From the NCBI RefSeq assembly GCF_963506605.1, contig NC_083277.1, positions 82,088,001 through 82,152,000 on the forward strand: a DNA stretch of 64,000 nt. The letters are read 5' to 3'. The DNA is from Zootoca vivipara (lineage: Eukaryota). Every line of letters begins with the position of its first letter. Within the stretch, counting starts at the first letter, position 1. The notes below the pieces were generated by a model. It worked only from the letters and a program-made list of their open reading frames with translations. It did no database searches and had not been told where the DNA came from. Positions 1-64,000 of this stretch are shown piece by piece. Both the position numbers and the translations under genes were made by a program.

Positions 1-2239
1 ACAAACCTTATGGATTCCGTTTGGTTCATCCTTCCCTTTTTATTCTGGAACTCAAGTTCTCGTGACTTTGATATGCTTTTGGCCTGTGGATTCTTTTATT
101 AATCCCCACTAATCACATGTTCACACCCTTCCTCTAGTTTTCCATTTTTCTTTTCCATCTGACACTTAACATTCCTTGGCTACTGAGCATGCTCAAACCT
201 CATTAGGTTGTTTGTTTTTACACCATGTGTTAGCTGATATTCTGGATGTTTTCCTGTTGCTCTTTGGATATTCGTGGGTCTGTTTTGTATTGTGAACAAG
301 AAAATCCCAAGTAGGGGAAGTGAGTAATTGGTTGTGCATTTGTTTATTGTAAGGGAAGTTTGCTAACAGGATTATAAATACGTTCCGTGTGACTTCTTAA
401 ACTAAGGCAGCAGTCCTGTACCCACTTTCCTTGGAACAAGCCCCATTGAATTCAATGGAATATACTTATGAATAGACCTGCATGCCGCCTTTTACAGGGG
501 GCAATACAGAGTGCATTCAAAGTGTAGGAGTCCCTGAGTCTGTGGTTAATGGGGAGCAATGGTGGTGGCATGCGTGCAGTGATAACAGCTGCCGAAGGAT
601 TCCTAGAATATGCTGTCTTTGCTTTTGATAGTTCCCTGCATGGAGTGCTCATGCCCATTGTCCCCCCAAGATAAGATTCTCAGGAACCTGCCTTACAGTT
701 GTTTGTTTCCAGCCCACCCTTCCTTGGCTGCTAGTGGTGTTGTAGCTTGGTAGGTCATTAGCTGTGGCTCACCGAATGCAGCATGTTATGGGAATCTTTT
801 CTTTATGTTGCACAAGTCCAAGGCACAGGTTTCCGTGGTTGTTCTAGAACTACTACTACTCCTATTTATATACTGCCCTATACTCGCAGGTCTAAGGGTG
901 GTTCACAGAATAAAATCAGAATATAAAACCACAAAATACATAATCAAAATAAAAACAACCCAATAACCTGCCCCCAACACATTTTAAAAGGGCAAAGGGC
1001 TACTAATAGCTCTGTTCCAAGACTTAGGATGGGACATCTCAGGAGGGATAGTGTTATGGGGACAACAGGGAAACATTTCAAGCAGAGTTTCCGACGCAAG
1101 TAAATAAAAATCTAAGTCTGTTAGAGATGGTGTTTTCCTAGCACGTTTGTAGTCTGCAGTAGGTTTCCTCGTTTGTGAGCTCTTCATTTGAGCAATTTGA
1201 TACCGGGAATACTGGGTTTGGTCCCAAGAATCACAAATGGGAGTTTTGCTCAAGCAGCAGAGCTTTCCAGCTCCTTTCTCCACAACTCCTCCTCAAAAAC
1301 CTGCCTGAGTGGTAGGATGGGAGATGGAGAGCGTGTGCATGTAACAGAAAGTGCAAATCTCAAATTCAGGGGAAATGGAAATGCCTTTCCATCACACAAG
1401 CCTCCTGTGGGACCCAACCCAGTTTGGTTCATGGGCAGTGGCCAACACTTTCTCCCATCCGTGTTGCCCTTGCCCTGCTTTCTCTGCAGTTAAAAATTAT
1501 TGGGTGGAGGTGTCCCTATATAACATGATTGTGCTTACCTGTCTTGTGCTAAAGTCTGATCCTTCCCATAGAGGTGGGTTAGTGGAAGAGGCCTCTGCTG
1601 AGTGAGCAAATGCTGCTGTCCATTTAATGCTAGCTTCTATCTTTGTCCACCCCACCAGTATTTTTTCCTCTACCCTGCCAGGAGCAAAATTCTCCAAAAG
1701 CACTGTATTTTCAAGTCATTGAGTTGTATCCAGCTAAGGCTAAGCTATAGGCACAGTAGACCCACTGAACTCTATAGACATGAGTCCTAGTCAGAGAACA
1801 CCCACTGAGATGAATGAATGCAACCCATTGTCTTCCTTTCCACTACCTCCTGCTTGTGTCATTTGAAGATATTAGCTCTACTCACTACTTGTGGCATTTA
1901 GGTAGAGAGAGTTGGAGTAGGTCAGGTGTACCATGAATTCACAAGGTGGTATTGGATAAGGCAGACCTAGTATGCATTATGGGGATAATAGTAACCAACA
2001 TTACAAGGTTCTTGGAAGGATGATGTTGAAAATAATTGAAATATACTGTTTAGGGCTTGCTGCGTGTTAACCATCACATTTATCTGTATGGGCTTGCTAA
2101 GACTTTCTCCTCAACTACTTATTTTCCCCATTAAAGATTGTGTCTGATAAAAAAAACCAACATATTAACTGTTCTAAAGTCTTTTAAGGGCAATTATGCA
2201 TTCACTGCTAACTCAGAATTTCCCCCCTCTCCTTTTCAG

Positions 2240-4560
2240 CACAGAGACATTAATCGCCTGCTGTATTTATGGAACCTCCCTACACTGCCATGAAGAAGGT
2301 CAGCTGGCCAGGCATGATATACAACTGAAATCTAGATTGCAGTGTATACTGGGAGAGAACTTTTTACAAAAACCACCACACCCCTTTTCCTGGGCATCTG
2401 TACTTATTGTAAATTTACTTTGGAATTTGAAGTGTTAGAAATATTTTATAAACTTTTTTTGCAATAAATAAGGCATGAGCCAAGGAGCCTGTTCAAGATG
2501 AACTTGCAAGGAACCACTTGAATTACTAGTATGAAGAATCACAAAGTGTACTCTTACTCTTCAAATGTGATAGTCTGAATAGGCCCCAGCAGTGGAGTCA
2601 AGACCTCTGGAAAGTTGGCTGTAAACTTCTGAACATTTACTTTTGTTCTTACTGTGTGTTATTTCACATCTTAACAGACTTTAGTATTTGGTGCAGGTGT
2701 TAGCAGAGCTGTAACCTATTTCTGGAAGCACGTCCACATTCAGCTGTGGTGTTAGATACTGACAGTCCTGTTTGGAGGCAAAGGTTTTCCCTAGAGATGT
2801 TGATAAGGGCAGCGACAGTGAACATGCAATTCTTGATTAATTATGGCAAATCTTTGCTGTTGTGGGAAATGTTTCTTTGATGGCCACGAAGATCATTCTG
2901 TAAAATGCAGGAATCACTGACAATACACAAATGTCTGTGTGCTCGTGATTCTCTAGCTGTAGCCATCCTAAAGGACAGCTATGGCTAAGATAGGGTAGTA
3001 ACTTGTATCCAAAGTCATGTTTCCTTTCTAGTGAAGGAACATATTGCACATTAAATTAGTCCTGACTTGGTTGTGACTAACTTATTCATAACAGCCCGCT
3101 GTTAGATTGGGGTTTTAGAATTTCTAAAGTTAGTTGGTTTACAAGCCCTCTCCAATAAAACAAGTCTTAACTCTTATCTGCAGGTCTTGAGTATTTAACT
3201 GCCAGATGGTTCCACATTTCAATGGATTTCAACCTAGTTTTCCACAGGATTAAAATCTGCTTTTCATATTACCCAGGTATAAAACCTTAACTTGCATTTA
3301 GTTTATTAACAGCGGATCAGGGTTCCCCAGGAAGCTTGATGGGTTAATCAACACAAGTCAAAATGAATGCACAATCTGATATCAAGTTCTTTTAAAACTA
3401 TGACGATGCCATCTATACAAGAGTTAAGTTTTGTATGGCATTAAGATAACCATCTACAGATTAACAAAAGATCTCTCTTTTCCAAAGTTACCCATACCAG
3501 CAAATACAAGCTGAAGTCTTGGCTTCATAATTTCCATGCATGTTGTAATTATACAAGATTTTCCCTTGGCTTTGACAAATTTATATTTTTAAATAGCATT
3601 CTAAACATGGGAAAGATGTATGAGTTAGTATATTACAATGCAATTCTATATTAAATATTTACTAAAAATGTCTGTGAAAACATTTAAAATTTTATTTATA
3701 GAAACAGTTCATAGCACCTTTTTAAGAGGTTCAACTGTACCAGTTTTCTTAAGAAATTAGAGAGGATGTTTAATGGACAACAAGCAATTGCTTTGCAGTA
3801 GTCTTTCTACAATAGTCAAAGCAAAAGAGAAATAAAGTATACTCTACAATTTTCCAGCAAGATTAGAAACTTATTTGGGCAAGGTAAAAGGTACTGCAGC
3901 GAGTCGGTGCAGTGTAGTTAGACAAAAATAAGCATCCTTTTTATTTAAAAGCAGGGTTGGGTGACTTCACTGGAGAAGGTGCACACACCTTAGGAGGTAA
4001 CCATGGCACAAAATGATAGTTTTGACTCAGGAAAATGGTGTTGGCTGTACAAATAAGGGTACATATCTGGATTGATAATGGGTGGAGCCAGTAGTGCCTG
4101 CATAGACAACATCTTACCATACTTTTAGCCTGTGTTCCTATTCCTTCTCCTTCAAGAGCACAACCACTGCCCATTTTACATCCATAACACTGTACAAAGT
4201 GGTAGAGCTACAGGTTGATGGGCAAAATAAAGACAGCAAGGTTGAAAAATGGACAAAATGGCTAGTTGGTACTTACTCATGAAGAATTGAGAAACTACAG
4301 CCACCTTGTTTTTCACTTTGAAATGATTGTCAGGGAAAAATTGTAGTGGTAGAAGTAATGTATTGCTTTTCACCCTTTTGCTTTAGTTGCTTAATATTTA
4401 AGCTTTGCTCCATGTTACCTTTTTGTCTGTTTGCTATGTCACTATGCCTCCTTCATTTGGTAGACTTGAATGAGGAAAAATGATTCAACTTTTAAGGGTC
4501 ACTTGAAATTAATTGTTCAAGAATGTTGTGTACCATCTATTCAATAAAGCCTTGATTTTT
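2240..4560 (+). other. Probable terminal exon/3' UTR of an upstream plus-strand gene (PWWP2A expected by synteny)
   Basis: Pyrimidine tract plus acceptor (tcccccctctccttttcAG, AG at 2238-2239), followed by AT-rich sequence without obvious repeats; AATAAA at 2463-2468 and 4543-4548. In human, PWWP2A lies tail-to-tail with TTC1. The identity is inference only. Confidence 0.35.
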
Positions 4561-5155
4561 TTTCCTGCACTTTTAAAAAAGATAAACAAGCAGTCGGTTT
4601 TATTAATATACTAAAGCTGCAATCCTAGACATACTCACCTGGACATAACTACAGTAGGCCGCCTGTGTAATTACACATAGGATTGCAGGTTGATAAACAG
4701 CTAACACTGCAATCCTATGTGTGATTACAATGCTTCTACTGCTAGCACAAAAGATTGGGACTTCATTTTAGTGTCCCCTGCTTCTGGAATGTTCCTCTAC
4801 AGCCAGTGCTAACTTTTCAGCACTAAATGAAGAATTTATGACTGTTTTTTAAGTTGCCCCCCCCCCCAAGTTTTTAGTATCATGGTGTTTATATCTGCTT
4901 TCTTTATTTCAAACATAGATTTTTAATATGTTTAGTTAACTACCTTGAAAACTCTTGTGAAAGGTGGGTGGAACATTCTGAAATAAAAACAGAACACACA
5001 CTTGTGCTGCAGGATATTTCCAACCGAATAGGCTACAAGGTTTCTTGCTCCCCCTTGCAGCAGGCTCATTCCGTACCAGGTTTGCAAATCTGCTACTTCA
5101 TTAGCAGCTGTAATACTGCCAACAGCTGAACTGTTGTTTATTATATGGAGAATTA

Positions 5156-6492
5156 CCGTGTTTCCCCTTTTTTAATACGTAGTCAGAGAGTAAGCCATGG
5201 CAGCATTTTTTAGCATTAGTGAAACATAAGACACCCCCCGAAAATAAGGCATACCTCCATGCCGTGTAGAACGAGACCGTCGAGCGCCCCAGCCAGCCAG
5301 CGGGACCCAGCCAGCCAGAGGGGCCTGGAACCGGCTGCTGCTGCAGCAGCGAACGCCTGGAGCGCCCGCGCCAGCAGCCTGGCCTCTCTTTTTTTTGCCT
5401 GCCCGAGGCAGCCTGCCGCCCCGCCACCGGAACCGGCGGCTGCAGAGCAGAGCGCTCCGCAGCGCCGGGCAGAGCGCAGCGGCCTGGCCTCTTTATTATT
5501 ATTTATTTGCCGGCCGCCCCGCCATCGGAACCGGCGGCTGCAGAGCGGAGCGCGGCCAGCGGGGAGGGCTGCGCGTTCCCGTGCGGTGATGGCGGTGCGT
5601 GGACGCGCGGCGGTGGTAGCAGCAGCAGCAATGGCTGCTGTGGATCGGCGGCTGCCGAATTTCGATGACTTCACGGGGCAGAGCTGGAGCGCCTGGGTGG
5701 AGAGGGCCGGGCCGACCGCAGCCGAGACAGGTGAGCGCGCCCGCCCTGCCCGCGGGCCCGGAGGTGGCGGCAGGCGGCGGCGGGAAGCAGGGGACCCTCC
5801 GTCGCCGTTTCTGCTGCCGCCGCCGCCGCCATCAAGCTTCCTCCCTCCCTCCCTCGCCTCCCCTCCTCCTCCCTCGCCCCCTCCCTCACCCCGCCCGCCC
5901 CAAACAAAGGAGCCGCCGGGTCCTAGCGCCGCCTCACTTCCCGCCCGATGGATCCTGCCTTCCTTTTCCTGCCGCTTCGATCGGGTTCCCTAGGATCTCT
6001 CGATCCTCCTGATGGGATCCCCTCTCCCCCAGCCTGATTTCACCGGGGGGATGCTGTGATCAAGTCAGGATCTTTGTCCCACGCGTTTTCCAGCTCCTTA
6101 TGTGCTTCTCGTTCCTACTTTGATCCCTTATTACAGGAGCATGGGTTTTTTTTTTACAGGAGCACAGCGGCCTGGCCTCTTTAATTTTTTTTTTTTTGCC
6201 GGCCGCCCCGCCACCGGAACCGGCGGCTGCAGAGCGGAGCGCTCCGCAGCGCCGAGCGCTCGAAACGCCCAGCAGCACCAGGCGGAGCACTGAGCCAGCA
6301 GCCTGCTGCCTTGGTGCTTGGAACCGGCTGCTGCAGCAGCACCGCACAGAGCGCCCAGCAGCACCCCGAGCCAGCTGCCTGGCCCCTCTGAGGAGGCCTT
6401 AAGGTACAAGACATCCCCTGAAAATAAGACACCGTGGGTTTTTTTGAGTAAAAAAAAGAATAAGACGGTGTCTTAAAAAGGGGGAAACACGG
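5156..6492. mobile_element. Non-autonomous Tc1/mariner-superfamily (Tc2/pogo-like termini) DNA transposon carrying a captured gene fragment
   Basis: TA at 5154-5155 and 6493-6494. ~23-bp TIRs: CCGTGTTTCCCCTTTTTTAATAC versus the right-end reverse complement CCGTGTTTCCCCCTTTTTAAGAC. Subterminal AATAAGACACC-type repeats at both ends. No transposase ORF. Confidence 0.85.
5589..5730 (+). pseudogene. ATXN7L2: Captured copy of ATXN7L2 coding exon 1 inside the transposon
   Basis: Translates MAVRGRAAVVAAAAMAAVDRRLPNFDDFTGQSWSAWVERAGPTAAET(G), matching the recalled human ATXN7L2 N-terminus MAVRERAAAAMAALERRVPSLDDFAGQSWSSWVERADLPAADG. Ends at a phase-1 donor (ACAG|gtgagc). No downstream ATXN7L2 exons were recognised in the window. 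Confidence 0.8.
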
Positions 6493-6905
6493 TAAGTATA
6501 GAGCTTCTTTGCTTGCCTTAGGAGCTTGGACATGATTATCTCAAAGTGGTGCTGGGGTATGAACAAGAAAATGATACTGTAAGTACAGCAGATGCAGTGT
6601 CAAGAACTTGTACCAGCTTTTTTATATATTGATATTGCTACAGGTTGTTATATTTTGTCAACTGCCCCTGTTACTGCCCCCTCAAAAAAAACCACCACCA
6701 CCACCACCCAAGCACTAAATGAATAGAATTATCACGTCCTTGATTCATTTACAAAGATAAACACCAACACAATTGCAGCTTTTGATAGCTGCAATTACCC
6801 AGGCTACTTTATACAGTATACTTACATTTATAGGAATTTGAAAAGCATCAATATGTTCCTTTGAATAAGAAAACATCAAAATGCAGACCACAACACCATC
6901 AATGC

Positions 6906-6911
6906 TTTATT
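6906..6911 (-). terminator. Candidate poly(A) signal of TTC1
   Basis: tttatt on plus = AATAAA on minus, ~410 nt downstream of the TTC1 stop. Confidence 0.6.
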
Positions 6912-7322
6912 ACACTTAGCAAAATTGTCCTCTCTCAATAGAAAGGGATCAGCCCTCTCATTTATGCACATATGCTGGAAACTCCACGAACACACAAAAT
7001 GGTTGTACTTTAGTTACAGGTATGGGAACACTGGATTCTTCTATTTAGCAAAGCCAAACACTCCTCCCCCTTCATCACAAGGGAGGATAACGAGTGCCCA
7101 AATAAAGTGCATCTAAGATGGCAGCGGAAGTCAGACCACTTCACTCTATTCACCCACACCTGTAAAAAGTACCTCATAGAAGAGAAATGCATAAGACTAT
7201 GTTCAAATCTTCATACTTAAAGATGTTAGGCCTTAAAAGTTTTAATTCACCCTCTTTCTGCATTCATTGAAACACCACAATTCCAATGCCACACTTTTTA
7301 CCAGGAGTGGGTTGGGCTTATG

Positions 7323-7459
7323 TTATCGGTTGTTGTTATTTGGATTTTGAACAAAGTTGATAGAGTACGAGCCAGTTGAGGAATCCTGTTTCACCTGGAA
7401 GTTCTCTGTTGATAGGCCAAAAGGACGCAGAACCAAGTTGCCCAGATCCTTCAGTTTGC
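7323..7459 (-). CDS. TTC1: Tetratricopeptide repeat protein 1, last coding exon
   Basis: ttgcAG acceptor; encodes (G)[44 protein letters not shown], near-identical to the human TTC1 C-terminus. Confidence 0.95.
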
Positions 7460-8995
7460 CTGCAATACACACACAAAAAGAAATGTACTTCCCAACATGT
7501 ACAAGAAACTACACAAGGTCAGTAATGAAGCAATGTTCCTTGCTGCTTGAACACTGTCCACAATGAGGAGTTTCAAATGAATTGGCTGCAAGCTTTCCAT
7601 TGTTCAAGAGTGTAACACAGGAATGATTCTGTTCTGTACAGCACCTGCCTCATGACACTTGAGCAACAGTAGATGGCCTGTCATTTGGAAAGATGGGCTC
7701 CACGTGCTTGAAACTTTGCTTAGTCCTCTGTCACATGTTAACTACATTAGTGTTAAGCACTGGGCCTATTCAAAGCTTATCTAGTTTGCATGTATGATCA
7801 TTTTGTCTCCAAAAGTAATTAATCTTTGAGAACAGTGCTTTATTTATAGCTAATAAAATAACTTTCAAACTTCCTAAAAAGTTGTAGTAGCCCTAAAAAC
7901 AAAGTGCTGAAACCAAATGGTTTTTAGGCAGAAGTTACAGAGCAAGTAAAAAAAACAAAAACCTAAATACAGCCTGCCTGAAGACCATGAAATATCAACA
8001 TGAAACTAAACACATGGGTAAGAGATAAGAAAGCAAAGTCTGTGCTGGGTAAGCATGCTATGATCCACATAAAAGCTTGTATAAACTTAGAATTAGTTTG
8101 AATGAGCAGCTCTTGTAGATGCAACTTTTGAAGGAACAGCACAAAACATTTGCCTTCTGTCATATTCAAATGCCAGCTTTACTGCTAAAACTGAAAAAGT
8201 AGTTGTATGGCATTTTGGGATTCAATATTATGTTCAGAAATTTGCTGCCTTTCAACTGCTATGCTACAGATACTAAAGCAAATGTTAGCCTCAGCAGTTG
8301 AAATGTAGGACAGACTAATTCATAGTTCTGTCTGCTTTGCCTTTCATTCCAATAAGCATTATCATCTACTACACCCTATTGCCTCTGATCAGAATTTTAG
8401 ATTATAAATCCACATAATTTCAAAGTGAGCATGCAGCATAGTGTGTAAACATTGGTGTTGAGGCACAGCATCTTACTAAAAAGGAGATTGTGACCAGAAC
8501 CACAAGACCAATCAGGTCCAGGTGAGATGCGCAGACTCCTGGGGGCAGGTATTCTTCACTGACTGCCCTTTCTTCTCACCAGCACAAGAGGGAAGGGAGA
8601 TTCTGCACTCAGTATCTTGCTCAGCTACAAGTCTGGCAGAAATGAACCAGTCAACTGTTTCTCTGATTCTGTATGATGGTCACTGTGCAATCCAGAGGGG
8701 TACTCTCTAATTTGAATCTATTGGGAGTTTGCCTCTCAGAATGTGTCTCCCACACACACCATTACCAACAACCTGCATACCTACTGCAACATTCATGAGC
8801 AACTACCACTGCTTCCCCTGTTGGGCTCAATGAGGCCCAATGCAGACACTACCATCGCAAAAATCTGGGGGGGTGGGTGGTAAAATGATGATCCACACAT
8901 AACTACAACACCCACAGATGTCTAGATCAGAATAAATATTTATACCAATGCATGGAAGCTACCACACAAGCAAGCTGGAAACCAATGCCACTTAC

Positions 8996-9050
8996 CCAAC
9001 ATCTCTTCCTTAAGTTTCTCATTGCGTTCTTCTATTTGTCCTGGCAATCG
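8996..9050 (-). CDS. TTC1: TTC1 coding exon 6
   Basis: 55 nt, RLPGQIEERNEKLKEEML(G), AG/GTAAG boundaries. Confidence 0.93.
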
Positions 9051-9984
9051 CTAAGAAAAAACAAGAGAATCAATTCTTCAAAGTTGGCTTTGACAACCTG
9101 TTTATTTACCCATGACACATACTATGCATGGTTTGATGCACGACTTAGCACAAAAAACACAGGGGACACACTCATGGTCAGAACTCACTGGAGCACTGCA
9201 ATGCTACTGCAATACTACTTTATACGCGAAGAACTACTTCGTAAGTCATTTTATGGTGCAGAAGTGTTTGGTTGAGTAAATGCTGCCAAACTGGAAACCA
9301 TCCAAAATTTCTTTTTGAGATCACTCTTGAACTTCCCACATGGCACTCCCATTGTAACTGTGAGAGTTGAGGTTATTTTCTATACTGTCCACAGTTCACT
9401 GTGCCTTGCTTCTGTACTGGCTGAAATTACAGCACATGCTAGACACAAGGTTGCCCCTAAAAACATTACTTTGGAGCAAATTTCTGATAGATCAACGTTG
9501 GGTCAATACATGTGAAACCCTTATTACTGCACGGTCTGATTGTTGATGTCTTCAGGGTTACAAAGTAGTGTACTGAAAGTTGCAAAGTAGTGTACTAAAA
9601 ATAAAGTCCAAGAGGTGTCACCTCAGAACCAGACAATTTTCATTGTTTTATTACTCCCTGAAATATTATTATGGTCTTCTAGATTACTCTCTTGAATTAT
9701 CTGTTGAAGCAATGAGGAAAGGGTTTACAGCTTTGATATTTTAAGCTATGATCAAACTATGGTTCTAACTAAAAAAGCTTACTGTGGGTCAGTCCTTCCT
9801 TCTTAGAAATTATTTTGGACTTAAATATGGCAATAAAGTAATCTGATCATACTTTTTCCAAGTTTAAAAGTCTGGTATGCTGTCGTCCTGGTAATGCATG
9901 CCTTTACCTTTAAGATTTAATACTTATGTCCAACAGTCACCAGGAGCCATCCACTCCATTATTTGGGGAGGGAAAGAAGCTTAC

Positions 9985-10133
9985 CATACAAGCTTCTCTT
10001 GCTTGATGGATTGATGGGTCTTTTTCCAACAAGTTTTTGTAGTCTTCTAAAGCTTCATCCAGCTTTTCTGTTTTTTCATATAGTTCTGCTCTCCTGAGCA
10101 ATGCCTTGATATAGTTTGGATTTAATTCCAGGG
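9985..10133 (-). CDS. TTC1: TTC1 coding exon 5 (TPR region)
   Basis: 149 nt, (A)LELNPNYIKALLRRAELYEKTEKLDEALEDYKNLLEKDPSIHQAREACM, AG/GTAAG. Confidence 0.95.
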
Positions 10134-10234
10134 CTATAAAACAAAATTAAAGAAATAGCAGAAAAACTGAGCTGGGAAACTTTTTACTTTGAAGCCTAGG
10201 GCATCTCCAGCATGTTCTAGCTGAGCTAGCCTCA

Positions 10235-10455
10235 AGTACTTAAATTGAAAGTACTCAACCTGAAGCGTACTTAACCCGAGGTATGACTGTAATTGGTTCT
10301 GGAAGTCCATACTTAACCTGAAGCGTACTTAACCTGAAGCAAACTTTCTCATTGAAAGTAATGGAAAGTGGATTAATCCGTTCCAGACGGGTCTGCAGAG
10401 TACTTAACTTGAAAGTACTCAACCTGAAGCGTACTTAACCCGAGGTATGTCTGTA
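10235..10455. mobile_element. Tigger/pogo-like MITE remnant with a duplicated terminal end
   Basis: Two copies of ...CCGAGGTATG(A/T)CTG-TA termini, 164 bp apart, with internal ctgaagcgtacttaac repeats. Confidence 0.6.
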
Positions 10456-11597
10456 CACAGCATGATTTCATGCTACACATGCGTGTCCATGGGGATCTTC
10501 AAGGAAAACAAGCAGCAGTCCTGCTCTTGCAGAAGGGGTGAGGCTAGCTGGATGCTCCATCACCCAGGACAATACCTGATGACCAGCTAATCGTTGGCAC
10601 TTTGCAGGCTGTGCCTTTGCCTGTATGGTCTGATTTCAAGCCATGCTGGCAAAAATGGGTCGCCTGCCATCTTAAGACACCAGTTAATTAATAGGTGGGC
10701 AGCATCCACCCGTCTATCAAATTTAGCCTGCAGGGGTCAGCCAAATGCAGCTCCCCAACCCCACTTTAAATAAATGTTTCTCATTCCATGGGTCAGGAAC
10801 CACCTGTGGGTCTTAATTTGCTTTCAAGTGGGTCTCAATTCCACAAGCTACCCAGTCTCTCTGCCTCAGATCTCTGTCCATGTGACAGCTCTTTGGCTAG
10901 ACCAATGCCAGCGCCAGCTGAATGAAGGTGGTCGGAAGACCACTGGAAACCCCTCCAGTGGCAGGGGAGGGGGGAGTCTCCTTCTAAGAGGAAAGGGCTA
11001 GAAAACTAGAAAGATATTTAAGAAAAAAATAACAAATTTGGAATAAGAAGACAGAGGGTAAGAGAAGAATGTTGTTCTAGGAAGAAGGAGGACATGTAAA
11101 AGGAGCAGGGGGGAGGAATGAAAGAAACCGGCCATTTTAGGGGTGATAAAGTACAAGTGTGAAAGGAGGACAGAAGAAATCACACGACATGAATAAAAAC
11201 ATTCTGAGATACATATTGGGCAGGGAGGCTGAATATAAAAGCTTCACATAAAAAGCCTCCAGATAATAAACTTTTACCTAAACTAAAAATGAGAATGCTG
11301 GATCACAATAGTTCCAGAAGCAAAATCTGTATTTAGCTAGTGGAAAACTAAATTATGGAACTCCACAGAAAATTGCTATGACAAAGAACACAGCAACTTC
11401 CAAAGAAAGATTATATGTCAACAAAAAAACTGTCAGTAACTGCCGGCTGATTAGAGCAAATTTCACCTAAATCACCCCACTGGTGGGGTGCCTCTCAAGT
11501 AGGCCTTGGGGTATAAAGTTTAAGAATCCCTGCTCTAGATAACAGTCTTACCAAGACAACATGTTTTCGACAGAGCACAAGAACAGGAAAACAATAC

Positions 11598-11634
11598 CTT
11601 TGCTGCAGTCACTTATGGCAATTTCCCTCTTGTC
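11598..11634 (-). CDS. TTC1: TTC1 coding exon 4
   Basis: 37 nt, DKREIAISDCSK(A), AG/GT, in phase with neighbouring exons. Confidence 0.92.
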
Positions 11635-12630
11635 CTGTAAAAGAAGAGGTGGCATTAACATTTAACACCAAACAGTAATTTTCTAGAAATGCTAAATACT
11701 TGTGATACTTATTCACATTTTAATGTTTGCAGTGTAACAATTCTGGATGACTTATTCTAAAGCTGTGAGGGGACTAACTTGGCTAAACTAGTAGAGGCTA
11801 AGAAAAGTATGATCAGCATTTGTTGGCGAGCTCTTCCACAAGGGGACTTATGGCATGCAAATGTACCAAACTGCTGTACATTCTGCTATACTGCTGTACA
11901 TTCAGCAGGAAGTAAAATAAAAGCATACTAGGCATACAATCATAATTATTGATGCAATAGACCATGTTAACATTGATTTACTCTCGATTTAAATAGTTGG
12001 TATGGTAGAGTTTTGGGCTGGCCTTGCTGGTCAAGCCAAATATTGCAGTCTCCAGCAAACATCCTTGCTTAGCAAGCTGCATCACCCCAAACCAGTCTTT
12101 CCCAAGGACAGCACACCCGGTTTGCCTGAACGTGCCTTCCAGCATCAGCATCCAACACCCCCTTCTCAACGGAAGGACCAAGGAGGAACGCACCAGGTTG
12201 TTCAGTGCTGCTAGAAAGCATCCCAAGCACCTTCAAGCAGCAGCATGAAGCACCTCCCTGCCCACCTCCCTGAAGAGAAGAGCCATTAGGAAGCACACCC
12301 AGTTGAGCAGCAGCATTCAAGCATCCTTGCCCGCCTTTCTTGCCCTAGGGGTTGCAGGGTTGGCCCAGCTTGGATGAGGATCTCCAGGCAACCACAACTC
12401 TGGAGCTGGCAGGGGCTGCTGTGCAACTGCCCAAGCCCCGTCCATCTCTACCGCTTCAAGTGAGGAAAAGACTGGTCACTCATGAGTCATGACATGTGCC
12501 AAAGGTCAGAGGGAACCTCTGAAGTCTGGAAGTAAGACTGTGTTGACCTGCCTGCTTAACAGAGGTCCCAGTTTTACTTTTTCTACTCAACACTGTTTCC
12601 GTGTTCTCCCAGTGAGAGAAAAGTCTAAGA

Positions 12631-12766
12631 CAGGCATCCCCAAACTGCGGCCCTCCAGATGTTTTGGCCTACAACTCCCATGATCCCTAGCTAACAGGAC
12701 CAGTGGTCAGGGATGATGGGAATTGTAGTCCAAGACATATGGAGGGCCGAAGTTTGGGGATACCTG
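12631..12766. mobile_element. 136-bp palindromic hAT (Charlie-like) MITE
   Basis: CAGG...CCTG termini, long imperfect inverted arms, 8-bp TSD GTCTAAGA (12623-12630 and 12767-12774). Confidence 0.9.
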
Positions 12767-12870
12767 GTCTAAGAGAACAAAATGCCTTCAGCTGTCAAGT
12801 TTATAATTGAAAGGGAAGATGAAAACAACAATCACATCCATTCTTGCTACTTCACTGTCTTGGGCATTAC

Positions 12871-12983
12871 CTGTTTCATTCTCGCTGCAGCTCTGTTTGA
12901 ATACAAAATGGATCTGTCTGTGTTACAGCAGGCTGGACAAACCTGCAGAGCTCTTGCATAAGCATCTTCAGCTTCTTTATATT
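12871..12983 (-). CDS. TTC1: TTC1 coding exon 3 (TPR region)
   Basis: 113 nt, (E)YKEAEDAYARALQVCPACCNTDRSILYSNRAAARMKQ, AG/GT. Confidence 0.95.
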
Positions 12984-14307
12984 CTGCAATTGAAATGAAA
13001 TGTCGAGATGGAAGACAGCAAGTGCACACACAAGAATTAATGCCTTGAAGGCATGCCTAGCATCACATTCCCTCTCCCCCAATTTAAATTTTCAGAAAAC
13101 TACACTGCTAAAACAAACAAAAAAGCAATGTATCCCAGTCCGAGCAACGGTCATCAAAGTAACTAGAAGCATTACCAGATGTTCAGAATCTCATGCCAAC
13201 CCTTTCGAGGGCTTAGGGGCCAGTCATAGCACATTACAACAGATTAGACATCTTTAACATAGGTGAGGAGCTGCTCATGGTAGATAGGCCTACCCCAATG
13301 CAATTAGGAGGCATCATTAAGGAAGAGGAATTAAGAGTAGGGCAAGGCTCCACAAATACACTTTGTTTTAGTTGCTATGGCAACTAAAATATAATTCTGG
13401 CAACCTGGAATGCAGATACTGGTAGCCAAGGTCTATTCTCCTGACAGTGCACAGAGCCTTGGAGATACTGGAGAGGCAAGAAGACCTTTCTACTTTTGGA
13501 CAATCTCTGTGATTCAGCACAAGTAGTATGGCTCCTTACCCTGCTTCCCAGCACTGAGCCAGGGAAGAGCACAAGGGATTCCTCCCACCGTCAAGTCATT
13601 GGGCCTAGAGCATGGTGTGATGTATTTCTTCAGAAAAAAAACAGGGTGATGGCAAGCCCATCTATTAAGGTCAAACAAAATGTGAAGACTCTTGCTAAAA
13701 GTGCACTCATTTTCTGAGTGCCAACCTTTATGTGCCCCAAAAATGGCACCATCCAAAGACAAGAGGAAGGCCATCATCAGGATCTGGGGAATCCTGAGGT
13801 TTGCAGAAGTACTAAACATATTTAAGAAAATATAGCCCCATGGTGACTATTTTAAGAATTCCTTTTAACTTTCCTCAAACTGTTCTTCTGTGGCATAGTA
13901 TACTTTTACCCAGCCTCTCATATGCCTTATTCCTACCCCATAAAAGAAAAAGAAAATGACAGCAACTCCCTCAGAGCTGTTTTCCCAAGACTGATTGAAG
14001 GGGGAGAAACAATCAATGATAGAACTGCCTCAAAATCCACAATGGATTTAATCCCAAGTAAGCACAAGTATGACTGCAGTTCTGGAATCTTAACTCCCAG
14101 AACCCTTAAAAGAGAATTCCCAAATACAATGGTAAGGTATAAAATGAAGTCCTCTCCAGGGGTATACATTCCAAATATGGCTGGTCATAAGACTACATAA
14201 ACACCTATAAAGGCTGCATCAATCACCTGCACAGATGACAAATTCTGCATAGGATTTGTCTTTAGACTGACCACAATTTTGGTATTACACAGTTGTAATT
14301 CACCCAC

Positions 14308-14368
14308 CTCCTTTCTTAAACTGCTCATTTCCTTCTTCTTTTAATTTTGTGCTCTCATTTCTTCTCTT
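14308..14368 (-). CDS. TTC1: TTC1 coding exon 2
   Basis: 61 nt, KRRNESTKLKEEGNEQFKKG, AG/GT. Confidence 0.93.
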
Positions 14369-15693
14369 CTGCAATGCATAGAAGACCACATAATAAACAT
14401 CTGAAGCAAGTAAGCAAAATAGCTTATTATTTGATAATATCACATCTATTATTTAGTATTTAGTATTAACCATCTATTATTTAGTATTTTCGCTAGTTAT
14501 TTTGTACATACTTTTTAATGTTTTGATTTCTAAAAAGGAGACATGTTTCAAAATCTGAGTGAAGTCTTTTCCCCGCGGGAAAAAAAGCCCAGGAGTTCTT
14601 GAGGCTTGGCTATCCACAAATGCTAACAGTAGGCAAATCATAACCATAGCAAATTTCATTTCCCTAGCTTAAATGGTAGGAGGCTCTTCCTTAGGGCAAG
14701 GAGAACAAATCCTTTACATTTTAAAAATAAATAAATAATTTCTTGATCTCTGAATCCTGTGAAACAGGTCACTTTGCATTTTGCAGATGAGGCACTAAGG
14801 CCAATAGAGACTTCCCCAAACCAAGTCTGGAGTTGTTTGAACACAGTCTTGTGGTTCCAAGAACTACAAAAACTATTCACCCACTTGAGAAAAAAAAAGT
14901 GAAGGAAGAATTGACCTAAGGTACACAGAAATTTTTTATTGTTTACGATTACTTCTGCTATATGTTCTTTGGTTAAAACAAGGAACAGTCAACTTTTGTA
15001 GAAAAATAAGCTTTCAAGAATTACAGCCCTCCAACACTTTTCACTAACTACCACATGCTCTTCTTTTCCCAAATCCCATTTAAGACTTTCTACCCTGGAC
15101 TACCCTGTGACATAGGAGCTCAACCAATGTCTTGTGGAGGCAGGAAGATGTCTAGCCCCCCAACACCCTCTACCTCTTTTACTAATTTCTCAACTTTCTC
15201 AAACCTCTGCCTCTCTATCCATTCCTTTCCTTGCCCCCCCCTTAATCCTCTTTTCACTGGTCTCTAGTTCCTCATCTTTCTGCCCTCTCCCCATTCCATA
15301 AGGTCCCCTCCCCACAATAGTTCTTTCATCCTCACATCCATGACAGCCAGGCTTACTACTTTCCTGGCCCCTGAGCCAATTTCTGCTTCCTAGTTCAGGT
15401 CCTGTGACATCATAAGAGCTCAGCCAGTAGATAGAGGGCTTGAAAGGCAACAGACCCTGCATTTAACTTGAAAAAGTGTATCAACACACACACCCCTCTT
15501 TTTGTACATTCTCTACTTTAATGCACACTACTGTACTTAAAACTGATTGCCCAACACTCTCAGGATTTAGCTTGCAACCACAGTATAGAAAGGAACTGTT
15601 TGTAAGATAAATTTCATTTTATTCTTTGGATTTTTGAAATGCTTTACCAAGGAGGTTTTCCATTTTTTAATGTGGGAAAAAACTTAAAGTTAA

Positions 15694-15695
<2 letters not shown>

Positions 15696-15726
<31 letters not shown>
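15696..15726. repeat. (GT)n microsatellite
   Basis: Directly visible. Confidence 0.95.
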
Positions 15727-15729
<3 letters not shown>

Positions 15730-17559
15730 TAATGATTTCCTTTCTCTTTTAGAGAAATCAGGGCCAACAACATCATTTTCTACTACCCAGCCACACACCT
15801 CCAAATTTTAGTAAGTGTTCATTGGATGAAATTAAAATTTGCTATTGTGGTTTTGCTGGTAACTGATGGGAACCAAAAATCTGAATGCAAGGGAAAATAT
15901 TACAAGTTAGGAAACATACAACATTTGAACAGGAATGCATTTCCTTGATAATATTTTTCTGTCATTAACTGTGGCTGAAAGCTAAAAAGATACAATACAT
16001 GGAGCAAGCAGTCCAGCATTAAGGGCGTAAGTACAAGCATCCTTGCTCATCCAATGACTAGCAGAGAGATAACTCTGCAAAGCAAATATTTACACAATTT
16101 TTAATACAATAGAGAGTTCAGCTTTACTAGACACAAGTTGTATGTTACCCAGTGGAGAATCTGATTTTGTTTTTAAATGCAAACACAGACCTTGTTGTTT
16201 ATATACTGCTGAGTCACTGTTGCACATCTTTCGTGATATAAAAGGAGAAATGATTGTGTCTGAACCCTAAAAAGCAGCTTTGCTTGAGGAATGCATTTTA
16301 ATCCCTTTATTAACCTTAGTTATCCGGTCTCTGAATTCCCCAACCCACCCTTCATTCATTGCACAATACCACTGTTGCTTTTGTTGAATGAGAAACATAA
16401 CAAAATAATTACAGGATTAACTTTTATTTTAGATGAATATTCTTGCTACTGAATAATCATCGCTTGCAAATGTGAAAAGCCCAAATCCAGACAGTCATGT
16501 CCCAAACAAGCAAGATAATGTGTCATCTAGCAGTTCTGACATTACAAATAATCTCACCCACCACCAATAAGCACAGCTTTTTAAACTTTTAACAGCTGCC
16601 TTTTCTAAATCCTGAACTGAATCAGACAACTCAGATACGTTAAGTCAAATGACACTTAAAAATCTAGAAGAGTCTAACACAAGAAATTAAAAAAAGCACA
16701 GCCTGCACACAATTGTCCAGGAGGCACACACTGCCCATTTCTGTTTTAGGATGACAGAGAAGAAGTGGAACAGAATAATGAGAAGACAAACAGAAACAAA
16801 ACAAAGGAGTGGTAAGGGGAAAGTCGGTGTCTCTGGCAAATATGGATAACACAGACAAAAAATGAGCAAATAATGACCCTGCTTGCAATCACATGTAGCA
16901 ATATTCCCTAACCTGGTGCTGTGATGGCTAGGGCTGATGGGAGTAGTATTCCAAAATATCTTGAAGTCTGACATATACCGTAGGAAAAGAAGAAATGTCT
17001 CTGTGGATTCCTTTACTGTATCTGAACAAATGACACTTAAGCTGTGGGTGGGGAAAGTCACAGTGCTGGAATTTAATCACAAACCCTCCAAACTTCATCC
17101 ATAAAACGGGGGGGGGGGGAGATGTGTGAACCTGTGCTCTGAAAAGATTGCAATCCAACTAAATCATTGTGCGCATGGAATGACTTCCAAGAGCACAATG
17201 GATTCATTTAAGTACAGGTAGTTCTGCATGCACAATGATTTCATTGGATACTTGCCAATAAGCCCCACTAAGCTCAAAAGGATTTACTTCCCAAAAAGCA
17301 TGAACAGGAATTGGCTGCTGTAGGTGGGAGTAAATTTGACTGAAATCAACAAAAGCTATTTCCAATTAAAAAAAGAGCAGGACTATGTTGAAAAATTTCT
17401 AAAAACATAAATACTAGAAAAGCTAAACTTCAAAACATACTCCTTGGAACTTTGTTGCACTGAAATCAATGGGGCATACTTCCAAAGAAATATCATTAGA
17501 ATCAAAGTGCTAATCAATACAATGTTTAAAGGAACATTTGTAGTTTCATTAAAGCATAC

Positions 17560-17877
17560 CTGTTTTTCTTCCTCAGACATATTTTTCTCTAGTTCTATTA
17601 AGTCCTTTTCATCTAGCTCTATTTCATTTTCTAAAGGATCTGCCTTATTATTATTGTGATTCTCTTCTGCCACTCCTGCTTCAAAAGAGTCATTACAGTC
17701 ATGGAAGAGGTCTTCGTCTTCTCTGGACTCAGAGTGAGGCAGCTGACTCACTCCTTCTTTGGCGATTTTGGGGACATGCACGTTATTACAATCTGGCTGT
17801 GAAGGACTGCTTTGTTCCTCTGAGAGTTTCAAACCCTCAACTAATTTTTCAGGAGAAATTGAATCTTCAGGTTCCAT
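17560..17877 (-). CDS. TTC1: TTC1 first coding exon (acidic N-terminus)
   Basis: MEPEDSISPEKLVEGLKL...DLFHDCNDSFE...ELDEKDLIELEKNMSEEEKQ|gtatgc; matches human TTC1 motifs FHDC and LIELEKNMSDEEKQ. Confidence 0.92.
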
Positions 17878-18899
17878 GTTGAGCCTACAAAGTTGATTTT
17901 CTGCCTTCAACAAACAAACAAAGAAAAATTACATATGGCAACAAATATGAAATCTTTAAACAATGCTGGCAAAATCTTAACACATCTAATCACAGAATCA
18001 GCTATAAACTGATAGTTGGATCTAGAGATACTTTCCCTCCACCATTTTAGCTTCATCTATGAAACATTAAGATATACTTCATCATTCTCAAAGCAGTACT
18101 CTTCCAAAGCAAGCTGAACTATAGAATGGGATTTGGTACAAATTTATACTATTGTATTTTGAACAAGATTATAATGTATTTCAACAGTAATCCAGTGCCT
18201 TTAGTAGCAGCATGATGAGAAACTGTTCCCAGATGCAACTTCACCAGTTATTGAACATACTAAACTATTGACACATGAAACTGCCTTATTATTTAAACTC
18301 AGACCATGACCCTACATAGTCCACCACTGTCTTCTCTGACTCTCCCCAGGGTGAGCCTTGCTACCTCAATTTTATATTTTAACTGGAGACACGAGGGATT
18401 AAACCCTGGACTTCAATGTGCAAATAATGTGCCCTCCCAATCAATTATGGCTCTTACCCCAATATTTCAATTTATTTCTTTTACAGGTTTATGCCATGCC
18501 TTTTAAATAATAATAATAAAGCAACTGAAATTACAAAAAAGTTTAACCCCCCCCATTCCTCTTCTCCCACCCACGAGAACAGGCTTGGCAACTCCTCACA
18601 TTCGATGTGAGAAATCATGCCCGCAGACACCCAAGCCTCAAACGTGACTGGCATCACAGCAGTGGGTAGGGCAACTGAACCCACGACCGCCCCACCAGGA
18701 ACAGCAGCCATGCGCTGCCAGACCAGTGAAGCCATAGAGACATTTTGCAAATTCCTCCTCGCAGAGCTGCTAAAGCCGCACACCAAAACAACAACAACAA
18801 CACGTCCTTATTTAACGAATTCGAGGCGTTCTCCCCTCGGTCCTCTTCACCGTTAGTGCTTACAGGAGCCAGTGATCAAGAATCCTGGGCCCTTGGACA

Positions 18900-19400
18900 A
18901 GCCAGCTCGCTCCCCGTAGCTCCCCCGCCCCTGAAGCAAACCCTAAGGCAGGTAACCCAGGAGCTACACCCCCCCGCCCCCGAAGCCCCACTTCGCCCAC
19001 AACCCCCTTTCCCTCCCTCAGAGGCCCGTACCTATCACGTCTCTACCCGCAACTCCACTACTTCCTGACGCCGCGTCGTTCACGCGCCGCGCTCCCTTCA
19101 CGTCACTTCCTGTTTCCTTTGCAGGGGCGAAGTCAAGACGCTTGGAGGGAGGCTTCGGAGAAAGGAACGTCGGTAACGTCACGACACGCTCTCGTCTCGG
19201 AGGGGTGGACGTCGAGCCTCCCCGGCCAATCAGCGTGGCGGTGGCGTGCAAGGCAGTATTATCGCCGATTGCTTAGAAGTCATTGTTATTGTCACTGCTC
19301 CCTAGCAAGTGGCTTTGTGGCTGCGGTCGAAGAGCCCCGCGGAGATGGCGCATGGCTTTTCTACTGCAGCGCGTAGACTAGGGCAGTTCCCGGTGAAATA
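18900..19400. promoter_or_regulatory. TTC1 CpG-island promoter
   Basis: CpG-dense. Two ETS-type ACTTCCTG motifs (~19059, ~19105), CRE/ATF-like CACGTCAC/ACGTCAC (~19099, ~19176) and a GGCCAATCAG CCAAT box (~19224). Confidence 0.7.
19032..19110 (-). other. TTC1: Probable non-coding exon 1 of TTC1 (5' limit approximate)
   Basis: Minus-strand donor atag|GTACGG at 19031 inside a CpG-rich segment. Confidence 0.55.
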
Positions 19401-20243
19401 AAGGGGGACAGAAGTTGCAACCGTAATTTTTTTACTTTCCTGTTAAGTGATTGAGGAACTCGAATAATTACAGACCAGGCAGAAATTCAGAACAACATCT
19501 TTTATTTTTTTTTTAAAATGTAATCTGGATTGTATGTCCTCGAATATGGGCAAGGTTTCTCTCCGTGGACAAGAACAAAAATAAGAATAAACCTTCTGCA
19601 GTGTGTGCTTTCTTGAAGTATCGTTCCCCGCCCCCCCGCAATTCCAAAAAGCAAAGCCCAAAATAGATTCCACCCAAAATGCTTACTGATATGCCCACTC
19701 ATCAGTTCCCAAACTACTTTAAAAAGACTTAAAGCTGCTTAGAAGTACATGTCAACACACGTGAATAAGCTTTAAAAAAAATCTGAAGTGCAAAAAAATA
19801 AATTTGATAGGACATACAGAAAAGAAGCTTGCTATTTATGGTCCCTTCCAACTCTATGATTCTATGATGAAATTTTTATTATTATTTTTGTACCTAGGAA
19901 GATTTACTACTTTTCCTCTAACAGGATAACTGGTATTCTGATCCTAAGCACTTTTAGAAAATCCTTTTGATTTAAGATCGAAATAAACTTTTCAAATAAG
20001 TGACCCTAAGCATGCTTACTAGGAAGGAAGTTCCATTGAACTACATAGGATATGTTTAAATTCAGGATGAAAACTGGTAGAGGTATGCAAAATAAATAGG
20101 GTGCCTTTAAATAAGCCGCAGCTATATGCTATATATCAGTTGGAGTGTGAACTTTATTAAAAGATTCCTCAGTAAACTTTCAGAGCACAGGAGCTCTCAC
20201 AAAGCAGTGTATAAAAATAAAGAATAAACATAACATTAAAAAC

Positions 20244-20346
20244 AACAGTATAAATAAATTTCAACAATTAAGAAAATTTAGTTTGAAATGAAAAACAGTA
20301 TAAATAAATTTCAACAATTAAGAAAAATTAGTTTGAAATGAAAAAC
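20244..20346. repeat. 50-bp tandem duplication
   Basis: aacagtataaataaatttcaacaattaagaaaa(t/a)ttagtttgaaatgaaa occurs twice. Confidence 0.9.
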
Positions 20347-20957
20347 AAGTAGTTGCTGGCACCATGTCCTGAAAGCAGTGCTAAAGAGAAGCTAGTTTTA
20401 CCTGAGATTCCTAAGGGCCCGTGCCGTCTCTTGATAAGCAAAAAAATTAAATCAAAAAATCTAATGGAACTAATTTCTCATAAGCAATAAGTCCTTTGTT
20501 GCTGCACTTTACACTTTTGAAAAGGTATAATGACAGACAAAGCCATGCAAGCTTGCATATGTGCCAGACAATGCTAGAGACTTGCAGAAGAATGGCCATA
20601 GAGTTCCATTTTCAGCCTCCTGTATTTGAAGATACTCATTGGTGCCCTTTCGTTATGGAACTTGTTCACCTTTGTTAATAGGGGGTGAAAGGACTTGAAA
20701 GGCACCAGTGTCTAAACTTCAGATTCAAAATCATAACACATGAGAGCATCATTGGCAGAGATACAAGTGCCTTTACCTGAATCAAATACGGGCAGTTTTT
20801 GTTATCAGCTGTACTACCAATGCCCTAGGCTCAGGCTAGGACTGTGAAGCAAATTGCAATCCCAATTGCTTAAATCAGATTAAGATTTACAGCCTGAGCA
20901 ATATATTTGCTATGTGCTGCCTAAGACTCCTCTGTCAGGAAATTCAACTAAGGACAT

Positions 20958-21035
20958 CGAGATTCCTGCATTGCAGGGGGTTCAACTAGATGACCCTCAG
21001 GGGTACTTCCAACTCTAAATTCTATGATTCGATGA
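20958..21035 (+). mobile_element. Squamate SINE/CR1-type 3' tail fragment
   Basis: attcctgcattgcagggggtt...actagatgaccct...ttccaactct...attctatgatt; related minus-strand copies at ~21230-21325, ~29295-29425 and ~41380-41490. Confidence 0.7.
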
Positions 21036-23687
21036 CTTTGCAAGTTATACACTTAACAGTGATACTATGTCAGCTCTCATTTAAGGACATTTACTTTACT
21101 ATTTCAGCACAATTGGAGGCTAGCCTCAGCTAACAGCTGAGGAATTTAAGGCAGGGGTGGGCAAATTCAGATGCAGGGCCCAAATGCAGGCATCTTGGCA
21201 TCTCTGGGCCTCAGGATTCTCCACAGACCAGAATTGGAAGGGACCACAAGGGTCATCTAGCCCAACCCCCTGCAATGCAGGAATCTTTTGCCTAACGTGT
21301 GGCTCAAACCCACAACCCTGAGATATGCAGCCCATTATTGAAAACAGTTCCCAGTTCTGATTTAAGGCATGGATAGTGCCAAAGAAAAGAGAGTTTGCAT
21401 TTCTACTATTCTGATCCTAGTTCTCCCCGAAAGGGGGTCCATTTTTCCAGGTGCTTCTCACACATGATAAGAGAATGCAGGGGTGCCAAGTTGAATAAAA
21501 TATTGGGGGGGGGCAAGCATTCCCCACCCCACCTAATCAATCACGAGACACAGCACACACATTATTTGAGTGGCAATGCACATCGACTTTTGGGGGCAGC
21601 CCCCTCCAATATTTTATTCGGGGGCCCAAGGGACTGTCAGCATCTGGGGGTCAAAAGGCCAGCTGGCTAGCCCCCAGCTGGATCGTCTCCTTCCAGCCAG
21701 CACACTGGAAGATCCCCCGACCTCCGGTGCTACATAAATCAGTGACCCAAGTCTGCAGACATGGGCACACTTTACTTAGCAGAGCAAAACTGCGCAACAA
21801 AAGAGGCTTGAAGCTTGTGAAGACATACTAGGAACTACGGATTTATTAATCATAAATCAGAACAAAAAAACATGTTGTCTCTCTCCTTGCCGTCTCTTCC
21901 AAGAGAGAGAAAAGCAAAAGCAAAACAACCCAGCGGAAATTCCACTTATGCCAGCAAACAGTGCTGGAATGAAAACAGACATGAGGCACGTAGTAATCCC
22001 ATGTCTGCAATTAAAGGTGGAATAGAAATTTTCAACAGGGACCTGAGCCCCTAGGAGTTGGCTCCTATGAAGGGATGGAAGGTGAAAGAGAGGCCAGTGC
22101 AACTGACATAGTGAGGATTAGCTAGGACTGCAGTTTAGCTAACAAGCTTGTCTCTTCCCCGACGTGTTTAGCTATTTAAAGCATTGTAAACAAAATAATC
22201 AATGTGACAGGGGAGAGTCTGAATCAGACACTTTCTGCTCTGATATCCCAAATATAGAAAAGCTGTTTTCTCCGGCTATCAAGTAGTATGCAAAACATTA
22301 ACATGTCAAATAGCAAGGAAGATAAATAATGTTTCATCTTTGGAGAAGAAGGGAGAGGGAGAGGAAGAACATTGTCCTACAGTGCAACTTGTCAAAAGGC
22401 ATAGGTGGCACAAACACCCAAACCAGGAGCTTCCCCCTACCTGCGTCTCCTCATTGCTGGATTCCTGTCATTAAAATAGATTGTCATCTTTCTTTCAGGG
22501 AGCTTAATATGTGGGACGCACCTCACCCACACAGAAGTATACTTTGCCCCTTCTGTGCCCCCCTCCAATCTGGTCAAAAGATAAGGAAAGAACTTTCTTC
22601 TAAGCTACCTGGTGGGCACAGAATACTAAGCACAAGTCTCTAGCGGTTTATGGAAAATTTCTAGCTAAACGTGCAAAATCTACATTGCAAAGTCACCATT
22701 GCATGTCCTGCCTGCAAAGTATCACTCAGCAGCTCCCTACATGAATGAGTCTCACATGCGTCTTCACTAATTATGTACTTAAGAGGTATATAACAGGCCC
22801 ATCATGCCATTGGCTGGATTATGGAGCAAATCCTTCATTCCATGCTAATTCTAGTGCTCTGAGAACTCTCTGGCCCCAATAGTGGCCTCTCACCTTCTTG
22901 GCACATTGACACCAACCTAGATTCTGTCACCTGTTAGTACCTTCTAAGCATCATTCAAGCCAGCCTGGGCTTATGAAAGGCAGCAGGAAAAGATTTGGCA
23001 TCCACACACAAAATGGGCAACACAACTGCACACTCATTGCAATATAGATTAATTGTCCAGAAAGGCTCCTTGCATGTACATAAGCCCAATGACCTTGGAT
23101 GCTTGAGCTTAATGTAATAAAGTCAGAAATAACACTAAATAGACTTTACCAAAAAGGAAATGAAAGGGCAAAGGTAATAGTAATACTATAGTAATACCAT
23201 AGAAGCTGAAATGCAAGGGTGTCATATAAACTAGCTGATTTAAGAATCTGAAGAAGTGACAAACAAATCAGGACTGGTTTCAGACCCCTTTTTCCAAACT
23301 TCCTACAAAATAATATTTTCCATCATGATTGAATTAGGGCATGTACCGGTATCCAGAAAGCCCAGGCACTGAGACTGGCTCAAGTTCTCACCAATTCAAC
23401 CTTCTTCAGTAGCACATTATAACCACCTCCCTTTTCTTGCCTCTGAAGGACTGAAAGGATGAAAACAGAACATGGTCCTTGCTTCCTGCTCATTGCTTCT
23501 GCATTTTCTAAAGACATGCAGTCCTTGCTGTTTTTATCTGCACAGTTCAACAATGCAATAAGAAACTACTGCGCTTTATGCAAGGGTTATTTTTAGAAGA
23601 CTGCTTGGTTTGGCTTAAGGCAGGTTTTGCACATGGAGCAGAGGGTGGAAGGGTATGTTTGCATTTTTATGTCTTTTGTTTGAGGGA

Positions 23688-23727
<40 letters not shown>
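23688..23727. repeat. (GTT)n microsatellite
   Basis: Directly visible. Confidence 0.95.
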
Positions 23728-23728
<1 letters not shown>

Positions 23729-24790
23729 TATTATTGTTGATTCCTTTCCCCCAGGAACAAACACTCTTTGCAAATCAGACTCAAAAGCAGTCAGATGCCA
23801 TCACCTCTCTGGCACTGAGGAGAAAGCAGTACAGTGGACTTCCTCTAAAGATGGAGAGAGAGAGAGAGAGAGCAGGGATGGCTTCACTCCATAATAGATT
23901 GCTTGCAAATAGATGAAGCAAATTTAAAGATGGTCACTCCATTAGGAGCCTCAGAATAGAACAGAACCAGGCCTCCAGTGTGGCCAATCAATAGAATAGA
24001 ATTTGATAGTTTAAAAATATCCTTACTATTTATATTACACTAGCAGCCTTGTACGCAGTACTGCTCAGGAATTCTAAGGAAACTCAGAAATCAGTGCAGT
24101 TTTGGAAACAGCAGTTAAAATTACTGCTGTTTTGAAAGGTTCAGTCTGGCATCTTGATTCAAAAATGGCATCTAATTTTATCCAAAAATAGATGAGAACC
24201 TGCTCTTTGACCTCAGGAACTGTCATGCAAATTGTGGTTACAATATCTTAAGAGGGGTCCAAATGTGCACAAACAACTTTGCAAACTATATAGCAGAGTT
24301 TTCCATCTTTATTGTGTTTCACATCAACTCTGTCAGGCAGACCACAGTTGCTAACATTTTATAGAAGGATAAATGAAACAAAGCAAATATCGGTGTGCTT
24401 GCTTTTGGAGATGGGACTTTCACTGCCCATCGCCTTCTGTCTTTTTAAAAAACATTATGTCGTATTTCATTACTCCTAGTTTCTTCTGCCAGACTTCAGC
24501 TTCCACTGCCAGCAGCTTGAAAACATAACTCATCCACATAAAATTCCAAGGATCCGTGAATTTAGTCAAGGATTACGCAGCTCAGAATCACCACCCTAGA
24601 GTTCATAGAAGATAAACACATCCTGAGAATTTGAATACAAGAGCCCTGCTGGACCAGATTAATGCGCCTCATGTAGTCCAACATTGTGTTTTCTACAGAG
24701 GGCCCCAGGTTCAGTCCTTGGCATCTTCAGATAGGACTGAGAGAGACTCTTGCCTGAAACCCCAGAGAGCTGTTGCTGGTCAGTGTAGAC

Positions 24791-24926
24791 CAGGCATCCT
24801 CAAACTGCGGCCCTCCAGATGTTTTGGCCTACAACTCCCATGATCCCTAGCTAAGAGGACCAGTGGTCAGGGATGATGGGAATTGTAGTCCAAAACATCT
24901 GGAGGGCCGAAGTTTGGGGGTGCCTG
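24791..24926. mobile_element. 136-bp hAT MITE nested in an older SINE-like repeat
   Basis: Near-identical to 12631-12766; 8-bp TSD GTGTAGAC (24783-24790 and 24927-24934). Confidence 0.9.
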
Positions 24927-25371
24927 GTGTAGACAATACTGAGCTAGCTGGGTCAAGAGTCTGAATTAATATAAAAGGCAGCTTCCTCTGTTTCCTTATG
25001 ATATGAGAGCAATAGCCCTCTCCTGCTTGTAATCCCCAGCAACTGATATTCAGAAGCATAACTTATGCCAATACTGGGGGTAGCATACAGCCATAATGAC
25101 TTGTAGCCATTGATAGCCCCATCCGCCATGAATTTCTCTAATCCTCTTTTAAATCTGTTGCCATCCTCAAATCTTGTAGAAGTGAACTCCATAGTTAAGC
25201 TACATACTGTGTGAAGAGATACTTTTTTTGTCTGCCCTGAATCTACCGTAGTTCAGCTTATTTTAGTGCAAAATGTGGCAACAAAATTGGATGGGCATTT
25301 TGGGCAAATTGTGTTTTGAAAGCAGGGGGTCACAAAAATTATGGGGCAAGTGTATGATCGTGTGTGGACAA

Positions 25372-25690
25372 TCATCTCGCTTTCAGGCCGAGGGAGCCGG
25401 TGTTTGTCCACAGACAGCTTTCCAGGTCATGTGGCCAGCATGACTAAACCATTTTTGGCACGACGGAACACTGTGATGGAAGCCAGAGCGCACGGAAACA
25501 GTGTTTACCTTCCTGCCACAGCAGTACCTATTTATCTATTCGCACTGGTTTGCTTTTGAAAAGCTAGGTTGGCAGAAGCTAGGACAGAGCAACAGGAGCT
25601 CACCCCATCAGGCCGATTTGAACTGCTGATCTTCCGACCAGCAAGCCCAAGAGGCTCAGTGGTTTAGACCACAGCACCACCCGCATCCCT
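25372..25690 (-). mobile_element. Sauria SINE (partial)
   Basis: Reverse complement resembles 34577-34927 (ggtcatgtggccagcatgac core; tRNA-like head ...ggtttagaccacagcaccacccgcatccc). Confidence 0.8.
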
Positions 25691-25819
25691 GCTGAGTAAC
25701 CACAACTAGGACACACACATTTGTGACCAGTGAAGGTAGCTTCCTAGCCTTAGAGCAGGGCATGATTTCCTTGTAGGCTTGAGCTGTGTATTGTTCCTTT
25801 TAGAAATCAATCACATAGT

Positions 25820-26165
25820 GAAGGGCCTTTTCAGTATTGGCCCCAACTTGGTGGAACGCTCTTTCACAGGAGACCAGGGCCCTGCGGGATTTGTCATCTT
25901 TCCGCAGGGCCTGCAAGACAGAGCTGTTCCGCCTGGCCTTTGGGTTGGACTTACTCTGACCCCTGTGTTTTCCTCCCTCATGGCTTGGATTTATGGACTA
26001 CTTAAAATCAGGCTGCATTTTAAATTTTAATACTGTACTTTAATCTGTATTTTAATCAATTGCTTTTTATGTTTTATTGTAATTGTGTTGGTGTGAGCCG
26101 CCCTGAGCCCGGTTTTGACTGGGGAGGGTGGGGTATAAATAAAAATTTATTATAATTTATTATTA
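25820..26165 (+). mobile_element. L2 LINE 3' end fragment
   Basis: Degenerate L2-type ORF end (...APTWWNALSQETRALRDLSSFRRACKTELFRLAF) followed by a gtgagccgccctgag...ggtataaataaa tail. Confidence 0.7.
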
Positions 26166-26399
26166 TATTTTCAATAAATATACTGCTGATTGAGCAAGTG
26201 GGTTTACTTTGACCCACTTTCATGTATTTCTCACTTTCCAATAACAACTGAATTGATGTATCAAAGCTTAGAAAACAGGATTAGACAAATTTATGGAATG
26301 CAGCTCTCAGTCTCTAAACTAAGCCTCTGTATTCAGGAATAGTATACCGCTCTCCAGCAGAAGCTGGAAGCAAATCACAAGGACCGGTTATCTCTTCCC

Positions 26400-27600
26400 T
26401 GGCCTGTTGGGGAGCGTGTTGGGGAGCAGGCACGAACTGTGGGTCTTCTAAACATACCACGGGGAAAGTCACCATCCGTTTGCCCTGCCCCGTGCCTAGC
26501 CGCTCAGTGTGGCTAGACGGCCGGTTGCTTTCCCCGCACAGCGCCTTGCACCTTCCTCTGATGCGCTGCAAATGCGACCTAAGCCTCTGCAGCAGTGGCC
26601 GGGGGAGCAGGAGAGCCCCTAGCCCGGCTGGCCCAGCTCTCCTCCCGCATCTCCCTCTGGGCGGTCCCGCTCTTTCCCCCCCAGCAGACCCGACGGCTGG
26701 CTGGCTGGCTGGCTGGTGTCCTGCGCACCTTGGGGAGGGGTGGGGGAAGAGAGCGAGCGAGAGGACCCGCGTTATTTGCTGCAGCAGCGGCAAGAGAGGA
26801 GGCAGCGACTCCTCAGCTCCATTCCTCCGGAGCAGCGCGTGGTGGAGACACCGACTGCGCCGCCAGCTCTCCCCAGAGTCCTCCCGATCATCCGGGATCG
26901 GGGCACGCTTGCCTGAAGCCGCCAGACTAACCGATCAGGACAGCCCTTGCCCTGCAACACCTCTGCCGGCTGCAGCTTCGCAGGTAGGCATCTTCCCCAA
27001 GCCCCGGCCGTGCACAGCAATGTTGCTGCGGCTGCAGCCTGTCTGCAGGCGGGATGCTCGGAGGCGCGGGGTGAAAAGCGGGTCAGAGGCAGTGGCCCCG
27101 GCCACGCGTCTTCTTGCAGACAAAACAAGGCGATCGTGCGTGGGCGCCTTGGACATCCTCGGGGCAATAAAGAATCGCTTCTATCTCGGAGTAAGGAACC
27201 TCCCGACGCGCTTCAGTCTTATACTCCCCTTGCAATCCGGGTGAATGGGTGGGTTAAATTGATTTCACTACCGCGCCTTTAATACTGTTTGTGGTTGCAA
27301 CGCGGGGCAGCTGGGGAGAGGGGTAATTGGTGTTTGGGGGTTGTGAGGATAGAAACGGGTCCGTTTTCTTCCGCGGTCATCATTCCGGGGTAGAAGGACG
27401 GGATATTTCCTCTGTTAGCCTCAGGAGACGTGAGGGATTTCAGGGAACAGAAAACGAGAAGCTCTTGTTTTTACTTTTCGTCGTTGCGTACCAGGTGTCT
27501 TGTTTTTAACTCCGCCGAGCTCCGGTTCAACTTGTTTGCATTTTGGGTAGCGGGACCGGGGGGAAGAACGGCGTCGCAGAGTCCACGGTTTTCCTTTGTA
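26400..27600 (+). promoter_or_regulatory. CpG island, probable RTBDN promoter/non-coding first exon
   Basis: CpG-dense block with no recognisable protein. Plus-strand donor ttcgcag|GTAGGC at 26984. The RTBDN coding exon at 33710 begins with an acceptor, so it needs an upstream exon. Confidence 0.55.
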
Positions 27601-30600
27601 GTAATTGTAGCCAAGGGTAGGTCATGGGGTAAAGTAGTCCTTCAATAGGAAAACACACAGAGAAAGAGATTCGCTAGTACATTCTAGATGGACTAGAGAC
27701 TTGGGCTTTTTTAAATGAAAGCTTGGGGTGTATTTGTAACGTGTGAATGCTGTTGTGCACTAGTTCAATCATTTGGCATATAGAGTACTACTAAAGTGGG
27801 ATCCAACTATTAATTGTATCTGCAGCTTTTAGTGAATTGATTAGCTTAACTGAGTCGACACCTCTTGATCAACCAATTAGTTGATTTTTTAAGAAACAAA
27901 TTTGCTATTGTAAATTGAGGTCTACACCTTTTTAAACCTAGCTTTGTATTAGCGTCACCCCTCAAAACTCACCTCTATTGCTCTTGTGGAAGTACACTGG
28001 GGTGGATAAGACAAGATGCTTCTGCAATGATGTGGACTGAGAAGAAAGATTTTGGAGGGGCTGGGGCATGCATGCAAAGTGGTAAAAATTAACTCTTTGG
28101 TGACCTGACCCCTCCTTCAACACACTGGGCGACTGCTGTCACTCTGATACCTAGCCGCCAGAAGACTCTTGGAATGTGTTCATTATTTGAACCATTTCGC
28201 TGAACAACATAATCACAAGATACAGGTGGACAGATGTCTCACTGTTTTTAGTTGCAAAGAACAAGAGTAACAAGCAGAATCCTGCAATCCATATTTGGGC
28301 AGTACCTTTATGTGGCCAACCAAAATGCCAGAAAATAGTATGCAAACTTTCAAGTTCTGCAGAATTTCTCATCAGGCTAGAATAAACAAAGCAAGTGAGG
28401 GGAAGAGGGAGAAGAAATGGCTGATGGCTTAAGGTAGATGCAGATGCATGGCTTCTTCTCCATCAGTCATTTTTCTCTCCCCGCTGTATTTGCCATCAAG
28501 CCTGATTAAGAGTTCTGGAGAACTCAAGAGTTTGCATACTATTCTGCCATACCTTGGTTGACCTAATAAAGGCATTGCCCTAATATAGATTGTGGGCTTT
28601 TCTTTGTGGGACATCATGCTTTCTGTTAGAATCAGCACAATTTCATTTTATTGGATCAACACCTGATCGTGTCAGTAGTGTGCAAGCTTCTTCAAGTAGC
28701 ATTGAGTTCTTAATTCATCCTGCATATTCACATATTCTTACAAACAGTTGGTTCACTCACAGTGCAAGCCATTATTTATCTATACAGAAGTAACTCCCTT
28801 TGAGTTATTTTCTGTGTACCAACACACGAATATTTACCACTACTTACCGTATATAGGAACAGAGCTGTGGTTTCCTGATGCATTGATACATACAATTTGA
28901 AATGATATGTACTGCAGTCACATTTTGTATAGTTTTACTGAGTATACACATGTGAAGCTGCCTTGAGTGAGAATAAAACATCATACCCTTAAAAAAAATA
29001 CTGGGTTTTATGCTGGGATGAAGGCAGTTGAGAGTCAAGTCTGAAAGCCTGCTCCATAATCCTAAATAATTATGGAATTATTCTGGTTATCCAATATGCA
29101 GGAAAGCCCTTTGTTCCAGGGCTGTATTCTGATACTAAAAATGGGTTCTGGAGTTGAGCCTCAGTTGAAGTTAAGCCCTGTCTGCTCCTTTCCAAAGCTG
29201 TGGATGGAACCCACTGAGGTCCAGTTAATTTTGTTTTGTAAAAGGCTAGTGGTAATTTGTTCTCAGGACACTCCATAAAGAGAAGAATTTTAGACTCATA
29301 GGATTGTAGAGTTGGAAGGGACCCTGAGGATCATTCTAGACCAGCCTTCTGCAATACAGGAACATGCAACTGTCCCATATGGGGATTGAACCTGCAACTT
29401 TGGCGTTATCAGCATCACCAACTAAGAGTCTCATGCTATTATTCTTGAGATGTGTGTACTGGGTGATTTTACACATAGCAGTTACATTCTTCAGCTCTAC
29501 TGACTACAACTAATTATGGCAGGGAGGGAAGGACAGGAAGCCACCTTCTTTGGGGCCTGTCCCTAATCTGCTGGGATTGAGGCCACCAGTATTTTCCAGG
29601 CAGCTTGCCAGAGAATCACAAGGATAAAACAGAGTGAGGCCATCTGAAAGTCACCGTTCAATGTCAGTCAATTAACACCGGGTGAGACCTTTATGCTGAA
29701 GGACTCACTAAGTGTTCAGGAGTCTAACGCAAAATTGGGCTGGGGTTTCTAGAACGGAAACAGGGAGCTTGAGAAAGGCAGAGGCTTTGGGCCAATGGAC
29801 ACAGTGTTGACATAGACCTGAAATAACTAAGGTACCTTCAAATCGATGACCTGCTAAACAAAATAAATATTGCACATTATACCGGTAGGTGTTGTTAATT
29901 CATATTTTATGGAGCGAGGCTCATCAGGCGGGCTCTGAGCAGGGAGATGAATGGGCACTATAAAATACAACCTGCAAGGAATGAGCAAAGCTCTCTTTGA
30001 AGCTACCAAGTGTTTAGAAAATACTAAAGCATTTTCTCTAAAATTGCCATCACTTATTTTCATAGTTATTACACAGAATCCAGATGACGTTGCTGCCACT
30101 GTTGTGTTCCAGGACTTCTCCCATCCTTTTTTGTGCTATCCCCCCCCCCCCAGGTGCATCCCACTCCTAACAAATTCCAATGCACTTGCAAGATATTACA
30201 GTGCAAGATATTATGGATGAACCTTGCGATGAGACAGCTGATGAAACCTTCCTACGTTACTTGCCTTGCATACCCAGCAGAACCACCACCATTACTAGTC
30301 TTGCCCCCACAGAGCACTTTTGCAAAAGTTAACATTCCAAAGTTATCTGCTTGGGAAAGAGAACAGATAATGTGATTTGCCCTCCTCCCACACTCCTCTC
30401 CCATCCCTGCCAAACAGCTTATCAGTGGTGTTTTTTGCTTAAACAGAGATATTAATCTGCCACTGTTTCATATTTTGCAATACAATTTCTTCCTCCCATT
30501 CCTTTTCCACAGCTTGCATTTGACTTTTTCATTTTTTTAAAGTGTCTTTGTGTTTGTGTGCTAAAGTGCAGGAGCACTAATAAAACTTAAAACACATTAT

Positions 30601-31858
30601 TGAGAAAACGTTCACACTTTCTTGTTCAGTTTTTTCTTGATTTTTCCAATGGTTGGTATGGTACAGTAACACACTGCCCACTTTTGCCTTTGTTATGGGA
30701 GTGGGCACTGCAGGATAAGGGGTGGTATGGCGCTTTATTATGAATGCTGTGTGGAACCCTAAGGTGGATCTGCTTCCAGCTGGTCCGAAATGCTTCATTA
30801 ACACTAAAGAGCCTTTGTAGTGTAGCACTAAGATATATACACAGCTTCTTTTATTTTGCCACTGCAAAATAACGTTAACTCGGTTCCAGTGAGTTCCGGC
30901 TGAAATCTGAGTGAAATGTTTTCTTATTAGAACTACAGATGAACCATTCCAGATGAACCAAATTTAAAATTGTGGGATTTCTTAGGTCAGGGACGGGGTA
31001 TGTGTGACCCTCTAGATAATGTTGGATAATTCTTATCAGTTCCACCAGCCAGCATGGTCAAGTGTCAGGGATGATGGGAGTTGTAGTCCAACATCATCTG
31101 GAGGGCAGAAGAAGATACGAAAAACGACACTTACCTGGGGGGGGGTTCTGTGTTCCTTTTGTTTACTTATTAATATTCCTTATTATTTGTTTTGCATTAC
31201 TGTGAGTTTTTGAAACTAGCTAGCTAGATAACTAAATATAAACATTTTAAAAACAAAAAAGGTTAAGTAAAACTGCAGAGCAAAGCAAAATCATATGAGT
31301 TTGAAGACTATTGGTTGATAACTAAGATTTGATATTGGATTCAGCTTACAAGCCTGAGAGAATAAAGTGAAGGTGATTCCCTCCTCTAGGGACCAGATGA
31401 TTTAGTCCTGCATCTTGCTTCGTATTGTTGCAAATGAGGCCACCTCACTGAAATTAGACACAGCAAAGGAAAAGGAGGGGTGTCACCTTGCCCTGCTGAA
31501 AGTACTTTCTCTGGTGAGATTTTGCCCTCTGGTACATCTTGCTCAAAGGCACAGCAGTGAAGGCAGCCGTCTGCCTGGATCGAATGAATTTCACTCTCCA
31601 GCACTTCCTTCTCTAATAGAAATCCAATATCTTTCCTTGCACTGCCAGGATTCTTTGCACCCACAATTTACAATAAAAAATAAGGTCCTCCATTCTTATT
31701 GTTTAGAGGGAATTGACTCCCCTTTAGGGGCTGCAATGCTGGGACTGCAGGAAGCAGGAGAGAGATTTGAGGGAGGGGTCTGGAAGCCAAAATCTGGCTG
31801 GGTTTGTTTTTGAAGCCAAATCTGGCTGGGTTGCCCCAACTACTCTGGCCAGCTTACT

Positions 31859-31860
<2 letters not shown>

Positions 31861-31905
<45 letters not shown>
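31861..31905. repeat. (CA)n microsatellite
   Basis: Directly visible. Confidence 0.95.
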
Positions 31906-31907
<2 letters not shown>

Positions 31908-33718
31908 AGACAATGCAGGGAGCTAGAAGCCAGGACTGATGTGCTCATTCTACCAACCATTAAAGCATCTTCCTTTCCATCCCGTCACTTTTTCTTAGTC
32001 TGTAATACAGCCTTCCCCCAACCTGGTAACCGCCAAATGATTTTTTGGACTCCCATAATCCCCTGCCAGCATGGTCAATGGATAGGGATGATGGGGATTG
32101 TTGTCCAACATCAACTGGAGGACACCAGATGGGGGTAAGGCTGGACTAGCCTATAAAGCAATCTGACCTAGCTTGTATAAGCTTCTGTAATCTTTCATAA
32201 ACTTATCTACCCACCTACTCTTTGTCTAGATTTCTGTACCAATTCCAGGCAGGCAGGCAGGCAGGTCCCACAGTGCTGATGTAGGGCAGCCAGGCCTCAC
32301 TGATGCCCACAATAGTGCCAAGCTTATTGAGTTACCATAGTTCTTTCCAACCTTCCCTCTCTCTCTCTGCTGAGCTGCTAATGACCTTTTTGTTCTCAGG
32401 AGCATTCAAGCTTCTGAGCTGCACAGAATCCTTCATGGGAGAGGTTCAGTGCATTCTTGAGGAGGTGGAATCGCCAAAGTGCAAGAGATGTCACGTGAAG
32501 AGCTAGGGTTACCCACTCTCATTCTGAAGAAAAAAGCATCTGTGGACCTTATCCTGATAGGAATGATATTCTGGATCAGGGCCCCAAGGCAGTATGTTCA
32601 CATTTGCAGCTTAAAATGCAGCATTTCCCAGATGCATTTGCACAGTTCTGCTCACCTCCAAAAGGGGATGGAGATGTCTTAACCCAACACGCATGGCCTT
32701 GTTGGTTTCTCTGCCCCTGCAACTCCCCAGGAAACTCCAATTCGTGAAATTCAACTGCACATTCGTGATGGCTGTTAGGGTATATTCTTATTACTGCTTA
32801 CCATTTTCGATTCGGATTAAAGTTCGTTTGAGGAAAACATATCAAACGGCAGTGTTTGTGAAGCAACTACAGGATCGATGTGGATTGTGGCTATCGTCAT
32901 GTGAAAACAGCTTTGGGAAACTAGGGGCAGGAATCAGTGGTAATGTGAACATACCCTCAAAGTGGCCAGGTGAAGCTTGTTTAAACACATGGCATTCCTG
33001 TGAGGCTTGGTTCTTAAATGGTGGCTTGGTGTGCAGCAATTAAGTATGGAGATTTGTCATCTACTAATTGCTATGGACTGAGCCACTGAGAAAGGCTGGC
33101 TGAGAACTTTTGACACCCTTATAATACAAATATTACTTGTCTACAGGTGCATTCTAACCCACCCCACCCCCACCCCCCCGGTACACTTCTTGCTTATAAA
33201 AAGGAAGGTTGGTGTACAGATTTGCAAACTGTTACATAATTGACATGGATCAATCGATTCCTCTGTTTCATGGGGGGGGGGGTTTCAGCCGGAACTCAGT
33301 TCCAGCACCTCTCAAGTGGGCACCATTGCATTATAAGAGAACAAAGGAGGCGTTCATGGTAAGTTCCAGCACCTCTTTTTCTAGAAATAGCACTGGTTTC
33401 ATGAATGAAGCCCTAAGCTTAATCAGGGAGCATAGGAGCTGCTTGTGTTTCCCAGGCTAGAGTTGGCCCTAACAATGAACAAAGGGAAGGGTCCAACTCT
33501 ACAGTGGATTATCAAAGCAGAGGTGTGGGGGGGGAATAAGGACGTTGTTGGAGCAGGACAGAGATGAAAGCATGTTGTGCATAGGAACACACTGTGGAGG
33601 GGGGGAGCTAGGACTAGATGGGAGTCCATTTTGTGTAATCTAACTGGCATGCTTCAAGGCGGCACTATCCAAACTGATTTAGTAATCCTTCCCCTTTCTC
33701 TTTTTTCAGGTAGTCATA

Positions 33719-33884
33719 ATGAGCGGTGGTGGCGGCACTGTCTGGGTAATGGGTATAGCTTGGGCACTGGTCGTGTCATGGGCCAGTGCTACAGGCATGG
33801 AGGATCGCTGCTTGCCTGGAGGGAAACACAAAGCCATCCCAAGCCCAGAAGGACAGCTTGGCATTTGCCAGATCTATGCAGAAA
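33719..33884 (+). CDS. RTBDN: Retbindin / riboflavin-binding-protein-like, coding exon 1 (signal peptide)
   Basis: Acceptor at 33708-33709. MSGGGGTVWVMGIAWALVVSWASATG-MEDRCLPGGKHKAIPSPEGQLGICQIYAE: signal peptide plus folate-receptor/RfBP-family CL..G.HK..PSPE motif; donor gtgagt. Symbol assigned from synteny with RNASEH2A/PRDX2. Confidence 0.88.
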
Positions 33885-34576
33885 GTGAGTATTGGTTAAG
33901 GGCACGGAGGCAGCAAGAGGGAGAAGCTACAAGGCTTGAAGAGCTTTGGGCAAGCAGGAAGCGGAGCTCTGAAGCCAAGGTTCCTCTCAGCATTTCCCCA
34001 CAGGTTTGAGGAGAGATGAGCAAACCTCCTTATGGTTGATGAAATGAATGAGATGACCAGCTGCAAAGTAGACCTGTACCTTTAACAAGAGTTGGCATAG
34101 AAGAGCTCTCTAGAAGCTGGCGATATTTATCTCTACCCTATATTCTGGGCACCGCTAACCTGTAGCCCTCCAGATGTTATTGGACTCCAGCTCCCATCAG
34201 CCTCTGCCAGCATGGCCAATGGTCAGGGAAGGTGGGAGATGAAGTCCAGCAGCATCTAGAGGGCCTGGGCTTCCCCACATCTGACACAGTGTCACTGCTT
34301 CCTCTAACAGTGAATGAGTGGTCTAGTCAGCCTTGCCCGTAGCCCTATACTAATAGCTGCATCCAAACATGTAATGGGAAAGTTTGACCCATTGATTCAG
34401 TGGCATTTTATTCCACATGGGATTGTTTTATTTTTCTTTTAAAAAACATACAATCTCAGACAAGGGAAATTGAGTTAACCTTTACAGTACATTGTCCTAT
34501 AAAGGGTGGTCTTGCTTTAATTTAGTATAGGAATTTACCAGCTTGATATCTTGTCTCACACTAATAAGGTCATACT

Positions 34577-34927
34577 GGGATGTGGGTGGTGCTGTGGGTT
34601 AAACCACTGAACCTAGGGCTTGCCGATCAGAAGGTCGGCGGTTCGAATCCCCGCAACGGGGTGAGCTCCCGTTGCTCGGTCCCAGCTCCTGCCAGCCTAG
34701 CAGTTCAAAACCATGTCAAAGTGCAAGTAGATAAATAGGTACCGCTCTAAGTGGGAAGGTAAAAAGCGTTTCCGTGAGCTGCTCTGGTTCGCCAGAAGCG
34801 GCTTTGTCATGCTGGCCACATGACCTGGAAACTGTACGCCAGCTCCCTCGGCCAATAACGCGAGATGAGCGCTGCAACCCCAGAGTCGGTCATGACTGGA
34901 CCTAATGGTCAGGGGTCCCTTTACCTT
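34577..34927 (+). mobile_element. Full-length Sauria SINE
   Basis: tRNA-like head with B-box GGTTCGAATCC, ACCTTT-type tail, 13-bp TSD TAATAAGGTCATA (34562-34574 and 34928-34940). Confidence 0.9.
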
Positions 34928-35842
34928 TAATAAGGTCATATTTTGCATATTATATTGTGCTATCGATCGATCACAAAAATACATGGAGAAAGCTGAAATA
35001 GCAGCCCCCAGCTAACCATGTTCAAGGAAATCAATGTTGTATGATTATTTTTCTATATAACAAAAATGTCCAAGCAAACACATTTGATATGGACCATCAA
35101 TTTTTTACCTCAGAAATCTTGGGAATGCTGCTACCGGGCAGGACTTACGCATGACTCTGCTGGACAAAAGAGCCATATGATGGCCCTTCAACTTCATGTT
35201 CCTCAAATCTTTCACTGCAGAGTCCAGGAACTGGACTTTCTCTTGGTTCAGGACCATATCTCACGAGGGCAACGCTCCAGATAAACAGATCAAAAGGTTC
35301 ACTTTTTTAAAGTTAGCAGATCTTTCTTGTACATTTTCAGCCTCAGTTGTTTTTCAAGAAAAGAGGAAGGCTAGTGAGAATAATATGCATTTCATTTTGA
35401 GGCTGCAATGATCTCATAGCCCTGGCTGGTCAAAATTTAACTGCCTGAAGCGGCTTATTCCAACGTGTGTGAGTAGCATGTACTGCTATGCACAGGGTGC
35501 AAAGGAACTCAGCAGAGGCAACCCCTGGCGCCTGGGTGAAATTTTGGAGGGTTGTACACAGAGGCCACAGAGACTGTAGGGAGCGGGTTGGGAATGGGAC
35601 ATGGGTATAGGGTATAGGAGTACATATAGGGTTCTTATCATGCCCAGAATCCCTGCTAGTAAATTTATGTATGCATTGGCTCGTCACATGGTAACTGGTG
35701 GCAATTTGCATACATCCAGCTTGTTAGGCAATGCCTACAGCTGTTGCAATCAGTCTGTAACATGGAGGGTAGCTGGAATAACAACTGGTTCATCTCAGCA
35801 CAAAGGAAAGGGGCTGCTGACAGAAGGATTCTTTCCCCACAG

Positions 35843-35927
35843 ATGCCTGTTGCTCACCGGAGGTCACCCAGGACCTTTCCAAAGCCAATGACATCTACTG
35901 GAACCGCTGTGGGAGCCTTAGCAGCAG
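35843..35927 (+). CDS. RTBDN: RTBDN coding exon 2
   Basis: 85 nt, (N)ACCSPEVTQDLSKANDIYWNRCGSLSS(R), AG/GT, in phase. Confidence 0.9.
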
Positions 35928-35959
35928 GTCAGACAGAGAGGCAGCCATGCTTACTCCAG

Positions 35960-35961
<2 letters not shown>

Positions 35962-36012
<51 letters not shown>
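35962..36012. repeat. (GT)n microsatellite
   Basis: Directly visible. Confidence 0.95.
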
Positions 36013-36015
<3 letters not shown>

Positions 36016-36114
36016 CCGTGTGTGTGTTTCCTTTCCTACAAGCTGGGCCTACCAATAGGTGAGAGTTCCTGCTAAGACTAGTCTTGGAAGCTACCAGACA
36101 ACTGGGATGGGGAA

Positions 36115-36861
36115 CTTACTCCTAACTTAAAGAAAACAAAAGAGATTATTGTGGACTTTAGGAAATGTAAGCCGAATATCCAGCCACTTATTATTGAGGA
36201 GGAGTGTGTGGAACAGGTCTCGGTGTTTCGATTTCTGGGAATGGAGTTGAGAGATGACCTAACCTGGGGAGAAAACAGCAAAGACCTGATGAAGAGAGTA
36301 CAGCAGAGGTTATACTTTCTGAGAATCCTCTGGCAAAACAGTCTCTCAAAGGGACCTGTTGACGGCATTTTACCATTGTACTGTTGAGAGCGTATTAACT
36401 TATGGTCTGTGTGTGTGTGGTTTGGGAGCTGCACGGCCAGGGGAAAAACAATGCTGTCCATGGTTGTAAAGACTGCGGAGAGAATAATTGGGTGCAGTCT
36501 TCCCACCTTGGATCAAATCTATGCTTCCAGGTGCCATAAGAAAGCTGCAAAGATAGTGCAGGACAGGGCACACCCCAAGAAATGATCTCTTTCAGCTTCT
36601 GCCTTCTGGAAGAAGGTATAGGGTTATGAAGACTAGGACTAGCCGCCTGAGAAACAGTTTCTATCCAAATGCGATTTTGGTTTTAAATGCAGTGTAAGGT
36701 AGTTTCTATGGGAGTATATTGTATTTAATTATGGGGTACAAGAGACTGTGGGCAGCTAATCAGGATGGGATAGCAGGCTTGTTGGTTTTGAATGTCTGGT
36801 GTAGATTTTTTTCAATTTCGTTGTTCTGTATGGGACAATGACAATAAAGATTATCTATCTA

Positions 36862-36921
<60 letters not shown>
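36115..36921 (+). mobile_element. 5'-truncated Rex1/Babar-type LINE with (TATC)n tail
   Basis: Frameshifted post-RT ORF: KTKEIIVDFRK...FRFLG...DLTW...QQRLYFLR...ESVLTYGL...WFGSCT...LFQLLPSGRRYR...TSRLRNSFYP; ends gacaataaa plus (TATC)n at 36851-36921. Confidence 0.8.
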
Positions 36922-36922
<1 letters not shown>

Positions 36923-37040
36923 GCTCCTTTCTTTCTTCACATTTTTTATTGACCACCACCCTCCAGTGGGTAGCCCTTTGCTTGCCATTTTAGGCCTGCT
37001 CCACCATCTTTATGCCCTAGTGCTTCTTTCTCCTATGCAG

Positions 37041-37169
37041 ATGTGAGGGCTATCTACAGCAGCTGGAGTGTTTTTACCATTGCTCCCCCATCGCTGCCCA
37101 GTGGCCTCATCCTCAGCGCCCCACAGCTGTGCTGGCTGTGCCCCTCTGCCAGAGTTTCTGTGACCAATG
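37041..37169 (+). CDS. RTBDN: RTBDN coding exon 3
   Basis: 129 nt, CEGYLQQLECFYHCSPIAAQWPHPQRPTAVLAVPLCQSFCDQ(W); folate-receptor-family signature. Confidence 0.93.
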
Positions 37170-37996
37170 GTGAGTGAAGTCTCCTTGTCCCGACTGGGGA
37201 GGGAGGGGAACCCTGTAAAGGATGAAGAAACAGGGAAACAGCGTCGTCTCCTAGAGATAGTAGAATGTCATCACATTGCTGGTGTCCTGTTTAAATGAAA
37301 TGCCCTGCTGTTTTAAGACAGACAAGCAGTGAACGGCATATCGGGTTGTTGTTGTTTTACACTTAAAAGGCCCTTTATAAGTCATTTCCCCACGGAAATT
37401 CAACATGCTCGGGGACACTGTATCTATGACACCTGCATCTCGCTTTCGGCACTCCCAGTTCAATTTTGGAATAAATCAACTGGATGTGGGGAAGCTGAGC
37501 CAAGTGCAGGAGCTAACCTGGATATTGAGGGAAATCCATAAACTTTTTAAAGGGCACCTCCACCTAACACAAACATACTTCTATTTTTTGGGCCTCAGGC
37601 AGTGGACTGGTGGAAATAAATGTATGCAATTCTGTTGGCAAAAAGATTGAGAAAATGTTGAAGTGGGTAAAGGCAGGGGAAAGGAGGAAGTGCTTAGTGA
37701 GTATTGACCCTCCATTGGGACTGAAAAAGATAGAAAAAACTTGGGTTCATATCTCCATAAAACTTAGTCATAAAACTAACAGAGTACTGGTAACTTTGAG
37801 CTGGGGATTGTTATTCAGCCTAATATACCTCACAGGGTTGTCGTAAGGATCAAAATGGTGTGTGGACCTTGGAGCTCCTTGGAGGTCTGATATAACAGTA
37901 ATAAAAGGTCTGGTCTGATATAATAAAAATGGTCTGATATAATAACAATTGAAGTTCAACTGCTTTCCTTATTGCCACACCTTCTTGTCACCTCAG

Positions 37997-38105
37997 GTAT
38001 GACGCTTGCAAGGAAGACTTGACGTGTGCTCGTAACTGGCTCACCGACTGGCATTGGGGGCCTGAGGGAAACAACTGCAGCCAGGACTGCCTGTCGTATG
38101 GCCAG
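37997..38105 (+). CDS. RTBDN: RTBDN coding exon 4
   Basis: 109 nt, YDACKEDLTCARNWLTDWHWGPEGNNCSQDCLSYGQ, AG/GTAAG. Confidence 0.93.
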
Positions 38106-49681: not shown

Positions 49682-51049
49682 GTTCGCAGAACAGATAAGA
49701 CTTGCGCACCAACTTCTCTTAACACCATCGTGGGGAATCCCATCTGGTTGTAAATCAGGACAGTAAAAGTAGCGGGGAGGAATAGTCAAGACTCCTGGTT
49801 TCGAAAGGGCTTCATTGCACTTTAGGCACAACATCTGTCCCTGTTGGATCACGTCTGATGAATGTATGGGACTGCTAAACAGAGCCAGGTATTACTATGC
49901 TCTGACTAGTTAGCACCCAGCTGATGCTACAGTGTTCCCTGAGATCCTTATTGAACTTGGGATTTTCTTCATACTAAAAAGCATTTGTTCGGGCGCTCAT
50001 CTATGTCCGCTCTATGAGCATATATACTGTATGTTACACACTAACAGCGTAAAGCTATGGTTGGACTTCAGGTGGATTGCATAACGCTGCCCTTTTTCCC
50101 CCCTGGCAAAGCTCCTGCGCATTTACATGTGTGCAAAAGGCAGGCATCGAGCAGGCGATTCACCAGCTGCACGCCTACCTGCTGGTCTTGCAGCTGATAA
50201 ACGGGAGCGTGTTTTCCACGAGCAGCGTGTGTGTACGCAGCAACTGTGTATGAAGACCGCGAGTGGGCTTGCCATCTTTTGTCTCTGGCAGGAGTCGGGA
50301 CGTGAGGGACAAACATCCAGCAAGGGGTGATAAAAAGATTGACCTGTTGAACGTTTGCCTGCCGCCGTGCAGTTGTTTAAAAACACAGGAGCAAAGAAAG
50401 AAAGCCAGCAAGGGTCCTTTTTTTTTATTGTTGAAAAGATTTTTATTTATTTCAATCTTTAAAACCATACAGAGAAATCATGAATCCACCTTTACAAGTA
50501 GTAGGAAAGAAAAGAATAGAGAGGAGGGGGAGGATATTGGGACAAGACCACAACATGTCCTGCTCTATACACAAATTATCTCTTCTAAATGAGAATTACA
50601 AAAAAAGGGGGGGGAGGAAACAAAGGAGAAGGAAAGGGGGAAGAAAAAGAGAGGAAAAAAGAGAATTGCAAAATACAAATTACAAAAAGAAAAAGAAAAG
50701 AAAAGAAAAATACAAAATACAAAAGGGAAAAAAGAAAAATCTGTACATATAAAATAAAACACAAAATATAAATACCGCCACCGAAACGGCTGCGCTCCGC
50801 CAAAGCTCCGTGCTGCGAGCGTTGTTGGTGAGGCTTTTTTGGGGGTAGCGAGGGCTGCGCGACCCCAAGAAAAGTTGGAGGGGGTGACCCTCAACTGATA
50901 AACTTTCCAGCGGCGTTGGACGGGGCCCTCAGCATTCTCCAGCCAGCAGCAAGCGTCCTTTTGGTGGAGTTGTTCGCCGCATTACAATCAGAATCGCATT
51001 TTGGAGCGGAATGTCTTTGGTTCCCAATTCAATTCCCTCCTCCTGAGTC

Positions 51050-51283
51050 CAAAGGGAGAAAAGGCGGGGCAGGGGGGTAGGTGGGACCCGCGCGCGCACA
51101 TGTTACCATTGTGAGTCGAATCCGGATTACACCGCCCCCTCCTGCACCTTTGCCCCGCCCCCTCCCAGCACGCTGCACATAAAACCCGGCAGCCGCTGCG
51201 GCTTGTTCTGCTGGTGTCACGCCTCCTCCTCACTTCGAGAAGCGCTCGGCTTAGCTTTGGGACGGCAGTGCGCGGACCAGGAG
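51050..51283 (+). promoter_or_regulatory. PRDX2: PRDX2 core promoter and non-coding exon 1
   Basis: CpG-rich; GC boxes (~51064, ~51132, ~51152); TATA-like CATAAAA at 51178-51184; donor ggag|GTACGG at 51284. Confidence 0.65.
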
Positions 51284-52165
51284 GTACGGAGGGAGCGAGC
51301 GAGGGGTGGGCGCCTCGCGGGCATTTCTGGAGCTTTTGCAGCGCTTGTGCATGGAGACAAATGCGGGCGCGTTGCTCGGGGTTTGCAATTCGAGCCTGGC
51401 GAGGCCTGCTATGGGGTGGGGGCCTGCAGCGCTTTCTCTCCCCTCCAGCCTAGCAGGTTCGAAGGGTCGTCATTTTCTGGGGTCTAAATGTGGAGGCGAA
51501 GCCCTTCTGGAGGCTTGCAATCCGTGCATCTTCCTCGTGTCTTCCAAAGGCGTAATATTGGGGAGGCCCGGGGGGCATCTGCATTGGAATAAAGTGGACT
51601 GGAAGCTGCGCTGCTCCTTGGTTCTCCTCTAGTCCTCTTGCCCCAAAGCAGAGAGGAGGCGGTGTGAATGCTGCCCATTGTGTACTCGGCAATCGAGTCA
51701 TAGGGATCTCCTTTGTGTTCTGAGCGGTACAGGGAGGGGGCTGGAAGCAGTACGGCTGCCTTGCATTGTCACTGGAATTCAACTCTAGGGGTCGATCTTG
51801 GCTTCCTCTAACTCTCCTCCTTCCCCCGCCCCCAACCCTGGAAAGCGGTGAGGCTTTCCAGTCTCTTCTCAGCTTGCATAGCGCTCCTAGTCTACTCGAG
51901 TGAAAATTCGTGAAATGGAGCCAGTGACTAAGTGCTCTTGCTTTAAAAATTGGGTCATGGAAACTGCTTTTTAAACAGCCCTTTAGTGTGGATAGAGGTG
52001 ACGACAGTGCAATAAGTTTAAGCTCTAATTCTTACTAGAGGGGGGAACTAGACAAATGGAGTGAGATCTTTGTGCTTTTGTTTCAAGTAGTGTATGTAGC
52101 AGCGGGAAGATGTATTGTTTGCAGAACTTGCACAGAAGTAAACCTACCAAGTAGTGCTTCTAGGA

Positions 52166-52301
52166 CAGGCATGTCAAACCTGCGGCCCTCCAGATGTTTT
52201 GGACTACAGTTCCCATCTTCCCCAACCACTGGTCCTGCTAGCTAGGGATCATGGGAGTTGTAGGCCAAAACATCTGGAGGGCCGCAGGTTTGACATGCCT
52301 G
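52166..52301. mobile_element. 136-bp hAT MITE in PRDX2 intron 1
   Basis: CAGGCATGTCAAACC...GGTTTGACATGCCTG TIRs; 8-bp TSD TTCTAGGA (52158-52165 and 52302-52309). Confidence 0.9.
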
Positions 52302-53194
52302 TTCTAGGATGTTCTCACCTGTGCCGAGGTAACAATGCCTCTAAATTTCAGTCGGTTACCATTTTTTTGGTTCCTAAAAACGATAAGCTGTCCACAATAT
52401 CAAATATACAGTATATGAAAAATGCAGTTAAAAACACTGGAAGATGAGCAACGGACAGTTTTAAAAATGGTTTTGTAAGGTTTGGGTAAATATAAAGGTT
52501 TTAAGCATGATTATGAAATAATAGATTGTTGGAGCATGCCTTACCTAAAGTGTAATGAATGCCACCATTTTTGCCATTGTGGAGGTTGTTCTATTGTCCT
52601 AGCTAATGTTAATATACGAGGTAAAGAAGTCACACACAGTTTTCAAGCAAAGACTGACCCAGAGAAGCAAATCAAAGTGTGCTTTTGACATGCTGCATAT
52701 GGCTTTATGCTGGGACATTTTATCACTCCAATAGGCACCTGTATTCAGCTTGGGGTGGAAAAATACCTCCCGCCACTGTCCGTTTTTTGTTTAAGAATTA
52801 AAGAATCAAATATATGGTAATATAAGTCCCACATAACTTTTAGCCGCTTTCTTCAGTTTTTGCTTGAACTGTAATCTTCTCCTGTCACATGTCTTTCGGA
52901 CATTCCATCATCCCAAGTTACTTTGGAAGTCAGCCTGGCATAGAAAACTATCCCAACTGCCTGCACTAGTAGCAAGAGATCCTTATTAAGCAAACAATGG
53001 CTTGGCATTGTCCTTATACACAACTCCACTCATTCTAAGCCAAAGACACTAATCACCAAATTCAAGGCTGGGTACCCATACTGTAACATCTTATGCTTGG
53101 CCCAGGAAACGCTGAGAAAGCCTTTTAGCTTCTGCAAAAACTCTTGTTTTGTCTTACCACCACCACCACATGCAAGACAAGACTGTAGCAGAGG

Positions 53195-53520
53195 TAGTGT
53201 AACTTTTTTTCATATGTGGTGGACATGTAAAAAAGTTAAAGAATATTGGGAAATGACTTATGATAAGTTGAAAATATTGTTTAAAGCAACATTCCCAAAA
53301 AGACCAGAGGCCTTTCTGTCAGGAATAGTTCAGACTGAAGTTTCCAGCTGTCAGAAAAAAATGATTTATGTATGCAACAACGGCTTGAGTTTTATTAGCT
53401 CAGAGATGGAAGGTGAGGGAGGTCCCAAGTAAGGAGGACTAGCAACTTAAGATGATAGAATTTGCAGAACTAGCAGGTTTAACATCTAGAATAAGAGAGC
53501 AAGAAGAGAATCTTTTTAAA
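53195..53520 (+). mobile_element. L1/Tx1-clade LINE ORF2 C-terminal fragment
   Basis: TFFHMWWTCKKVKEYWE...PEAFLSGI, zinc-knuckle-region motif. Confidence 0.7.
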
Positions 53521-55749
53521 GAGTGACCCATGAGTGACCTTTCCTTTCTCCTCTGTCACATACCACCAGAACAATGGCAAATGTATGCACTAGTTCAAAA
53601 TGCACTGTATTCTGCTGGCTTCACTCCAGAAACTAGCAAGCAGTGTTTGTGATGTCCGGAGCAGCAGACCATCATCACATAGTTAATTCACTGTCATTAA
53701 CCATAGCCTGCTCATGTTTGCCAAAGCATTTTGTAATAGGGCTATCTTCCTAAACGTGGAGCTTACTGGTAAGTGTGCCACCCAACAGCTACCAGCTCCT
53801 TATCAGGAAGGTATTATGTTGCCCAGTTTGTGTTTGGGGCACACTTCTGGAAGGGAAGTATTTGTCAGCCAGAGCTACCATAGGGCCCATCAGCTACCAA
53901 GTGGAACATGGTGGGTGAGAGTCATGGGCTAACGTAGTAGATGCATCTCTCCCCCACCCCGTATCTCCAGCAACAGATGGCACCAGCTTTTCTGTACTTG
54001 ACCAGGCCCTGGCAGATGCCTCAGTATCTGAAGAGCCTTTCAGTGGATGAACATTACTTTAATGGCTCTGTTCAGACACTATGAATAAACCCAGGGCTAG
54101 GGAACTTGTGACTCTCCAGTGTCTCCCATCATCCCCTGAGTATTGGTTGTGTTGGGTGAAGTTTATCTTTCTGAAGTCAGAATACCAATTGTGGCCTTTT
54201 TGAAGATTCAGCAGTTGGCTTATTAAATTGTGCAGGAGTAAGTAGCCAAGCAGGCTCTGGCAGGAACAATATGAAGCTTGGAATAGTAAGATGCAAACAT
54301 CCCATCTCCTTTCTGCCATGCATTCAGCATAATAAAAGGGCACTTGTCTTCTGATGAATTTGAATTGTAAACTACTTTGGGAGCCAGTCTTACCTTGCAA
54401 GTGGGATATAAGTATGTTCAGCTTCAGCTTCTATTGGTTGCAGAGACAGCACCAAGAATATAGTGAGCTGACCCAAATTACAATGCTAGGAGAATGAGCT
54501 ATTTATCTGCTCCTCAAGCCTTTTCCCTTTCTTTCTCTGCTAGAGCTGGTTTTAGATAGTTTTCCACAGCGGTGGCAGCTTGCTTCTACCTGAGCCAGAG
54601 AATACTTAATTAAGTACTACTTAATTAATAGATTAGTGCCTATCCTTATCTGTCACCATTGTAGTTATGAATGACAGAGACTTAATCTCCTGGTTATGTT
54701 GTCAAGTATCTGTTGCGTTTGCTTCCAGATTTGGCCTTTCATAACCTAGTATTAAACTTCATGTTCATACATGCAGCTTCTTGAAAGGAACTCAGGTTTG
54801 ATTCTATACATGCTACATCTAAATGCCAGGGTTGTTGGTTTTTATGCCAAAAAGCAGGCAGAGCTTTGAAGTAGTTATGAAATATTGAGGCTTCGCTTAT
54901 GCAAAAAGGGGCCAAACCCAAATTGGCAAGGTTTAACATGAAGGGGTGTAATGGGGCAAATTCTTTATAAAGAGAGCCTCTTATGGGGTGGGGGTGGAGA
55001 CAGGGCTGGCCCCACACAGGAGGCAAGGTGAAGCAGCCATCTTGGGTGGTGGAAGCCCCTGAGGGGGTGCCTCGGTGGGTGCCCCACTGACAGAAAATCA
55101 GAGCTGATTTCCAGCAGGATTCTAGAGCCAAGCAATAAGCAGTGTTCAAAAGTACTGTACACAGCGGACTACCACCTCATGTTTTTATGTAATGGATTAG
55201 TGAAACTGCTTGTCGAGTTCCAAGGTGATAGTGCACATGGTAATTGAAATGCATTGAAGGTGGTAAAATTTCAATTAGCCAAGAAGTTGTCTGGGAGCAC
55301 TTGCTCACGCCTAGCTAAAATGGAATGAGGCTAATAAAATATCCTGCTGAACCAAGAGGCCACTGACTCAAACCGCCTGCAGTCTTCCTCAAAGGAATGA
55401 GGGTGCAAGACTCCCTGATCTTGCATTCCTCAGGGATTGCCTTGAGTCACTCTCCACAGTTGTAATCCTTTACAACTCATGTGACTGGGGCTCTGTACAG
55501 CACTATGCAGAACTGGAAGGGGCTTATTGTTCCTTCTGAAGTGCATCTTAATTTTTTTGGGCACTACAAAAGGTGGGCTTGATGTTGGGGAAGAGTTGTA
55601 AGCAAAAACAGAGCTGCCTTGTTTAAAATCCTTCAGAAGGCAAGAAAATGCCTGTCCTGGGATATGTACTCAGTAGCAGACCTCTTACTTCAGAGGCTCA
55701 ATTTGGTTGCCTACCTAAGCCTTTACACTGTTTGATATTTCAGAAAGAA

Positions 55750-55852
55750 ATGGCTTCCGGTAAAGCTCATATTGGTAAGCCAGTTCCAGACTTCCAGGCC
55801 ACGGCAGTAGTGGATGGAGCCATTAAGGAAATAAAGTTGTCGGACTACAAAG
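55750..55852 (+). CDS. PRDX2: Peroxiredoxin-2, coding exon 1
   Basis: 103 nt, [34 protein letters not shown](G); acceptor ends at 55743. Confidence 0.95.
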
Positions 55853-56168
55853 GTAAGAGACAGTACCACTTTCAGTTGTTTTAAACAACATTTTCAGTGA
55901 GTCTTAATGTCGTAAGGTGCCTTAAGCTCATGAATATGCAGGACATAAATACCCTAGTTAAAGTTTCCTAGACCCACCTTGATAAGAGTGGCTGGGTATG
56001 GATCACTTAAGCGCCAAGAAAGAGGATCTTACATTCTCCGTCAGTTTATCAAGAGGTAATCACAGTCCCCAGGCACTGAATCAGATTGCTGGGGGGATCA
56101 TGGTGTGTAGTGCAAATACTATATTTTGTTAGCAGGCGCAGATAATGGACCATGGGTTTGCCATATCC

Positions 56169-56797
56169 CAGTGATGGGCAACCTTTTGAGCTTGGTGTGT
56201 CAAAATTCGCCAAAAAACCGAGCATAACTCGGGTGGTGTGTCACTTCGAGAAAAAAACCATAATTTCACAATACTGTATTTATAGTTTAAATAACAAAAA
56301 TCTATAATTGTAATATATAACTGTATTTAATAAACCAAAAACTAATTATTTAACCAAACCAAAAACCCCTTATTTATCACAAAGTGCCCAGAGTTGTTGA
56401 GCTTTTTGGGGGTAGCTGCTGACCAAAGTTTTGGAGGTTTTTTTGGGGGGGCGCAAAAGTTGGTTTGCTTTTTTGGAGGGGATGCCCAAAAGCTGCTGCG
56501 CTTTTTGGGGGGGAAAGAGAACAGAAATAAATACGAATAATACCTTCGTTGGAACTAACACGCAGCACCGACATAGTCTGCCAAAGTGCCCAAAAAACCA
56601 GCACAGAACGGGTTAAAAAACCAATCTCTGGCTACCAGCAACAACAACAACAAAAAATGGATCCAGGTTTTAACAGTGGAGACAAGCTGTAGGAGGAGCT
56701 GGAGAACAAAAGGGGGGGCAACAACAACTGCGTGAATGGGCCGATGGGGCGCGTGCCAGCAGTGAGGGCTCTGCGTGTCATAGGTTCACCATCACTG
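56169..56797. mobile_element. 629-bp non-autonomous hAT transposon
   Basis: TIRs CAGTGATGGGCAACCT / CAGTGATGGTGAACCT (reverse complement); perfect 8-bp TSD CCATATCC (56161-56168 and 56798-56805). Confidence 0.9.
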
Positions 56798-56971
56798 CCA
56801 TATCCCAAAGGAAGGATGAATGTTGTTGTGGTCAAGGCATGACATTCATTTTGAGTACATTGTGCTGATGCCTTCAGGTGTTGTCTCCTTCCCTAAACTT
56901 CAGATAGTAGCCAGGCAAGGTTTATGGCTCAAAATATTCTGCTGCTGATGGCTTTTCCCCTCTCTACACAG

Positions 56972-57125
56972 GCAAATATGTGGTTCTCTTCTTCTACCCC
57001 CTGGATTTCACCTTCGTCTGTCCCACAGAGATCATAGCTTTCAGTGATCGAGTTGAGGAGTTCCGCAAGATCAACTGTGAGGTTATTGCTGCCTCTGTTG
57101 ACTCTCAGTTCACCCATTTGGCCTG
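56972..57125 (+). CDS. PRDX2: PRDX2 coding exon 2 (peroxidatic Cys51)
   Basis: 154 nt, [50 protein letters not shown](W). Confidence 0.97.
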
Positions 57126-57895
57126 GTGAGTCTCCTGGTGTTCAGGATCTAGCACAAGGTCTCCATCCATGCTAGAAAGTACTGTGAAGGCTTATGGTTG
57201 TGTTGCCTGCTTAGCTGTAGGAAACTGAGTGACAGGAATAACAGCACATCCCTGTTTTTTGTGTTGCTTGGGAAGAGGGTTAGAATTGACACATCATTAA
57301 GAATGTTCTAGGGATCTGACACTGGGAGGGAGCCAAGCAGAAGTTAACTGACAGAAGGGTGTGGAGGTTCCCCACCAGCCTTATCTAGCCAAACCTGGCT
57401 GCTGTTAGTTTTATCAGCCACCTCAGTAGACTTAACTGCAGTTGTGTTCAGAGTTGATTTGAGCTCCTAAATAGGTGTAAAGAACATTTCACTCTTCTGT
57501 GGGTCAGAGAATCCGACTATATCTAATTGGAGAATATCTCCAGTTTGCCTTCAGAATTAGGTTTCTGGTGAGGAAGAAGATGCTTGCCCAGTTTTTAGAC
57601 CCAGCTTTGGTCTGGGAGCCCCATGTCAAGTTTGGAACAAAAAGCTAGGGACAATCTATTCCATGTGAAATATTTGGTTCAACCATTTCTAAATAGTAAA
57701 TGGCTAGAGTAGTAGCTTGCAGATGTTCAAGATGGGAGGGTGGGAGATATGGGGCCCTCCAGTTGTTGGACTCCCAACTCCCATCAGCCCTTGCCCACCA
57801 TAGCCAATGATTAGGGTTGAGGTGGACATTGGTTCACAGGTTCTCTACCTCTGCTCTAAATGATATTGCAGATGTTAATGGTCATTTCCCTGCAG

Positions 57896-58018
57896 GATCA
57901 ATACAGCAAGAAAGGAAGGGGGCTTGGGATCTGCAAATATTCCGCTTGTGGCAGACATCAACCACAATATTTGCAGGGACTATGGAGTGCTCAAGGAGGA
58001 GGATGGCATTGCATACAG
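57896..58018 (+). CDS. PRDX2: PRDX2 coding exon 3 (GGLG motif)
   Basis: 123 nt, [40 protein letters not shown](R). Confidence 0.96.
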
Positions 58019-58889
58019 GTATGGAGATCTTGAGGTCTAACCTTAATTCTAGGTGACGGTTCAAAGGGCCTGTGGCTGGTGGCATCTTGGCAAATGGCAT
58101 CTTGGCGTTCACTAACAAAGCCTCAACATGGCTGACTCAAGTACCACTTAGCTCCTCTCTCCAGTGCTGCAACATAGGGGTAGCTAACCTGGGAGTCTCC
58201 AGGTGTTACTGAACTAGAGCTGCCAGCTGCAGCCAGCATGGCCAATGGTCAGGAATGATGGAAGCTGCAAAATTCAGCATCTGGAGAACAACAGATTAGT
58301 TCCGCCTGCTCTTAAGTCTTGTGATCTGTTGAAGAGGTTAGTCATCCCTGATGCTGCTGGACTGTTCAATCCTTTGTTCATCAGCTTGGTCCCACCCATC
58401 AAGTCCATGTACGTAATCCAAATGGTAATAACCTGGCTGGAATATAAAAAGCTATTAACACTAGCTAGGTCCTAGAACCCTGGGCCTTGGATGTATGGAC
58501 TTGGACTTCAGAGAATTAGTAGCTGTAGCTGGAACTTAAATTGAGTCTGTCTCTGCTTTTGCCCCAACCTCTTTTAGTTGATCTCTCTTAATTTGGAGTA
58601 AGGTATCTGCATAGGCATAGATTCAGAATTCCCCCACACTTAACTTTGACCCTGGTACTGCTGATGAAGGCAGTAAAAGCGCCACATAGATTCCAGGAGC
58701 TTCCAATACTGGGTAGAATTCCCCTTGTTTGCTCTTGTCCTGTCTCTCTACTAAGGCTACATACACACCATACCTTTTAAAGCACCTTCTCCAAAGAACC
58801 CTGGCAATTGTAGCTTGCCCCTCACCGAACTACAGTTCCTTGTACCATTAAACTATAGTTCCCAGGATTCTTTGGGGGAAGGCATGTGC

Positions 58890-59395
58890 ATCTTAGGCTT
58901 CATATATATTGTAAATGGTTCCCATTCTCTTTTAAAGTCTTCATTGTCCTTTTCATGTAGTTTATCTGTTAGTTTTGCCAGTTCTGCATATTCCATAAGT
59001 TTTCCTTGCATTGTTCTTTTATTGGTATTTCTTCTGTCTTCCAAGCTTGTGCTAATATAATTCTTGCTGCTGTTGTCGCATACATAATTTCCAGTTTTCC
59101 TTTTTTTATATCTTGATCTAAAATTCCTAGGAGGAATGCTTCTGGTTTTTTTTTTAACAAAAGTCTTTTTAAACATTTTACAATTCATTATATATCATTT
59201 CCCAATAATTTCTAATCTTTTTGCATTCCCACCACATATGATAAAATGTGCCGTCTTTTTCTTTACATTTCCAACAAGTTTTTGATCCCTTTTTTAAAAT
59301 ACATTTTAGCTACTTTCTCTGGTGTAATATACCATCTATATATAATTTTCATGTAATTCTCTTTCAATAAGATACAATCTGTAAATTTTATATGA
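58890..59395 (-). mobile_element. L1/Tx1-clade LINE ORF2 C-terminal fragment
   Basis: Minus strand reads CWKCKEKDGTFYHMWWECKK...KPEAFLLGIL...YATTAARIILAQAWK; same type as 53195-53520. Confidence 0.75.
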
Positions 59396-59452
59396 AGAGA
59401 CAACATAAAGAACTGGACTCATTGGCAGGATTTGAGTAAACAATCACAATTG

Positions 59453-59456
<4 letters not shown>

Positions 59457-59503
<47 letters not shown>
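59457..59503. repeat. (AAT)n microsatellite
   Basis: Directly visible. Confidence 0.95.
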
Positions 59504-59508
<5 letters not shown>

Positions 59509-59811
59509 GATTATTGGGAAATTTTGGGGGAAACAATACGCAGGGTGAACAATATGTAAATAAAACAAAATGGGAGTATGAGGGAAGTCCAGGGGAGGGG
59601 ATAGGAAAATACGGAAAACTGTAAGAAAAATATTGTTAGAGGATGTATATACGGAAAAAACCAATAAAAATATTTTTTAAAATAAGTGCATCTTAGGCTG
59701 TGTACACACACCGTACAAGCTTGAATCCTCTCATTTATATGTGTGTGTGTATGCACGCACGCACACACTCTTAATTGCCCTTCTTTCTCCCCCCTCCCCA
59801 CAACTCTCCAG

Positions 59812-59942
59812 AGGCCTGTTCATAATTGATGACAAAGGCATCCTGCGTCAGATCACAGTGAATGACCTACCTGTGGGGCGTTCTGTGGATGAGACACTTC
59901 GCCTGGTACAGGCTTTCCAGTTCACAGACCAGCATGGTGAAG
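59812..59942 (+). CDS. PRDX2: PRDX2 coding exon 4
   Basis: 131 nt, [43 protein letters not shown]. Confidence 0.97.
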
Positions 59943-60710
59943 GTAAGGGGTGGGGATTGGGATAATGGAGCTAACACAGAAGGGTGGTTCCAGTATTGCT
60001 TTAGCAATTGTGGCTGTTACCTCTTTGTGGGCCAAGGAAGGGCCTATCTCTGCCCATGGACAGTGCATAACAGCTTCCAAAACACCTTTGTAGCAAATGG
60101 TGTCCTATATGAAGTTGGGAGGATGTACTGCTAGCAACATTTCTTAGAGCCTTCCTTGGCGCAGTTCATGCCATATCCTGTCATGCCCACCATCTTCAGC
60201 ATCACAGAAGTGTGGCCTGGTGCAAAGTAGACCCAAGACAACCTCATGCAGCTCTTAATAACGCAAGAGCCCTGCTGGTTCAGTCCATTTGCCCATCTAG
60301 TCCGGCATCCTGTTCCCACAGTGGCCAGCCAGATGCCCATGGGAAGGCTGCAAGCACTCACTTCACTTGTGAGTCCCAGAAAGTGGTACGTGGAGATATA
60401 CTGCCTCCAGCATAGCCATATAGGGAAGCTTTTAATGTTTAACAGACCATTGTATTTTAATATTTTGTTGGAGGCCGCCCAGAGTGGCTGGGGAAACCCA
60501 GCCAGATGGGCGGGGTATAAATAAATTATTATTTATTAGCCAGTGACAGCTGTCCTCCTGAACATATGCAAACACACTAGTCTCCTGTTATGGACCATGA
60601 AACCCCAAAAGGAGCATACTGGGATGGGAGAAGCTGTAGCATTTCCCCCCCTCTCCTGTGCCTTTTCTTTTTAAAAGAAAAACGGTGTGCGTATTCACTA
60701 TGTTGTTACA

Positions 60711-60898
60711 AAATTTAAAAATTCCTTCAGTAGCACCTTAAAGACCAACTAAGTTTTCTTCAGTGTATCTGAAGAAGTGTGCATGCACACGAAAGCTCAT
60801 ACCAAAATAAAAACTCAGTTGGTCTTTAAGGTGCTACTGAAGGAATTTTTAAATTTTGTTTCGACTCAGACCAACACGGCTACCTACCTGTAACTAGA
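60711..60898 (+). mobile_element. Short Penelope-like element insertion with inverted arms
   Basis: Inverted repeat acaaaatttaaaaattccttcagtagcaccttaaagaccaact / agttggtctttaaggtgctactgaaggaatttttaaattttgt; 14-bp direct repeat ACTATGTTGTTACA at 60697-60710 and 60899-60912; contains a hammerhead motif typical of Penelope pLTRs. Confidence 0.7.
60765..60802 (+). ncRNA. Minimal type I hammerhead ribozyme motif
   Basis: GUAU-CUGAAGA-A-GUGUGC.AU.GCACAC-GAAA-GC-UC^AUAC: stem I GUAU/AUAC, self-complementary stem II, conserved core boxes, 1-bp palindromic (AGCU) helix III. Confidence 0.7.
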
Positions 60899-61177
60899 AC
60901 TATGTTGTTACAGTAAGTGCCACTTTTAACATTTGGAAGAAAATGTGCTGGTACTGCATACCCTTGAGTATCTCCAGGAAAAAAAGGCACTGCTCCAATC
61001 TAGATTGTGCTTGTTGGTGGAGTAAGTTCTGACTTTTTAATATGTGATGTCTCCAAAGCTTCCTTCTACTGCTTCTGGGGGTACCTTGTAGCCCTAAGCT
61101 TGCTCCATGTGGACCCTATGTGCTTTGAGTGCTGTTTGACATATTCTAACCCCACACTTCTGTACATTTTGCTACAG

Positions 61178-61263
61178 TGTGCCCAGCTGGCTGGCAACCT
61201 GGCGGCGACACCATCAAGCCCACAGTGAAGGACAGCAAGGCCTTCTTCGCCAAGCAGCAGTAG
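61178..61263 (+). CDS. PRDX2: PRDX2 last coding exon (resolving Cys172)
   Basis: (V)[27 protein letters not shown]; total CDS 597 nt = 198 aa, as in human PRDX2. Confidence 0.96.
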
Positions 61264-61449
61264 AGGCGTCTTGCTGAACAAATCTGGTCTAATGTGAAGG
61301 GATTATTCATACTGAATCTTTCCCGTTGAGATCTCCAGAAGAAACTCTTTGGGGAGAGCTGGGCTACAAAAGCCTCTCCCATGAGTAGTAGTTCATAGAA
61401 GTAGCTTGAATGTAATTTTTTGAGTAGGGCATCTTTATGTTCATGCTTC

Positions 61450-61455
61450 AATAAA
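61450..61455 (+). terminator. Candidate PRDX2 poly(A) signal
   Basis: AATAAA ~190 nt after the stop. Confidence 0.7.
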
Positions 61456-61664
61456 AGTGGAGATTAAAATAAGCTTCAGTGGTAATGTTTGTTGCTGCTG
61501 AAGATAATTCGGAACGAGCAAATGACAAGGCGGATCAAAAGTGGAGAATGTGAGCTTGGACTTGCAAAGAGATTTCTTTCCTGCCTTTGGAAGGATATAC
61601 TTTTACTAAATGGGTTTGCATTGGGGTTTGATTACTATGCCCACCCTTTGGTTTTATGTGCAAA

Positions 61665-61725
61665 ATGTTGTTGTTTAGACGTGTCCGACTCTTCGTGACC
61701 CCATGGGCCATAGCACGCCAGGCAC
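61665..61725 (-). mobile_element. RTE/BovB-type 3' tail fragment
   Basis: ttgttgtttagacgtgtccgactcttcgtgaccccatgg resembles the reverse complement of the BovB/Bov-A 3' end with a (CAA)n tail. Confidence 0.55.
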
Positions 61726-64000
61726 TTGAACCCCCAAGTCCCTGTAGAGGTAACATTCCACAGGCACCTTGAAGTTAAGAGATGTAGACAGGGTGTTATA
61801 AATGGCTTGTCCAAGAAAACAGAAAAGCAAGCCTGCAGTTTTAGTATGTCTGTGCTGTCAGGGTGTACATAAGAGCCTGAGATCAAGCACTTTTCAAACT
61901 TATTTCCTTGGCTGGGACCTTTTTCCGAAGACCGGCTGAGATTTGATACAGCTGTTGCATGGGTGGTTTGTAGCAATGGCTGCTGCCATCTGAAGTAGGA
62001 AGGGGTGGGTGCTCAGCATCCTGGCTGACAGAGGACTTTATTGCTTTTGAGGAAATTAACAAGTTCAGTCAACTGGATCCTAACAGTCCTGTAAATACAA
62101 CAAGAGTTTACTTTTGTGCAATGGAGTGTTCCTGCCTCTCCTTCCCTCTGCAGTCCCATAAAAATCTGTTCCTTTGGTTGTAGGGCTCTTTGAATAATCC
62201 TGAATATGTTATTTTTTGGTAGCAGAAATCAGCCTTGCCTATGAACAGAAGAACAAAGTAATTATCTTAAGGTTCTGAGGATGACATTCAAAGCGAGAAG
62301 CATTAGCTTGCTGTAGGCTTTCCGCAGCTGGAATGAAAAGCAGGGAGTATCAAAGGCCTGGTGTGAGTTGGAATTATGTAAGCTTTAGATAGCTAGAAAC
62401 AGAATCTCCTAGGTATTAGCTGAGACCTTTTGCAAGGAATGCAGTGGCCTTCCTAAGAAGCTAAACAAACCTCTGGCATAACAAAGTAGCTTCAAGTAGC
62501 TGCCTGGATCAGCACTTGGTTCCTGAATCATTACCCAGATTCAAGATTATGGATTTACTCTGATGACAGGTTGAATGGATAAAATCTTGCTGCAGAAGAA
62601 AAAGGACTGATTAGCAAGTATAATCAGGATCATTATCTTCCTATATTGTAGTGATATCGAGGCCTAAACAAGCCCCCACCACCACCTCATTCACACTGCT
62701 GTATTTGTGCTTCTGAAGAGTTAGTCCTAAAGCACCTAGAGAATTCCAGGGTTACAGTGGTGAAGCTGGTTATGCAGATTGCATGAGTGACACTAGTCTC
62801 AAGAAATACGATTCATTCACATATTATACCTGAATTTAGGAAGTCCCGATCTTACAGCATGGTTATCTCAAGTGGGGCTTGTTCCCCACAGCAGTGCAGC
62901 ACTGGAGTCCAAGGCATCTCCAGCAGCTTCCCGCCAGTTAGCCAAAATGGTTCAGCCTCTTTCTCATTCCAAGCCATCTCCAAGGGCCGCAAACGTTTCC
63001 TGTGCCATCGCACTCCGTTACTCTGGCAGCCTTCCTCGCAATGGATGTAATTTAGGTGAATATGTAGAAGAATTAAAACAGACCTGGCTGTAGGGTGCAA
63101 TGGACACTGCTAGTTCTCAATCGCTCTGAGATCTTAATTTCTCTTAAAGCCCACAATGGGCAGTTTTACTATCAAACAATTGTGCAACGAGATGTTGCAA
63201 ATGTGTTTGTTGAAAATGTTTGCATGCTGCTTTGGAATAGTGATGGTTGTTGGGTTAACTAAGCCAGGTGGTTGCTCCAGACTGCCTGTTCATAATTTTC
63301 CATCTATTGTCCTCCAAATGTTGCTCCCCACATCAAGCCTAGCTACCAGTAATTCTGGCTGGTGATGGTATTGGGAGTCCAACAACATTTGAAGATCCCC
63401 AAGTTTCTTATCCCTCACATAAGATGCTGGCAGCACTTTTAAGGGTTATATGGAAATTGTCGTTCTTATATCAGAGGCATAGCTGCCTGTGTAGGCACTG
63501 GTAAGTTTAGACTTCAGGTGGCAGTTTCCATGCTTAATTCATGGGACAGCGTTTGTTTCTAATACTGAAGTGTCATACATCTGCCAGTAGAGGATGCTGT
63601 AACTTCATGGAACATTCTGATTCCAAACGTTGAGTGCCCAAGCCTTGAATACAACATTGGAAGGCATGGCGTCCGACTGCTGAACCATATTCCACCACCG
63701 TTATCCAATTCTATGTTTTCTGCTAGACTTCATACGAAAAAGGACCTCTAAACAGTGCTTTGTAATCTGTCTTCCCATATGGTGAGTATCAAGCACAGAA
63801 AGCAATTTCATAATACCACAGACAGGGCTCTCTTGCACAGCAAGGTATAATGTATACCTTATAAGTATACCTCTGACTTCTGTCAAACTTCCTGCTACTC
63901 TTACTAGGTGGGTGTGCTGTTTGCTGTTGAACTAGTGCTCTCCACTTTGTAATATTGAAACTGGCACGCAGAATAACTTACGGTAATCTTCATGCTCTTG

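Follow-up and report, generated by a model that had tools for sequence, protein, structure and literature searches.

A window of 64,000 nucleotides from the lizard Zootoca vivipara (NCBI RefSeq assembly GCF_963506605.1, contig NC_083277.1, positions 82,088,001 to 82,152,000 of the forward strand) was analyzed, over its whole length for composition and by local BLAST and, in the ORF-based searches, apart from ORFs overlapping 4377-4414; all positions given here count from its first letter. At 5156 to 6492 of the window lies a 1,337-bp block, of the type of a non-autonomous cut-and-paste transposon, that encloses an exon assigned by an original prediction to ATXN7L2. The question raised by this locus is whether a transposon has taken up a piece of a host gene and, if so, from which gene, in what period, and in what manner.

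Termini and composition of the element

The block starts with CCGTGTTTCCCC at the left, and its right end is the reverse complement. The original prediction had reported terminal inverted repeats (TIRs) of ~23 bp, TA flanks, and the lack of a transposase, and all three observations held up. Over 23 nt the two TIRs agree at 21 positions, and a repeat search that counted the TA and one extra base extended the pair to 26 nt at 92% identity. In the 64 kb, the 14-mer TACCGTGTTTCCCC has just two exact matches, which lie at the two ends of the element in opposite orientations; its chance expectation in 64 kb is 0.26 hits with up to two mismatches allowed, and by rough arithmetic ~0.008 exact inverted 14-mers would be expected within 2.1 kb. 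Taken with the matches at 10 of the next 12 positions, this makes a chance origin of the TIRs negligible. A TA stands directly outside each TIR (Table 1), as expected from the TA duplication of Tc1/mariner/pogo elements. The mariner superfamily had been proposed as well; the TA flanks and TIRs that suggested it are present, and the assignment draws on these two features alone, a 2-bp duplication being weak evidence. Pfam recognized no domain in any ORF of the element, every one of which is too short for a transposase, and none of the ORFs of at least 150 aa in the rest of the window fits a transposase. An Rfam scan of the window from 4500 on found nothing. When the left arm was compared with the 64-kb window, it matched only the right half of the element itself, and a text search of the literature with the TIR string gave chance matches alone, in lists of miRNAs and primers.

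The flanks have a GC content of 0.37 to 0.39 and a CpG observed/expected ratio of 0.12 to 0.18, against 0.64 and 0.85, respectively, in the interior of the element, and this sharp step in composition coincides with the positions of the TIRs. The CpG island of the element (5161-6420) is the largest in the window.

TABLE 1. Features of the candidate Pack-TIR element and of the neighboring TPR gene, taken to be TTC1
Feature	Position	Strand	Basis
Left TA, half of presumed target-site duplication	5154..5155	.	Direct reading, within 14-mer match
Left TIR, starts CCGTGTTTCCCC	5156..5178	+	21/23 identical to reverse complement of right TIR
Left arm, subterminal ATAAGRC motifs, then GC-rich	5179..5371	+	Sequence, local BLAST
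GC-rich core, a complete ~100-bp unit plus the initial 45 nt of another, which the cargo cuts	5372..5553	+	Repeats, local BLAST, alignment
Cargo, ~35 nt of ATXN7L2 5' UTR	5554..5588	+	P0004 match from ~nt 5553; unit match ends at 5553
Cargo, coding part of ATXN7L2 exon 1, 47 codons and 1 nt	5589..5730	+	Protein comparison
Cargo, 5' part of ATXN7L2 intron 1, donor GTGAGC first	5731..6159	+	P0002/P0004 matches; unit resumes at 6160
Core repeats resume, tail of interrupted unit, then next unit	6160..6260	+	95% identical to 5411-5470
Right arm, another degenerate unit and subterminal ATAAGAC motifs	6261..6469	+	Sequence, repeats, local BLAST
Right TIR	6470..6492	-	Sequence, repeat search, 14-mer
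Right TA, half of presumed target-site duplication	6493..6494	.	Direct reading, 14-mer match
TPR gene (TTC1), last coding exon	within 7326-7508, stop codon just below 7326	-	Stop-free stretch, TPR domain
TPR gene (TTC1), internal exons	within 14303-14452, 12850-13056, 9940-10146	-	Stop-free stretches
TPR gene (TTC1), N-terminal exon	within 17386-17928	-	Stop-free stretch, read from ORFs

The GC-rich core and its interrupted unit

Between the AT-richer arms, the core of the element is built of degenerate direct repeats of ~100 bp (families D1, D2, and D4). Each unit proceeds from a T-rich stretch to a conserved GC-rich stretch containing GGAACCGGCGGCTGCAG and then to a terminal CCTGGCCTCT; over the element, GGAACCGGC is found five times and CCTGGCCYCT four times. 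The units were not called by Tandem Repeats Finder and were seen by repeat search and alignment. One of them is split, its initial 45 nt stopping at 5553 and its tail restarting at 6160. When 5509-5553 and 6160-6197 are joined, the alignment yields a unit in register with its neighbor at 5411-5508, minus 16 nt; the interruption is judged here against the internal repeats of the element itself. The core units on the two sides of the break are 92 to 95% alike and in register, as expected of two pieces of the same TIR element in the sense of Tan et al. (PMC8277862). Since the split unit rejoins in register, the 606 bp between its halves (5554-6159) were placed inside pre-existing element sequence. 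By this alignment, the 606-bp insert is foreign to the original design of the element and took the place of 16 nt of one unit, and the element minus its cargo would come to ~750 bp. The original prediction had described a GC- and CpG-rich cargo; the cargo proper covers less than this, namely 5554-6159, and the remaining GC-rich interior is the ~100-bp repeat core of the element.

The same junctions bear on composite mobilization, in which two copies of the element would have inserted to the left and right of the first exon of the parental ATXN7L2 gene and their outer ends would have moved the block between them. Cut-and-paste elements in general are known to undergo composite (macro)transposition; nothing specific to this locus points to it. 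We regard it as very improbable here, given that no internal terminal repeats lie by the cargo, the 14-mer being found only twice even at two mismatches, and that what lies on each side of the cargo is half of a single in-register unit and not an element end.

Two further features of the core may be recorded. Each unit (5411-5470, 5509-5553, and 6198-6257, and in degenerate form 5320-5390 and 6313-6392) has CCGCCCCGCC, which is GC-box-like, paired with CCGGAA, which we take to be an ETS-like core. Judged by its sequence, the body of the element looks like a CpG-island promoter even when free of cargo. At the 3' end of the cargo, ACAGGAGCA occurs twice (6133-6141 and 6155-6163) with a spacing of 22 nt; the second copy is preceded by a run of T10 and continues into the resumed unit as GAGCACAGCGG. 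The pair of ACAGGAGCA copies may have been left by microhomology or by slippage at the point where copying switched back.

Identity of the cargo

The 606 bp of the cargo fall within the 100 to 5,000 bp of non-TE sequence that Tan et al. set for such elements, and they comprise ~35 nt of 5' untranslated region (UTR), the stretch of exon 1 between its ATG and its donor, and 429 intronic nt. The ORF that begins with the ATG at 5589 encodes 48 residues up to the exon end at 5730, and GTGAGC follows from 5731, just as had been read originally. The recognition of the peptide as the N terminus of ATXN7L2 was likewise borne out. Among 1.8 billion representative proteins, the best full-length match was the Elgaria ATXN7L2 (XP_062996689), with 88% identity, residues 1-48 aligned to 1-48, and an E value of 5e-16; bird ATXN7L2 proteins ranked after it. 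The closest N terminus among the 120 ATXN7L2 orthologues listed was that of Zootoca vivipara itself (46 of 48 residues), and the Podarcis and Lacerta agilis proteins agreed at 45 of 48. In the protein search the peptide was closer to ataxin-7-like protein 2 than to its paralogues, and the best solved structure, human ataxin-7, was matched with an E value of 0.067 only. The exon ends where exon 1 of the orthologues ends (...AETG), after which exon 2 of lacertids continues with SDVEEN....

The similarity extends beyond the exon on both sides. A homologue search with the 244-aa and 134-aa read-through ORFs of the cargo region recovered loci of other species and a bird fragment (P0004, P0002, P0001, and P0008), from a collection in which the ORFs of this genome seem not to be included. 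P0004 (183 aa) and P0002 (116 aa) are ORFs that read through the ATXN7L2 locus in contigs of other lizards, and they match the cargo in two frames, from ~nt 5553 upstream of the ATG to ~nt 5950 past the donor. The boundaries of the cargo were drawn from this protein-level evidence and from the repeat register, and 5951-6159, the last 200 nt, were assigned to intron 1 by position alone. Because the 5' UTR and the intron match the loci of other lizards, the copy was made from DNA and is not a retrocopy. As far as sequence comparison can tell, the cargo thus reproduces the start of ATXN7L2 at the level of DNA. The original prediction had reached capture at the DNA level from the retained exon-intron boundary; the boundary proved orthologous, and the match to exon 1 and intron 1 on which that view depended was found, as was the match of the upstream sequence to ORFs of other lizards.

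No more of the gene follows. A tblastn search of the 64 kb with the full Zootoca ATXN7L2 protein found residues 22-48, within exon 1, and no other exon, so the remaining exons and the SCA7 domain of a functional gene are missing within 64 kb, and the copy is a fragment. Two acceptor-like ACAG/GAGCA sites at the 3' end of the cargo were considered as the start of exon 2 and rejected, the sequence downstream of them not coding for the SDVEEN... of lacertids. It is hardly credible that the exon is the genuine first exon of a local gene and that the inverted repeats are coincidental, even with a start codon, a good splice donor, and a CpG island in place: by tblastn, the 58 kb downstream are without a further ATXN7L2 exon, TTC1 occupies the opposite strand there, two invariant residues are replaced in the peptide, and the exact 14-nt ends with their TA flanks coincide with the boundary in composition.

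Upstream of the true ATXN7L2 start, residues 30-50 of P0004 encode ...VPGNYISHGA.... Back-translated, this peptide presumably gives a promoter motif of the ACTACA-TCCCA type (ZNF143/THAP11-like), located ~75-90 nt ahead of the ATG. With its start just 35 nt from the ATG, the cargo has probably left this portion of the parental promoter behind.

State and age of the captured copy

The copy differs from the Zootoca ATXN7L2 by two replacements, L24F and A29T, both of which lie in LDDFAGQSW. L24 and A29 are invariant in every orthologue compared, from lizards, snakes, tuatara, turtle, alligator, and birds. Replacements at invariant residues are expected under relaxed constraint, which indicates that the fragment is not being kept as part of an ATXN7L2 coding sequence; by this measure, the exon copy is decaying.

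A third position speaks to the donor. T43 (in GPTAAETG) is present in the copy and in both Zootoca isoforms, and across the sequences compared (8 from lacertids of 5 species and ~25 from other sauropsids) it is confined to Zootoca. The residue at this position is a proline in Lacerta agilis, in three Podarcis species, and in nearly all other squamates. The shared T43 argues that the donor was a gene of the Zootoca lineage and that capture followed the split from Lacerta and Podarcis. This is the most economical reading of the protein sequences; T43 could also have arisen in the copy by convergent change.

Genomic setting

Within the window, Pfam TPR repeats were found in minus-strand ORFs only. 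They belong to a gene that we take to be TTC1, going by its likeness to the human protein, and the name given to it in the original prediction agrees. The gene runs from right to left from a CpG-island promoter at ~18761-19420, and an AATAAA on its strand lies at 6906-6911. Its N-terminal exon had no match in a protein atlas, and two ad hoc TPR regular expressions found no match in the window; the exons were seen by Pfam and by reading of the ORFs (Table 1). About 830 nt separate the TTC1 stop codon from the element, which is downstream of it, on the other strand, and not intronic. It is probably also beyond the TTC1 poly(A) signal. The captured exon is directed at the 3' end of TTC1 and is antisense to that gene. 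With the largest CpG island of the window aimed at the 3' end of TTC1, the element might give rise to transcripts that are antisense or chimeric.

The other CpG islands of the window were considered as elements of the same kind and rejected, none of them, including those at 26314-27280 and 49341-51560, being framed by inverted repeats. The island at 26314-27280 (a large one of 940 bp, with a GC content of 0.63) contains long ORFs of 159 and 254 aa that overlap one another on the two strands, and it lies just past an interval (19400-26400) marked as a TTC1/RTBDN "breakpoint" in the initial reading of the window. Three smaller CpG islands are clustered at 49341-51560.

Support from sequencing runs

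In an index of sequencing runs, 15 runs contain 50% or more of the words sampled from 3500-8500. Runs or contig sets of two studies reach 0.92 of these words, and the element makes up 27% of that stretch. Such coverage in two studies argues against an artifact private to this assembly and is no proof of the junctions. GC-rich repeats are difficult to assemble, and ATXN7L2 CpG-island reads might in principle have been misjoined into the GC-rich repeat of the transposon. The contig sets of the two studies speak against such a chimera, as do the two residues at which the copy, unlike the real exon, departs from the annotated Zootoca gene, and the in-register substitution by the cargo of a small piece of one unit; we consider a chimera highly unlikely.

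Four small contig sets of one organism, RNA by an automatic guess, hold 0.45 to 0.54 of the 3500-8500 words, which far exceeds what the last exon of TTC1 alone would give. These sets could reflect a long 3' UTR or read-through transcription across the element, or they could actually be DNA. Runs of two related organisms hold 0.22 to 0.24 of the same words and could show an empty site.

Proposed origin of the element

The ends of one TIR element thus stand around a gene fragment that has kept its intron, and the Pack-TIR proposed by the original prediction remains the reading that we prefer. On the sequence features described above, the block is very likely a Pack-TIR, that is, a TA-inserting, non-autonomous TIR transposon with a fragment of a host gene. 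In this account, a break or a stalled fork would have occurred within one core unit, GC-rich repeats being a plausible place for either. Repair would then have drawn 606 bp from ATXN7L2, whose 5' end, as a GC-rich CpG-island template, is a plausible microhomology partner, and would have returned to the element with the loss of 16 nt of the unit. With both ends and the TA flanks intact, a transposase acting in trans could move the element together with its cargo. The repair mechanism, the mobility after capture, and the superfamily are what we infer.

We lean slightly toward the view that the capture preceded the arrival of the element at its present site and that more than one copy exists in the genome. 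Alternatively, the capture may have taken place where the element now lies: an old resident element would have broken in its core, the gap would have been filled from ATXN7L2, and the element would never have moved with its cargo. Single-copy Pack-TIRs are the commonest kind, at 98.6% of animal cases, and Tan et al. ascribe them to transposition-independent gap filling with internal breakpoints (PMC8277862). The good preservation of the TIRs and of the TA flanks weighs against capture in place, and the failure of the protein searches to find a second copy carries no weight, those searches having been blind to the DNA of this genome. We consider capture in place rather unlikely; it is in any event a variant of the main explanation and concerns the same kind of object.

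A broader proposal is that, in the genome of this lacertid, young non-autonomous DNA transposons with GC-rich cores, whether of repeats or of hairpins, have recurrently captured the 5' CpG-island ends of host genes and later transposed, the ATXN7L2-bearing family then having at least 2 copies. We offer this tentatively, as a possibility against which we still lean somewhat. If such recurrent capture is true, "portable CpG islands with a start codon and a splice donor" would be scattered near other genes.

Comparison with known systems

Capture of gene fragments by TIR transposons is already known in animals and is not yet described in lizards. The original prediction held that such capture is little documented in vertebrates, and this needs to be divided. 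A literature search found no report of gene capture by a TIR transposon in a squamate, but animal cases have been catalogued. Tan et al. (2021, Nat Commun 12:4280, PMC8277862) listed 370 animal Pack-TIRs, 115 of them TcMariner and 4 of them multicopy. Their criteria were two pieces of the same TIR element, including the terminal bases, with 100 to 5,000 bp of non-TE sequence inside; a unique parent in the same genome, with at least 90% identity and a length ratio of 80 to 120%; retention of an intron from a multi-exon parent; and, as a control for segmental duplication, a parent that is not flanked by TEs. Single-copy cases were attributed to gap filling and multicopy cases to replication-fork switching followed by transposition, and the breakpoints were skewed toward the interior of the elements. 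The supplementary table of the same study has no cases in anoCar2 (lizard) and thaSir1 (snake), genomes in which very few TIR elements are annotated.

Like those animal Pack-TIRs (PMC8277862), the Zootoca element has the ends of one TIR element around a gene copy that keeps an intron, with an internal breakpoint, and like the multicopy frog hAT-N8_XT with CAPSL of that study, it carries a piece of 5' UTR. It differs from them in that the breakpoint lies in a GC-rich core of ~100-bp repeats and in that the parent is known at the protein level only. The Zootoca case is cleanly resolved, with the insert lying within one repeat unit and with the 5' UTR, the start codon, the donor, and the intron kept. 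We know of no comparable census for Zootoca vivipara.

A relative may exist in the same lineage. Paulat et al. (2023, PMC10162687) described nMariner1_Lbo, a 184-bp non-autonomous Tc-Mariner element found in Zootoca vivipara, Lacerta agilis, and vespertilionid bats. The two are alike in being short and non-autonomous and in sharing the lizard lineage, and 184 bp is near the ~200 bp of the two AT-richer arms taken together; they differ in that no cargo is reported for nMariner1_Lbo. Likened by its description only, nMariner1_Lbo may be the chassis of the family to which the Zootoca element belongs.

Other vertebrate DNA transposons, the Helitrons of bats and Xenopus, also pick up and spread promoter and exon fragments of their hosts. 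They differ from the present element in being rolling-circle transposons without TIRs or a TA duplication and in capturing by read-through and not by gap repair.

Gene capture by cut-and-paste transposons has been studied thoroughly in plants; for animals there is one catalogue. The Pack-MULEs of rice and maize are, like the Zootoca element, non-autonomous DNA transposons with gene fragments, exon-intron structure included. They differ in belonging to the Mutator superfamily, with 9- to 11-bp duplications and long terminal repeats, and in occurring in thousands of copies that are often multicopy and expressed. Pack-MULEs reportedly favor the GC-rich 5' ends of genes, and the cargo found here is such an end. 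Should the Zootoca element prove to exist in several copies and to belong to a genome-wide capture process with a 5' bias, the acquisition and spread of promoter-proximal exons could be studied in lacertids as a vertebrate system. Recurrent capture of this kind, if true, would be to vertebrates what the 5'-biased Pack-MULEs are to grasses.

Follow-up and report, generated by a model that had tools for sequence, protein, structure and literature searches.

The PRDX2 Locus and Its Last Intron

The window, by which we mean the whole 64,000-nucleotide stretch of DNA that was analyzed, carries on its forward strand the five coding exons of PRDX2, which total 198 codons plus the stop. The gene was named from its first coding exon, which matched PRDX2 with an E value of 3e-13 and PRDX1 with one of 8e-7; PRDX1 and PRDX2 were not told apart by exon 3 by itself. 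An exon of the RNase HII family lies head-to-head with PRDX2 (window 47026-47178, minus strand) and, judged by its sequence, probably belongs to RNASEH2A. Linkage of PRDX2 and RNASEH2A is known from the human genome. The last intron of PRDX2 hosts an insertion of a Penelope-like element (PLE) that contains a minimal hammerhead motif, and the features are as follows, with the evidence in brackets.

55750-852, 56972-57125, 57896-58018, 59812-942 and 61178-263 (span 55750..61263), plus strand: PRDX2 coding exons (sequence matches)
59943..61177, plus strand: last PRDX2 intron, GT..AG, host of the insertion (spliced reads)
60697..60710, plus strand: left copy of the 14-bp target-site duplication (repeat search, 100% identical)
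60708..60757, minus strand: inverted arm, 50 nt, a tail-less copy of 60810-60859 (repeat search, alignment)
60711..60898, no strand assigned: PLE insertion, 188 bp, between the two target-duplication copies (repeat search, alignment)
60756..60763, plus strand: junction bases complementary to the core at 60769-76, with predicted core sequestration (fold)
60762..60904, plus strand: direct arm, the 3' part of a pLTR running from an Inr-like site, across the tail, as far as the ATG of the ORF at 60902-04 (alignment)
60765..60802, plus strand (PRDX2 sense): minimal type I hammerhead motif, predicted cut after 60798 (sequence, descriptor with shuffles, fold)
60899..60912, plus strand: right copy of the 14-bp target-site duplication (repeat search)

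Another, unrelated high-copy repeat ends in this intron with a tail of (ATT)n (window 60432-60553); it is abundant in RNA and DNA. An (AAT)n run is found near 59455-59505.

The Hammerhead Motif

The motif consists of GTAT (60765-68), CTGAAGA (60769-75), an extra A (60776), GTGTGC-AT-GCACAC (60777-90), GAAA (60791-94), G-C-T-C (60795-98), and ATAC (60799-802), and inspection of the sequence confirmed the preliminary description of this DNA, which had placed these elements on the sense strand of the last PRDX2 intron. The core CUGANGA...GAAA...UH of the minimal PLE hammerheads is present, A60776 is the additional nucleotide lying between position 9 and position 10.1, and G60777-C60790 forms the G10.1-C11.1 pair. 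Stem I has 4 bp, as in a short helix I of 4-5 bp with open ends, and helix III is a single base pair within a palindromic AGCU (60794-97). The core, the stems, and the cut triplet are all intact in the PRDX2-intron copy. The pairing of GUGUGC with GCACAC given earlier for stem II held, but not its extent, since a 2-nt loop cannot close; the stem is predicted to comprise 5 bp capped by a CAUG loop. The complete segment 60777-60790 is also a perfect 14-nt palindrome, with a predicted intermolecular duplex of -25.2 kcal/mol, and it may compete with dimers or nucleate them.

When the full minimal-hammerhead descriptor (stem I, core, stem II, and cut triplet) was applied, one site was found in the 64-kb window and none in any of 200 dinucleotide shuffles, while the bare core pattern was not above chance in the window (8 matches vs a shuffle mean of 5.7). 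The covariance-model search that had been proposed as a check turned out negative: Rfam gave no match on the window at gathering thresholds, and at E values up to 10 it returned miRNA-type chance matches driven by the hairpin and no hammerhead.

Anatomy of the Insertion

The stub shows the hallmarks of insertion by EN+ PLEs, namely an inverted truncated copy, a one-sided tail, and a target duplication. Inverted truncated copies and one-sided tails of 30-40 bp, as reported for PLE insertions (PMC8557442, PMC3846280), equal the anatomy seen here. The direct arm is identical to an intact parent element at 137 of 143 positions (96%), and its last 6 nt lie within the target duplication too. The inverted arms, which are common among copies of the family, pair perfectly save for one mismatch, and a 50-bp hairpin is predicted in the pre-mRNA, the fold of 60700-60910 being calculated at -93 kcal/mol. 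Element and target share bases at both junctions, 6 nt at 60899-60904 and 3 nt at 60708-60710, which suggests, from sequence alone, microhomology-assisted priming. In one DNA run, a contig spanned the right junction, but it included just 20 bases of the element, which is not enough for it to be counted.

The Parent Element and Its Family

Across the 1.44-Gb genome, the 34-nt motif is matched exactly 19,097 times, in balance on the two strands, against none for the reversed control, in line with the many genomic copies foreseen in the preliminary description; a looser pattern gave 22,820 matches and a 27-mer from downstream of the motif gave 20,124. Walking upstream in the copies led to a frame encoding RT and GIY-YIG, and then to an intact, full-length element (L045, 1473-4810; G000:C14) with two near-identical pLTRs, one hammerhead in each (at 1673 and 4677), an ATG at 1806, and an ORF of 901 aa. 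The occurrence of the motif in both pLTRs, together with the features of the core and helices given above, identifies it as what it had been taken for, a minimal type I hammerhead of the PLE kind whose helix III is palindromic. The parent ORF (L038/L045) contains RVT_1 and GIY-YIG domains scoring above the Pfam cut-offs and begins 104 nt downstream of the hammerhead cut site; the PRDX2-intron copy itself is without an ORF. The linker of the parent ORF reads CX4CxxC at residues 761-769, and a CX2-5CxxC linker between RT and EN is reported to mark Neptune and Nematis and not Penelope/Poseidon (PMC8557442). The family looks recently active.

A derived array was also found (L032; G000:C1:2776500-2781000), in which tandem units of 598 nt carry hammerheads at 1326, 1924, 2522, and 3120, each unit linking the pLTR and first ORF codons with the terminal part of the GIY-YIG region. 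The array is an internally deleted, retrozyme-like derivative, in which dimers could form in cis. The ends of reads diverging behind 60805 correspond to a related subfamily that has the same hammerhead and differs just downstream. The looser pattern was also tried as a means of finding other hammerhead families, and 100 of 100 among the matches listed belonged to the same family. Our literature search found no paper on this PLE family or on the PRDX2-intron locus; subscription journals and Repbase lay outside the search, so the family may already be catalogued.

Copy Ends and the Origin of Stubs

To define the copy ends, we took the downstream anchor and used 99 of its first 100 listed places, from the first 3.3 Mb of contig C1 and with the tandem array among them; the anchor lies downstream of the motif, so the sample was not picked for the presence of a hammerhead. 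Its members are not all independent, since some are arms of the same insertion and four are units of the same array. Ends were read from gapped alignments, as ungapped ones gave indel artefacts. The 3' ends of 93 of the 99 arms fell into two clusters about 37 nt apart, with 45 at 60851-62 and 48 at 60889-901. Two internal RT start sites that give rise to the tail are described for an anole element (PMC11167929).

The 5' ends were distributed differently. No copy out of 99 began 2 nt or less from the cut site (60797-801), which is an absence of pile-up and not a depletion, as the background expectation is just 0.6 ends. Four copies began elsewhere in 60783-816, 7 in 60700-755, 17 in 60570-699, and 34 beyond the reference, while 37 began at 60756-782, that is, 17-43 nt upstream of the cut site and with a sharp edge near 60761. 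This 27-nt zone, although chosen post hoc, holds about 11-fold more 5' ends per base (37 of the 65 in range, binomial p 2e-19). Long copies show an Inr-like motif at this edge and, about 30 nt ahead of it, a TATA-like box, and the same layout is noted for rotifer pLTRs (PMC3846280).

Since the 5' ends cluster at a TATA/Inr-like start and none lies at the cut, the insertion templates were likely uncut, and we infer that the stubs represent cDNAs copied from the element transcript's uncut 5' end. Alternatively, the cluster could reflect stalling of RT at hairpins instead of the transcript end; under either reading, cleavage does not set the end of the template. If the transcript-end reading holds, RT would prime at the nicked target on the 6 shared bases, start internally on the RNA, at either of the two tail sites, and read through the uncut hammerhead up to the transcript's 5' end at the Inr-like site; the other junction would be closed by a second cDNA in inverted orientation. 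For a Neptune-type element, the 5'-end pattern thus lends support to the in vitro result of PLE insertion from uncut RNA, and it places the hammerhead within 40 nt of the 5' end of the element transcript.

Sequence Change among Copies

Variation within the motif was scored in 79 arms carrying it ungapped, after the other 20 of the 99, which were truncated or gapped, had been left out. G12 was mutated in 4 of the 79 and C11.1, a CpG position, in 3 of the 79, with no compensatory pairs; the commonest core variant was at the unconstrained N7 (14/79). Among the first 100 of the 22,820 loose matches, 12 varied in stem II or its loop, comprising 7 loop changes, 2 wobbles, and 3 broken pairs, again without a compensatory change. 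Covariation of stems I and II among the copies, the lack of which had been named in the preliminary description as one half of a refuting outcome, was accordingly absent, with 0 compensatory changes, although within one young family little covariation is to be expected. A T60780A variant seen in RNA was considered as a covarying subfamily and rejected, all 18 of its 18 copies being uncompensated. As judged from these sequences, the changes fit constraint on the source elements and neutral decay of the dispersed copies.

Predicted Folding and Dimerization

Folding was computed by nearest-neighbour prediction, which has no tertiary contacts. In the isolated 38-mer, stem I was predicted with a probability of 0.64-0.73 and stem II with one of about 0.98. 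With at least 14 upstream bases included, the predicted probability of stem I fell to 0.0 in 5/5 settings, and the calculated unpaired probability was at most 0.01 at six of the seven core positions. In native pLTR contexts, stem I had a predicted probability of 0.00-0.15 in 11 of 12 settings and of 0.8 in the remaining one; as these contexts are thus mostly predicted to misfold too, the fold model separates active from inactive motifs poorly.

For two molecules, the active dimer through helix III was calculated at -11.1 kcal/mol, compared with -13.6 kcal/mol for two monomers and -30.6 kcal/mol for an inactive dimer. The latter would form through the stem II palindrome, which is predicted to be favoured by about 19 kcal/mol and to leave helix III unsupported. 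The search of the 64-kb window with the full descriptor found no second motif, so that the PRDX2-intron copy is without a neighbouring partner. Dimer cleavage is reportedly described by Lunse et al. 2017, as relayed in a review. In the experiments reported in PMC4209133, single minimal hammerheads gave no cleavage and dimers gave low cleavage, and the account of the anole hammerhead in PMC11167929 is that it cleaved only with the element's protein and that cleavage was not required for insertion.

Evidence from RNA Reads

About 6% of each of three RNA runs was read, from donors that need not carry the insertion, and the last exon-exon joint of PRDX2 was normal, with 163, 2, and 29 junction reads. 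Unique bins of the last intron were essentially empty in all three runs. Reads of all copies of the family covered the motif to a depth of hundreds to about 1,600, and no pile-up of read beginnings or ends (at least one fifth of the depth) was observed at 60798/60799 in 3/3 RNA runs. The missing pile-up is weak evidence against cutting, because cut pre-mRNA could be degraded unseen. An A>G difference at 60741 in the RNA reads was considered as editing and discarded, as it mirrors a C/T difference at 60816 and also occurs in DNA contigs; the three RNA runs contained no locus-specific intronic reads that could show editing.

Discussion

The motif in the last PRDX2 intron is an ordinary stub of a known retroelement motif. 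We consider it to be the pLTR hammerhead of an abundant PLE with a Neptune-type linker, lying in a 188-bp truncated insertion and likely an inert passenger, a reading to which we give a probability of about 0.88. In the pre-mRNA, the junction bases would pair with the core and the arms would close a long hairpin, so that folding of the motif would be rare, and splicing would remove the intron ahead of any cut. The parent's hammerhead is probably active only within tandem transcripts or together with the element's protein.

The preliminary description had proposed a potentially self-cleaving RNA about 380 nt before the final exon of PRDX2. The distance, measured at 379 nt from the predicted cut, was accurate; cutting of the pre-mRNA is spoken against by the predicted sequestration of the core and the lack of read ends piling up at 60798/60799. 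A weaker form of that proposal, in which the stub is a mildly harmful passenger and some nascent PRDX2 RNA is cut with the help of the element's protein or a chaperone, as in the germ line, slightly lowering the output of the allele, gains from the intact core, from the anole PAc hammerhead, which is reported to cleave with protein (PMC11167929), and from a family with intact parent ORFs and considerable RNA depth over the motif. With the core predicted to be sequestered, just 379 nt left to the splice acceptor, and normal junction reads with no end pile-up, we nevertheless regard it as unlikely. The insertion could instead matter as a 50-bp double-stranded hairpin, through editing, as a source of small RNA, or as a modifier of splicing, and not as a ribozyme. 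The near-perfect arms and the stable predicted fold would suit such a role, but PLE insertion yields inverted arms as a by-product, common among the copies, and no locus-specific intronic reads showing editing were seen in the three RNA runs, which makes it very improbable in our estimate.

The further suggestion that dispersed copies dimerise in trans via helix III and constitute a genome-wide RNA-processing system draws on some 20,000 near-identical copies and on the self-complementary AGCU and 14-nt stem II, which would offer a handle for their meeting. The predictions run the other way, two monomers being more stable than the active dimer, and the inactive one being favoured by the palindrome in stem II; the family-wide reads do not pile up at the cut, and the copies decay uncompensated. 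Tandem dimers, moreover, are reported to cleave poorly in vitro (PMC4209133), and related retrozymes are described as depleted from Xenopus introns (bioRxiv 10.64898/2026.07.22.740005). We can give this suggestion hardly any credence. It would be a long shot, too, that the roughly 20,000 stubs render the nascent transcriptome latently cleavable, with a Penelope protein triggering sense intronic copies, that of PRDX2 included, to cut host pre-mRNAs and knock down many genes. As an inert passenger, the stub as found would have little consequence for PRDX2, and its value, at the level of the family, is modest: a young family this large is a good natural test set, in its sense vs antisense intronic copies, for whether PLE hammerheads cut host RNA at all.

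Comparison with Known Systems

Conserved intronic ribozymes, such as the amniote hammerheads and CPEB3, are single-copy and conserved. The present motif resembles the amniote intronic hammerheads and the mammalian HDV-like CPEB3 ribozyme, as they are reported (PMC6765202, PMC10919898), in being a self-cleaving motif in sense orientation within an intron, but it is minimal, lacks a stable helix III, and belongs to a set of about 20,000 recent mobile copies. The single or low copy number and the stable monomer fold of a domesticated hammerhead are thus both lacking. With the non-LTR retrozymes outlined in bioRxiv 10.64898/2026.07.22.740005, the stub shares the character of a non-coding, PLE-derived unit with a type I hammerhead; unlike them, it is a monomer with an inverted arm and not a tandem array, the 64-kb window holding one motif and not the at least two tandem hammerhead units of a retrozyme.

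The element PAc (Poseidon) of Anolis carolinensis (Frangieh et al. 2024, PMC11167929) is likewise a squamate PLE with two RT start sites that yield a tail, and it is reported there to use uncut RNA as the insertion template, with no RNA-seq ends at the cut in the data that the report presents. It differs from the present parent, which has a Neptune/Nematis-type linker and whose ORF starts 104 nt past the cut, whereas the PAc ORF is said to start inside the hammerhead (PMC11167929).

The closest likeness is to the minimal hammerheads of metazoan PLEs, which are described as type I, with a 4-bp helix I, an extra base between 9 and 10.1, a G10.1-C11.1 pair, and a palindromic helix III, and as residing in pLTRs, mostly in single dispersed copies (Cervera and De la Pena 2014, PMC4209133). 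Such motifs are reported from Neptune elements of fish and from turtle and snakes (PMC4209133). Helix II is here 5 bp and wholly palindromic, in contrast to the 7-8 bp given for Schistosoma, and the family is very uniform where those of that report are variable (PMC4209133). Its copy number also exceeds the 4,000-9,000 given for coelacanth and Xenopus (PMC4209133).
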